NCBI RefSeq assembly: GCF_030028105.1
Contig: NC_092395.1
Span: forward strand, 43,924,459 to 43,988,458
Length of the DNA stretch: 64,000 bases
Origin: Mobula birostris
Taxonomy: Eukaryota
Reading direction: 5' to 3'
The notes under the pieces are model-generated. The model was not told where the DNA came from and did not search any database. It saw only the letters and a program-made list of their open reading frames with translations. This document shows, piece after piece, positions 1 through 64,000 of this stretch (positions are counted from its first letter, which is position 1; each line of letters starts with the position of its first letter). The position numbers and the translations under genes are program-made.

Positions 1-229
1 TTTGTTCCTATTGCACTCATCTTGCTTGTTTTTGTTTTAATTTCATAGAACTACACTTGGCTTGTTTGACTTTGTTTTACATAAATTAAGAAAGAGTTTG
101 GTTTGATTTGTTATAAAGGATTAAAACTACTTTGTTGAGTTGGAATTCAATTATTTGGAAGCATGTCATAGGGTACTATACTCCCTCATGTAGCATCTCA
201 GAAGCTTACAGTTTGTTTTCAAGTTGTTG

Positions 230-640
230 TGACAATAAGAATGATTCCAGGAATGAAAGGGTTAACAGTTAAGGAGTGCTTGATGGCTCTAACCCTGTAC
301 TTGATAGAGCTTTGAACAAGTAGTGGTGACCTCTTTGAATTCTATGGAATATGCAAAGGACTAAAAAGAGTATTTGCACTGTAGAGGGTGTTTTCTGAAC
401 TGGAGGAGCCAATCACCAGATGGCACAGACTCAGAATAGAGTGACATCCATTGAGAACAGAGCTGAATTGGAATTTGCTTAGCCAGAGATTGATGAATCT
501 GTGGAATCATTGGAACAGAGTGCCGTGGAAGACTACTCATTGGGTATATTTAAAGAAGAGGTGGATAGATTCTTGATTGGTTGGAGCATGAACAGTTACA
601 GGGACAAGTCAGGGTTAATTCTGCTCCAATGTCTTCAGGT
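230..640 (+). mobile_element. Degenerate CR1-type LINE, 3' RT/tail fragment
   Basis: Decayed match to the CR1 ORF2 C-terminal region (...ESLEQSAVEDYSLGIFKEEVDRFLIG...); boundaries approximate. Confidence 0.5.
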
Positions 641-659
641 CATGATCTTATTTTGGCCC

Positions 660-1200
660 ACAATGTTCTGCAAACCTTGTAACTTCACCTTCCAAAGGGA
701 GTCACCTCATGTCTTCTGGGTTGAACTCCATCTGTCACCTCTCAGCCCAGTTCTGCATCCTGTCAATGTCCTATTGCCAACTATGACAAAACTCCAAACT
801 CTCCACAACTTCACTCACCTTTTCGTCATCTGCAATCTTACTAGCCCACCCTTTCACTTCTTGATCCAAGCCATTATAACAATCACAAGGGACAAGGATC
901 CCTGAACAGAACCCTGTGGACCCCCACGGTCACCTACATTCAGGCAAAAAACTCTCCATCTAAAACCAACTTCTGCATACCATGGGCAAGTCAATTCTAT
1001 ATACACATGGCTAGGTTTCCTTGGATCATACACCTCCTGATGTTCTGAATGAGCCGACCATGGAGACCCTTAACAAACGCTTTACTTAACTCCATATATA
1101 TTTTTACTGAAGTCCATCTATACCACATCCATTGATCCATCTTCAACAATATGCTTTGTCACATACTGAAATAATTAATCCAAGCTCACGAGACTTAACT
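660..1200 (-). mobile_element. Degenerate CR1-type LINE, RT core fragment
   Basis: Minus strand gives SKIADDEK (FADDTK-like) and a QGSL-like RT motif; same family as 6350-9560. Confidence 0.55.
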
Positions 1201-1751
1201 TGAGCCTCACAAAGCCATGCAGACTATCCACAATCAGACTATGCTTTTCCAAATGCTGTCTTTAATGCTCATAAATCCTGTCTCCAAGTATCTGAACAAC
1301 TTGCAGAGTTCCCCACATTATACAGCAAAATGCAGAAATGCAGAGACAAAAACTGCTTGCACCCAAATCAAAATAAATAACTTCAATATTCAGAATTTAG
1401 TTTTAGAATACTCATTGACAACTGCAGTTTTTAATTCATTCAGTTTAAATCTTTCCTTTGAAATACAAACTCTGAATGGTTACACAAGCATTGAAGAACA
1501 TCTTCTAGTCAATATTACATGTTGCATTTAAATCCAGTCATTTATAACCATTTATCCTTTATCCTTTTTGTTGTGATCAAATTATTTTTTTAAAGAACTG
1601 GATGACGCATTCTAGGTCCAATCAGAAACAAGAGAAAATCTGCCGATGCTGGAAATCGAAGAAACACACACAAAATGCTGGAGGAACTCAGCTGACCAGG
1701 CGGCATCCATCTCTTATTCCGTCCTGTACACCACTCTTTATCTCTATTTTT

Positions 1752-1825
1752 TCTCTCTCTCCGTCTCTCTCTCTCTCTGTCTCTCTCTCTCTGTCTTTGT
1801 CTCTATGTCTCTGTCTCTCTCCCTC
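1752..1825. repeat. (CT)n/(CTGT)n microsatellite
   Basis: Direct read: ctctctct...gtctctctct...ctgtctct. Confidence 0.9.
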
Positions 1826-3949
1826 CCACAACTCCTCATTTGTTTGGTTCAATCTTTCACAAATTTCTGCAAAATTTTAAAGCTGAATATCATCTTTGAT
1901 TTCAATGGAAAACAAACAAACAAAGCAATGGGGATGAATTCATTGTGACCTATTTAAACAATCAGCCTCAAACAATATTTCTTTCCCCGAGATTTCAGTC
2001 TGTAAATCTGTGGAGTGAAGTGATTCAGACAACTGACATGGCACAATTTGTGAGGCATTTGTTTTTCTGACTGCCGCAGAAGAAAATGATCAGAGATAAT
2101 GTCCCTATAACAGCCAAGTGTCTTAAAGTCACATTGGCTAGAACAGAAACTGATATTTGAGTAAAAGGACTGATGCAAATGTCTTGTCTCAGTTCTGGGA
2201 CATCCCTCACCTTAAAATAACATCGCATTTCCTGTTGAAGCCACAGATGTTTGTTAATTTCACACCCTAAACTACACAAAAGGTCCTTTTTCATTTTTTG
2301 TTTTAAAATTATGAATTTAAAATTATTTGCTTCTCCTATTTGAAGACAGCTTAATAATATTCAGTTTCTCATGCAGTTCTTTCTCACTGGATTAGTTTCT
2401 AGTCTTTCTCCATTCATAGTTTAATCCAAATTGATTCAGTTGATTTGTATGCTGTCAACTGATTGGTGCAGCAACAACTCTCTGGAGCCTTGCCTTGAAA
2501 AAAAATTTTCTGTACTGAAATGAGCGAAGATGACCCCCAATGTCCTTATTTTATTTGAAGTAGTCAATAATCTCACAATATTTTTTTCTATAGATGGGAT
2601 ATAAGCATTCTAGTATTCTACTGTTCATTGGTAACACATTTGAATGTGATAGTCAATGTCATCAATATATCAATACTATTGACAATGTCATTCCCAAGAC
2701 TGTGAGTAGCTTAATTCACAGTTGAAATACTGGAAATAAACACAGTAATTTTGTAAAAAGTGTAATTGTGTTCATTGGCAATTTTGCATCATGTTTCTGT
2801 ATTAAGTCTTTTGCTGACATGACTCTGATGTGAAGGGTATTTTTTGGCTTTCTCACTGGTGAAAAAGTGTCACTAATGGGACTTCTCATGAGTGTCATTC
2901 TGCTCGGGTTGCAAAGGATCTGATACAATAATGGAGTCACAGGGTAAATGTATTGTATCCCACTAACAAAGGGTCACTGAATTTGGGAGCTGTCATTTAA
3001 TTCCAGTGACTCTACAGAACAAAATTAAATGAGGATACTGGGAAATATTAGACAATTATTTACCTTATTAACTACTTCAAATCAAGAAGGGTTTTACTTG
3101 GAATGGAGTTGCCAGGTTTGAGTTCAACCTCAGAATCAGATGTTGAAATTACCGGTACCTAAATAATTCAGAGTCACAGAATGATTACCCGAGGAAATGA
3201 AGCCATTTGGCCTGTTGAGCTCAGAACAGCTTGATGCAAGAATACTCCAGCAAATCCAATCCCTGTGCCCTCTTTCCATAACCCTCCAAATATAGTCAAT
3301 TATATTGTTTCCCCTCTAAGCATGAAAGTGATTCTTTGTTACACCACTGACAGTGCATTCCAGACTCTTACCACCCACTGTGTAAGGAGTTCGATCTTCA
3401 TGTCACTTTTGCCATTCCCTGTCATTACATGTTTTCTAGTTCTTAAATCTCCTCTGATGAGAACAACCTCTCCCTTTCTATTCTGTTTGTCATTCTGTTA
3501 TTTTAAATTCAACTATCAAATATTATCAGCCTTGCCTACCAGGGGAGACTCAGTGACAATGAAGGTCCATCAGTATATTTTCATGTTAGGATGGTGGGTG
3601 ACTTTGAAGTAAACCTGCATGTGATTGTATACTTGGGCACATTCTGCCCTTGTTACCTTGGTAGTAGACTCACACGTTTGGCAAATAATGTTGAAGTAAT
3701 CTGGGAAGGTAACCACAGGACATTTTGTAAATGGATCACACTGCATCCATTGAATGCCAATGGAGGAGGGAATGAATGTGTATGATGACTGGTAAAGAGC
3801 CAATCAATTGGACTGCCTCGTCTTGATCAGGGTTTCGATTTTGGAATGTTGATGGAGCAGTACTCATCTTCACAAGAGGAGAATATTCCATCTTACTCTT
3901 GTCTTGGATCATAGAAATGGTGAAAAGGATTTCTTAAAGCAGGTGAATC

Positions 3950-5210
3950 AGTCTTTGATCTGCTCTTGTTTCAGCAATGATGATGGAGTTGACCTCTTGA
4001 CCCATCATGTGTCCAATCTATCTCCCGTCTCCTCATGAAGATGGTGGCCATGCCCTCCAGATGACACTGAAGGAGTAGGGTGTGGTTGGAGTTCTTTCTT
4101 GGCCTGAACATATGGCGGATCATGCAGAGGCCATACAACGAGGTGGCGATCACTTTCTGTATCTGCTCCTCTCTTCACCCTTACATCCTGCAAGGATCGT
4201 CCCCACGTACCATCAATCGTCAAATAGTCAATCTGGTTCTTGTCATGTCACTAGATGAGCGCCATCTCAGTTTATTGATTCATGGGGTGGAAAGAAGGTC
4301 CTTCCTATGACCAGACTGATTATGACACAGAATTCCACCAGTCTTTCACCATTGCTATTCATCGTTCCACATCCATACGTGCCCATAGCCCAAGTGAAGT
4401 GTGAGTTGTAATTTTAACTTTGGCTTTCAGATCCCCCATGATGATGAGTATGCCATGGCATGGTGTTAACTCTATCTCTAATTACAGCTGTTTCTAGAGG
4501 ACATCTTTTTTCTCAATGTCACTATTGTTAGTTGTTGCATAGCATTGGATCACAGTCACGTTCACTTGCTTTCCTTTCAGCCTGATCTCACCAGCCTTCT
4601 GTTGATTGGTTTCCAGCACAGCAAGCACTTCTCTATGCCTTTCTGCAAAATGACAGCTGCACCAACAAGATGCTGACCGTCTTCCCTTCCTGAGCATGAA
4701 ACCGTTTCACCAGTTGCTGACACTCGTTTGCCAGACCCTGTCCATCTGCATTCATTGATGCCCAGTATATGTAGACTGTAACACTGCATTTCTGAAAATA
4801 TTTCTTCTAGCTTTGCAGTATTGTACATGCTTTGTCAATTCCAAAAAGCAATGTTGGTCTTGGTGATGTTCGGTGTTTCCTTCATCATGCCAGTGGATTC
4901 CTCTCAGTCTTCAGTACTCCCAGATATGGAAGTCACAGGTGGAGATACTGGAATACTGTTGCAAATAGATACAGAATGATTCTTCGTTGCTGTTTCAATA
5001 ACACTTTTCTTGACCAGTCAGGGTTGTAGGCGCTGAGTGGAACACCTGAAACTGGAGGACAGGTAGATCACTCTTAGTCTACCCACTACTCTTTGACCTG
5101 TTTGACATGGATCCCTACCAAGAACCAAAGCACAAAGCCCTGACTCCAGCCAACATAGCTGTCCAGGTCATTGAGGCAAACACACCTCTAAATCCGACAA
5201 CCTGTTGAGT
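3950..5210 (-). mobile_element. Internally deleted RTE-clade LINE (APE endonuclease plus 3' end)
   Basis: ORFs MYNTAKLEEIFSEMQCYSLHILGINECRWTGSG..., VTVIQCYATTN and VRVKRGADTESDRHLV are typical RTE APE motifs; most of the RT is missing. Confidence 0.7.
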
Positions 5211-5759
5211 ACCTTATGCATTTTGTTTGTGTGTCACTCAAGCAAAGTTTTGGTCTTTTTAGAACACTTTTCTCACCTTAGACCTTTAAAAAGTTAAGTT
5301 GAAATGTTTAGAACATCAGAAACCCTTACAGCTCAATAACATTGTTGAATAAGGTTCTAAAGTGTAGGTATACTGTTCATGTATTGTGGAGCTTCTTGTA
5401 CTTTCCCATAATCTCTCTTCTGCTCTGGAACTATTAAGATCTCCTGCTTTTTTTTCTTTGCAACTTTTATCCTCGCACACTGTTTTTTTTTATGTGTTTT
5501 CTTTCCCTCCTTCCTCTTGAAACTTCCCATGAGGACACTGGACCCAACTCTGGTTCCTCCGTCCGGCCTAGGCTGATACATCTTTCGATGCTCTGCACCC
5601 AATCACCCACAGGTCTACGGCCTCCTTCCGCACTATTTATTCAGACAAGTATTTTGATCCATTTTCCTGCATTTTTGAAAACCATAGAGTAAGGCAAAGG
5701 AAGTAATTCCTGGATTACAACCACTATGTTATGCTTCCTACACTTTCCTTCAGATCCAT

Positions 5760-6345
5760 GAGACCATAGAACATAAGATATAGGAGCAGAATTAGGCCAT
5801 TTGGCCCATCAAGTCCACCCTGCCATTTCCTTGTGGCTGATCCAACTTCGCTCTCTGCTCAATCTCCTGCTCTTTCTCCGTATATCCTTCATACCCTCAC
5901 TGATCAGGTATCTATCAACTTATGTCTTAAATATACATAAAGACGTCCTCCACAGATTGTAAAGAATTCCACAGATTCCCCAAACTCTGGCTAAAGAAAT
6001 TCCTTCTTATCTCCATGCTAAAAGGGTACCCTTCTATTCTGAGGCTGTGTCCTCTGGTCTTTGACTCTCATATCCACTCCATCAAGGCCTTTCATCATTC
6101 AATAGATTTCAATCAGGTCACCCCTCATTCTTCAGGATTCCTGTGAATGCAAGGCCCAGAGCCATTAAATCCTCTGCATATTACCTGATAACATTTTTGT
6201 GAAACTCCTTCGAATCTTCTCCAATTGCAACGCATCCTTTTTAGATAAGGGGCCCCAAACTGCTCACAATACACTAAGTGAGGATGCACCAGTGCTTTAT
6301 AAAGTATCAACATTGCATCCTTGCTTTTAGATTGTAGTCCTCTTG
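5760..6345 (-). mobile_element. CR1 LINE 3' end
   Basis: LYKALVHPHLVYCEQFGAPYL (CR1 RT C-terminus) followed by the CR1 3' tail. Confidence 0.7.
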
Positions 6346-6349
6346 AAAC

Positions 6350-9300
6350 AGAAACACAGAAACATAGAAAACCTACAGCACAATACAGACCATTCGACCC
6401 ACAAAGTTGTGCCAAACATGTTCCAACATTAGAAATTACTAGGTTTACATACAGCCCTCTGTTTTGCTAAGCTCCATGTACTTATCCAGAAGTCTCTTAA
6501 AAGACCCTATCGTATCCACCTCCACCACTGTTGCCGGCATCCCATTCCACGCACTCACCACTCTTTACATAAAAAAACTTACCCCTGACATCTCCGACGT
6601 ACCTACTCCCCAGCACCTTAAAACTGTGCCCTCTTGTGGCAACCATTTCAGTTCTGAAGAAAAGCTTCTGACTATCCACACGATCAATGCCTCTCATCAT
6701 CTTATACACGTCTATTAGGTCACCTCTCATCCTGCGTTGTTCCAAGGAGAAAAGGATGAGTTCACTCAACCTATTCTCATAAGGCATGCTCCCCAATCCA
6801 GGCAACATCCTTGTAAATCTCCTCTGCACCCTTTCTCTGGCTTCCACATCCTTCCTGTAGTGAGGCGACCAGAACTGAGCACCGTACTCCAAATGTGGTC
6901 TGACCAGGGTCCTATATAGCTGCAACATTACCTCTCGGCTCCTAAATTCAATTTTCCGATTAATGAAGACCAATACAGCGTATGCCTTCTCAACCACAAA
7001 GTCAACCGGCGCAGCTGCTTTAAGCGTCCTATGGACTCAGACTCAACAATGGGTCCCTCTGATCCTCCACGCTACCAAGAGTCTTACCATTAATGCTATA
7101 TCTGCCATCACATTTGACAAACCAAACTGAACCACTTCACACTTATCTGTGTTGAACTCCATCTGTCACTTCTCAGCCCAGTTTTGCATCCTATCAATGT
7201 CCTGCTGTCAACTCTGACAGCCCTCCAAGCTATCCACAACACCTCCAACTTTTGTGCCTTCAGCAAACTGACTAACAGATTGATCCACCTCTTCATCCAG
7301 GTCATTTATAAAAATCGCGAAGAGTAAGGATTCCAGAACAGATCCCTGAGACACGCCACTGGTCACTGACCTCCATGCAGAATATGACCCGTCTACAACC
7401 ACACTTTGCCTTCTGTGGGCAAGCCAGTTCTAGATTCACAAAGCAATGTCCCCTTGGATCCCATGCCTCCTCACTTTCTCAATTCGCCTTGCATGGGGTA
7501 CCTTATCAAATGTCTTTCTGAAGTCTATATACACTATATCTACTGTTCTTCTTTCATCAATGTGTTTAGTCACATCCTCAAAAAATCAATTAGGCTCGCA
7601 AGGGCAGGTCGTACCAAGCTGACTATTCCTAATCATATTATACCTCTCGAAATGTTCAGAAATCCTGCCTCTCAGGATTTTCTCCATCAACATACCAAAC
7701 ACTGAAGAAAGACTCAGTGGTCTATAATTTCTTGGGCTATCACCACTCCCTTTCTTGAATAAAGGAACAACCTGTGAAACCCTACAACCCTCCGGAACTT
7801 CTCCCATCCCCATCGATGATTCAAAGATCATCGCCAGAGGCTCAGCAATTGCCTCTCACAGTAGCCTGGGGTACATTTCATCCGGTCCTGGCGACTTATT
7901 CAACTTGATAAATTCCAAAAGCTCCAGCACATTCTCTTTCTTAGTACGTACATTCTGAAGTTTTTCAGTCTGCTGCAAGTCATCACTATCCTGAAGTATT
8001 CATTAAGTACCCCTACTATTTCCTCTGGTTCCATACACAGTTTCCCACTGTCACACTCTATAGGTCCTGTTCTTTCATGTCTCATCCTCTTGTTCTTCAT
8101 ATACTTGTAGAATGCCTTGGGGTTTTCCTTAATCCTACCCACCAAGGCCTTCTCCTGGCCCAATCTGGCTCTCCAAATTTCCTTTTTAAGCTCCTTCTTG
8201 TTAGCCTTGTAACCTTCTGGATCTCTAACATTACCTAGCTCTCTGAACCATTTGTAAGCTGTTCTTTTCTTCTTGACTAGATTTATTACAGTCTTTGAAC
8301 ACCACTGTTCCTGTACCCTACCATGATCTCCCTGTCTCATTGGAACGTACCTGTGCAGAACTCCACACAAATATCCCCTGAACATTTGTCACATTTCTTC
8401 TGTACTTTCACCGGAGAACATTGGTTCCTGATAAAGCTTCAAATTTCCTGCCTGATAGCCTCATAATTCCCCTTACTCCAATTAAACACTTTTCTAACTT
8501 GTCTGTTCCTACCTCTCTCCGATCCTATTGTAAAAGAGACAGAATTATGATCTCTATCTCCAAAATGCTCTCCCACTGAGGGATCTGACACCTGACCAGG
8601 TTCCTTTCCCAACACCAAATCAAGTTCATTCTCCCCTCTTCTAGGAAACCTTCCTGAACACACCTAACAAACTCCACCCCGTCCAATTCGCTTGCTCTAG
8701 GGAAATGCCAATCGATATTTGGGAAATTAAAATCTCCCATCACGACAGCATTGTTATTATTACACCTTTCCAGGATCTGTTTCCCTCACTGCTCCTCAAT
8801 ATCTCTGTTACTATCGGGTGGCCTATAAAAACACCAAGTTATTTACCCCTGCCTTTTCCTAACCTCCACCCACAGAGACTCTGTAGACAATCCCTAAATG
8901 ACCTTTACCTTTTCTTCAGCGGTGACACCATCTCTGATCAACAGTGCCACGCCCCACCTCTTTTGATTCCCTCCCTATCCTTTCTGAAACATCTAAAACC
9001 CGGCACTTGAAGTAACCATTCCTGTCCCTGAGCCATCCGAAGTCTCTCTAATAGTGACCACATCATAGCTCCAAGTACTGATCCACGCTCTAAGCTCATC
9101 CGCTTTGTTCACAATACTCCTTATGTTAATATAGACATATCTCAAACCGTCCGTCTGAGCGCATCCCTTCCCTATCACCTGCTTATCCTGCCTCTCGCAC
9201 TGTCAACAAGCTTTCTCTATTTGTGAGCCAACCGCCTCTTCCCCAGTCTCTTCAGTTGGGTTCCCACCCCCTAACAATTCTAGTTTAAACTCTCGCAGTA

Positions 9301-9560
9301 GCCTTAGCAAAACACACTGCCAGGATATTTGTCCCGTTGGGATTCAAGTGCAACCCATCTTTTTGTACAGGTCACTCCTGCCCCCAAAGAAGTTCCAGTG
9401 ATCCAGAAATCTGAATTCCTGCCCCCTGCTCCAATCCCTCCGCCACTGCAGGATATCGTGGACACGATCTAAATCATACCGGACCCTGGCACCTGGGAGG
9501 CAAACTACCAAACGAGTTTCTTTCCTGCATCTACAGAATCGATTGTCTGACCACTACTGC
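6350..9560 (-). mobile_element. Long CR1 LINE copy (ORF1 esterase C-terminus, APE, RT, 3' tail), disrupted
   Basis: YVYINIRSIVNKADELRAWI (APE), MMGDFNFPNIDW, NYRPLSLSSVFG, SGVSQGSVL, QFAEGTKVGG, LYRTLVRPHLEYGAQFWSPHYRKD; (ttctatgt)-type tail at ~6350-6375; multiple stops and frameshifts. Confidence 0.9.
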
Positions 9561-9569
9561 CTTCCTCTT

Positions 9570-11280
9570 CCTTTCCCTGCATGTTACTTATTGTCGAGAG
9601 GTACAGCCACAGAGTGTAATGAATGCCAGCATTAACTTGCCTTCTTCACCAAAGATGCAACCTGTAAATTAACCTTTAGGGAGTCTTGCTCAATGAGTCC
9701 CAAGTCCCTTTCCAGCTCAGTATTTTTCGTATTTTTTCTTCGTTTAGAAAGTAGTCAACCATTTCATTTTTTCTACGATAATGCAGGACCATATAATTCC
9801 ACCTGCCATTTATTTAGCTATTCTCAGAATCAGTGCAAGTCCTCCTGCAGTTTCCGTATTTGCCCAAATCTCCATGCCCCTCAATCTATCTTCATACTCT
9901 CTACAAATTTTGCAACAACACCATCAATTCCATCAGACAAATTATTGACATATATCGTAAAAAGAATCAATCCCAAAAGAGATCCCTGAGGAACACATCT
10001 AGTCCAGAGTAGCCAGCCAGAAAAGGCTTCCTTTAGTGCCACGTTTGCCTCCTGCCAACCAGCCACTGCTTTATCCACGTTGGCATCTTTCCTGCAATAC
10101 CATGGCCTCACAGCTTGTTAAGAGTTTCATGTGAGACTCCTTGTATAAGGCGTTCTGAAAATCAAAGCACACAACATCAAAGACACGTCATTGTCTATCC
10201 TAATTGTTATTTCTTCAATGAATTCCAACTGATTTGTCAGGCAAGATTTTCCCTTGATGATCGCATTCTCACTACAACCTGTTTTATCATGTGCCTACAG
10301 GTAGCCTGAAACCACTTCCTTAACAATTGACTCCAACCATCTTCCCAACCACTGAGGTGAGACTAAGTGGCCTATAATTTCTCTACTTCTGCATTACTTT
10401 CTTCTTGAAGAGCAGAGTGACATTGCTGCTCAGCTGTCATTCCTGCCAGTGTTTTTTTTAAATTAAATCTGGTATACTCCTGTCTCATTCCTCTGTAATT
10501 CCTTTTACTCCATTGTAATACTGACATATCTGACATTAGCTTCTTCTTTTCAAATTTCAGGGTGAATTTTATCATATTATTATCATTTTCCCTTCAGATT
10601 TTTTTTTTAACTTTTATCTGTCTAATCAATTCTTGTTCACTGCACAACACCCAATCCAAAATAACGGATTCTATAGTGGGGTTAACCTCGAGCTGCTCTG
10701 AAAAGCCATCTTGTAGGCACTCTAGAAATTCTCCCTCCTAGAATCCAGCACCAACCTAATTTTCCCAATATACCTTCATACTAAAATTCCCCATGACTAT
10801 TGTCACATTTCCCTTTTGCATGCATTTTCTATCTCCCATTATAATTTGTAAGCCACATCCTTACTACTGTTTGGGGTTCTGTATACAACTCCTGTCAGAG
10901 TCTTTTAATCCTTACAGTTTTTTAGGTCTTTCCACAATGGTTCAATACCTTCTGACCCCATGTCATCTCTTGCTGATGATTTGATTCAATTTTTTAACCA
11001 ATAATCAATGCCACCCCCTTTGACTTCCCACCTGTCCTTTTGATACAATGTGTATCCTTGGACATTAAGCTCTCAGCTGTAATCTTTTCTCAGACATAAT
11101 TCAGTGATTCCTACAACATCATCCCTGCCAAACTGCATCTGTGCTGCAGGTTTTCCTACCTTAATCTGCATTCAAATACAACACCTTCAGTCCTGTATTC
11201 GCCCTTTTCGATTCGGGCTGTCTTTTTTGTTGTAACTCATTCTTTTGATAGCATTTTCCCCATCAACACCTTCTCACTAC
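9570..11280 (-). mobile_element. Second CR1 subfamily copy (APE to RT fragments)
   Basis: VPQGSLLGLILFTIYVNNL...VAKFVESMKI and WSKRNYRGMRQE motifs. Confidence 0.8.
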
Positions 11281-11390
11281 ACTGTAAGGATTAAAAGACT
11301 CTGACAGGAGTTGTATACAGAACCCCAAACAGTAGTAAGGATGTGGCTTACAAATTATAATGGGAGATAGAAAATGCATGCAAAAGGGAA
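10809..11390. repeat. Perfect 110-bp inverted repeat (arms 10809-10918 and 11281-11390, 362-bp spacer)
   Basis: Reverse complement of 11281-11390 matched 10809-10918 with no mismatch when compared block by block. Confidence 0.95.
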
Positions 11391-12519
11391 CCTGTATGTA
11401 AACCTGTTACCTCATCTCGAACACTATTGTCCATCTTTCCTATGATACCTCTTGCACTGAAATGTCTGCAGCTTAGAACACCAGTTGCATCATGCTGAAC
11501 ATTTTGATTCCAAGCTTTGGCTGAGGTCTTACCAATATCTGCTTCCACAACCTCTCCACTATCTGTTCTGGTTCTCTGGTTGCCATCTGACTGACCTCAA
11601 TTCTGACTGTATTCAGTCATAAAGCATGGAAAGAGGCTCTTCAGCGTACTGTACCTGTGCTGTCCATCAAACACCGATTAAGATCAACCCTGCACCAATC
11701 CCTTTCCATTCTCTTCATATTCCTTTCAAATCCTGACATTCACCTGCAAACCTGGGCCATTTTACACCGGCCAATTCCACCACAAAGTCAAATAACTTGG
11801 AAATGTTCGAAGAGATTGGGACCACTTCATTCTCCCCATCTAGGATTTTCCAGTGAAATCCTTGAGAAGAGTTTAGTGACCGGGACACCATAGAGTCAAC
11901 ATACCTGCCCTGAATCATGTCATGCCACAGTAAACTCAAGTGCACACTAACTTTAAGAATCTTCTGTCTTGTTCCGCTGCAAATCATTCTACTCTCTCCT
12001 TATACAACAGTCCCACTTGAACAGCGGACACAGTGGAGCACATGTTAATCCTCCAGCCCAGCAGAAAACTCTCCCAGTCAGTACTCTGAACATCATACAT
12101 TGAGGGAGCAGTGTTTTCTCGGCTGTATGGCAGTCCCGACTGTCTGCATGCACATTTGCTGCAGGATGAGCAGCACTAGAAACCTGCTGTACACGAAACA
12201 TTTAGCCTTGGGCAAGAACTATTGTTGCTCGAACTCCAATCACGAGAGACCGAGCCTCTCCAGCTGACAACACCGCCTTTTCCTTTTATCAGACTATCTT
12301 AAAGAACAGGTGAAGACTACACTCAAAACAAAATTACTATGCGATGACTTGTTGCCTGAATCCTTCCTCCCCAAACCCACCTACCCAAAAAAGCTGTTGA
12401 TTGCCCTGGATATTTGTTGATCACACGTGCGTATGTGAACTCAATGGGACCCTTCACCCGAGTGTATCATGTGGCATTGGAGACCGACATAGACGGGTAA
12501 AAATATTTATTTGTTTATT

Positions 12520-12790
12520 CAGAGCGACAAAGGAACAGGCCCTTCCGACCCAACCAGCCGCACAACCACCTTATTTAACACTAGCCTTATCACAAGAACA
12601 TTTGTAATGTCCAGTTATCCTTCTAACCTGTGCGTGTTTGGAATGTGGGAGGAAACCGTAACACCCGAAGGAAACGTTCGCACTCACGAAGAGAACATAC
12701 AAACTCCTTACAACCAATGCCAGTATTAATCGACTTACACAAGATCGCCCCAAGCTGTAATTGCATTGCACAAACCACTACACTACCATG
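12520..12790 (-). mobile_element. tRNA-derived SINE (V-SINE/HE1-like)
   Basis: Minus-strand head with an A-box-like TGGTAGTGTAGTGG; plus strand shows the tgtgggaggaaacc...acatacaaactcc core recalled from elasmobranch V-SINEs. Confidence 0.5.
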
Positions 12791-13669
12791 ACGCCGATGA
12801 TAAAAGGCTGTCTCTCCCAAAGGGTTAATAAGCCTGCCTGTGTTTCGGGTCGCTGTGTGTGTGTAGCAATACCGGAGGATCCACCGTGGAGTTCTTCCCG
12901 CTGTCTGCTTGTACCAATGTACACAATAGCTTTTTGCATCTTATTGTTACTCAGTTCAGATTTCATCCCCATATTTGGACAGAATTCAATCCCTCGAACA
13001 GTCAGGGTGGATTCGAGCTCACTATCTGAATGACTTGTGTGGAATTAAGAAGTCTGTACTGTCCGCTCCGTTGTTCTGAAGTTGTGAAGGACATCACTAT
13101 ACGAGGGATAGAAAGTGTTAAGAACTGAATCAGAGAAATAAGGGGAGAAGATTATTTTTTATTTCAAAACCACGGAAGAAAATGTGCAACATTCACAACT
13201 ATAGTTATGATATTCAGTGAGGTAAACTTTAAAAAGCAGACACAAATATGGCACAATATCCACTCATGTGGCTTCCTACGTCGATTCCCCTTTAATTGAT
13301 CAAGAAAATTTCCAGCTTATGCAGTCTTAACTTAGGCTGCACCGAGCTACAACGCACGTAACTGCCGGACTATGCAGTCGGCAGCGACCATCAGTCTTCC
13401 ACCGAGCTTCCAGCAGCACTTCGTGCGTGTCGGCAGCCTATAGATCAGAGGATTGTCTGTTACACATTTGCTGGGGATAAAAAAAAGAGGACACTGACCC
13501 TTGTATCTGCCTTCTTCTGTGCAAATATGGCAGATATGAGACACAGAACAATCTGTTCGTACACTTTTGTTTTATCAACTGATCTGCTCTTTGCCGCCAG
13601 TGACACCGCCTCATCCTGATGGTGTGAGACGGTGAATTGGAAGGTTTCAAATACTTTGCTCTAGTTGAT

Positions 13670-13910
13670 CAGAAACAAGAGAAAATTGGCAGATGCTGGA
13701 AATCCGAGCACCACACACAAAATACTGGAGGAACTCAGCAGGAATGGCAGCATCTTGGGAAAGAGTGAATAGAGATTGAAAGCGTGAATCCGGCGTAGGA
13801 TAGAGAAGCGCACAAATATTACCAAAGGGTTTCGGCCCGAAACGGCGATGGTACTCTTTTGCTAGATGTTGCTTGGCCTGCTGAGTTCCTCTAGAATTTA
13901 GTGTGTGTTG
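13670..13910. mobile_element. Penelope-like terminal-repeat remnant with inverted arms
   Basis: acacacaaaatactggaggaactcagcagg (from 13712) and its imperfect inverse ending at 13907; the same motif recurs at ~1650, ~42540, ~47350 and ~63255. Confidence 0.6.
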
Positions 13911-13936
13911 CTCTGGTTGGTCAGTGTGAGTCTCCC

Positions 13937-13946
13937 TGATTTGCAT
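13937..13946 (+). promoter_or_regulatory. Ig light-chain promoter decamer/octamer (TGATTTGCAT)
   Basis: ATTTGCAT at 13939-13946 in light-chain orientation, TATAA-like at 13974-13978, leader ATG at 14057. Confidence 0.88.
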
Positions 13947-14056
13947 GCGTTTCCTCCCCGGTATGAATGGCTCTATAACTGGGTACATCGGAGACGGCGG
14001 CCGCAGTCTGTCACAGATCCATCGGCTGAAGGGACGTAGGAAGCTGATGGACAGCA

Positions 14057-14105
14057 ATGACACGGACGTTGTGCTTTTTCTGGTCTCTGGCAATGTAGCT
14101 GGGCT
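14057..14105 (+). pseudogene. IgL leader exon (copy A) with in-frame stop
   Basis: MTRTLCFFWSLAM*LG then a phase-1 donor t|GTAAG at 14106; TAG at 14096-14098; 102-bp GT-AG intron to 14207 keeps frame with the V exon. Confidence 0.78.
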
Positions 14106-14207
14106 GTAAGTACAGGCAGCATGGCTGCACCGCCAGCGGTTGTTGATGTGGGCTTTAGGGGTCATGTTAGAGAGTTAATGGTTAAAGTTGTATTCCTGGT
14201 TTTACAG

Positions 14208-14565
14208 CTGGAGAATCCCAGACTCCGACTCAGCCTCCGACCGTGTCGCTGAGTCCAGGTGCTACCGCCACGTTGGAAGGTAACATCGGAACAAAGGATG
14301 ACAGTTATGTATTTTGGTACAAGCAGTCACCGGGAACAGCCCCACAATGGATCCTGTACTACCATCACTCGCTCAGCGCCCCGACCTACGGGCCTGGGTT
14401 TAGCAGCGACCGTTTCACGTCGACAGTCAACAGCGCCAGCACCATTTACCAGTTAATCATAAAAAAATGTGGAGCTGAATGACGCTGCCGTCTATTACTG
14501 CGGAAAGTGGGATTCATCGGGCAGTTATTACTTGTTCGGCCCAGAGACCAAGCTCTTTGTTACAG
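14208..14565 (+). pseudogene. Germline-joined VJ exon of a sigma-like Ig light chain (copy A), disabled
   Basis: tttacag| acceptor; GESQTPTQPPTVSLSPGATATLE(G)NIGTKDDSYVFWYKQSPGTAPQWILYYHHSLSAPTYGPGFSSDRFTST...[frameshift at the A7 run 14461-14467]...VELNDAAVYYCGKWDSSGSYYLFGPETKLFVT g|GTAAG. No RSS or spacer between V and J. Confidence 0.95.
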
Positions 14566-15712
14566 GTAAGTGTCTGGGAAATCCCGCCTGCAATTACAGG
14601 CTTCATGAATATGGTCTCCTGGCAATTAATAATTTATACATTATTATTTCTTGGCGAATTTCACAATGAAAACTCAAATTTACGATCCAGTTGTGCTCGT
14701 TATCGTGTGTCTATGGAGTTGTGTTCAGTGAACATAAAGCTGTGTTGTGAATCATTATCGTCTTTTAAAATGTTTGCTTTTCAGTTGTGTTTTCTTTCTG
14801 GTGCCGTATTTTGTGTCCCTGGCATCTGCACTTTAATATTTCGTTTCTGAAATTGAACGGGGTTTCAGATCTATTAGTTTGGCAGCTTTTGCTTTTGGTT
14901 TGTTGGAAGCCAGCGTGAGGAGTTCCAGCTTCTCAAAATGCGGCCCGAAGTGTCACTGGGGATATGATGTAGTCCACGGTTATCAAAACGACAGTGCGAC
15001 AAGTTTCAAGTTATTGTACGAGGATGCTCCAGTGAAACCTCCCTCGTACTTTCATTGAACTCCCATTTCTCCCGGTCAGGGTAGAACACTCCTGTACACA
15101 CCCATCCAATTGCCTCGTCCTTGCCTCCTGTCTCCTGCCTCCCTTTCACGTGAACACTGCTCTTTTGCGGTACTCCGGCCGCTACACAGACTAAGGCCAG
15201 AGATTATGGTCTGGGGAGAATCCGACCTTCCTTCTCCCACAGTAATTGCTTCGGCATCGCCACAGCTTGACTTCCCGAAACCAGCTCTGTGAAACTCCGG
15301 ACACTGCACTGTGGGTAAGCGCAGAAATAGGTTCCCTCACAGTACAGCTGTGGGGGACACGGGTGGGAGGGCGCGCATTAGTGATGAGTAGATAGAGCAA
15401 CGGGAAGGAACGTGTCACTGTTGACACAGGCCTGGGTAGATCCCAAGAGCTGGAAGTGATGTCACTGAGCTGCTGATGCTGTAATCCAGCGACTCTACCG
15501 GAGAATCCTGAAAAAGGGATTCGACCACAAATGCCTGGTCTTTCAGTGTTGACTAAAATGCACGGCCCTCCGTCCGCGCTGACGCGCACCTTAGCGAAAC
15601 CCATGGCCCCATTCTTGGAAACCAGAACCTTTCACTGGCGCTTCCATCCAACTGTGAAATATCGCGAGATATTCAGTGACCTGAAACATGTGTCCTCTTG
15701 TTCCCGATCCAG

Positions 15713-16035
15713 ATCAGCAGCTCCCCGACCCTTCAGTGAAACTGCTCGGGCCGCCAGCCGAAGAGATCTCCGCTAAAGGAACCGGCACCTTAGATTGCCT
15801 GGCCAGTAAATTGTCGATAGGCTTCCCTGTCGTCAGCTGGACAGTGAACGACAGTCCGACGAGCAGTGATGTGCAAACCAGCGGGGTGACTCAGAACGCG
15901 GACAAAACCTTCAGTCTCAGCAGCTACCTGACGGTGCCCGGCGCAGACTGGAGCAGTGGGAAGAGGTACTCCTGCTCAGTTCAACAAGGAGCAGCCTCGA
16001 CAATATCCGCAACAGTCACACAGTCCAACTGTTAA
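15713..16035 (+). CDS. Ig light-chain constant exon (copy A, sigma-like), open frame
   Basis: ccag| acceptor; DQQLPDPSVKLLGPPAEEISAKGTGTLDCLAS...VSWTV...TFSLSSYLTV...DWSSGKRYSCSV...QSNC*. Both domain Cys, the Trp and the terminal Cys are present; phase matches the VJ donor. Confidence 0.92.
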
Positions 16036-16364
16036 AACAGAGCGTAGCCTCGTACTTGTTTGCTCCGAACAACAGATTTTTGTTTTGCATTTTCACCCCC
16101 TCCACCATTCTCTTCACTGTACTCTATGGTTTCTACTGTGTTGTTAGAATTTTTGCACCGGCACCGGAGACTGATTTTCTTCCGTTTCAGCCACTAGGAA
16201 GCGACGTGGGGTAAAAGTGTCCTGTTACTTACCATCGTTAGAAATATCAGCTAGTGAATTATTTTATCTGTTACCAGGGATAGATGCAATTAAAATTATT
16301 AATGAATGTGCTAATGATTTCTCATCAGTATCAGACTGACAGATGGCAACGGCCACAAACTGCT

Positions 16365-16370
16365 AATAAA
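16365..16370 (+). promoter_or_regulatory. Candidate polyadenylation signal, copy A
   Basis: AATAAA ~330 bp after the stop with downstream GT-rich sequence; positionally conserved in copies B and C. Confidence 0.6.
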
Positions 16371-17639
16371 GATGTTCAGTGCAGGAACGATTTCCGTGTG
16401 TGGGTCTTCTTCTCTCTATGCTCTTCCCGATCTCATCCGGGTGGGAGGAGGGAGGAGACTCGCGCGGGCGAGACGATACCGACCAGGGCCGTCCGGGGGT
16501 TGAAATAAGGTGAGAAATCCTACAGTCTTGTCGTTGGTGGGGGAGGGAGGAGGGGAGCGGGAGAGAGAAAGAGTGAGAGACACAGACAAACCGACAAACA
16601 AAGATTCCTGTGGGCGGGAAAGAAGTGATGAGGTGAGAAAAAGAGACCGCGAAGCAAAGAAGGGCATGAAGTCCGCGTGTCTCTCTCTCGATTTCCTTGC
16701 ACATATTTCCAACTCTAGCACAAGTCGTGACCCAGAATAAGAGAAGATTTCCACGCACTGTATAATATCTTTCAGGACCCCTTCCTCTACTATTTTCTCA
16801 TGGGAAAGTACCAGGCTGTATCTGAAGCTGCTGAATCATCTTCCCTTCCCCGGCAAAGATGTTCTCCACCATTGTCTACTCTCGGAGATTCCCCCAAACA
16901 TGTTCTCCAAACATTCTTGTCGACAAGCTCCCTTATCCTTCCTCAAATCACTCCCGCATTCCGGACTTCTTATAACCTTCCACTGTGCGTTACACGTTTA
17001 GCATATACTAAGAAGAAATCCATGTTAACTTGTTCCTTACACTCCGCCCGTTGATTCTTCTTTGATTGATTATACAAGAGCAAAATACAAACTAAATATA
17101 GGTTGCAAGTTCACTTTGTAATTTTAATATAACCCTGTAAGCAGAGAAATTATCATGATAGACTTCAGAAGGGCAATCGGATAAAAATAAACTGCTGCAG
17201 AAATACCAGAAATGGTACGATTATAACAACTTCCGATGGGAGGCTAAGCCAGAGGTATATTTGAAAGTTTATTCCTTAGCTTCTGCGAACGTGTCGGATG
17301 GGGGGTGTTATCACATCGGAGAATGTCCTCTTCCATTGTCGCTATCCACGTGTTCTTTCTAGGCATCTAGCTAGTACTCTCTATATTTCGATTCGTAGGA
17401 AGACCTATACTGTAGATTGCGATGGTTCTAGCACTTTCAATCTACCCAAAACAGAACAATGCACCGTTATTATTAGTTTTTTTTGAGAGTGGAAAAAATA
17501 TTTTCATTTCGTTATTCTCCCTGTTTAAGCACATCAGTTATTATTTCCCTTGCACTGGTACTAGGTACGTGTTAACATTTTCGATTGTCATAAGATCCCC
17601 ATACAAACGGGAGGCCTTGCAAACCTTACAATCATTTCA

Positions 17640-17815
17640 CCGGAGTACTTCCCGGTGGCCAAACTTTTCTAATTCTGATACTTGTTCCCCTTCCCATTCC
17701 AACGTGTCGATCCATGGTATCCTCGTGTGCCAAATCGAGGCCACACTGAGATTGCAGGGCGCAACACCTCATTTTCCGCCTGAGTGCCCTCCAAACTGAT
17801 GGCATAAATTCCTTC
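17640..17815 (+). mobile_element. Penelope GIY-YIG C-terminal remnant (copy A)
   Basis: HSNVSIHGILVCQIEATLRLQG, paralogous to 21690-22030. Confidence 0.6.
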
Positions 17816-18319
17816 CGGTAAACAAAAATTCCTCCCCCCTCCTTTATTCAACACTCTGACGTTTTACCTACGTATTACTTCACCCTGGGTTCCCTCCTCC
17901 GTCCCTTATTCCCGTTTTCCACTCTTCCCTCGTATCAGATACTTACTTCCGTATCCCTTGACATTTCCCAGTCACTTGGCTTCACCTATCATATTCTAGC
18001 TGGACTCCTTTTCTCCCCGACCCCTACCCTTTAATTCAGACATCTCGTCCCTTCCCTCTCAGTGCTAAAGAACGGTCTCGGTCCGATTTTATCATGCTTG
18101 TACTTCCCTTCCCCACTGTATGAGGCCCATTGCTGCCCTCATCTTCCTCCTACTCTGCTGTACATTTCATCATCAGATGATCCTTGGGGTAAGGATCCGA
18201 AATTCTGGTTGTACAAGGCTTGAGATAGTATTAACAGTAAGGTATGGGTTGATGTTATACTGTGGATGAAAAATCCTTTTTTTTATTTTAATGATGCCTG
18301 CGGGTGGGTGGGGTGGGGT

Positions 18320-19040
18320 AATAGAATGTGTGATACACCCAATGAATGTCCTTACTTTAAAATTTAGACCAATTGTACGATTTTATTTCTTGCCGGTTCC
18401 CATAACAGCTGATAAACTTCTTCAGTCCCTTCAGAGTACGATCTTGATCCGCATATATACATGGAATTGTCATTATACAACTTGAATAGGTGACAACCAT
18501 ACAGTGCAAATATTTAAACCGTTGCTGCCGTGGCGGGGTTTTGATGGAATCAAGTTGGGCAGGCCAGTCTCTTTTCTAATATGGGCAGCTAGTTTTTTTT
18601 GTTTTTTTTTTCCGGAAAGCTCTCCTTTTGACCTGTTGCTGTAAATATATTTCTGTGGCTGAGTTGAATGCAGCGACATTCAATCCTGTAACTCCGCCAT
18701 GGACGTACCCAAACAGGGCTGGGAAAGGAGGACGACTGGACATGGGGATAACAACATTATTCCGTAAATACCCAGAGCTCCAGAAACACCGATAGAAGCC
18801 CCAAAGACCCTATCCCTAGGGGGAGGAAGGATCTTCGAAGATGGACTGTAACTTGAAATTTTAGATGGCTCTGGTCGGCTGCTGTCAGTGGCCTATGCCC
18901 CAGTAGGGGTAATGTCTTTAAGTAATTTTCACCCCATAGGCGAGCTTTCCCGGGGCGTATAGGGGTGGAAACTTCCGTAAAACAGGTACAGTGTTTCTTA
19001 ATACGGTTTTCCCCATGTAATCGGTGCTGGAGGGGTTGGT
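18320..19040 (-). mobile_element. pol: ERV-L-like pol fossil (copy A; RNase H to integrase, 5'-truncated)
   Basis: Minus frames give CFTEVS (WFTDGS-like), DQDRTLKGLKKFISCYGNRQEIKSYNWSKF and KDIHWVYHTFYYP; paralogous to the B and C fragments. Confidence 0.68.
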
Positions 19041-19077
19041 GGCCGAACAAGTAATAACTACCCGATGAATCCCACTT
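19041..19077 (-). other. Inverted 37-bp CDR3/J fragment of a joined VJ
   Basis: Reverse complement aagtgggattcatcgggtagttattacttgttcggcc (KWDSSGSYYLFG) matches 14505-14541 at 36 of 37 bases. Confidence 0.92.
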
Positions 19078-19784
19078 CAGGATGCGCAAGTGAAACCTCC
19101 CTCGTACACTTACTGAACTTCCATTTGTCCAGGTCAGAGTGGTACACTCCTGTAGACACCACTCCAATTTCTCAGCCTTTGCTTCCTCTCTCCCGCCACC
19201 TTTTCACCTGAGCACTGCTCCTTTTGTGGTACAGCCGCTCGGTGTTACCGGTCGCTGCACTGTCTAAGACTAGAGCTGCGGCTCTGGGGAGAATCCCCTC
19301 TTCCTTATCTCACAGTAATTGCTTCGGCATCGTCACAACGTGACTTCCCTAAACCAGCTCGGTGAAACTCCGGACCACGCACATGTTGCCCTGCGCTCTG
19401 GGTAAGCGCAGAAATAGGTTTACTCTGATTACAGCTGTGGGTGATACGCATTTGTTGTGAGTGGATGGAGCAAAGGGAAGGAACGTGCCACTATTGGCAC
19501 AGGCCAAAGTGGATACCAAGAGCTGGAGGTGACGTCACCGAGCTGGTGATGCTGCAATCCAGCTACTCTACAGGAAACTCCTCAAACAGGGATTTGACCA
19601 CAAATGTCTAGTCTTTTAGTGTTGACTAAAATGCACTGCCCTCCATCGGCACTGACGCGCACCCTACGAAACCCTGGGCCCCATTCTTGGAAAATGGACC
19701 TTTTCACTCGCGCTTCCATCCAACGGTGAAATATCGCGAGATAATCCGTGACCTGAAACTTGTCTCCTCTTGTTCCCGATCCAG

Positions 19785-20106
19785 ATCAGCAGCTCCCCGA
19801 CCCTTCAGTAAAACTGCTTGGGCCGCCTGCCGAGGAGATCTCCGCTAAAGGAACCGGCACCTTAGTCTGCCTGGTCAGTAAGCTGTCGGTGGGCTTTCCT
19901 ATCGTCAGCTGGACAGTGGACGGAAGTGTGACCAGCCGTGAGGTGAAAACCAGCGCGGTGAGGCGGGACACGGACAGCACTTTCAGTCTCAGCAGCTCCC
20001 TGACGGTGCCCGGCACAGACTGAAACAGTGGCAAGGTGTATCCTGCGTGGTTAAACTAGGAGCAGACTCAACGACATCAGCAAAAGTCGCACAATCCAGC
20101 TGTTAA
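19785..20106 (+). pseudogene. Ig light-chain constant exon (copy B), disabled and V-less
   Basis: DQQLPDPSVKLLGPPAEEISAKGTGTLVCLVSKLSVGF...; TGG>TGA at 20021-20023 and a 1-nt deletion in the YSC codons; preceded by a partial J-C intron (19079-19784, paralogous to 15021-15712). Confidence 0.93.
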
Positions 20107-20458
20107 AACAAAGAGCGGCCTCCGACTTGTTTGCTCCGAACAACAAATTTATTTATTTTTGCACCCTCCACCCCTCTCTACCACTCTCTTCACTGTACTC
20201 CGAACACTGATCAGAGCTCTGTTGTTCCCATTGTGTTGTTAGAACATTTGCACCCGAGAATGATTTTTTTTTTCTCTGTTTCATTCGCCGAGAAGCTACG
20301 TGGGGTAAAAGTGGCCTTTTTCTTGTCATCATTACAAATATCAGCTGGTGAATTGTTTTATCTGTTACCAGAGATGGATCTAATTAAAGTTATTACTGAA
20401 TGTGCTAACGATTTCACGTCAGTATCAGACTGACAGATGGTAACTGCCACAAACTGCT

Positions 20459-20464
20459 AATAAA
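20459..20464 (+). promoter_or_regulatory. Candidate polyadenylation signal, copy B
   Basis: AATAAA in the same context as 16365. Confidence 0.55.
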
Positions 20465-21689
20465 GATGTTCAGTGTAGGAATGATTTCCATGTGGGAGTC
20501 TTGTTCTCTTGTGTGCGCTTCCCATTCTCATCCGGGTGGGAGGAGGGAGGTGACTCGTGCGGGCTAGAAGGCGCCGACCAGTGTAGTCCGGGGGTTGAAA
20601 TAAGTTGAGAAATCCTACATTCTTGCCGTTGGTGGAGGTGGGAAAGAGGGGAGGGGGAGAGAGAAAGAGCGAGAGACACAGACAAACCGGCAAACGGAGA
20701 GACCTGGGGGAGGACAAAATTGATGAGGTAAAAATAAGAGACCGCGAAGCAAAGAAGGGCATGGGGTCGGAGTGGTAGGGATGACTCTCTCTCGATGTCT
20801 TTGTACCTATTGAAACTCTAGCACTAGTTGTGACCCCGAATAAGAAAAGATTCCATGCAGCGGATAATATCTTTCAGGACTCCTTGCCCCAATATTTTCC
20901 CATGAGAATGTACCAGGCGGTACCTGCAGCCGCTGAATCATCTTCTCTTCCCAGACAAAGATGTTCTCCACCACTGTCTACTCTTGGAGATTCTCCAAAC
21001 ATTGTAATGGAAGAGTTCCTTTGTCCTTTCTCAAAACACTCCCACATTCCAGACTAGCATCTTATAACCTTCCACCGTGTGTTACACATTTAGCATATAC
21101 GAAGAAGGAATCAATATTAACTTTTTCCTTGCACTCCGCCCATTAATTCCTCTTTGGTAGATTATACAAGAACAAAATACAGACTAAATACAGGTTGCAA
21201 GTTCACTTCGTAACTCTAATGTAATCATTTAAGCAGTACAATTATCACAAAAAGACTTCATAATGGCAGTCGGATAAGGATAAACTGCTGTACAGACACC
21301 ACTAATGGTAAGATTATAGCAATTTACGATGGGATGCTGAGCCACAGGTATATTTGAAAGTTTGTTTCTTAGTCCCCAGGAACGTCTCGGGGCGAGGGGT
21401 GTTATCACATCGGAGGATGTCTTCTTCCATAGTGGCTATTAGCGTGTCATTCCCGAACGTCCGGACAGCGCTCTCCATATCTCGATTCGAAGGAAGACCT
21501 ATGTCGCGGATTGCAATGGTTCTAGCACTTTTAATCGACCTGAAGCAGAACAATGCACCACTATTATCGATTTTTAAAATTATTATCATTTTGTTATTCT
21601 CCCTGTTTTAGCACATCAGATACTCTTTCCCTTGCACGGATACTACATACGTGTTATCATCATTTTCGATTGCCATAATCTCCCCATTT

Positions 21690-22030
21690 CATACGGGAGA
21701 CCTTGCAAACCTTGCAATCACTTGACCTACAAATCTACTGGGATCCGTTCATGTGTCTCGTGCTTTCGGCGCGGCCCCTCTACATTGGTGAGACGTAAAT
21801 TGAGGGATCGCTTCGTAGAGCAACTCCGCACCATTTGCCACGAGCGGGACTTCGCGGTGGCCAAAAATTTTAATTCTGATACTCGTTCCCGTTCCGGTTC
21901 CAACGTGTCGATCCATGGCTTCCTCTTGTGCCAAGACGAGGCCACCCTGAGGGTGGAAGAGCAACACTTCCTTTTCCGTCTTGGTACCCTCAACCTGATG
22001 GCATAAATATCGAATTATCCTTCCGATAAA
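21690..22030 (+). mobile_element. Penelope GIY-YIG endonuclease remnant (copy B)
   Basis: RRKLRDRFVEQLRTICHERDFAVAKNFNS...VSIHGFLLCQDEATLRVEEQHFLFRLGTL matches the recalled Penelope GIY-YIG C-terminus. Confidence 0.75.
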
Positions 22031-22479
22031 CAAAAATTCTTACCCCTCCTCTATTCATCACTCTGACCTTTTACCTTCCCATTACTTCACCCTGAGTCCC
22101 CTCCTCCGTCCCTTACTCCCATTGTCTACTTTTCCCGCCTATTCGATTCTCACTTCCATATCCCTAGATCTTTCCTATTCACCCGGCTTCACCTATCATA
22201 TTCCAGTTAGCCTCCTTTCCCTCTCCCACCCCTACCCTTTCAGTCAGGCATCTTGTCCCTTCTGTCTCAGTCCTAAAGAAGTGTCTGGGTCCGATTTTAT
22301 CATGTTTGTACTTTCCCTTCTCTCTGTATGACGCCGATTCGGCCCGGTATCTTTTTCTTGTTCTGAAGTATTTTTCATCATCAGAAGTTATGATTGTACA
22401 AGGCTTGAGATAGTATGTGCAGCAAGTTATGGGTTGATGTTAACAGACGAGAAGTCCATTCATTCTTTTAATTTGAACT

Positions 22480-23490
22480 GGTGCCTGGGGGATGATAGGA
22501 TGTTTGATACACCCAGTGAATGCCTTTGCTGGCAGTCCAGTGTTTCATTGCTCGCCCTGAAAATTGAGACCAATTGTACGATAGTATTTCTTGGGGGTTC
22601 CTATAATAACTGATATACTTCTTCAATCCATTCAGCGTATGATCGGATCCGTCTATATACATGGAATTGTCATTATACGACTTGAATAGGCGTCAACCAT
22701 ACAGTGCAAGTCTTTAAATCGTTGCTGCCGTGGCGGGTTTCTGATGAAATCAATCTTTTCTCTTTTCTAATACGGGCAGCTAGTTTCTCGGGAAGGCTCT
22801 CTTTTTGACTTATTGCTGAAAACATGTCCCCGTGACTGAGTTAAATGCAGCGAGTTTCCACTCCTGTAACTTCACCATGGACGCTCCCAAACATGGCTGG
22901 GGAAAGAGGCGGATTGGACATGGGGATAACAACCACATTACGTAAATACCCAGAGCTACAGACACGCCAACAGAAGTTCCAAAGACCCTATCCCCAGGGA
23001 GTTGAAGTATCTTCGAAGATGGGCTAAACTTAAGGTTCTGGTCCAGGATAGAGGACTCCGGCCAACGGCTGTCAGCGATCTTTGCCCCAGTAGGGGTTTC
23101 CACCCCGGTAGGCCTAATTTCCCGGGACGTACAGGGATGAAAACTTTCGTAAACCAGGTATAGTGTTTCTTAATACGGCAATCCCAATGTAATCGGTGGT
23201 GGGGATGGGGTGGGGGAGAGGCTGACACAGGGACGGGTGGTTTGATAGTCCCTGTACATCCATCCACGGACATGCTACATGCTGACACGCCGCCGAGTCC
23301 TCACTTGTTGTTTCTTCAATGTACCACTTCCGCTTTATAATTGAGATTTGTCGTTCCTTCTGCGTTTTGTTCGCGCATACCTCCGTGAGCACGCTCGTCA
23401 TGATGAGGAGGTAGGGTTTCATAGTGACCTCGCTTCTTTCTGTAACCGCTTCTGTCTCCACTAAAGTCAATATGTCCATGCGGAAACAGC
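22480..23490 (-). mobile_element. pol: ERV-L-like pol fossil (copy B; RT connection, RNase H, integrase core)
   Basis: LVETEAVTERSEVTMKPYLLIMTSV...ISIIKRKWYIEE; HYTWFTKV; MVDAYSSRIMTIPC; GLKKYISYYRNPQEILSYNWSQFSG; KGIHWVYQTSYHP. Motifs are colinear with recalled ERV-L pol. Confidence 0.78.
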
Positions 23491-23833
23491 TAACGCCAGC
23501 AGGCCAGACAGCATGAATATTAAAATGAAGTCGATGTTTCGGCCGGGCCCTTCATCAGGACTGGAACATAACGGGGAACACGTCGGAATAAATAAAGTGG
23601 TGGGGATGGAGGGGAAGGACAGGTGTGTCTCTTCACATAACCATAGACAAACGTGAGTCTATCTCAGCCGAATGTAGTCAGTGCGGAAGCCTTCACATAG
23701 AGTGGAAAGAACCAATGGTTCAGACCCGCTGAGAATCGAAATACTTCTCCAGCTCCGACATTATTAATTACTCTGAAACTGTGTCCCTCAGGAGGAAATG
23801 TAACCTGTAATAGATATTAAATATTATATGTAA

Positions 23834-23838
<5 letters not shown>

Positions 23839-23879
<41 letters not shown>
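23839..23879. repeat. (TA)n microsatellite
   Basis: Direct read. Confidence 0.95.
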
Positions 23880-23880
<1 letters not shown>

Positions 23881-24707
23881 TGTTACGTACCCCGTAACTG
23901 GGTTGCCAAACCAGCAGAAATGGACAACTTAGTTGGAGTCTGGATTACTGGAACTAAGAAAGTTTTATTAAAGAAATAAGCAACACAGTACTCTAATCGT
24001 AAGGATATAAATGCAACAGGTTAGCAATGATAAAACACACATGTACACAGAACTAGGGTAATAGGAATCAAACAAGCTCTATCGCAGTCGGGGGGTAAAA
24101 TGATCAGTCTCAAGTGACGCAGAGTTCAGTTCAGCTTAGTACAGTTCGCAGTAATGGCTGTTGTGCCGTTGGAGAGAGAAAGAGGGAGATATGCAAATCC
24201 TGATTCAGACAGACCTTTGTTCTTCGCAGTTAGCTTTCGGGCGAACCTTTTTACTGTCTTCTGTGGTCACCGACTGTGACACTTCCGTTCCGGATACGAC
24301 CGTTCTTCTGCGCTGAACCCGGCACCCAGGCAAGGGCGGACACACACACCAGGGTCCCGCCGATCGTACCTTTTTACCCTGTGCGACTATGGTCCGTCCC
24401 GCGACCTGACCTCCAAACTCTGACCAACTTGTGGGGGCACACCGCTCTTCCAGGGTCTCGTTATCTCGTGATCTCGTGGTCTGTTGTGCCTTAGTGAACC
24501 TGTTCCTTTTATCCCCCTGCTGGGTTATCGCCTGTCCATCAAAATTCAAACAGTTCAGGTTCAAAGCAACCGGTCTGTCAATACTCTTAATTGTGTTTCT
24601 TTTCCGTTACCTCTCTCCTCTCTCATTAACATTTTGAACGCTTCTCCATTGTCTCCCTTATCTCTCTCATCAGTATCAATATTGTGATAACTTGGTTCTT
24701 CGTCACA
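23881..24707. mobile_element. Solo LTR (827 bp)
   Basis: TGTTACG...CGTCACA termini and an exact 4-bp TSD ATAC (23877-23880, 24708-24711). Confidence 0.82.
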
Positions 24708-25112
24708 ATACTCTTCAAAAATGCTAGTTTTTCCCTAGTGCAACGATAATATAGCAACAACTGAATAATGAAAGAATACTTGGCATGAATTGCAGCCTGT
24801 GGTCAGATATTTTGTCACTCCAGTCCGTCGACGTGATTACAATATTGCCAATTGAGTGGCGAGCTCCCGTCCATGAAGATGAAAAGGAGCTGTGATGTAG
24901 GTCACCTCTGTCATAAGGGTCAAGGTACATTTCTTAGGAGACAGAGCTCCAGGAAGCAATCCCACTTAACCAGAGATCTTTATATTTAAAAACTAGAGAT
25001 GTGATGTCAGTGCTGGTCATTCCAGTGGGAATTCACCATTTGGGCATCATCTGCATTACATCAGACTCTTTCTGCTCACGCTCCACCTCGTCTGTATTGG
25101 CCACGTTACAAT

Positions 25113-26068
25113 TGTTACATGCCTCAAGGAGATATGTGATTTTTTTTGTGAGAATGATGTAATGGTCTTTTGGAGGTCACCTGATGTGATTTTCCCGCCG
25201 ATGTGAGGTCATGTGATGACATGTCCACCACGGGTATATAAGAGAAGACCCCAGATGACGCAGGTAGTTTGGCGGTAATGCACCATTAAGCTGGATGCCA
25301 ACCGCCGTAAAACAAGATACAGACAGACGCAGGTAGTTTTTAGGTTTTAGATTTCCAGGTAGAACGTACTGTGTCTCCGTTTCTGTTGCGTATTTTGTTT
25401 TATGGCGCAGTTTCATTTTTTAAAACGATTGTTACGTTCTGTTGCAAGGTACAGTAGTGCTGGATTGGCAATTTTTGCTAGATCTGTTGATGCACCTTAT
25501 TCCAGCAGTAGCACGGGGGAGTGAAGACTTCATCCAAGTACAGGACCCGAAGGATTGAGAGGAGTCGGTATCGTTCGGCAGTTTAACAAAGGATCGACCT
25601 TATTGAGTCTTCGTTGAAGGAGTAGTGACCTGCATCAAAGATAACTCTTGCCAAAAGATTAAGGAGTTCATGCGGGGTTTCCTCTCTAGAAGAATTTAAG
25701 GTCAGTTGTATTAAACTGTTTATTTTCGGCATCGTGAATCCTTTGGACAGAAACAGCAGGAAAGTCGCGTTTATGAAGAAATCCTTCTCCAGAGAAGTCT
25801 CTCCCAATTGAACGTATAAATCTGTTGGACTTTCGAATTTACCATTAAAATAATACTATATCTGACTTTTCAGCTTTAAGAACTATTTACGCATTTAAAG
25901 CTGTAAGAACCAGTGCCGAGTGGCGACTTGTTGAACGGTTGCATAACGGTTAACTTCCGGTTAAGGTTTTCGTTTGTATTTTAAATCGTTTTTCCGTGTT
26001 TAATAAATGTTTGGCCGTTTTTATATAAACTGTCTCGATTGATATTCATTGTTTCCGGTTACGTAACA
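25113..26068. mobile_element. Solo LTR (956 bp)
   Basis: TGTTAC...GTAACA termini and an exact 4-bp TSD CAAT; internally similar to 36002-36878. Confidence 0.85.
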
Positions 26069-27039
26069 CAATTAACACAAATCTCTCTGGAAATATATTG
26101 GGGTAAAAGCTGATAAACTACCCACCAGCCAATTCAATGATACAATAGAGGCAGAAGCTGCTGGAAATATTGAGCAACTTACACAACACTCCATCACCAG
26201 AGACATTTATTGTTACACGAGCTTGGCGGTGGATGAACCCAAGTGCAGAACATGGGCGTGGGGGCAGAGTCGGGAGGCGTTATTGCCGTAGCGAGCGTGG
26301 AATCGGTTTCTAGGAGAGTCTTTACCCGAAGTTTTGGGTTTGGAGAGAATCCAGGAGCGATGCTAGACTGAGAACTGACAGTCCTAAGAACCATGAAACG
26401 AGGTTGCTCGCACCGGTGTCGACCAACGAACTGGCAGCGCCTTGTTGTGATCATAGGGTCTTTATCCTGCATTTTCTGATGGAAAGCAGGTGTGTGAAGT
26501 TAGTGGAACCTGGGGATGATTGGAAGTTAAACGAGGGAATTGAGGCCCAATTCCCGAGGTAAATAGCAAGGTGGGGGATTTCCAGAAGGGACCATGACAT
26601 TAATTGATATTTTTAAATGCCCACCAACTCTCACTGTTATCTTGAACAACTGTTTCCCATCCTTGTACTTTCCTTTTTCTCAATTCGTACATCCATGAAA
26701 CATCTGTTCTCAAACCTTCCATTCTAGAAAATGCGAGATATCCTCTTTTATTTATAAAAACAACAGGGGAACTCTTTCATCATTAATGCAGCTCCCATCC
26801 ACATCTCCTCAATTTCCCACACATCTTCTCTAATCCCATTTTACCGTTATTGTAACAGGAATAGATCATTCCCCACCACTTCATTGGCCTCTACACCCAG
26901 CATATAATTCTTCACAAATCAAGCATCTCGTTAGAGATCCCCTCACCAGGCGCATATCACTGATTTCCGTAGAGACTGCTCCTGCATTATCCTCTTCTCC
27001 CACTGATCTTCTGCCTAATAGCTACCCCTGCCACTATCA

Positions 27040-28215
27040 TGTGTAATGATATTAAGAGAGTCCCCTCTGAATCTCAGATTTGCCAGCAGTTTTAGCAAGA
27101 AAAGGCTACCTTCGCTGCCAGCCTATCGTAATTGTGATTGAACCATTGATTTATTGCCCGGTTCCCGCTCTTCCCAAGGGAGGCTGTCCTTCCTATCTGG
27201 TCCTGAGAGATGAGCTATGGACGATTACCTCGAAGGGGCGTTGACATCGGGGTTCATCAGACTCTTGATTTCCACCGAATGGGCAGGGATCTTCTTTGCC
27301 ACAAAGAAGGAGAGCAGCCTGAGACCCTATATTAATTATCGGCATCTTAACAAGCTTAAATAATTACCCCTTACCTTTAATGAACTCTGCTTTTGACTTA
27401 CTACAAGGGGCTAAAATTATCAGTAAATTTGATTTCAGCAATGCTACAATTTAATTTGGATTCGTCAGGGTGATGAATGGAAGAAGGCATTCAATACCCT
27501 CAGGGCATTAATAATATCTCGTTATAAAATTTGAGCTAGTTAACGCGCTGACAGTTATTTATTTCAGGCATTCTTTAATGAAGTCTTGAGGGGATGTTAA
27601 ACAGATTTGTCTTTTTCTACCTCGATGACATTTTGATTTGTTTCAGGCTCTTATCAGGAACTTGCCTCCCATGCTTTGTCAGGTTTGTCAGTGTTTATGA
27701 GACAACAGCTTATTTGTCAAGCCCCAGAAGTGTGAATTTCATGTTCATTTTCACGATTTCTTATATCCCTGAGGAACCGATTAATGGATCCGGATAAAAC
27801 TCATGCCGTTCAGGACTGACCCACACTCAATTCTGTCAAGTAGATTAAGAGATTTTTGGGATTTTCCAACTTTTTATAAGAGATTTATTAAGAACTTTAT
27901 CTCCGGGGCTATCCCTCTGTTTAATATTAACAAACAAATGTCAGGTCATTTCTGTCAGACATTCAAGGAGGAGTTAGCCTTTATTGTCCCGAAGCATCAT
28001 GTTGTCACTGCTCCCATATTGCGGCCACGCAAACTTGATCGACTTTTTTTTGTTGAGATGAACACCTCCGTCATCAGAGTAGGAGGCAATATTGTACCAA
28101 CGTTCCATCAATGATAAAAAGTTGCATCCCTGTGCTTAATTTTCGAAACTTTTATTACAAGCCGAATGCAATTATGATATAGATAACCGTGAATTATTGA
28201 CTGTGAAACCAGAGC
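27040..28215 (+). mobile_element. pol: Degenerate Ty3/Gypsy pol (RT-RNase H)
   Basis: IRQGDEWKKAF, MLNRFVFFYLDDILI (YLDD) and QAECNYDIDNRELL; many frameshifts. Confidence 0.8.
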
Positions 28216-28253
28216 GAGGGTCAGCGATTTAATAGAGAGCGTGGTGCATACAA

Positions 28254-30330
28254 CAGGATATCTCAACTGGGGTTCTGTGAGAGATCCTGATTAAAAAAAA
28301 AAACATAGTATTTTGAGTTTTGTGGATTGCGCGATGCTCGAGCTGGCAGTGGTGGGCAGCGACCCAGCAGCCTTGTTAGCAATCTCAGACCGGAATGGCA
28401 GTGAGCAGCAGGGCAGGATTTACTTGTTTTGAGAACATTCTTAGTTTTTAACGCGGGGTAGGCGAGACCCTTAATAATTGGTGAGCGTTGAATGCAGGGG
28501 ATGACGCTAGATAGTTGTGAACGCCATATTGAATGCAGGGATGACATTAGGCTGATATTTGTGAGCGCTTTATTGAATGGAGGAGATGATGCTAGGCTGA
28601 TATTTGTGAAAGCTGTATTGCACGGAGGGGAGGACGGCAAGCTGATATTTGTGAGCGCTCTTTTCACGGAGGGGGATGACGCTAGGCTGATACTTGTGAC
28701 CGCTTTGTTTCACGGAGTGGATGGCGGTAGGCTGATATTTATGAGCGCTGTACTGAATGGAGGGGATGGTCGTAGGCTAATGAGGAACGTAATGTGCATT
28801 TTCCAGGTATTGAATGGCCTCACCCAACTTAAACGGTGACATCAGCATCTCCCTCATAAATTACCTCCCCCGACTTTCCCAGACATGCCGCCAACTGATT
28901 TACAGGAACGAACAAACTCTACCTGTGCAGTAGAAAAGTGGAGGGAAATGTTCATTCTAAGGAAGGATTTTTTATGCGCCACGATTCAACTGCTGTTAGG
29001 CCGCATTGCTGTTGGAAACGTTGCAAAAGTTGGATTGTGTAGGTTAGAAGTGAATTGTATTGTGAAGTGTTAATTTTTTTACAGTTTTCACATTTAGTTA
29101 TTTATTATGCTGTTCTTTTCTATATTTTATTAACCCCTGTGCTTACAGAGATGTCTGACTGCCGAATGTCAGACAGTGCAATCATCTGAGTTATTTCACT
29201 GCACTGGTGCAACAAATGACACACAAAATCTGTCTGTTTTTACCGTGATAGTTATTTATCAATGGATTTTAGTTGGACAGATGATCCAAATTGCCTTGTT
29301 CCATTGTGCCTCAACTGTGGCAAATAACTTTAAAATGCTTAATGGCTCCAGCAAAATTGAAAAGACACTTAACTACGAATCACAACTATATGACAAGTAA
29401 AAGTGCTTATTATATCAAACGCCTATTGGAAACTCAACAGAGTAAAGCCTTCCCTAATAAAGCCACAGGCAATAGAAAATTCTGCAAGCAAGTTATAGAA
29501 GTAGAACTTAGTACCCAGAAAAAGAAAAAATCACAAAATTGGTGAGAACCTAATAATACCAATTTGAAAAATTATAGCAGTTAAAATACTTGGACAAGAT
29601 GCAGTTTGAGAAATTGGAAGTGTTTCACCCTCATCAGTTTGATCAGTCAACATATCGATAACATGTCAGATGATGCTGAAGAGATTTTGTGTGATAAACT
29701 GAAAAACAATAGATGATCTATCCAGGTTGATGAGTCAACAGATTTCACCAATAAATGATGGTGAAATTGAAGAAAACTTTTTTTTCTGTTGCCAATCCGC
29801 CCGGAGTGTGCAAAGGCAAAGATATATTTAATGTTTTGTCTTCATAGCTGCAAACAAGAGGTCTGTCTTGGAGGAATTATGATGCAATGTCTTATGGTTT
29901 TTGTAAAAGTACTATTAAACATTGTCAATCAATTTTCATATTGCAAATAGTTAATTAAAATCAATTTACAAACTTTATTTACATTAAATATACTGAGCCA
30001 GCATTTTGAAAAATTAAATCCCACTGTGGATAAAGCCAATTATATAGCAGAAATTTATTATGTTTCTAAAATTTGTGGAAGGGAACAAAGGGATTAATTT
30101 TAAGACAAGTAAACTGAGCATAGTACTTTTAATACTTGTTTTCATCAAGAAAGGTTGGCTAAAATCATTTTCTACTCGAAAGGGCATTAGCAATATCTTT
30201 TGGATTATTATATTTACAACTTACTGATCAAACTCATGTACTGTGAGCTGTACATATAATAAGCAGGGGTTCCCTGAGACCTGGAAATTATTTCAAAGGT
30301 TCCCCCAGGGCAAAAGGATGAGAAAGGCTG
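28254..30330 (+). mobile_element. hAT-Charlie/Buster DNA transposon, internally deleted
   Basis: MAPAKLKRHLTTNHNYMTSKSAYYIKRLL and IQVDESTDFTNK-type motifs; right terminus ...gagaaaggctg at 30330; homologous to 43240-46550. Left end uncertain. Confidence 0.75.
28500..28790. repeat. 45-bp minisatellite (5 full units plus partials) inside the hAT
   Basis: Units start at 28540, 28585, 28630, 28675, 28720 and 28765; they translate as DDxRLIFVSAxLxGG repeats. Confidence 0.88.
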
Positions 30331-30759
30331 ATCCAGATCCTTCCAGTTAGCTAATATTTCAATTCCCTTCTTTAACGGGAGGTGTTTTGTGGATTCAGCT
30401 ATTAGTAGATATTAGTCTCACTGTCTCAGCTGATGCATGAAAAAGATTGTGAATATAGAACCAAATATTACATGTAAAATTGAGAAAATTATGTACAACA
30501 TACGGGTGAGAACGAGCAAGGTCCTGCACCCACAGAAATGCATTATTGAAGACTAGGTGGAATGTGACATCTCCTCCTCCTTGACTCACTACCATCACAT
30601 TATCGAAACATTTGCATATTTCATTACAAATTTGTAGCAAATCTCTCTTTCTACAGCCGAACTGTTTCCTCAACACTACCCGTCCCACAACCAATCTTCA
30701 TATCACCTGGGAGCTTGACAATAAAGCCGTCTACTCCATCATCTAAATCATTGATATAC

Positions 30760-32405
30760 AGCATGAACAGCTGAGTTGCCAACACCAACCCCTGAGAAAC
30801 ACCACTGGTCACTGACAGCCAACCAGAAAGCTATACATTTATTCCAACTCTTTGCCTTTATCAATAAGCCAAAGCTTTAACCATGCCAGTAATTCTCATG
30901 CAATACCAGGGTTTAGTAACTTACTAAGCAACCTCGTGTGTGGCATCTTGTCAAAGCCTTCTCAAAGTCCAAACATGTAACATCTACTGCATCCCCTTTG
31001 TCTATCCTATTTGAAATCTCCTCAAAGAATTCCTACCAGTTCGTCAGGCAAGATTTTACCTCAAGGAAACCATCCTGACTTAGTCCTATCTTGTCCTGTG
31101 TCATCAAGTATTCCATAACTGCATCCCTAACAATAGACACCAACATCTTCCCAAACACTAAGGTCAGGTTAACTGCTCTATAATTTCCTTTCTTTTGCCT
31201 TCCTCCTTTCTTAAAGAGTGGGGTGACATTTAATCTTTTTTAGTCCTCTGGAACCATGCCAGGCTCCAGTGATTTTGAAAGATCATTACTGATGCCTTCA
31301 CAATCTCTATCACAACCTCTTTCAGAACCCAAGTGTGCAGTTGATCAGGTCCGGGTGACTTATGTACCCTTAGGTCTTTCAGCTTTTTGAGCACCTTCTC
31401 CCACATAAGAGTAACTGTTCTTACTTCTCTTCCTTCACACCCTTCAGCAGCTGGCACAGTGAAGACTGATGCAAAATACTGCTTTAGTTCCTCTGCTATC
31501 TTCTCATCCCCCATTATTACTTCGGCCTCATTTTCTGTTGGTTCTATATCCACTATCATCTCCCTTTTATTTTTTTACATACTTGAAAAAGCTTTTGCTA
31601 TCCACTTGGATATTGTTTGCTTGTTTGATTTCATGTTTCATCCTTCTCTTCTTTTAGTTGCTGTTTGTAGGTTTTTAAAAGTTTCCCAATCCTCCGTGTT
31701 ACCAGTCATTTTTATATTGTGGCATGGCCTCTCGTTTGCTCTTACAATAACTTCGACTTCCTTTGTCTGCTATGATTGTACCATTTGGCCATTTAAGTAT
31801 TTGTTTGTTTTTTGGAATACATCTGTCCTTCCCCTTCCTCATTCTTCCTCGAAACCGAACCATTGCTGCTCTGTTGTCACCCTGCCAGCAGCTCCATCCA
31901 ATTTAATTCAGCCAATTCCTCTCTCATACTACTGTAATTTCCTTTACTCCTCTGAAATACTGATATGTCAGACTTTACTTTCTCTCTATCCAATTTCAAG
32001 TTGAACTCAGTCATATTGTGATCAATTCCTGTAAAGTTTCTTTTACCCTAAGTTCCCTAATTGCCCCCAGTTCACTACATAACACCCAATCCAGTATAAC
32101 TGATCCCCTCGAAGGATCAATGACACACTGCTCTAAAAAGCCATTCATAGGCATTCAACAACTCACTCTCTTGAAATCCATTACTAAGCTCTTTTTTTTC
32201 AATTATCCTGCCTGTTCAAATCTGCAATGAATATCGTATGTTAACCACTTAATACGCCTTTACTACTTCCTGTTGTAATCTGTAGTCCACATCCCATCTA
32301 CTGCTTGGAAGCCTGTATATAGCTACCAACAGGCTGCTTTTACCATTGCAGTTTCTTAACTCATCCCACAAGGATTCAACGTCTTCTAATCCTATGTCAC
32401 ATCTA
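30760..32405 (-). mobile_element. CR1 LINE fragment (APE to RT N-terminus)
   Basis: KIAEELKQYFASVF and LRVHKSPGPDQLHTWVLKEV. Confidence 0.8.
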
Positions 32406-32409
32406 TGAT

Positions 32410-33305
32410 GATATATGATGTAGAAGCCATTACAGAGACTTGGATGGGTTAGGGACAGGAATAGTTACTTCAAGTACCGGGTTTTAGATTTTTCAGAAAG
32501 AACGGGGAGGAAGGCAAAATAGGTGGGGGCATGGCACTTTTTATCAGAGATAGTTTCACGGCTGCAGAGAAGGTGGACATCATGGAGGGATTGTCGACAG
32601 ACTCTCTGTGGGTGAAGGTTAGGAACAGGAAGGGGTCAATAAATTTACTGGGTGTTTTTTATAGGCCGCCCAACAGCAACAGGGACATCGAGGAGCAGAT
32701 AGAGAAACATCTCCTGTAAACGTGTAATAACAACAGAGTTCTCGTGATTGGAGATTTTAATTTACCAGATATCGATTAGCATCTCACTAGAGCAAAGGGT
32801 TTAGATGGGGTAGAGTTTGTTAGGTGTGTTGAGGAAAGTATCTTGACACAATATGAAGATAAGCCTACAAAAGGAGAGGCTGTACTTGATTTAGTATTTG
32901 GACATGAACTTAGTCAGGTGTCGGATCTCTCAGTGGGAGAGCATTTTGAAGATAATAATCATAATTCTATCTCTTTACCATAGCACTGGAAAGAGACAGG
33001 AGCAAACAAGTTAGAAACTCGTTTAATTGGAATAAAGGGAATTATGAGGCTATCAGGCAGGAAATTTAAAGCTTAAATTGGGAACAGATGTTGTCAGGGA
33101 AAAGTACGGAAGAAATGTGCAAATGTTCAAGGGATATTTGTGTGGAATTCTGCATTGGTACGTTCCAATGAGACCGGGTAGTAATTGTAGGGTACAGGAA
33201 CCGTGGTGTACAAAGGCTGTAATAAATCTAGTCAAGCTGAAATGAAAAGATTACAGAAGGTTCAGAGAGCTAGGTAATGTTAGAGATCTAGAAGATTATA
33301 AGGAG
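32410..33305 (+). mobile_element. CR1 LINE APE fragment, opposite orientation
   Basis: GGGMALFIRDSF...LLGVFYRPPNSNRDIEEQIEK and VIGDFNLPDIDW-like motifs. Confidence 0.8.
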
Positions 33306-33309
33306 GCAT

Positions 33310-34250
33310 GGTTAGCAAACCACAAATTACTACCCTGGATGACCTGCTTCTCAGCATTCTACCTAGCTGTCTAAATTCTCCTATCAGGACCTCTTTGCTT
33401 TACCTTCATGTGTCGGTACCAGTATGTACCAAGACATCTGGCTGCACTCCCTCCCTCTCTGAAATGCTGTGGTGCAATCCAAGACGTGCTTAACACTGGC
33501 ACCAGGGAGGCAACATACCATTCATGTGTCCCGTTCACCTGCAGATAATCTCCTGTCTCATCCCCTGACTATTGAGTCCCCTGTTACTACCGTCCACCTA
33601 TTCTCCCTCTTTCCCTTCTGCACCATGGACCTATGCTCAGCGCAAGAAACCCAGTCTCCATGGAATTCCCATGGGAGGTCATTCCACAGAACAGTATCCA
33701 AAGCGGTATACTTATTATTGAGATGAATGGCCACATTGTTTCTCTGTGCTAACTGCGACTCACATTTCCAGTTTTCCTGACGGTAACTCAGCTACTCACA
33801 TACTGTAATTTAAGAGTGTCCACTTCCTTCTAACTCTGATCAATAATCTCCTCACTATCCAATACAAACCGAAGGTCATCCAGCTGCTGCTCCAGATGCT
33901 GAATTGATGTTGGATGCACTTCATGCAGATGTTGTTCCCTGGGAGACACAGGGTCATCCCGACCTCCAATATCCGGCATGAAGAACAAACAAGATTCACT
34001 AGGTACAGTGAGAGAGAAAAAATTAGGAAACTTTACTGGGAGCCCACATCTCTTTTGGGTCGAAGCCTCTTTTGAGCCAGTGTCTGACACTCCTAATCTC
34101 ACCAGTAGCCTATTCCCAAGTAGCCACGCCGCTTGTCCCTTCTGTATATTTAAGCAAGCGTCCCCAACCTGCGATAAACCTGCTGTGGCGTTCTCCTGCC
34201 ACTGATTGACCGCCGGAATGATAAAATGTCGATAACCGGTCTCAAAGACA
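33310..34250 (-). mobile_element. CR1 5' region: ORF1 zinc-finger/esterase remnant and 5' UTR
   Basis: LVCSSCRILEV...NICMKCIQ (CxxC...CxxC) and VVTGDSIVRG (GDSL-type esterase) on the minus strand. Confidence 0.65.
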
Positions 34251-36001
34251 ATTATAAAGACAGTGTGATTAGAAATAGCAGGATGTGCAATATTCCAAGT
34301 CATTCCAATTCAGTAGTATTTCTCATTTCCCTTTTTACTGAATCAATATCTTAGAATTTCTTAATCACAAGCTGTCTCTGGTAGCTTCAGAGGATTGCAG
34401 CATCTTAACAAGGTAGCTCTCTTTCTGCTCAATGTTTCTCATTTGGTATGTGCCCATCCTCTATGAATTGACAACAAATAGATACCGCTTCAGGAGGCTT
34501 TTGTCATGTGTCATCTTACTCTTTAGATATCGACAGTGGGTATCACGAAGAATTGGAAAAAGAATACCAGAGCTGTCACTGGCCATTCACTGCAAGGACT
34601 ATTGAATCAGTGTCATCATTATCGGCCAGATTGTCATCCCTTGCACCAAATTCTTAATTACTCTCAGTTATCGACATTGAGCAGAGTGTCAGCTGTGTGG
34701 TTCAACCCTGCTATTTTCAGGGCATTATGCAAAGAGATTTCCTGGTTGTTAATGAAAATATAATCAAGGACAGACAGAAGATGCAATCAGAAGAGATCCA
34801 ATCTCCACACTGACTCCTGGGCATGTCTAGTCCATGTCCTGCCAAAGTGGAGAAGGAGCCTTCGGGATTGTATTGAGAGTCACAAGGTCTTGCATCAGAA
34901 ACACACAAAGGCCCTGTTTTCAGAGCAGAAGAAGTCGACCACCTTACAAATCCCTCTCATTTTTACTATCTGCCCCAGTTGTGAATACTGCACTTTGCAC
35001 ATGAGTGTGATTTGCTTGTTTCAGCAGCATTGGAGATGCATTTTTGACTTCGTGCAGTATCTTCTGTATACTTTCATCAGCAATCTGATCTGACTGGTTG
35101 AATAGGTACTGGTGTGAGAATAACAGTGTAATTCTTGAAGACGGCAGGAGATTTACACCGAGTTGTCTTTACTGGAGGCAGTACCATTAGAATTCTAGCA
35201 AGGGTGGAATGAGAGTCTGTTGAAATACTGTGACCTCTGATATACAAACTGACGAGCATTCACAGCAGGAGTCTGATCATCATCACCCACCCACTTCGTG
35301 GTTTCTGCATGTGCTTCAATGAAAAATGGAATATGAGCCATCTAATTCATTATTGTTGGAATAGAGCTGGAATGGACGTATTCAGACACCACAAAGATAT
35401 GTCTGGAGTGACAAGTAGATTTTTCCATTCTTTTGACATATGCACACAGTGCATGCACCAGCCTCCATACCAAACATCGTAGGTTGTCATATCACCAACG
35501 AAGGTTTGCATGGTACTCCTTCAAAAAAATCTCCTGATGCCTCATGTACAGGTTCTCCTCTTTGAAACTTGCACTTGGGTTACCCTCCACTTCTATTGTG
35601 GCTGCTGGACATGCAGGTCCAAGCAAATATGCATGATACAGAACGTGATCATTTATATTCTGGTTGGTGTGAGAGTCAATTCAAGACACTAGATGATTTG
35701 GCCAGATGGGAGCAGATCATTATATGAAATGATATGATGTAAGGTTGTAATATAGTCATTGCAAGATAAAGATGAGGAGCTTTTACTTACCATCCAGTGT
35801 TCAACACTCTTCTGTGTTATTGAACACTTGATTCATATTTAAAAGTATATTTATTTTCAAAGTCAACATATGTTCCCATATAAAGTTCAAAGTGCATTCA
35901 TTGTCAAAGTTTGTACACAAAACAAAGACTATCCTAAACTTCATTTTCTCGCTAGTCTTCATTGGAAAAAAAGTACAGGAGAAGTTTTTGAAAAATTCCA
36001 T

Positions 36002-36878
36002 TGTCACATACCTCGTGGGTATCTTGTGACTGTCTTATGACCATGATGTAATTGAGTATCTTGTGAGCCTGATGTAATTGTCTTGTGGTGGTCGGTGATG
36101 CGATTTTCCCGCCAGTGTGAGGTCACGTGATGACATGTTCTCAGCAGGTATATAAAGGGAAACCCTGCTGTGACACAATTAGTTTCAGTTTAGTTCGTCA
36201 GTTAATTCGACAGTTACTCCGTTATGCTGCGTATTCATATCATGATGCAGTTTTGTTTTAAAGCGGAGTTTTACTTTCTATTTTAACGTGCAGAGATTGG
36301 TGCTGGCAGTTTCGCCAATCGCTGCCAGTTTTGTTTGTTGCATCTATAATTTTTACTTTACAGTCCAGGATTGGAGAGTGACAGAATAAGTAAATAAAGT
36401 TGGAGTCGTTCGGCGGTTTTATAAAGGATCGCCCTTATTGATTCTTCATTCAGAAATAGTGACATGCATCTGAGATAAATCCTGCAAGAGCAGGGAAGTT
36501 TGTGCAGTGTTCACTCGCCAGGAAAAGGTTAGTTCCTTTAAGCCGGTTTATTTCCTTCGTCGTGAATCCTTTGGAGAATCAGCAGTAACGTCAGGACATC
36601 GAAGAAATCCGTTTCCAGAGAAGTCTCTCCTTATTGACTGGGTAAATCACTTAGACTTTCGAATTTATCATTTTAAGACTGTGTTCGAATTTACCGCTTT
36701 AAGAACTGTTTTCCTATTTACCATTTTAAGAACTGTTCCAGACTTGCCGTACAGCCGTTAACTTCCTGTAAAGTTAGTCGTTTGAATAAATTCCGCTGTT
36801 GTTGAGCAGAGTTTAATAAATGTTTGTTTTTTTTTAACCTGGCTCAATTATATATTCATAGTTGTTAGTTACGTGGCA
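36002..36878. mobile_element. Solo LTR, same family as 25113-26068
   Basis: TGTCA...TGGCA termini; shared internal motifs (gattttcccgcc...gtgaggtca.gtgatgacatgt; tttccagagaagtctctcc); flanks CCAT and CTGT. Confidence 0.72.
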
Positions 36879-37279
36879 CTGTAAACAAAAACTTACAAAC
36901 AACAATTGTACAAAGGAGGATACACCATGCAAATTAAAATAATATTGAGAATTTGAGTTTTTAGGAGCCCTTCAAAGTGACTTTATAAGTCATTGAATCA
37001 GTAGGGTAATAACCGTTCTTGCAACTGGTGGTTTTAGATTTGTACCTCCTGCCTGATAGTGGCCATGAAAGGAAGGCAGAGCCTGGAAAGTGCACGTCTT
37101 TGATAATGGATGCTACTATTTGTGGCAGCCTTCCAAGTAAATGTACTCAATGTGGTACACCACATTCTGTAGTTTTATCTACTCCTGGGCATTGGTGTTC
37201 CCATACCATGCCGTGATGCAACCAGTTACAATGTTCCCCACTGTGCATCTATAGAAGTTTGTTAAAGTTTTTAGTGAAA

Positions 37280-38230
37280 TGTCAAATGTGTGCAGACTTG
37301 TAAAAATGTAAAAGTGCTGTTGTATCCTCTTTGAAATGTGTCTCATGTACTAGTCCTTGCACAGTTCTACGGATATGTAACCATCACGCTATTTAAAGCT
37401 GTGGACCCATTCAACCAGTTACCTGCTAATGACTGGCTCATGAACGTCTGATTTCTTTCTCCTGTTGATGATAATCATCTCTTTGGCTTTTCTGACGAAA
37501 AGGGAGAGATTTTTTGTGGCAACACTCAGATTTTCAATTTATCTCAAATGTCAATTTATCATCACTTTTGCTTTGACTCGAAATATTCATGTCATTAACA
37601 ATTTTCAAAAGCAGGGGACAAAACACATCATCTTATGGGGCTCATGTGCTGATGGTGACAGTGAGTGTTGTCAATATGTACTAAATGGGATCTACCAGTT
37701 CAGAAATGGATGGGTCAGTTAGATAAGGAGGTACCTAGGCCCAGGTCTTGGAGATAAGTGATGACATTTGACGGGGTGATAGTGTTCAATACTGAGCTGT
37801 GTTCAATGAAGAACATCCTCATGAACACTCCTTCAATATACAGGTGTTCCAGAGATGAGTAAAAGGCCAATAAAATGGCATTCACTGTTGAACTGTTGTG
37901 ATGGTTGGTCAAGTGGAGTGGATCCTGTTTGATCCTCAGGTAGGAGGTGATATGCTTCATGACTAACCTCTTCAATCACTTCATGACAGTGGATGTAAGC
38001 ATAACTGGAAAATAGTCATTGAGCCAGGATACAATGTCCTTCTTGCACACTTGTGTAAATTATGTTTGATTGTCTCGGAATGCCAAAAACACAAGGTTGA
38101 AAATGTCCATGAACACTCCAACCAGTTGATCAGCACAATATTCAGCCAGGTAAGCCATCCGGACCAGATAGTTTCTTCTGATTCACCCTCCTGTAGGATC
38201 ACTCACCTCAGCCTCAAAAAATAAGATGAC
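37280..38230 (-). mobile_element. Rex1/Babar-type LINE RT remnant
   Basis: KRLVMKHITSYL...DPL...SSTVNAILLAFYSSLEHL...MRMFFIEHSSVLNTITPSNVITYLQDLGLGTSLSN. Confidence 0.65.
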
Positions 38231-40329
38231 AGAATCATTGGCGCTGTGGGATTTGTGAAGATACCTTCATGTTTTGCCAAGCATTGTGAGCAGAAAAGGC
38301 ATTAAATTCTGATGGAATATGAAAAGGTACTGGTCTTTGCTCTTTCTCTTCAGTTTGTTGCCTGGTAGCTCCATAGCTTTATGTATAACATCAATTCTTT
38401 TTGCTCTGCTGTAGCGAGGATATGCAGACGATGGATAGGTACAGAGGATGTTTATCAGGATGCTGCCTGGATTATAGGGTATGAACTATAAGGAATGCTT
38501 GGACAAACTATGTTTTTTTTTTCATTCGAACAGCAGAGGCTATGGAGAGAGAGCAAAAAAAAAGTTTATAAATTTAAGCTATAGCATAAATACAGAGCCA
38601 ATATCATTTTCCCAGTTTTGAAATGTACTGCACTGAACAACAAGTATTTTTTTTTTTAATTTCTAGGCACAGCATTGTACCAGGCTATTCTGGCCCAATG
38701 AGCCTCGCTGCCCAATTACACCCATGTGCCAAATTAACCTGCCATCCTGCATGTCTTTGGAAACTGTACCACCCGGTGGTCATGCAGAGATCTACAAGTT
38801 CTTTACAGAGTGGCAGAATTTAACCCAGGTCACTGGCACCATAATAGTATTACACTAATTCTACACTGCTGTGTGGGTGAGAGGAAAGTTTCAAAAGAGA
38901 GGAGCAGGAAAGTTGTTTTGATTCAGAGATGTTATGTCTGGAATGTGCTGCCAAAGGTGATGGTGGAAGAAGATATGATATTCAAAGTGCTCTTAGATAG
39001 GCAAATGAGCATGCAGAGATATGAGTCTTAAGACTAAGTGCAGGGAGAAGGAATTTGGTATCATTAACTTAATTAGTTCAGACAAACGGCCTGTTGCTGT
39101 GCTGTATTTTTCTATGTTTTGCCACATTTTCCACTCACAGTAATGTATCATCATATCGTTCATGAATCGGCACTTTTGATGTCTACCAGTGGTTGCATCC
39201 ACTAGACACCTCCTTCGTAAGAGCAGCAGATATGACATTTGGCTTGAATGGTCAAGCTAATCACTGCAAAAAAAAAGAAACTTTGCCACATGATAAACGA
39301 ATATAAAGTGTATCTCACATGCTATTGATACTGAAACGTGACAATGGAACTGATGCACATATTTATGGCCCTATAGCTCTTTCCAGTGCTCTCCAAATAA
39401 ACCAATTAATTCTAATGATATTATCAGTAACTTCAGATGTATACATCTATTATATTACTCTCTGCCCATTGCCTCTCCATTTTACTGCACCCACTTCCAA
39501 CTAATCTCAACCTGGTCTCAACTTGAACACAGTATAAAGCAGACCAATAAAAAGCTTCCCACTGCATACCTATAACCTTAGAACGTCTCTTCAATCTGGA
39601 TCAAACTGTTGAAGCCGTGTGCTGACTTGTGTACTTCAAGGACTGCACCAGGCGATGCCAACTCAGGGCCGCCCATGTTGGAACCAATGACCCTTGAAAG
39701 TGTATTCTTTTACCATTTTCAGACTTTTTTTTTTACAAATTTCCTGCATCTCCATCATGTGTATTTAAAATTTGTGGGCACTGTTGCTGAGGTGTGAAAT
39801 GGTGAAAAAAAGAGATGAGCTGTGAATCACTTCCTGTACAAATGTTCCATTTACACATTCAGGTGGGGTGAAATGTGTCATTTATTATTCAGAGGTATCT
39901 TCCTTAAATTTGCCATGTCCAAGCATAATTTCCAATTTATCCACATTACCTAGGAAGTAATGTGAAAGCTACTTGCAAGACCATGATGCAGATTGTTTTT
40001 CAGTATAATGGAGCTCTGTTGAACTTGATTGAGAACTCAGACAGCTCCTTACACTAATCATATCCCATTGTGATACATCTTGATGGTTCCCCATTTGTCC
40101 AAGGAACATTTTGGTCCAATCTGTTTTTCTGGATTAGCTCCAAGCACTCCTGAAGCTAACGCTCCAATTCAGTAAGATAAACCAGCGTCAAGCAGTGGAA
40201 GATGAATGCTGCTAAGGTAGTGAGCCACCTCCTTAAAACACTGCAGTCCTTTTTGGGTATGAGCAGCTGAGTCTGCGTAAAGAATTCCAGGATTATTTTG
40301 GCCTAACAAAGAAATACTTTCAACCCAAG

Positions 40330-41830
40330 TGCTCATCTTTGTATGCACCTTTTGCCCGGTTTCAACTTTAATCACGGCCGGGTCATCACAATTCCCTCCG
40401 ACCATCTCCTCTCTGAGTCAGAACGTTCTGTCCTCAGTAAGGGACTCAGCTCAGTATCCCTACGCCCGCACATCAGTGAATTCCGCGCTACCATGATGTC
40501 GACCTTCCCTTCCGTCACCTTCGCCTCAGCCTCCGTGCCTTCTTCTTTGGCAAAGACTCCCAGACCACACCGACGGCCCCCTTCTTCCACCTCCAACGCA
40601 TATCTTCTTCCTAAACACCACGCTCTGGTCTTCCGCCTGCTCTGGATCATTTTATTGCTTACTGCTGATTGAATATGAACCTTTTAGAGTGTTAAATTCA
40701 CTCCTCAATTCTAACCTCACTCCTTTTCAAGGCACTGCTCTCCACTCTCCGCACATATCCCAACATCATCAAACTGGCAGATAAAGGGTGGAAGGGTGGT
40801 GCTGGAGAAGTCTGGCCAACTGATCTCTACCCTCCTTATTCCAGACGCAACTCTCAGACAATTCCCTTTACTCATCCTTCAAACAGGACACAACTATGGA
40901 GCACCAGGCCATTGTCTCCTGCACCGTCCTTATCGAATCCAAGGATCTCCCATTCACTGTTACCATCCTCAAAATTACCTTACTCCACATCTCCAGTTTG
41001 TAACATCTACCGGAGATCCATAATCCTGACTGTCGAGGTAGACCCATTGTTTCTGTCAGCTCATGCCCGCTGAAATTGTGTCTGCATATCTCAACACTGT
41101 TTTATGGCTCCTGCTTCAGTCCCTTCATACCCACATTAGTGACATTTCACACGCTCTTGATCTTTGCATTGACATTAAGCTCCACCGCTCCGAGCACCGC
41201 TTGTACCCACCGCAGAGCAGGGGTACTGTTCCTTTTATCCGTGCCTTCCACACCTCTACGTCCAACACATAATTCTCCGTGAATTACAGCATATCCAGTG
41301 TGATCGCACCACCAAGCAGATGTTTCCTTCGACACGCGCTCCCCTCCCCACGTTCCAGTTTCCACAGGAATTGCTCCCTGCATGAATCCCTTGTCTACTC
41401 ATTCATCCCTACCGATCTCCCTCCGAGTACTTACTCTTGGAAGCGGAACAAGTGCCACGTCTGCCCCTACACTACCACCCTCACTACCATTCAAGGCCCC
41501 AAGCAATTCCTAACGGTGAGGTAGCACTTCAGATACGAGTTTGTTGGGGTCTCCACTGTATAGACTACTACGAGTGTGGCCTCCTGAATGCAGGTGAGAT
41601 GAGCACCTTCACTCTGTCTGCCACAAAAAGCGGGACCTCCCAGTGACCACCCACTTCAACTCTCCTTCTCCATTCTTATCCTGCAAGTGATCCCATCGCC
41701 TCTCCGACTTCTACAGTGAGGCCATACTCAGGTGGGACAAGCAACGCATTTAATCCATCTGATCAGCCTCTAACCTGTCAGAACAAACATCAATTTCTCT
41801 AACCTCTGCTACTTGCCTTCTTCCTCACCT
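40330..41830 (+). mobile_element. Penelope-like element (RT and GIY-YIG remnants)
   Basis: LLSESERSVLSKGL...RPHISEF, RPIVS-type RT motif and PPSTYSWKRNKCHVCPYT...TIQGPKQF. Confidence 0.75.
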
Positions 41831-43239
41831 TCACATTTCCCCATTCCGACTTCTCGCTCGCAGCATCTTCTGACATGCCCATCACCTCCCTCTAGTGCTC
41901 CACCCCTTCCCATTCTTCCATGATATTTTGTCATCTCCAATCAGAATCAATGGTTTAATAGCTCTATTTGATATCAGAGAATGTATAGAACCTGAAATTC
42001 TTACTCTTTGCAGACATCTACGAAACAGAAGAAAATCCAGAAAGAATATATGACAGGAAAACGTTAGAACCCCACGCATATGCAACTGCAAAAGCATGAA
42101 CCGATGCCCCACCTGCCTCAGTAAAAGCGTCATCCCCACCACAGGCCATGCAATTCATCACAAAGCCACCAATGAGACCACGATCCAGAGCGCATCAGAA
42201 AAACATTGTTCCTCCCTCTATATAACATCCACAGGTTCTTTCTCTAACTAACGAGATAGTGAAGTGTTTCATTCCTGGCACAGTGAGAGGGAGACCAATA
42301 TCACGCTGCTATGATGTTACAGTCTGCAGGTCCCCTTCTCTGACCCTATATCTCTTTGTCCAGACAACATCCACCTCTTTGCCTCTTCCCGCTCTCCCTG
42401 ATTCACCTATCACCTGTCAGCTTGTACTTCTTCATCAGTTCCCCTAACCGCTTATCTGACTTCTCCCTTTGTCTTCTGGTTCCAATGAAGGGTCTCAGTC
42501 CAAAACGTTGACTGTTTACTTTTTCCATTGTTACTATCTGACCTGCTGAGTTCCAGCAGCATTTTGTGTGTGTTGCTTTGGATTTTCAGTATCTGCAGAT
42601 TTTCTTGTGTCAGTATTGCCTGACAAAAAATTGGGGAGAAACTTATGATACGGAACACAGTCCAATAACAAAAAAACTCATTATCAGCACAAGCATTGAG
42701 GTGTTCATCCCCAGCTCCCTTAAATAATGTACCAGTGCCTGGGGCGAAATGTGTACAAATGTAGTCATGAGCAACTTGGTCGAAATATGGATAAATTGCT
42801 GAATTCCGGTGGTAAGACAAGAGTGACAGGCATTAATATTAATTCAGAATTGATCGAGTGGCATGTTGGATGGTTCTGAAAATTGTGTTGATTTTAAGTA
42901 AACGAGAACTTTCCAAAGCTTGGTGTTGGAAACTCCCTTGCTGTTCAGAAACGCACTCTGTCCAGGTGAGAGCATCGGCTCTTTGAAATTAAATGTTACA
43001 ATGTTTGGATTATGCAACGGCAGTGAGTCAAGGAGGGGGTGTTTTCAATTTCCATCTTGTTTTCAATAATACACTTCCATGGGTAATATTAGGTTATGTA
43101 TTTTCAAATTGTACTGTCATCTCTTTCATAGATCCGCATTGAGACTCATAACTAACAATGGTTGTGCCCACGCAATACCTCTATTTTAAGAGGGGAAGGA
43201 ATTCTATCAATAAGATAAGTAGACCAGAATGGTCTAGAT

Positions 43240-46200
43240 TAAGGTCTTGCAACCGGGTTTCCGCGAGAGATGGTATTAACTGAAAAATAAACCACCGTTT
43301 TTTGAACCGCAGGAAGCGCGATGCTGGTGCTTACAGTGGTGAGCAGTGACCGAGCAGCCCCGTTTACAATCTCATTCGAGGTCTCAGCCCGGAATGACAG
43401 TACGCAGTAGGACCGTGATTATTTGGTTGAGTCCAATCTCGGTTTTTCACGCAAGATAGGGGAGGCCATTGATAATTGGTGAGCGTTGTATTGCACGGAG
43501 GGAAGGTCTGTAGGCCAATGAGGGGCGTGAAGAGCGTTTTCCGAGAACTGATTTGCCTAAGTTTATACTTTTTATTAACTATTGTGTTTTACAGACATGT
43601 CTGACGGGCCAATGTGGCTATTTTTGAATTACAATCTTCTGAGTAACTTCATTGCAGTCGTGCAACACCGACACAAAAAAAGTCCGTCTTTACTATAAAG
43701 CTATTTATTAATGGGTTTTACATGGCCTGATGAGCCAAGCTGTCGTATTCCATTGTGCCTCCTCTGTGGCAAACAACTTATAAGTTCAGCAATGGGTCCA
43801 GCAAAATTGAAAAGACACTTAACTACAAATTACAGTCGTATGACTCGTAAAAGTGCTGCTTATTTTAAACGGCTATTGGAATTTCAAAACAAAAACAGTA
43901 AAGCTTTTGTTAATAAATTCACAATCATTAAAAGGGCTCAAGAAGCAAGTCTTTTATTAGAAAAGCTTATTATCCAGAAAAGAAAAAGCCACACAGTTTC
44001 TGAGAACCTAATAATGCCAGCATATAAAATTATCGTGGGTCTGATGCTAGGACAGGATGCAGTACGAGAAATTGAAAAGGTTTCACGCTGGATGATGATT
44101 TTGGCTATTTCTACAATTGTGAAGATCAAAAGGGAAGAATACTCCTCAGGAGCGACGGCACGATCGTTGTTGACTGTAGAATTCTGGATCTGCAGACTGG
44201 AGCAGTTGGGGCACGAGAGCAGCGGGGATGCGGACGGTTGAGTAGTTGGATCCTTCCTGCGTCTCCTCTTCTCTTCAGCAGCCACCCTTCTGCTGTCGGA
44301 GGGAGCTTGCTGCTTATGTTGCTCTTTGTACCTCTTCTGATGGAAACCACGATCACTCTTGTCCTGAGAGAGGCCTCCACACAGTCCTGCTTTCGGTAAC
44401 CTGGAATTCTCCATGCGAGTGTTGTGGCCTGGCCACCGCAGCTGCCTGAGCAGCAAAGTGACTTCAATGATTAGACGTTGAGCCTTCTCCAGGACCTCGT
44501 TGTTGGAGACAGGATCTTGCCATCTGATACTTATGATGGAGCGTAGACAGCGCTGATGGAAGCGCTCGAACACCCGGATCTGCTCGCGGTACAAGACCCA
44601 TGCTTGGTAGCCGTATAGCAGTATTGTGACGACCGCACGCATATGCACATGGGTTTGTGTGGACGGCAGTATCTGGTGGTTCTTCCACGCACTTTCCTGG
44701 AGGCGCACGAAGGTACTGGCACCTCTGGCGATTCGATTGTTTTTGTCCCTTCCTGCTGTAGCGTCATTGGAAATGACGCTGTCTAGGTAGGAGAACTGCT
44801 CAACGGTGGTGACAACGTGGTCGTCAGTGTTGATCCCAACTGCGTTGTGAACGCCACGAGTGGGCTTCTGATGGAGGTTCATTGTTTTCTTCAGACTGAC
44901 CGTTCACTCGAAAGCCCTTGCAGCCTTGGCGAACTGAGTCACTGCAGCCTGTAGCGCGTCCTCTGTGTGTGCGTGAGAATAGCACAGTCGTCCGCATTTA
45001 GTAGCTTGAGAATGGGATCTTGAATAGTTTTATGTTCGGGCGACAATGCGGCGACTCTCAAACAGTACGATATTTCAAAGTATTGATTGCATGACACATG
45101 ATGCTGAAGAGGTTTTGTGTGATAAAGGGAAAAGCAACAGTTTCTCTATCCATGTTGATGAGCCAACAGATTTCATCAATAAATATCATGTTGTAGCATT
45201 TGTAAGATCTGCAAATGATGGTGAAATTCAAGAAAAAAATCCTGTTGCAAAGACCTGCCCGGAGCAAGCCAATGCCAAGATATGCTTAAAGTTTTCTCTT
45301 CATATCTGGAACTAAATGTCCTGGCTTGGAGGAACTGTGTTGGCGTCAGTACTGATGGTGCCCCATTAATGGCTCCCGCCTTGAGAGTTTTTGTTTCCCA
45401 TGTCCAAGAACATAAATGCAGTGATGTCATCACAAAGAGGTAATGATATCAAAAAGTCTTGAGATGAAATGAAGAAAATTCTAGATGATGTTACAAAACT
45501 GGTTAGCTTTATTAAGAAAAAATGGTGAGCTTTATTGAACGAAGACCAGATCACCGGAGAATGTTTAAAATGCTGTATGAAAACATGGACAAAGAGGAGA
45601 CCAATTTCCTGCTACATATAGAAATCCGGTGGCTTTGAGTTATCAACACCACGATTGAGCTGAAAGATGAATTGCAGCTGTACTTTCAAGAAAATAGTCG
45701 GCCGGATTCTGCTGAGTGCCTTAAAGATTAAGAATGGCCGCACGAACTAGCGTAATTAACAGACGTTTCTGTCATATAAACCAATTGAACAAGTCTCTGC
45801 ACGGCACTGTTTAAAATGTTTTGACATCAAGTGACAAGATTCTTGGAATGAAAAGGAAACTGAATCTTGGGAAAAATCACGTTACAAAAGGAAAGCTTGA
45901 AATGTTTCCACTGTTCGAGAGTAAGGAAGGATCAGAAAGTCTCGAGTCTTATTCAAAACCTCCTGGAAGAACTGCAGAGCAAAAATGAACAGTACTTTCC
46001 CTCTCTTTCAACACAAGTGTATGTCTGGGTGAGGGGCCCTTTCTCCAAATCATCTGCTCAGCCTGAGAACTTGACGTTGAGAGAAGAACTTTGTGAGATG
46101 CAGTCCGTTTGTGCAGTCGAGATGATTCGCCACTGAACAAGTTCCGGATTTCAGTGAAAGAAGTGTATCTCGCAGTCATAGGGGAACAGTGAACATTTTG

Positions 46201-46550
46201 CTGCAGTTTTCAACTTCTTACAGGTTTGAGCAAGCTTTTTCTTGTTTGTCAAGCATCAAGGACAAGGATTGCGATCGTCTCATTTCCGTTCAAGTTGAAA
46301 TCTGTGTGTGCTTATCTCAAGTTCGACACAGAATTGAGTGTTTGTGCGCAAAACATAAGGACAAGTTTCACAAGCTTGGCCTGTATTTGAGCCTGATAAT
46401 GTCATTAATAAGATTTTTTTTTTCAATAGCTTGAATGAAGTTGCGTTAGGTTATATTTTCATTCATTTTTATGTTGTACGCAGCATTAATTAAAATCAAT
46501 TTACAATTTTTTAAATTTACAAATTTTCAGTTTATTAAACAATTTACAAA
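43240..46550 (+). mobile_element. hAT-Charlie/Buster transposon (ZBED5-like transposase pseudogene) interrupted by a LINE
   Basis: MGFTWPDEPSCRIPLCLLCGKQLISSAMGPAKLKRHL...EIEKV | LSNSTI...FSIHVDEPTDFINKYHVVAFVR; the left flank GTCTAGAT fits the NTCTAGAN Charlie target preference; right end eroded. Confidence 0.85.
44087..45053 (-). mobile_element. 5'-truncated RTE-clade LINE nested in the hAT transposase
   Basis: VEQFSYLDSVIS...RIARGASTFVRL...LLYGYQAWVLYREQIRVFERFHQRCLRSIISIRWQD...QLRWPGH; transposase codons resume on the far side. Confidence 0.85.
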
Positions 46551-46769
46551 ATGAAAGCAGTTAAAGAAAAGAGACCACCTGGCCTATCGGGAATTCAGTC
46601 TCTGGGCCTCTTGAATTTGTCATTTTTTTTACACACTGTTAGTACTCTAAGGGTTCTTGGCCCCTTCAATTTAGTGTCACCATTTCTCCAGAGCCAACTT
46701 GACCTCATGCAGCACTCTATATCCAAAGTTGTAGTTCACTTTTGTTGGGGTAGCCGCCTGTAAAGAACA

Positions 46770-47340
46770 CACATGGTAGCAGTTTATTGCCCGAAGGTGT
46801 CCGTTGGGACAATATGCACCCACTCCAACATCAGAGGCGGAATAAACGGAACACGCTCCTCATGCCGTCCATGAATTCCTCTGAATCGGAGCCAATCTCC
46901 GACCTTCACACCCCGTGCACGGTGACCCATGTCAGAGCCCTGCTGGTCAGAAGAGAGAGATCATGAGGACCACCTTTCGGCTCTCCACATGGAACCAGGC
47001 CGGGTGGAGATCGAACAGCAACAAATATAGAGTAGGAGGCCATGGCAAGTTCCCGGGGCACCGTCCAATATTCTCTAGCGTAGGGAGATGAATTGGCTCC
47101 ACAGAGAAACCGACATCATCGCCCGAGGGGCTCTGGCATCCACCCTACGATAGTTGGCACGATCTTGAAATTTTCTCGCTGTTGTTGGCCACAGCTGACG
47201 AATGACTATGATACAACTCTGGGTCCATGTTGCCTCAATCGTACTGTGATGAGAGACCTTGCAGAGCAAGGAGGATTATCCCAGTCTTTGATCGAGACAC
47301 GATACAAGACTGAAACTAGAACTGAGAACAAAACAAGGCA
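46770..47340 (+). mobile_element. Possible Gypsy gag/LTR remnant
   Basis: Weak HMEPGRVE (EPMQLG-like) motif and LTR-like repetitive sequence; poorly supported. Confidence 0.3.
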
Positions 47341-50300
47341 CGGACACGAGGAAATCTGCAGATGCTGGAAATAAAGCAACACACACAAAAAGTCCTGACG
47401 CAGGGTCTCGGCCCGAAACGTCGATTGTTCCTCTTCCTATAGATGCTGCCAGGCCTGCTGCGTTCACCAGTATTTTTTGTGCCTGTTAAGAAAACAAGGC
47501 ACTTCCGATAATCTATGTTAGCCGAAGTTTAAGCACTCGACCTCAGTTCACGTGTTCTTTAAACATTAATTCCTGGTGCCAAAGCATGTCGGTAATTTGT
47601 GGGGCGGCCTGGATCTCTAACTGGGCCGCGCCTGCTATTTATATTCCAGAAAGTTAGAGTGCCTAAACCGCAGATACTGGTGCAATTCTGTGTGTGTCAT
47701 AACACATAAAACAGGTTGACCAGCGAGGTTCGAGAGTTTTTGGTTCAAGAGTGCAGTCATGCCGGTTGATGAGATTCCCGTTTGTTCTGGGGATCATCTT
47801 CACTCCCTCAAGAAGATCTTTGGGAGAGAGATGCAACAGAGGAACAAGACAGATTGAGAAACATAAGATGGCAACTTTGTTGAATACCGGATGAATTTCT
47901 TGTCAAAATTTTCTGGAGCAAATGTGAGAAGGAGATTAATTTCACTGCAAACCGAATTTTTGGAGATAGTTCAATAGACTGGTGGATGGAGTCAAACGAA
48001 TTTCTGTACAATGAAGACCATGTCCCTTTGGGTCTACGAATGAATAAATTTCACACTGCGTCTGGGGAGCATTTGGGGCAACTGATGAAGGTGGCTGATA
48101 AGGACCCTGCGTTAACTATCGCTGAGGTGGAGACCCGTCTCTAGTTAGCAGAGTCAAGCTTGTTTTTCTGATTAATGGAAATATTGTACTGCTGGTGCGG
48201 ATGTCCTTGGTCAATGCCGGACTGAATGTCGTTGGATATATTAAGAAATCCAAGGGGATGTAGAGCAGCGAGGTAAGCGGGTGGAAAATGGGAAATGGCA
48301 TTCAGTCTAGGTAAGTGCAAGGGGTTGAAGCTTGGGAAGGCAAAACAGTGTAATAGGATCAGAGCAAATGTTAAGTCCCTGGGGAGTGTTCTAGAAGAAA
48401 TGGATGCAGGAGTTCTCTGAATGTGTTGTCACAGATATAGAGAATGGTGACAAAGTCATTTAAGCACCATTCTTTTTCAGTCAGCATATGAGTATATGTG
48501 TCAAAGCATTATAATGCAGTTGCATGAGATAACAGTGACACTGCATCTGAGAAATTTGTGTAGTTTTCATCCCACTGTTGAAAGAACAAGGTCATTAAGC
48601 TCGAAAGGGAGCATAAAGAAAGATGTTTCAGAATATTGCTATGACTGAGAGCCTGTGTTATAGGAGATGTTGGACATGCGATGATCTTTTCCTTGAACAG
48701 CAGGAGAGTGATATACAATGGTAGAGGCATAGACTGTGTGAATACGGGCAGTTGTTACCAAGGTAACGTGGATTAAATACTGAAGGGCATAGGTTTATGG
48801 TGAAAGAAAGAATTAGAAGAGACCTGTTTCAGGTTCACTTGCAACTTCAGGAATCCCAGAAAGTTCGGCAGTTCAAACCAGAAAAAAAAATCATAGAAAT
48901 TAAGCAGGAAGAACTCAGACAAACTATACAGACTCTTGAAGTTCTGCATCACTCATGATATCTAGGATACTTGATGGAGGTATACAAAATTAAGTGGGGT
49001 GTAGATAAGACAACAACTAAAATGCAACACATTGAAAATCCAATGGAAATCGAATCAGTGCAAATTGAAAGAAGTGATGAATACAAAGAGTGTTTAACAA
49101 TCCCCATGATAGATACTAACTGGGAATATGCATCACAAAGCGAAAGCCCAGAGCTAATCCAATATCAAACAATGTAGAAATGTACAGTAAACAACCCAAG
49201 GGTCATTGCATACTCATGAGGTTACACTGTGAAAATACAATTCACATCATCTCTGAAAAAATATATACTTTTTAAATGACTCCTGGTGTGACAGAACTCC
49301 CCTTGGAAATACGTCTTCTAGCCGCTTAGGGAGATTGGGGTGAAGCCAATGAAAATCCGCAGTCAGACCAGGAGATAAAATACCCCAGACTGGAACCCAA
49401 CTCCTGTCCTCCAGGTCACATCCCTCCCAATCAACTAAAACTGGAAGTACCCCTTAATATACTAGGATTCAAGCAATCTCTGGTCAGTGTAAACAGGTGT
49501 TCCATCTATGAGGGAGAGGCTTAGGGATAGGGGCCAGAAGATTGCAGATTCAGAGTTTAAATTTAGAGTTGTGAAGTATGGAATGCTTTCAGCGATACCT
49601 GGGAAGCGGTAATCTATACATTACTGGATTGATTCTCCTAACAACCCCATTAACAGGGCCCAATAAAACCAAGAACTAGCTTCCAGGATTCTATATTAAG
49701 GGGAACAGCTTGGGTAGTGCCACACAAAAGTAGGATCCAGTCATTTCCTCTTGTTGTCATGGAATTACTGACTTATCGAAGTGTGCAAACGTCCTCTTGG
49801 ATTTAAGCCAGCGCTGTTTACAACACTCGACAAACTGTTTAGCAAACGGAAAGCTGACTTCCACATCCTGCTCAGGAGAGAGAGGACGCTTAAACCTAAA
49901 TTGACTTTTAGAAGAACACATGTTAGGCGAAGAATGAGGAAGTGTGTAAAGAGCTATCTTTACCCAAGATCAATGGTCACTTCTAGAGGATTGGTCTCCT
50001 GAAGGAAGGCAATAAAGAAGTGAAATCCAAATCTTGAATAGTCCCCTCAGTCTGACCATTCATCTATGGATGAAAACTGGAAGAAAGACTAGAAGTAGCT
50101 TAAATAAGTTTGCAGAATGCTTGTAAAACTTGAACACCTCCTTTTCCCTTTTTTGGGAGACAACGCCTGTCTGCAAATAACCGGGTGAAGCAGTAGTCTT
50201 TGGGGTACTACAGGTCTGTGTCTTTAGTTTTTCTTGCTGCATGCCCGACTGCTCGGTAGAGGGCGCTCATAACCTATTGCTGGTGGGGTGATGTCGGGGG

Positions 50301-51949
50301 GTCGTTGCCTTGCTGCTGCATGTGCTGGGTTTTTTTGGTGTTGTCACAATTTCACTGTCATTCAATCTTTGGGGCACTCCTCTGTTTTCGTGGATGTTTG
50401 CGAAGAAAAAGAATTTCAGGATGTATATAGTGTACATTTCTCTAACATTAAATGTAGCCATTGAACTTATTCAAGTAAACTGCATACTCTAGAGAGATAC
50501 AGTATCAGAAGGAAATCCATGTACCCTGAACAGGCTCTGTAATAAAAGGCCATAATTCCACGGGCTGTGGGCAGTGCAGTGAGGGAAAAAATTACAAAAC
50601 TTGCAAAATCGATCAACAGCAACTAAAATAAAGGTAAAGTAGCACGAAGGAGGGAAACCTGAGATAAAATACAGAGAGAGATGGGACCGGGGCTACAGGG
50701 GATGGGGAGGGATTGGAGAAGACCCTAGGGGAAGAGTTGGAATATTTAGAATGGGTGCAAATGTCAAAGGGTTGCACAAATATCTGAAGAGACAGGAGTC
50801 ATACGTTGATTTTCCAAAAGTATCGACTCCGGCCTCTGGATTCATTCAGGGCTTGAGAGGTTGCGGGGATCAAATTGGCTAGATAAGGCGTCAGGCTTTA
50901 GGTTTTCGGAACCCAGACGATAAGTAATGACAGGATTAAGTCAGCAAAAAGCAATGCATTTCAGTTATAAACTCAATTAATCTGAGCCGTACATATAACA
51001 AATGGATTTTCAGCTCCTTCAAACCAGTGCTACTACTCATCTAAGGTCAGTTTCACAGTCAACAACTCACGGCTATCTATATCATAATTGGATTTGGCAG
51101 TTGATAAAAGTTCCAGAAAGTAAGCACAGGGATACATTTTTTTTTTATTACTGGTGGAAAGTTCGAGAAGGTGGAAGCCTAGTGATATCTATATTCATGG
51201 ATACGGTAAGAAAATAAAGAAAACGTAACTTGATATGTCACTGATCAGACTGGATAGAAGTGTGAGTGAGTACCCAGGTGTCGGTATGATGTCGGTCCTT
51301 CATCCAAACGAATGATTTGCACTTGGGTTCATGGGGCACAACTTTGAGATTTACAGCTGGAACAATAAATTTAGAGGATGATGATAATAGACTTTAAGGA
51401 GACCCAAGAAGGCTACAAATTGTCTGCCATCTGGGTGACAAATCTGCCACACTAAATCTACAGCAGATAGATTGTGAACGTACATGGGAGTAGGAATCCC
51501 AGGGTCCAAGGCAAAAGCTGAACTTTTGCCAACATGGTACTGTTCAGGTTTGTTCTGTTCACCAAAAACAGTCACATGTTATTCAGCGAATTCGTGTCTG
51601 AACTGTGTACTCGTACTCATCAGCAAAGGGGGAAGGTGCCATTGTCAATGTAGTGTGGGGTGAGTGTGCGATTTCCGCTTTGAAATGTTTTGCTTCTCTT
51701 ATACTCAGCTGATAGATGTTTACCTCGTGTTTTACAGGTTCATCTGAGAGGGCAACAATTGAATCAATGATCCATATCATTGCTTCCTGTGACCATACAC
51801 AAAATAATCAGTGCCCTCCTTTTTCCTAAGAAGTCTTATTGAAATAAACTCACTTCATATCTTTGTGAACCTGACATGCAAGTACGCAGAAAACGCTGTA
51901 TATCCTCAGGCAGAATGTATGCAGGGAAATAAACAATAAACATTAAAGG

Positions 51950-52930
51950 CTGCGAGCCTTCATCAGAAGCTGCCAGAATTAGACAAATTGGGTGGGAGTC
52001 ATAGCCAGGAGGATAATCCAACAGCTGATAAGTGAGACCAGGTTAGGTGGTAAATTGGGGGAGGAGTGGATAACCCAATAAAGCTATGAGGTGATAGGTG
52101 GATTAGGCAAAGGTCCAATGAGGTACCAATCTAATAGAAGGTGACATTGGACCAAATATCAAAGGGCAAGGGGTCCAAAGGCATTGGAGCGAAGCAGGAA
52201 GAGACAAAACGTGAAAAGGAAACCTGAAAGGGAAAGGTAAAAAGAGAAGGGGAGAAGAATAGGAGGGGTTAGGAAATACTGAAAGTTAGCGAAATTTTTG
52301 TTCATGCTTTGCGATTCGAGGCTAACCAAACGGATATGAGATGCTGCTCTTTCAAACTGAGTTTGGCCTCGTCATATCTGCAGAGCAGTTGACCGTAGCT
52401 GCAGAGAAATCCTGGCTTTCTCGGAGAGCAGAGAGAGAATGCTTGATGAAGCGCTCTCACCAATATAGAGAAGATCACCAATATAATAGATAACCCGGAC
52501 ATATTCGTAGTTGAAGCATTTCCTCACTTTGAAGGACTGTTTGAAGACCTGAATGGTGAGGATCGAGGTGTAGCACTTATGACAGTGGCAGGGATAAGTG
52601 CCAGAAGGAAGATTAGTCGGCAGGGATGTGTGGACAAGAGTAAAATGTAGGAGCAAACTCTAAGGAAAACACTGAGATGTGCCTGGTGATGGGAAATCGC
52701 CCGAGATGGCAGATTTGCGAAAAATGTTATGCTGGATGTAGAGGCCAGATAGATAGAATGACCTATCCCTGTTACAATGGGGCATGGGCAGATGTGTGTA
52801 AAATGGAGGCGATGTGGGTGAGGGCAGCATCAATTATAAAGGAAATTCCCTTTTTTTTTTTATAAATAAATGAGGTCATCTCACATCTCCCATGTTCTAG
52901 AATCGAAAGTCTGAAAACAGCTGCAGCATG
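51950..52930 (-). mobile_element. Penelope-like element 3' part (GIY-YIG)
   Basis: LPSGTYPCHCHKCYT...DLLYIGES and YDEAKLSLKEQHLI. Confidence 0.75.
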
Positions 52931-52959
52931 AATGCAAGAACTGAGAAAAAGTAACGACA

Positions 52960-55900
52960 CTTTTACATGTATACGAATAAAGAAAGGAGCTATGATGTTG
53001 TGGCCATTACAGAGACTGGGATGGTGCAGAGGCAGGCATGGCTACTTCAAGTACCAGGCTTTAGGTATTTCAGAAAGGACAGGGAGGGAGGGAAAAGAGG
53101 TGGAGACGTTGATCAGAGATAGTGTCCCGGCTGCAGAAGATGAGGAAGTTATGGAGGGGTTTCCTACAGATTTTCTGTGAGTGGAAGCTAGGAATAGGAA
53201 GGTTTCAATAACTGTTCTGGGTGTTTTAATAGACCACTCAATAGTAAGAAGGACATCGAGGAGCAGATAGGAAAACAGATTCTTCAAAGGTGTAATAATA
53301 ACAGGGTTGTTGTGGTTGGTGATTTTAATTTCCCAAATATTGATTGGCAACTCCCTAAAGTGAGGGGCTTAAATGGGGTGGAGTTTGTTTGATGTGTTCA
53401 TTAAAGGATTCTTGACACAATTAGTAGATAAGCCTACAAGAGGAGAGGCTGTACTTGATCTGGTATTGGGAAATGAAGCGTGTCATGTGTCAGATCTCTC
53501 AGTGGGAGAAAATGTCGGAGATAATGATCACAATTCTATCTCCTCTACCATAGCACTGGAGAGGGATAGGAACAGACAAATTAGAGAAACGTTTAATTGG
53601 AGTAAGGGGAAATATGAAGCCATCAGGCAGGAACTTGGAAGCATAAATTAGAAACAGATGTTCTCAGGGAAACGTACGGAAGAAATGTGGCAAATGTTCA
53701 TGGCTGCATAGGTACATTCCGATGTGACATGGGAAAGATGGTAGGGTACAGGACCCGTGATGTACAAAGGCTGTTATAAGTCTCGTCAAGAAGAAGAGAA
53801 GAGCTTCCGAAAGGTTCAAAAAACTAGGTAATGATAGAGAACTAGAAGATAATATGGCTAGCGGGAAGAAGCTTAAGAATAACATTACGAGAGCCAGAAA
53901 GCCTTGACGGACGTGATAAAATAAAATTCTACATGTATGTGAAGAGCAAGAGGATAGGACGTGAGAGAACAGGACCAATCAAGTGTGACAGTGAAGAAGT
54001 GTGTATGGAACCGGAGGAGATAGCAGAGGTACTTAATGAATACTTTGCGTCAGTATTCACTACGGAAAAGGATCTTGGTGATTGTAAGAATGACTTACAA
54101 TGGACTGAAAAGCTTGAGCATGTAGATATTAAGAAAGAGGACGTGCTGGAGCTTCTGGAAAGTATCAAGTTGGATAAGTTACGGAGGCTGGACGGGATGT
54201 ACCCCGGGAGCGAGGAAGGAGATTGCAGAGCCTCTGGCGATGATCCTTGCATCATCAAGGAGGACAGAAGAGGTTCCAGAGGATTGGTGGGTTGCGTATG
54301 TTGTTCCCTTATTCACGAAAGGGAATAGAGATAGCCCAGGAAATTATAGACCAGTAGTCTTACTTCTGTGGTTGGTAAGTTGATGGAGAAGATCCTGAGA
54401 GACATGATTTATGAATATTTGCCGAGGCATAATATGACTAGAATAGTCATCATGGCTTTGTGAAAGGCAGGTCGTGCCTTATGGGCCTGATTGAATTTTT
54501 TGAGGATGTGACTAAACACTTCGATGAAAGTAGAGCCCTAGATGCTGTGTATATGGATTTCAGCAAGGCATTTCATAATGTACGCCTTGGAAGGCTTATT
54601 GAGAAAATAAGGAGGCAGGGGTTCCTGTCACGGTCCGGTCCGTGAAGTCTGCATTCCGGTTCACCATCCAGTCTGTGGATTCCGTACTCCGGCAATTCCC
54701 TTTTTCCCTTGTTCATTTGGGTGCCTTAATTGAGGCACCTGATTCTCGTTTCGGGCTGCATCGTCCTCGTCAGTAACCTCGTCTGCAACGTCGTCAGTAA
54801 CCTCGTCTGCGCTGGGTAGGTCCGGCCATTTTGCCACTACCCTGAGTGGGGATTGAATATTCGTGTTCTCGTCTCCGCTGTGTAGGTAGGTCCGGCCGTT
54901 TCGTTGCTACTCTGAGTTGGGAACTGTCTCTTCATGTCCTGTGTCCAAGGAGGTGCCCCGGCTCAGTGCATTGTGTCCTGTGTCTAAGAAGAATCCCGGC
55001 TTTATCCTGTGTCCAAAGAGGAGCCCTGGCTCAGTATTCCATCTTCTGTGTCCGGCTGTGTGTCCTCTGTCCAAGGAGAAGCCCCGACACAGTGTTCCAT
55101 GTGCTCTGTCTAAGAATAGTCCCGGCTCTATGACCTAAGTCCAAGGAGGAGTCCCGGCTCTATGAACAAAGGTTCAAAGCCAAGCCCGCGTCAAGTCCAA
55201 GCCAAGCCCGCGTCAAGCCCCGAGTCCTATTCCAGAGTCAACTGTAGACCCAGGTACCGAGTCCCTACCAAGACCCGTGTTCCTAGTCATTACTTAAGCT
55301 CCTTGTAGAGTTATAGCCCCAAATCCAGTTGCAGGTTTTCTGGTTTGCCACTCTGTGACTATGTTCATGTTATATTTTTGTCCTCGCCCCTTGGCTTCCC
55401 TAGGATTCTAAGTTTATTCTTACTCCAGTTCCTAGTACATCAGTGTCCGTGTCTTCCATTTGGGTCCGCTCCCGTCGCCCACTTATGACAGATCCAAGGG
55501 GACAATGCTTTCTGGATCCAGAACTGACTTGCCCACAGAAGGCACAGTGTGGTTGCAGACGGGTCATATTCTGCATGGAGATCTTTGACCAGTTGTGTGC
55601 GTCAGGGATCTGTTCTAGAACAATGTACCCTTCGTGGCTTTTATGAACGACCTGGATGAGGAAGTGGAGGGATGGGTTAGTAAATTTGATGATGACACAA
55701 AGGTTGGAATAGTGTGGAGGGCATTAATGGCACGATTCTTCGCAGTGTGGAGGATCAGAGAGATCTTGGGGTCCGAGCCCATAAGACGATCAAAGCTGAT
55801 ACGTAGGTTGACTCTGTGGTTAAGAAGGCGTACGGTGCACTGGCCTTCATCAATCCTGGGATTGAGTTTAAGAGCCGAGAGGTAATGTTACAGCTTTATA

Positions 55901-56455
55901 GGACCCTGTTCAGACCCCACTTGGAGTACTGCGCTGAATTCTGATCGCCTCACTACAGGAAGGACGTGGAAACCATAAAATGGATGTAGAGGAGATTTAC
56001 AAGGATGTTGTCAGGATTGTGGAGCATGCCTTATGAGAACAGGTTATGTGAACTCGGCCTTTTCTCCTTGGAGCGACGGAGGATGAGAGGTGACCTAATA
56101 GATGTGTACAAGACAATGAGCGGATTGATCGTGTGGATAGTCAAAGGCTTTTTCCTAAGGCTGAAATGAGTAGGACGAGGGAGCATAGTTTTAAGGTGCT
56201 TGGAAGGAGTTATAGTGGAGATGTCAGGGGTGAGTTGTTTTCCGCAGTGAGTGGTGAGTGCGTGGAATGGGCTGCCGGCGGCAGTGGTGGAGGCGGAACC
56301 GATAGATCTTTTAAGAGACTCCTGGATGGATACATGGAGCTTAGGAAAATATAGGGCTGTGGATAAGCCTAGGTAGTTCTAAAGTAAGGACATTTTCGGC
56401 ACAGCTTTGTGGGCCGAAAGGCCTGTATTGTGCTGTAGGTTTTCTATGTTTCTCT
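52960..56455 (+). mobile_element. Long CR1 LINE ORF2 copy split by a solo LTR
   Basis: VVVGDFNFPNIDW, KGRSCLMGLIEFFEDV...YMDFSKAF, SKFDDDTKVG and a (ttctatgt)-type tail at ~56440. Confidence 0.9.
54626..55490. mobile_element. Solo LTR (865 bp) inserted in the CR1 RT
   Basis: TGTCA...TGACA termini; 5-bp TSD GTTCC/GATCC (one mismatch); CR1 sequence continues on both sides; internal tandem repeats at ~54930-55160. Confidence 0.85.
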
Positions 56456-56669
56456 GTTCCTTTGTTTCTAACATGGGACACACTTGCCCCTCCTGTACCT
56501 CCCCACCACATTTAATGTCGCGTGTTCCCCATTCTATTCCCGTCCGGATGAAGGAAGTCGCCCTGAAACATCGACTGTTTATTCATTTTCATATTCATGC
56601 TGTCTGGCCTGCTGGTGGTCCTCCAGATTTTGCGCTTATGCACTAAATAAATAGAATCCTGCGTTAGGT

Positions 56670-57700
56670 GTTGCCTTCCTCAACATATTGATGTTAGGGG
56701 ACACAGAAGTTATTACAGAGGGAGGCGACATCGTTATGAATCCCTACCTCCTCATCATGACGTGGGTGCTCTTGGTGGTCTCCACTAAAAAAAAACAACG
56801 GCAAAGATCAGTTGTAAAGCGGAAGTTATACATTGCACAATCAGCAAGTGAGGACTCAGAGGGTGTCAGCCTGTTCCATGCCCATGGTGGATGCAGACAG
56901 ACTATCGAACTTCCGGTCTCAGTGTCACACTCCTTCAACCCCGACATTTCACCCGCACCAACGATTATATGGGTGTTGCCAGATTAAGAAAAAACACAGC
57001 TGGTTTACAGAAGTTTCCATTTTTGTACGCCCGGGAAAACCGACGTACAGGCGTGGAAACTTAGTTAAGCCGTCCTGAGGCGAAGGCCAGTGACAAATTC
57101 CTTTATCCCGAGGCCGAGCCATTCTTTCGAGGTTCAGCGCATCTTGGAAGATCCTCCCTCTCTCCGGGGATAGGGTCTTTGGAGCTTCTGCAGGCGTTTC
57201 TACAGCTCTGTTTTTTCTTTCACAGAATGTGGTTGCTAACCCGATGCCCAGTTCTACTTCTTATCAAAGCCCTGTTTGGGACCGTCCACGGCGGGGTTAC
57301 CGAAATAGAATATTGGTGCATTTAACTCGGCTGCAGGAACATTTTTACAGGAACAGCTCAAAAAGCAAAGCTTTCCGGAGAGACCAGCCGCCCATATTGT
57401 AAAAGAGAATAGCCTGTCCATATCCGGCAGATTGATTCCAGCAGAATCACTCCACGGCATCTACGATTTAGATATTTGCACAGTATGGTTGTCGCCTATT
57501 TTAGTATTATAATGACAATTCCATGTATATTGACGGATCAGATCACACTCCAAAGGGATTGAAGAAGTTAATTATTTGTTAGGGGACCCCGCAAGAAATA
57601 CAATATATAATTGGTATCATTTTTCAGGGCAAGCACTGGAAGACTGGACTGCCAGCAAAGGCATTCATTGGGTGAATCGCACATCCTATTACCCCCAGGC
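56670..57700 (+). mobile_element. pol: ERV-L-like pol fossil (copy C)
   Basis: LGDTEVITEGGDIVMNPYLLIMTWV...RSVVKRKLYI; HSWFTEVS; GLKKLIIC*GTPQEIQ; HFSGQALEDWTASKGIHWVNRTSYYPQA. Confidence 0.78.
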
Positions 57701-58169
57701 ATTTAAAGAATGCGTGGACTGTTCGTGCATTCCTTGCTGAAAGCATTATCCCGCGCCTTGTACAACCTGAACAACGGATCCTTACCCCAAGATCGCAAAT
57801 ATACTTCAGGACAGGAAGAAGAAGCGGGCGCCAACGGGCCTCATACAGAGGGGAAGGATAGTGCAAACATGATATAATCGGACCGAGACTGTTCTTTATC
57901 ACTGAGAGAGAAGGAGCGAGATGCCTGAATTAAAGGGTGGGGGTGGGGGAGGGAAAGGAGGTAAGCTGGAATGTAATAGCTGAAGCCAGGTGGATGGGTA
58001 AGGTCAAGGGATAGGGAAATAAGAATCTGACAGGAGAGAACAGCGGACAGTGAGAGAAAGGGACGGAGGGTGGGACCCAGGGTAAATTAATAGACAGGTA
58101 AAAACTTTGAATGGTTAATAAAGGGGAGGGGACATTTTTTGTTTAACGGAAGTAGAAATCGATATTTAT

Positions 58170-58430
58170 GCCATCAGGTTGGATTGTACTCAGACGGAAT
58201 ATGAGTTGTTGCTCCTCCACCCTCAGGGTAGCCTGCTCTTGGCACAAGGTGCGGGGGGCATGGGTCGTCACGTTGGAAGACGAACAGGAACGAGAGGCCG
58301 CTCCGAAAGCACGGGCCACATTAGACGACCCCAGCAGATTCGCGGGTGAAGTTTTGCCTCACCCGGAAAGAATGTTTGGATCCTGTATGGACGTGACGGA
58401 GGAGATGTGCGGGAGGGAAAGTATGTGAGC
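58170..58430 (-). mobile_element. Penelope GIY-YIG remnant (copy C)
   Basis: Minus strand reads QEQATLRVEEQQLIFRLSTIQPDGINIDF; paralogue of 21690-22030. Confidence 0.7.
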
Positions 58431-58491
58431 ATATTCCAACTTAACTACTCTGCAAGGAGGAGGTGGTGGCAAACGGAAATGAGGGTACATA

Positions 58492-60390
58492 CGGTTGAAG
58501 TCAGAAGTTTACATATATATTAGGCCAATATATTGAAACTCAGTTTTTCACAATTCCTGACACTTAATCCCAGAAAACATTCCCTGTCTTAGGTTAGTTA
58601 GGATCACTACTTTATTTTAAGAATGGGAAATGTCAGAATAATAGCAGAGAGAATGATTTATTGCAGTTTTTTATTTCTGTCATCACTTTCTCAGTGAGTC
58701 AGAAGTTTACATACACTTTGTTAGTATTTAATTGCATTGCCTTTAAATTGATTAACTTGGGTCAATTGTTTTGGGTAGCCTTCCACAAGCTTCTCACAGC
58801 AAGTTGCTGGAATTTTGTTCCATTCCTCCAGACAGAACTGGTGTAACTGAGTCAGGTTTGTAGGGCTCCTTGCTCTCACACGCTTTTTCAGTTCTGCCCA
58901 GAAATTTTCTATCGGATTGAGATCAGGGCTTTGTAATGACCACTCCAATACCTTGATTTCGTTGTCCTTAAGCAATTTTTCCACCACTTTGGAGGTATGC
59001 TTGGGGTCATTGTCCATTTGGAAGACCCATTAGCGACCGCGTTTTAACTTCCTGGCTGATGTCTTGAGATGTTGCTTCAATATATCCACGTAATTTCTTT
59101 CCTCATGATGCCATCTATTTTGTGAAGTGCACCAGTCCCTCCTGAAGTAAAGCAGCCCCACAACATGATGCTGCCACTTCCACGCTTCACGGTTGGGATG
59201 GTGTACTTCGGCTTGCAAGCTTCACCATTTTTCCTCCAAGCATACCGATGGTCATTATGGTCAAACAGTTCATTTTATTGTTTCATCAGACCAGAGGGCA
59301 TTTCTCCAAAAAGTAAGATCTTTGTCCCCATGTGCACTTGCAATCTGTAGTCTGGCTTTTTTTTATGGCGGTTTTGAAGCAGTGGTGTCTTCCTTGCTGA
59401 GCAGCCTTTCAAGTTATGTCGATATAGAACTCGTTTTAATGTGGATATAGATACTTGTCTACCTGTTTCCTCTGGCGTCTTCACAAGGTCCTTTGCTGTT
59501 GTTCTGGGATCGGTTTGTACTTTTCGCACCAAAGTGCGTTCATCTCTAGGAGACAGAATGCGTCTCCTTCCTGAGCGGTATGACGACTGCGTCGTCCCAC
59601 GGTGTTTATAATTGCTTACTATTGTTTGTACAAATCAACGCGGTACCTTCAGGCGTTTGCAAATTGCTCCCAAAGATGAACCAGACTTGACATCATTTTC
59701 TCACCTCAATCCGATAGAAAACTTGTGGGCCTAAGAGAAAAAGCGTGTGCGAGCAAGGAGGCCTACAAACCTGACTCAGTTACACCAGTTCTGTCTGGAG
59801 GAATGGAACAAAGTTCCAGCAACTTACTGTGAGAAGCTTGTGGAAGCAATTTGCAAACGCCTGAAGGTACCGCGTTCATCTGTACAAACAATAGTACGCA
59901 AGTATAAACACCATTGGACCACGCAGTCGTCATACCGCTCGGGAAGGAGAAGCATTCTGTCTCCTAGAGATGAACGTACTTTGGCACGAAAAGTGCAAAT
60001 CGATCCTAGAACAACAGCAACGGAACTTGTGACGATGCTGGAGGAAACGGGTACACTAGTATCTATATCCACAGTAAAAGGAGTCGTTTTGGAAGCTTGT
60101 GGAAGCTTCCGGAAGGTTAGCCAAACCGTTTGACCCAAGTTAAAAAATTTAAAGCAAAACAAGGAAATACTAACAAAGTGTATGTAAACTTTGGAAAGTG
60201 ATGAAAGAAATAAAAGCTGAAATAAATCATTCACTCTGATATTACTCTGACATTTCACATTCTTAAAATAAATTAGTTATTCTAGCTGACCTAAGAAAGG
60301 GAATGTTTTCCAGGATTAAATGTCAGGAATTGTGAAAAACTGAGCTAAATGTGTTCAGCTAAGGTGTATGTAAACTTCTAACTTCAACTG
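58492..60390 (-). mobile_element. Sleeping-Beauty-like Tc1 transposon, rearranged (two 3' ends)
   Basis: IR/DR termini cggttgaagtcagaagtttacata...tatgtaaacttctaacttcaactg; TA on both sides (58490-58491, 60391-60392) versus a single TA in copies A and B; MDNDPKHTSK...SPDLNPIENFW...FKGNAIKY on the minus strand. Confidence 0.93.
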
Positions 60391-61578
60391 TACTTAGTAC
60401 TGGTGCAAGGGAAAGAATATCTGATGTGTTTCAACAGGGGGAATAACAAAGGGAATAATTTTAACAATCTTAAAAAAACTGATAATAACCGTTGTTCTGC
60501 TTTCGGTAGATTGAAAGTCCTGGAACTATTGCAATTCCTTTGTGACAGCATCGTCACAAGTTCCTTTGAATCGAGATATAGAGTGTACAGTCTGGCTGCT
60601 TGGAAAGGACACGCTATTGAAGAAGACATCCTCCAATGTGATAACCCCCCTCGCCCCGACGCTTTGGAGGAAGCTAACGAACAAACTTTCAAATATACTT
60701 TTGGCTTAGCCTCCCATCATAAATTGCTATAGTTGCACGATTAGTTGTGATTGTTCAGCAGTTAATTTAGCCGACTCCCCTTATGAACTCTATTGTCATA
60801 ATTGCACTGTTTTAACGATTATATTACCGTGACGACCTGTGTTTAGTCTACATTTCGCTCTGGTATAATCTACCAAAGAGGAATCAACGGGTGGAGTATA
60901 ACGAAAAAGTTAAAATTGATTCCTTCTTAGTATATGATAAATGTGTAACACACAACAGGGGGTTTGTAAGATATTAGTCTGAAATGTGGGAATAATTTGT
61001 GAAAGGACAAAGGGACCTGTTCACAACAATATTTGGAGAAATGAGTGTGAGCACTATTCTACATCCCCGAGAGTAGGTAATCGTGGAAAAGCCCTTTGTC
61101 TGTGAAGACGAAATGATTCAGCAGCCTAGTACTGTCCCAAGGGAAACGATTCGGGCAAGGGGAGTTGAAGGGCATTAACAGGGCAATGTTTTCTACGTTG
61201 GGATCTTTTCTAATGCTGGGTCACGACTCCTGCTGGAGTTGGAAATAGGTACAACGACATCCAGAGAGAGTAATCTCTCCCCACTTCGACCTCCTTCCCT
61301 GTTCGCTTAGAAGTCTCTTTTTCTTACCTCAACAATTCCGTTGAACCTCAGAACACTCTGTTTTTCTGTCGGTGTCTCTCATTCTCTTCCTCTCTCCCTC
61401 GCCCCCTCGCTCCCTTCTCCACCAACTACAAGACTGTAGGATTTCTGACAGCCGGACTACTTTGGTCGGTGCCGTTCAGCCCGCGCGAAACTCCTCCCTC
61501 CTCCCACCCGGATGAGAATGGGAAGCGCATACAAGTGTAAAACACTCACACAGAGAAATGAATCCTGCACTGAATATC

Positions 61579-61584
61579 TTTATT
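61579..61584 (-). promoter_or_regulatory. Candidate polyadenylation signal, copy C
   Basis: TTTATT on plus, in the same context as copies A and B. Confidence 0.55.
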
Positions 61585-61926
61585 AGCAATTTATGGCGGT
61601 TGCCATCTGTCAGTCTGATACTGCTGAGAAATCATTAACAGACTCATTAATACCTTCAATTAGATCCATCCCTGGTAACAGAGAAAACAATTCACTCGCT
61701 GATATTTCTAATGCTGACAAGTAAAAGGCCACTTTTACCCTACGTAGCTTCCCGGTGGATGAGACGAAACAAAATCACCCTCGAGTGCAAATATTCTCAC
61801 ACAATGGTAACCACAGAGAGCTGATCAGAGTTTGATTTGCAGTGAAGAGAGTGGTAGAGGGTGAAAAATACAAGAAAAAAAAGTGAACTGCTGTTCGGAG
61901 CAAACAAGTATGAAACCGCGTTCTGT

Positions 61927-62238
61927 TTAACAGTTGGATTGTCCGTCTGTGCGGATGTTGTCGAGGCTGCTCTGGTTTAGCTACGTAGCAGAATACCTTG
62001 CCACTGCTCCAGTCTGTGCCTGGCACCGTCAGGGAGCGGCTGAGAATTAACATGTTGTCTGTGTTCTGCCTCACCGCGCTGGCTTGCACCTCACGGCTGG
62101 TCGGACTCGCGTCCACTGTCCAGCTGACGACAGGGAAGCCTACCGACAGCTTACTGATCAGGCAAACTAAGGTGCCGGTTCCTTTAGCGGAGATCTCCTC
62201 GGCAGACGACCCAAGCAGTTTGTCCGGGAGCTGTTGAT
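61927..62238 (-). pseudogene. Ig light-chain constant exon (copy C), disabled
   Basis: ccag| acceptor; DQQLPD---KLLGSSAEEISAKGTGTLVCLISKLSVGF...; 9-nt deletion, YSC reads FCY, and two 1-nt deletions near the 3' end put the terminal Cys out of frame (312 nt versus 323 nt in copy A). Confidence 0.92.
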
Positions 62239-63254
62239 CTGGATCGGGAGCAAGGGGAGACATGTTTCCGATCAAGAATATTCTACCGACATTTCAGAGT
62301 TGGATAGAATCGCGAATGAAAGATTACGTCTTCCCAGAATGGAGCCCGAGGCTTCACTGGGGAACTGGTCAGTGCTCACGGAGGGCAATACATTTCAATC
62401 AACACTGAAGAACTGGATATTTGCGATCAAATCCCTGTTTGAGGATTTTCCCGTTGCGTCGCTTGGTTGCAGCATCATCTGCTCACTGACCACCTCCAGT
62501 CCTCGGGGTCTACTCCGGCTGTGTTACCAGTGACACATACCCATCCACTCATCACCAATGAGCTCCTTCCGACCTGTGCCACACGCAGCTGTTATGAGAA
62601 CATATCACATAGCCTGCGTTTACCCAGTGTGTAAGGCGACATGTGCGCGGTCCTGAGTTTCACAGAGCTGGTTTGGGAAAGTCACCTGTGATCTGTGACG
62701 ATTTGGAAGGAATATGAAATTCTCTACAGACCTGCAGCTGCGGCCTTAGACGGTGCACCAACCGAAATCATTGAGAGTCCGTATCCAAAACGGAGCAGTT
62801 CCCAAGTGAAAACGTGGCAGGAGAGAGGAGGAGAGGACTAGATAATCGATTGGGTGTCTGCAGGAGTGTTCCACCCAATCCCCGAGGAACGGAAGTTCAG
62901 TGAAAGTACGACAGAGGTTTCAATGGAGCATCCTCATACAATAAAATGAAACATGTCGTTCTGTTGTCTTGGCAACGATGGTCTACATCATGTCCACAGT
63001 GATACCTCAGCATCATTTTGGGAAACTGGAACTCCTCACGCAGGCTTCTAACAAACCACAGCAAAAGCAGCCAGACTAATGACACTGCAACCGCGAAAAT
63101 AGAGAGTTGAGAGGTCAATTTTAGGAATGAAGTATTAAAGTGCTGATGCCTGTGACACAAGATACGGCACCAGAAAGAAAACACAACTGAAAGGATTTTT
63201 TTTATTATTTTAAAAAGATGATAACAATTCAAACACAACTCTATTCTCACTGCA

Positions 63255-63735
63255 AACACGAGGAAATCTGCAGATGCTGGAATTTCAAGCAACACATTAA
63301 CAGTTGCTGGTGAACGCAGCAGGCCAGGCAGCATCTCTAGGAAGAGATGCAGTCAACGTTTCGGGCCGAGACCCTTCGTCAGGACTAACTGAAAGAAGAG
63401 CTAGTGAGAGATTTGAAAGTGGGAGGGGGAGGACGATTTCCGAAATGATTGGAGAAGACAGGAGGGGGAGGGATGGAGCCAAGAGCTGGACAGTTCATTG
63501 GCAAAAGAGATATGAGAGGATCATGGGACAGGAGGCCTAGGGAGAGCGAAGTCGGAAGGGGGGAAGCCCAGAGGATGGGCAAGGGGTATAGTGAGAGGAA
63601 CAGAGGGAGAAAAAGGAGCGAGAAAAAAAGAATGTGTGTATATAAATGAACAAATAAATAAATAAGTAAATAACAGATGGGGTGCGAGGGGGAGGTGGGG
63701 CATTAGTGGAAGTTTGAGAAGTCAATGTTCATGCC
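63255..63735 (-). mobile_element. Penelope 3' end inserted in the copy C J-C intron
   Basis: GMNIDFSNF-type end (gaagtttgagaagtcaatgttcatgcca on plus) plus the terminal-repeat motif; absent from the 1147-bp intron of copy A (copy C intron is 1653 bp). Confidence 0.75.
63351..63386 (-). ncRNA. Minimal type I hammerhead ribozyme motif (Penelope-associated)
   Basis: AGUC-CUGACGA-A-GGG-UCUCGG-CCC-GAAACGUU-GACU: core boxes, stem I (AGUC/GACU), stem II (GGG/CCC) and a palindromic ACGU stem III. Activity untested. Confidence 0.62.
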
Positions 63736-63891
63736 ACTATACTCACTGAACACATCTCAGTGGACCACGACTGGGTTGTAAATTTGTTTTTTAATTGTAA
63801 AATTAGCCAAGAAATAATAATGTGAATATTATTAATTGTCAGGTGACCGTATTCATGCAGCTAGTAATTGCAGAAGGGATTTCCCTCTCAC

Positions 63892-64000
63892 TTGTAAAAA
63901 AGAGCTTGGTCCCTGGGCTGAACAAGTAATAACTGCCCCATGAATCCCACACTTCCGCAGTAATAAACGGCACCGTCACTTAGCTCCACATTTCTTTTTA
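63892..64000 (-). pseudogene. 3' part of a germline-joined VJ exon (copy C), +1 frameshift in CDR3; continues beyond the window
   Basis: NVELSDGAVYYCG [+1 nt] WDSWGSYYLFSPGTKLFFT a|GTGAG; 62 nt from the Gly after Cys to the donor versus 61 in copy A; no RSS. Confidence 0.9.

What the first reader, a model, noticed from the sequence alone, without database searches (positions are those of the whole stretch)
19041..19080. Inverted 37-bp CDR3/J scar exactly at the breakpoint where copy B lost its V gene
Copy A's 3' flank stops at 19040. Next come 37 bp that are the reverse complement of the VJ junction (KWDSSGSYYLFG, 36/37 identical to 14505-14541), one linker base, and then the J-C intron, which resumes about 455 bp downstream of the normal donor. 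This resembles a templated insertion from replication template switching or end-joining. It shows that B once had, or copied from, a joined VJ with the same junction. The fragment appears more similar to A than the neighbouring flanks do, and it is curious that the captured piece is the former recombination joint, although 37 bp is a small sample.
Basis: partly seen in the sequence, partly recalled or inferred. Interest (0 to 1): 0.72.

Follow-up and report, generated by a model that had tools for sequence, protein, structure and literature searches.

The report
Inverted CDR3 patch at rearrangement scar
A 37-base upside-down copy of an antibody light-chain V-J joint sits exactly where a dead, V-less gene copy was fused to its neighbour; it is a real but ordinary repair or replication scar with no sign of a special role for the joint.

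Summary
Window 19041-19077 is the reverse complement of 14505-14541 at 36/37. These are the only two places in the 4.0-Gb genome that match within 3 mismatches, and short-read contigs from four runs of one sample bridge the junction without a difference.

The setting is a cartilaginous-fish immunoglobulin light-chain cluster locus in which most V-J pairs are already joined in the germline. Copy A (leader, VJ, C, truncated 3' flank) abuts cassette B. B starts 455 bp into the J-C intron and has a dead C exon.

The patch has sharp edges, 2-3 nt of possible microhomology on one side and 0-1 nt on the other. Its template lies about 0.5 kb upstream of the intron breakpoint. This fits a one-off templated insertion (template switching or polymerase-theta-type end joining) made during a single non-homologous rearrangement.

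Whether that event deleted B's V or made a V-less partial tandem duplicate cannot be decided, because A, B and the D/E/F clusters form an unresolved, mosaic trichotomy.

The high identity is not significant: A's 37-mer equals the subfamily consensus, and one change in the patch has P about 0.14-0.23. No cryptic recombination signals flank any breakpoint. Two other V-less cassettes break at different places and carry no patch.

Ordinary; low interest.

The parts
19041..19077 (-). 37-nt inverted patch. Read on the minus strand it encodes K W D S S G S Y Y L F G, the CDR3 and the start of J from a germline-joined VJ.
   Evidence: 36/37 to 14505-14541; unique in the genome; bridged by contigs of 4 runs
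19078..19078 (+). Single unassigned base C between the patch and B's intron. The paralogues have G here, so it is either untemplated or a later G-to-C change.
   Evidence: alignment of A, B, C, D, E, F, G35, H36 at the right junction
14505..14541 (+). Template, or present-day homologue of the template, in copy A: the V-encoded part of CDR3, the V-J joint at about 14533-14535, and the first 6-8 nt of J.
   Evidence: position of the joint taken from unjoined sister clusters with RSS
14057..14105 (+). Leader exon of copy A, with TGG changed to TAG at 14096-14098. The Ig octamer ATTTGCAT lies at 13939-13946.
14207..14566 (+). Germline-joined VJ exon of copy A (V-set domain). It has one extra A in the run at 14462-14468 (frameshift), and J reads FGPE where the family has FGPG.
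14567..15712 (+). J-C intron of copy A. Position 15021 is the homologue of B's first base.
15713..16035 (+). C exon of copy A (C1-set domain), open through to its stop codon.
16036..19040 (+). 3' flank of copy A, cut off at 19033-19040 in a G-rich stretch. It contains a dispersed repeat at about 18690-18925.
   Evidence: depth spike at 18831-19027
19079..19784 (+). Cassette B: the remaining 3' part of the J-C intron. There is no leader, V or J.
19785..20106 (+). Cassette B: dead C exon, with TGG changed to TGA at 20021-20023 and a 1-nt deletion near 20041.
20107..23629 (+). Cassette B: 3' flank. It runs on past the homologue of A's breakpoint (about 23212) in register with copies C, D, E and F.

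Best explanation
The 37 nt are a templated, inverted patch left by one non-homologous germline rearrangement in an immunoglobulin light-chain cluster array.

A 3' end in the G-rich 3' flank of cluster A (about 19040) left its template. It primed on the opposite strand of a germline-joined VJ exon about 0.5 kb upstream of the final landing site and copied 37 nt. It then switched again into the J-C intron at +455 and continued. This is the pattern of MMBIR/FoSTeS-type template switching or of polymerase-theta-type end joining with a reverse-complement templated insert.

The product is A followed directly by a cassette (B) without leader, V or J. B has since decayed and the patch has no function.

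Shown: the patch, its uniqueness, its sharp edges, the two breakpoints, and B's dead C exon. Inferred: the mechanism, and that the patch and the junction arose in the same event.

Not resolved is whether the event was a deletion between two complete tandem clusters, with B's own VJ as template (my odds about 55%), or a 4.06-kb partial tandem duplication of A 15021-19040, with A's VJ as template (about 30%). The remaining 15% covers cases in which the patch and the junction arose in separate steps.
For: - The match is 36/37, inverted and unique in the genome.
- Identity drops to random at both edges, so this is not the stump of a larger decayed copy.
- The junction is bridged without a difference by contigs of 4 runs.
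- The template lies 480-516 bp upstream of the intron position where B resumes. This short distance is what serial template switches or snap-back synthesis give.
- The left junction offers 2-3 nt of microhomology (GG/GGC), with imperfect extension into the ancestral flank (7/11).
- B, C, D, E and F all continue in register beyond A's breakpoint, so A's flank is the truncated one.
- Published junction patterns of this kind: MMBIR templated insertions with 2-12 bp of often imperfect microhomology (PMC8421209), and deletions and tandem duplications carrying templated inserts made by polymerase theta (PMC7368036).
- A second, independent inverted patch lies in C-exon relics L057/L058 of the same locus.
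- For a deletion rather than a duplication: B is nearer to D/E/F (86-89%), which have complete VJ exons, than to A (80%). A+B as sisters is the least-favoured resolution of the tree (log-likelihood 4.86 lower, p-AU 0.13). Another V-less cassette, L044, keeps a short (22-23 nt) match to far-upstream cluster sequence but lacks V and most of J.
Against: - The right junction has 0-1 nt of microhomology and one unassigned base, which is weak for a microhomology-primed switch.
- About 10% divergence per lineage has blurred both junctions, so the original microhomology cannot be read.
- The left edge is uncertain by about 11 nt. With a 5-nt gap, 19030-19040 also aligns 8/11 with the next bases of J.
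- Deletion against duplication is undecided. Informative sites split 12 (A+B), 18 (B+DEF) and 18 (A+DEF), and they cluster along the sequence. The 5' part of A has a different affinity from its 3' part, so the history is reticulate.
- All read support comes from one individual.
Confidence: 0.8

Rival explanations
1. The patch is younger than the A|B junction. It would have been put in later by a separate repair event or a short conversion copied from A's VJ, which would explain why it is 97% identical while the flanks are 76-80%.
For: 36/37 against 80% (15021-17641) and 76% (17647-19030) for A against B. If both donor and patch had drifted at the neutral rate, P(1 change or fewer) would be 0.005.
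Against: The donor did not drift neutrally. A's 37-mer is identical to the consensus of seven clusters sharing this joint, and A's VJ exon has only 9 unique changes in 360 bp. Measured against that consensus, the patch has 1 change where 2.8-3.5 are expected on B's branch (P = 0.14-0.23; 0.07-0.11 with A's slow change added). A second event landing exactly on an existing breakpoint is less parsimonious.
Confidence: 0.08
2. The 37 nt are the last recognisable stump of a longer inverted VJ, or of a whole inverted cluster, that once lay between A and B and was otherwise deleted or decayed.
For: With a 5-nt gap, a further 11 nt to the left align 8/11 with the next part of J. Other short inverted V relics exist near these clusters, such as the FR2-like relic at 12876-12926, which is also found upstream of E and F.
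Against: Inside the piece identity is 97%; outside it is 4/16 and 4/18. Decay would not leave such a step. The right edge passes straight into B's intron. The 11-nt extension lies in a G-rich stretch that aligns about as well with the ancestral flank.
Confidence: 0.06
3. RAG cut the germline-joined gene at cryptic recombination signals in germ cells (a germline analogue of V replacement or editing), and the excised CDR3 piece was re-inserted inverted.
For: RAG is thought to have joined V and J in shark germ cells (PMC2193156). This locus holds both joined and unjoined clusters with good RSSs. The V-side end of the piece lies 2 nt past the position of the FR3 heptamer-like TACTGCG.
Against: Best heptamer/nonamer scores within 6 nt of each of the breakpoints are 11-14 of 22, and 31-94% of random places in the window score as high. 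The true RSSs of an unjoined sister cluster score 21 and 17. TACTGCG has GCG where the cleavage-proximal GTG is needed. The V-J joint lies inside the piece, not at an edge. Two other V-less cassettes break elsewhere.
Confidence: 0.03
4. Assembly artefact: a chimeric join or a misplaced read fragment.
For: All supporting reads come from the sample that probably gave the assembly.
Against: Four runs, assembled independently by Logan, each give a contig that crosses 19041-19078 with 150 nt or more on each side, no mismatch and no gap, at the depth of the single-copy flanks. No alternative joint is seen.
Confidence: 0.02

Closest known systems
Templated insertions at structural-variant junctions (MMBIR/FoSTeS template switching; PMC8421209)
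   Same: A short insert copied from a nearby template in inverted orientation, sitting at the junction of a copy-number change. Microhomology is short and possibly imperfect, and more than one switch occurred in a single event.
   Different: The events catalogued in that paper mostly use templates within about 100 bp. Here the template is about 0.5 kb from one breakpoint and 4.5 kb from the other in today's coordinates. One junction shows 0-1 nt of microhomology. The event is old (about 8-11% divergence per lineage), so the enzymes cannot be inferred.
Polymerase-theta-mediated end joining with templated inserts at deletions and tandem duplications (PMC7368036)
   Same: Either a deletion or a kilobase-scale tandem duplication whose junction carries an insert matching sequence nearby. 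Reverse-complement inserts are expected from snap-back priming.
   Different: 37 nt is long for a typical insert of that kind, and the template is not in the immediate flank. Dependence on the polymerase cannot be tested from sequence.
Germline-joined V-J light-chain clusters of cartilaginous fishes (PMC2193156; PMC2192082; review PMC5192425)
   Same: Many V-J-C clusters, most with V and J fused in the germline beside unjoined sisters with 12/23 RSSs. Subfamilies share one joint, and there are many pseudogenes.
   Different: Those papers concern how the joints arose. In the few papers I read (a review and one section of a primary paper, so this is not a survey), I found no account of a V-less cassette whose breakpoint carries an inverted copy of the joint. 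Here the joint is only cargo, not the actor.
V-gene replacement and receptor editing through the cryptic heptamer at the end of FR3 (from my own knowledge; not checked in a paper here)
   Same: It would cut a joined gene just upstream of CDR3, close to the V-side end of the copied piece.
   Different: The local heptamer is degenerate at the critical positions, there is no nonamer, and the other three breakpoints have no signal.

Membership tests
Templated insertion at a rearrangement junction (MMBIR/FoSTeS or polymerase-theta class) | The inserted bases at the junction have an identifiable template nearby on the same chromosome. | tested here: met
   36/37 to 14505-14541; only two copies in 4.0 Gb; template 480-516 bp upstream of the homologue of the right breakpoint
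Templated insertion at a rearrangement junction (MMBIR/FoSTeS or polymerase-theta class) | Discrete edges: similarity to the template stops at the ends of the insert. | tested here: met
   4/16 and 4/18 matches beyond the edges. A possible 11-nt extension with a 5-nt gap on the left remains ambiguous.
Templated insertion at a rearrangement junction (MMBIR/FoSTeS or polymerase-theta class) | Microhomology at each switch point. | tested here: inconclusive
   Left junction: 2-3 nt (GG/GGC) in a G-rich stretch, 7/11 with extension. Right junction: 0-1 nt plus one unassigned base. Both are blurred by later substitutions.
Templated insertion at a rearrangement junction (MMBIR/FoSTeS or polymerase-theta class) | The junction exists in the DNA and not only in the assembly. 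| tested here: met
   Bridging contigs in 4 runs of one sample, with 0 differences
Templated insertion at a rearrangement junction (MMBIR/FoSTeS or polymerase-theta class) | Dependence on a specific polymerase or pathway. | not testable with these tools
   An ancient germline event; only the scar remains.
Simple tandem segmental duplication (B as a partial copy of A) | The two copies lie head to tail, and the downstream copy carries the uninterrupted distal flank. | tested here: met
   A 15021-19030 corresponds to B 19079-23202. B's flank continues in register with C, D, E and F.
Simple tandem segmental duplication (B as a partial copy of A) | The two copies are each other's closest relatives. 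| tested here: inconclusive
   A, B and (D,E,F) form a trichotomy (100/100 for the clade). A+B as sisters has log-likelihood 4.86 lower, p-AU 0.134. B is 86-89% identical to D/E and 80% to A. The informative sites are mosaic.
RAG-mediated rearrangement at cryptic RSS | A heptamer with CAC at the cleavage border, plus a nonamer at a 12 or 23 spacer. | tested here: not met
   Scores of 11-14 of 22 at all breakpoints, no better than 31-94% of random places. The controls score 21 and 17.
Cartilaginous-fish Ig light-chain V-J-C cluster with germline-joined VJ | A V-set exon fused to J without an RSS, followed by an intron and one C1-set exon, with unjoined sister clusters that keep their RSSs. | tested here: met
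   Pfam V-set and C1-set. About 25 clusters lie on one contig, three of them with V-RSS, about 380 bp, then RSS-J. A shared joint defines the subfamily.
Cartilaginous-fish Ig light-chain V-J-C cluster with germline-joined VJ | Isotype (sigma, as earlier notes of this scan propose). | not tested
   Only generic light-chain C-region neighbours were found. The V 12-RSS and J 23-RSS fit kappa or sigma, but this is no proof.

The most novel reading that the evidence does not exclude
Germline-joined antibody genes are themselves break-prone in germ cells, for example through lesions targeted to CDR3 by the lymphocyte machinery (RAG at degenerate signals, or AID). On this reading, the copying of the joint into the junction records such a targeted break, which would make these loci self-remodelling in the germline beyond V-J fusion.
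Probability: 0.03. Interest if true: 0.6.

Novelty: new member of a known kind. Interest (0 to 1): 0.2.

Why it matters
The scar gives a clean, datable example of how antibody light-chain cluster arrays in a cartilaginous fish gain dead, V-less cassettes. The route is ordinary non-homologous repair or replication errors rather than the V(D)J machinery. It adds a small piece to the picture of birth-and-death and mosaic evolution of these arrays. It opens no new question. Its main practical use is for annotation: the minus-strand CDR3-like ORF at 18757-19167 is not a gene.

Tried and rejected
- **Cryptic RSS at the breakpoints:** scored heptamer and nonamer against random places and true RSS controls. 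No signal.
- **Patch younger than the flanks:** rejected as unsupported once the subfamily consensus and A's slow VJ exon were taken into account.
- **Deletion versus partial duplication by phylogeny:** four segment trees, a concatenated tree with AU tests, and counts of shared derived sites and indels all left a trichotomy. An apparent A+DEF shared indel at 15321-15373 proved to be an alignment artefact; A and B each have their own 14-nt deletion there.
- **B as the positional equivalent of the V-truncated 'C-type' clusters downstream of D/E/F:** rejected. B falls in the A/D/E/F clade with 100/100 support.
- **Other donors or recurrences of the 37-mer in the genome:** none.
- **Inverted VJ pieces at the breakpoints of two other V-less cassettes (L044, L055):** none.
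- **Reads:** the sequencing-run tool was busy twice before it answered. No run from another individual holds the stretch, and no RNA run holds it.
- **Isotype:** not settled.

Full report
**Observation.** Window 19041-19077 is the reverse complement of 14505-14541 at 36 of 37 positions. The single difference is 19060 A against the complement of 14522 C; in coding sense this turns GGC into GGT. Outside the 37 nt the similarity drops at once to random (4/16 and 4/18 matches). No shuffle of the window gives such a match. In the whole 4.0-Gb assembly only these two places match at 3 mismatches or fewer.

A's homology to all paralogues ends at 19033-19040. B's homology to the J-C intron begins at 19079, equivalent to A 15021, which is 454-455 bp after the J splice donor. 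19078 C is unassigned. Logan contigs from four runs of one sample each cross the junction with no difference and no gap, and no alternative joint appears. The feature is therefore real in that animal. Because the sample is probably the assembly's source, this says nothing about other individuals.

**Setting.** The window lies in an immunoglobulin light-chain cluster array of about 1.3 Mb on one contig. The array has roughly 25 V-J-C clusters, almost all on the minus strand. Most have V and J fused in the germline. Three keep V, a CACAGTG-12-nonamer signal, about 380 bp, a 23-type signal, and then J. This is the arrangement long known from sharks and skates (PMC2193156, PMC2192082, PMC5192425). 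An earlier, unchecked note of this scan calls the animal a giant manta ray and the isotype sigma. I tested neither claim; the C exon only finds generic light-chain C regions.

**Copy A (plus strand).**
- An octamer lies at 13939-13946.
- The leader exon is 14057-14105.
- The joined VJ exon is 14207-14566.
- The intact C exon is 15713-16035.
- The 3' flank is cut off at about 19040.

A is nevertheless a pseudogene. It has TGG changed to TAG in the leader (14096-14098), one extra A in the run at 14462-14468, and FGPE in place of the family's FGPG in J. In the contigs, three of four runs agree with the extra A. One run shows a contig with one A fewer, at twice the single-copy depth, which is probably a paralogue.

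**Cassette B.** B has no leader, V or J. Its C exon carries a TGA at 20021-20023 and a 1-nt deletion. B's 3' flank runs on past the homologue of A's breakpoint, in register with copies C, D, E and F.

**What the 37 nt contain.** Comparison with the unjoined clusters places the V-J joint of A at about 14533-14535. The piece is therefore mostly V-encoded CDR3, the joint, and 6-8 nt of J. The joint lies inside the piece, near one end, and not at an edge.

**Is the patch 'too similar'?** A against B is 80% and 76% identical on either side of the junction, so 97% looks striking. However, seven clusters (A, E, F, G35, H36, I47, C) share this same joint. Each of the others differs from A's 37-mer by 3-4 positions at different sites, so A's version is exactly the consensus. 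A's whole VJ exon has only 9 unique changes in 360 bp (2.5%), against a terminal branch of 0.11 in intron and flank. The sound comparison is therefore patch against consensus: 1 change where B's branch (0.076-0.094) predicts 2.8-3.5, giving P(1 or fewer) = 0.14-0.23. Adding A's slow change gives 0.07-0.11. The excess similarity is not significant and does not call for a recent event.

**History of the copies.** Trees of the shared segments put A, B and the trio D/E/F in one clade (100/100), sister to the clade of C, H36 and I47. Within the first clade the three lineages form a trichotomy.
- B is nearer to D/E (86-89%) than to A (80%).
- A+B as sisters is the least-favoured resolution but is not rejected (log-likelihood 4.86 lower, p-AU 0.134).
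- Shared derived substitutions split 12 (A+B), 18 (B+DEF) and 18 (A+DEF), and they cluster along the sequence.
- The 5' part of A (13535-14733) is as close to E as D is, or closer. From 15116 onward D and E are 91-97% alike, while A is 83-89% to either.

The history is thus reticulate, probably through conversion among clusters.

Two scenarios give the same layout. In the first, two complete tandem clusters lost the stretch from A's distal flank to B's intron +455. In the second, segment 15021-19040 of a single cluster was duplicated in tandem. D/E/F have complete VJ exons and an uninterrupted flank across A's breakpoint. The duplication scenario therefore needs A and B to be sisters, or D/E/F to be recombinants. 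Together with the slightly better fit of a later event to the single change in the patch, this makes me prefer deletion, roughly 55 to 30, with the remainder for multi-step histories. This is an inference and not a result.

**Mechanism.** In both scenarios the junction reads: flank, then 37 nt copied from the opposite strand of a joined VJ exon lying 480-516 bp upstream of the landing site, then intron. This is the signature of serial template switching (MMBIR/FoSTeS) or of end joining with a reverse-complement templated insert (PMC8421209, PMC7368036). At the left junction the ancestral flank, read from B, D, E and F, offers GG/GGC and an imperfect 7/11 match to the start of the patch. At the right junction there is 0-1 nt. 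About 10% divergence per lineage has blurred both junctions.

The same locus holds a second, independent inverted patch. In the C-exon relics L057 and L058, the forward sequence is followed by a 57-nt inverted copy of the preceding bases and then resumes.

**Role of the joint or of RAG.** I scored heptamer plus nonamer with 12 or 23 spacers on both strands. The best scores within 6 nt of each of the breakpoints are 11-14 of 22, and 31-94% of random places in the window score as high. The true signals of an unjoined sister cluster score 21 and 17. The FR3 heptamer-like TACTGCG is wrong at the positions next to the cut.

Two further cassettes lack V. L044 begins about 9 nt before the J donor and L055 at about +160 of the intron. 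Neither has an inverted VJ piece at its edge. That a 37-nt template happens to cover the joint is a post-hoc coincidence of a few per cent, among many landmarks that would have seemed equally curious.

**Verdict.** This is a real, well-defined and functionless scar of a known kind, in a well-known kind of locus. It is a new example, not a new phenomenon.

Noticed in passing
L057:1537-1855 and L058:1501-1865 (contig C30 at 44.119 and 44.036 Mb, plus strand): C-exon relics in which the forward sequence (A-equivalent up to 15955) is followed by a 57-nt inverted copy of A-equivalent 15916-15972 and then resumes at 15973. This is a snap-back type inverted patch, present at two loci, so it was duplicated after it formed.
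   Followed up: partly
window 12876-12926, minus strand: A 51-nt FR2-like V relic (41/51 to 14305-14355; reads ..HWYKQTAGRTPRWIL..), inverted, 1.3 kb upstream of A's VJ. The same relic lies upstream of clusters E and F. Its edge coincides with the point (A-equivalent 14315) where the C-type clusters' V exons are cut.
   Followed up: partly
window 14057-14566: Copy A carries three inactivating lesions: leader TAG at 14096-14098, one extra A at 14462-14468, and J FGPE. Yet its VJ exon has changed far less (2.5%) than its intron and flank (11%). Either it died recently or it has been refreshed by conversion.
   Followed up: partly
window 13535-16673 compared with L031 (D) and L032 (E): Mosaic affinity. 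The 5' part of A (to about 14733) is as close to E as D is, or closer. From 15116 onward D and E are 91-97% alike and A is 83-89% to either. This suggests recombination or conversion among clusters.
   Followed up: partly
window 56477-64000 (copy C, minus strand); L036/L019; L047/L014: Three clusters whose V exon starts only at FR2 (A-equivalent 14315). Each lies 3.4-8.7 kb downstream of a complete cluster (D, E or F), so a two-cluster unit appears to have been duplicated three times. Copy C's joint also has one extra base relative to the subfamily.
   Followed up: partly
L044 (C30:42.9105 Mb) and L055 (C30:43.7395 Mb): Two further V-less cassettes. Their homology to complete clusters begins about 9 nt before the J donor (L044) and at about +160 of the J-C intron (L055). 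Their upstream DNA could not be fetched.
   Followed up: partly
window 18690-18925: A dispersed repeat in the 3' flank, with more than 1,300 candidate copies genome-wide and a contig depth of 70-223 against 5-10 beside it. It is shared by A, B and C and so is older than these copies. D/E/F lack A-equivalent 18746-18880 and also 16673-18434.
   Followed up: partly
window 10809-10918 and 11281-11390: A perfect 110-nt inverted repeat with 362 nt between the arms, about 3 kb upstream of copy A.
   Followed up: no
window 6353-9072 against 52986-56458: The DNA upstream of A, in plus orientation, is homologous (75-82%) to the continuation of copy C's 3' flank, at the point where B's homology to C stops (23629). 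This fits a periodic array that has been inverted here relative to the rest of the locus.
   Followed up: no

Follow-up and report, generated by a model that had tools for sequence, protein, structure and literature searches.

Class III endogenous retroviruses (ERVs) are already known as abundant in cartilaginous fish, and the remnant described here is ordinary in this respect. For six chondrichthyan genomes, Table 2 of PMC11089739 gives 2,843 RT loci of clade III, the majority of the ERV RT loci there. In addition, the retroviruses of cartilaginous fish are spread across the tree (PMC6001957), and a spuma-type ERV is described from a catshark (PMC10699275). CmiERV of the elephant shark comprises likewise old ERVs of cartilaginous fish, but these group with the snakehead retrovirus and the epsilonretroviruses and are defined by env (PMC4422223). 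The class III order PR-RT-tether-RNase H-IN with a YIDD motif is described for ERV-S and XtERV-S, both of which possess an env; a dUTPase is present in XtERV-S and missing in ERV-S (PMC8278194). A mouse class III Pol (P0040, a cluster of 753 with Mus musculus members) has no env and carries a dUTPase after IN; from its host and its dUTPase it is presumably MuERV-L. The nearest database proteins to the remnant come from stingrays, namely the Gag-Pol proteins of Hemitrygon akajei (XP_072891825.1, P0017) and Hypanus sabinus (XP_059841264.1, P0020), which have the same domain order, lack a dUTPase and are filed as uncharacterized. Members of the P0017 cluster are named 'Friend virus susceptibility protein 1-like'. 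The literature searched held nothing on an ERV in a chondrichthyan IgL cluster or on the family of the remnant; subscription journals, supplements and Repbase/Dfam were outside its scope and may hold the family. A scan of IMG/VR for named retroviral references gave 18 pattern matches, none of which was confirmed.

The window, i.e. the whole stretch of 64,000 nucleotides analysed here (C30:43924459-43988458 of a 4.0-Gb assembly), contains three IgL C exons, A and B on the plus and C on the minus strand, inside duplicated blocks which are 70-80% alike. Positions are those of the window unless given with a contig. Cassettes A and C show germline V-J joining, and cassette B is without a V-J. Germline joining (PMC4279169), the cluster layout and the stingray origin of the nearest database proteins point to a cartilaginous fish, probably a ray. 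The CDR lengths of the cassettes are intermediate between those given for sigma and sigma-2 in PMC5985310. A single additional base in a run of A near 14465 breaks the V-J frame of cassette A, and a poly(A) signal follows its C exon at 16365-16370. The V-J of cassette C is 5'-truncated; it ends at 63892 and continues beyond the window. Two putative RNA runs gave contigs over V and C with GT..AG joints from J to C and left the integrase bins uncovered, which says nothing on expression.

Each copy of the remnant is the 3' end of one provirus, and the three places and strands named in a sequence-only reading of this DNA, as well as the antisense orientation to the C exon, proved correct (Table 1). 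In element sense the order is connection-domain end, RNase H start, integrase core, 3' tail, polypurine tract (PPT) and U3 of the 3' LTR. The distance of about 2.3 kb 3' of the C exon given in that reading has to be revised, since copy B extends from 23497 to 20787, with its near edge ~0.68 kb from the C stop; tail, PPT and U3 had been missed. Nor are positions 22480-23490 one stretch of pol as had been assumed. An unrelated dispersed repeat occupies 22869-23095, and a deletion has removed ~0.45 kb from RNase H and zinc finger in comparison to the relatives L107 and L117, according to a noisy alignment. The RNase H of the remnant comprises ~30 codons, split by the dispersed repeat with its 15-bp target duplication. 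From WFT to the first catalytic Asp motif of the integrase, located at 22757 in copy B, there are ~50 codons in this copy vs 223 residues in P0017.

The connection, WFT and integrase motifs compared earlier with ERV-L pol were borne out by alignment to intact Pol. LVETEAVT..VTMKPYLLIMTSV..SIIKRKWYI, a peptide of copy B, can be aligned with the connection domain of an intact class III Pol; WFTDGS has its aligned counterpart in WFTEVS of copy C, with WFTKVF at this place in copy B and CFTEVS in copy A; and the integrase core was aligned over 90-103 residues with intact Pol proteins. Copy B peptides also align with open frames of dispersed elements in the same genome. The integrase motif quoted as YYGTPQEIQSDNGSHFSG is a blend held by no single copy, and the connection domain reported ahead of RNase H is present in copies B and C but absent from copy A, which is cut at 19040.

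Table 1 Features of the window (positions in window numbering)
Feature	Position	Strand	Basis
Cassette A V-J exon, germline-joined IgL	14208..14565	+	Pfam V-set; sequence; integrity check
Cassette A IgL C exon, open	15713..16035	+	Pfam C1-set 2.3e-15
Copy A: U3 of 3' LTR (16683-17044) and 3' tail	16683..17625	-	match to both L123 LTRs and other relatives
Copy A: integrase core, inserted repeat (about 18691-18925), RNase H start	18100..19040	-	alignments
Inverted 37-nt copy of V-J junction at A/B cassette break	19041..19077	-	97% to cassette A V-J
Cassette B C exon, broken (stop and frameshift)	19785..20106	+	integrity check
Copy B: U3 and start of R of 3' LTR, pointing at C exon	20787..21133	-	alignment with both LTRs of L123
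Copy B: post-integrase 3' tail with purine-rich tract (21134-21155)	21134..21710	-	matches to 11 dispersed relatives
Second dispersed repeat inserted in copy B	21720..22295		no Pfam hit
Copy B: few RNase H codons, deletion junction near 22820, zinc-finger end, integrase core	22300..22868	-	alignments; weak Pfam rve E=0.05, below cut-off
Inserted dispersed repeat, ~230 bp	22869..23095	+	1094 first-look candidates genome-wide
Copy B: connection-domain end (23276-23470), linker, RNase H start (WFT 23148-23156)	23096..23497	-	alignments
Copy C: connection domain, RNase H start (WFT 57001-57009), inserted repeat (about 57061-57297), integrase core	56660..57880	+	alignments
Tc1/mariner transposon in copy C tail	58490..60392	-	Pfam DDE_3, HTH_Tnp_Tc3_2; inverted ends
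Copy C: 3' tail and U3 (60894-61268)	60390..61268	+	matches to relatives
Cassette C C exon, frameshifted	61927..62238	-	Pfam C1-set

The LTR of copy B starts with TG at 21133, directly after the PPT. It was recognised by its match to the element L123, in which two direct repeats, 86% alike (K2P 0.156), flank gag-pol and correspond to this stretch of the remnant. The LTR homology ends ~350 bp in, so that U5 is missing entirely and R for the most part. In the remnant, as in L123, ~670 bp of element DNA lie between integrase and LTR, which implies that the founder had no env; the tail of copy B has no room for a dUTPase either. A search for dUTPase gave no hit in the remnant or its tail, and Pfam searches with nine single frames of the three copies gave a sub-threshold rve hit in only two. 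Stops and frameshifts occur in every copy read. Near the carriers (349 kb less 7,459 bases; also 364 kb) there is no RT, gag, missing part of RNase H or 5' LTR, and a search for the far host flank of the provirus and its target duplication returned matches to common repeats only. Reconstruction of an ancient virus from the copies, as had been proposed, is thus not supported: they comprise <2 kb of the 3' end, without RT, gag and env, and the founder was already broken.

The ~230-bp insert has a fixed length, a tail and a 15-bp duplication, whose two copies (22854-22868 and 23096-23110) are identical at 13 of 15 positions. In all eight other places read, the family is ~240 bp long (40 of the 1094 candidates scored), and a piece of the insert is retained by all nine pol carriers. 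It may be a non-autonomous RTE-like element, and the repeat at 21720-22295 may be Penelope-like. In the non-autonomous bipartite type of RTE described in PMC7245038 the 5' UTR and the 3' end of an RTE LINE are joined, with a target duplication. An autonomous partner of the insert was not present among 148 matches. The Tc1 noted earlier in copy C was verified by its Pfam domains. Past copy B, dispersed repeats with TG...CA-like ends at 23880-24700 and 25100-26080 are possibly solo LTRs of other families. The inverted 37-nt copy of the V-J junction sits exactly where the V-J of cassette B and the 5' part of copy A were lost, and looks like a templated insertion at a rearrangement.

As judged from its sequence, the remnant is a class III (ERV-L/ERV-S-like) retroviral pol. 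Frameshift-aware scores against the stingray Pol P0017 were 93-165 in all five segments, with 20 shuffles per segment giving a mean of 34-36 and a maximum of 46; control scores were 33-80 for three Gypsy elements and 32-80 over Gypsy, class II, gamma-like and NYNRIN-like sequences. In a tree of connection domain and integrase (64 rows), the cassettes, represented by five rows, group together (100/99) within 16 rows of one dispersed family (99/92), and this family lies inside a group with mouse, amphibian, bird, killifish and stingray Pol (96/86), 15 Gypsy and four class II rows being outside. In a second tree, of RT, connection domain and IN (48 rows), the copies fall in the dispersed family (SH-aLRT 98), which is joined by the proteins of Hemitrygon and Hypanus (96) and has the mouse Pol as a neighbour (95); Gypsy, class II, gamma-like and NYNRIN-like rows are all separate from the remnant group. 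The trees were built from 200-455 columns, with the mouse Pol as anchor and some window rows less than half filled; they are without foamy or snakehead retrovirus rows, and class I is represented by two gamma-like rows only (including the checked P0211). These scores and placements support the earlier claim of a true retrovirus rather than Gypsy. Among solved structures, the IN of a relative matched foamy IN best (3e-9), and the RT of a sister family matched MLV RT best (1e-30) with foamy RT behind (2e-20).

The suggested search for elements outside the Ig loci was successful, as dispersed relatives with RT, scattered over the genome, were found. All 24 integrase-DNA candidates of the family were scored; eight lie on C30 and the rest on other contigs, with 68-82% identity over short blocks. 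A search with the integrase of a relative (150 of 4090 candidates scored) ended in a tail of Gypsy matches. Around L123, at C6:35.52-36.26 Mb, more than 20 near-identical integrase matches at regular spacing represent a tandem array carrying the family. The remnant itself is without RT; in its four closest RT-bearing relatives the RT motif is YIDD in two (L107, L109) and FIND and YING in the other two. Like the remnant, the mouse Pol has no env, and its connection motif is almost the ERV-L motif given in the earlier reading. However, its dUTPase has no counterpart in the remnant or in the 20 elements scanned, which yielded just three weak hits beyond the span of the Pfam dUTPase. By the features given in PMC8278194 the dispersed family is class III yet neither ERV-L in the strict sense, because it has no dUTPase, nor ERV-S, because it has no env. 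The label ERV-L-like therefore stands for the class but not for the strict lineage. The remnant family shares the lack of dUTPase with ERV-S, whereas both ERV-S and XtERV-S carry an env (PMC8278194), for which the remnant family has no room. Env-like motifs (CWIC/CWVC or LQNRLALD) follow the integrase in five of the 20 elements (L031, L037, L041, L043, L044), which belong to other class III families; these env remnants of sister families resemble the gamma-type env of XtERV-S (PMC8278194).

The two stingray proteins belong to the same clade as the remnant (SH-aLRT 96) but to sister families and not to its own, and the frames of P0017 are long and open, whereas the remnant is broken and partial. 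With stingray Pol proteins of the clade in NCBI and clade III ERVs as the majority in chondrichthyans (PMC11089739), the proposal of an undescribed chondrichthyan retrovirus is not supported. The clade III loci of PMC11089739 are given as counts, so the remnant family is likened to them by clade and not matched to individual loci.

With C exon A as query, at least 26 close C exons were found at C30 42.9-44.21 Mb (150 of 382 candidates scored), and the 8-9 kb behind each of the 26 were scanned. Remnant parts are present behind ten: pol behind nine and U3 behind seven. Neither pol nor tail nor U3 was found within 8-9 kb behind the 16 free cassettes or behind two degenerate C exons. The statement that every IgL cassette carries the remnant is thus true of all three in the window but only of ten of 26 in the cluster. 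The ten carriers make up one side of a 100/100 branch, both in the J-C intron tree and in the trees of the 3' flank, and the tree of the fragment itself mirrors the cassette tree, with a split of three vs five cassettes. This agrees with the earlier view of one insertion spread by cassette duplication. Because the carriers form one branch, the insertion is older than the growth of one sub-lineage and probably does not predate amplification of the whole cluster, as had been supposed; in the cassette tree, rooted at the midpoint, gain is favoured over loss.

Between two sub-groups of carriers the K2P distance is 0.27 for integrase, 0.30 for the connection domain and 0.27 for a neighbouring repeat; in host DNA of the same sub-groups it is 0.25 for the first 640 bp after C, 0.38 for the intron and 0.18 for the C exon. 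Among six carriers it is 0.26 for U3, 0.30 for the host flank and 0.21 for the 3' UTR. Differences at the three codon positions are 0.15/0.18/0.19 in the integrase and 0.17/0.18/0.19 in the connection domain; the C exon, as a control, has a third-position excess (0.085/0.090/0.154). Since the divergence equals that of flanks and repeats, lies above that of the C exon and is even over the codon positions, the remnant diverges neutrally, like flanking junk DNA. Half of K2P 0.27-0.30 would correspond to 61-68 My at a mammalian rate; with the rate that PMC4422223 assumes for sharks it would be 610-680 My, which is older than the lineage itself, hence no date is assigned; PMC10587355 gives a per-generation rate only.

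We are fairly confident that the copies represent the decayed 3' end of an env-less, dUTPase-less class III ERV, which likely entered once, antisense behind a C exon, and was likely copied passively to ten cassettes. Directly observed are the remnant parts in their order, the placement in class III, the single branch of ten among 26 cassettes and the neutral divergence; from these we infer the following sequence of events. A single antisense insertion would have occurred behind the C exon of one IgL cassette. The 5' half, most of RNase H and R-U5 would then have been lost and the short repeat inserted; these lesions are common to all copies covering each place, which puts them before the duplications and makes the founder broken before its multiplication. 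Later, cassette duplications would have carried the remnant along passively, followed by private events such as the Tc1 in copy C, a 1.86-kb deletion in three cassettes and the A/B break. As the founder had no env, it probably moved within germ cells as a retrotransposon and not by infection. A Gypsy element or a domesticated integrase gene of the GIN1/NYNRIN type, for which the sub-threshold Pfam rve hits and the Gypsy copies behind four free cassettes might speak, is hardly conceivable: scores and trees keep the copies apart from Gypsy and NYNRIN-like rows, and the connection domain ahead of RNase H is accompanied by an LTR. It is unlikely, too, that the provirus is older than the whole cluster expansion and that the ancestors of the free cassettes lost it afterwards by deletion. 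The midpoint root falls between carriers and non-carriers, where one loss is as short as one gain, and no clean empty site, target duplication or far host flank was found; the free cassettes and the degenerate C exons, which belong to a third lineage, however, are without any trace within the scanned 8-9 kb, and partial deletions among carriers always spared some piece. Co-option of the fragment as a 3' enhancer or coding sequence of the cassettes would suit the constant location of the ten copies behind an immune gene, but is very improbable in view of the missing codon-position signal, the lack of excess conservation, the stops and frameshifts in every copy read, the loss of most of the fragment from three cassettes and its absence from most open ones. 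The remnant is likely functionless today.

One pattern is not predicted by pure neutrality. All seven cassettes with U3 show a stop, a frameshift or a loss in V-J or C, so that both exons are open in none of them vs nine of the 16 free cassettes (seven in a strict count); Fisher's test gives p 0.019 and 0.057, respectively, with cassettes that are kin and not independent. The nine comprise five which are plainly open, two unrearranged, one with a GC donor and one with an in-frame CDR3 deletion. The three carriers without U3 have open V-J exons and one common deletion of 1.86 kb, ending 12 bp outside U3; one is wholly intact, one lacks the terminal Cys and one has +1 in a C run, this break affecting the C exon at C30:44155150. 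A retained U3 could have acted as an antisense promoter, driving into the IgL C exon and lowering expression, with the consequence that cassettes keeping U3 decayed and those deleting it stayed usable. Its orientation towards the C exon, its distance of 0.65-1.05 kb behind the C stop, the difference in open cassettes and the open V-J exons of all three U3-less carriers would be consistent with this. The idea is nevertheless improbable, because kinship reduces the comparison to about five lineages vs one deletion event, only one of the three U3-less carriers is fully intact, the sole defect of cassette A is the +1 in the A run, which may be an assembly error, seven of the 16 free cassettes are broken too, the divergence of U3 is neutral and its TATA box is eroded. 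Equally improbable is the broader proposal of an ERV acting through an antisense U3 as a selective filter on the birth and death of IgL cassettes, combined with a class III family of rays, so far without a name, that lacks both env and dUTPase. The remnant would gain in importance only with a causal link between U3 and broken cassettes.

For virology the decayed class III 3' end brings little gain, as NCBI and other parts of the genome contain relatives in a better state of preservation. It is a useful shared marker in immunogenetics, where the insertion, with the deletions nested in it, puts the duplications of the IgL cluster in order; the sub-lineage could become datable if orthologous cassettes turn up in other rays. 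A run labelled as another organism contains contigs with at least 80% identity over the U3, integrase and connection bins; none of the pieces listed bridges host flank and provirus, so orthology is left unsupported. The marker further exposes a likely gene conversion: the C exon of cassette A groups with provirus-free cassettes (100/100), whereas its intron and its 3' flank fall among the carriers.

Several other features of the cluster were noted. A second passenger in a similar place is Gypsy, remnants of which follow the C exon in one clade of free cassettes (L069:3697-5200, L071:1468-2834, L073:569-4335, L078:1178-5317); their tblastn hits of 23-33% identity had been candidates for class III and were rejected as Gypsy, three of the four in the 64-row tree and L069 in a separate check. 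The two degenerate C exons of the third cassette lineage carry an internal inversion (C30:44035978-44036334 and 44118675-44119021), and a further C exon fragment came to light with them. A short inverted V fragment is located at 12836-12926, ~1.2 kb upstream of the V-J of cassette A, and recurs upstream of three other carriers. The stretch C30:43.98-44.16 Mb contains three occurrences of a unit of two cassettes, one with the 1.86-kb deletion and the other with a 5'-truncated V. An unrearranged V-RSS-J exists at C30:43267931 and 43425092 (L092, L094) and a V-RSS only at 43184238 (L091); most other cassettes are germline-joined with differing junctions.
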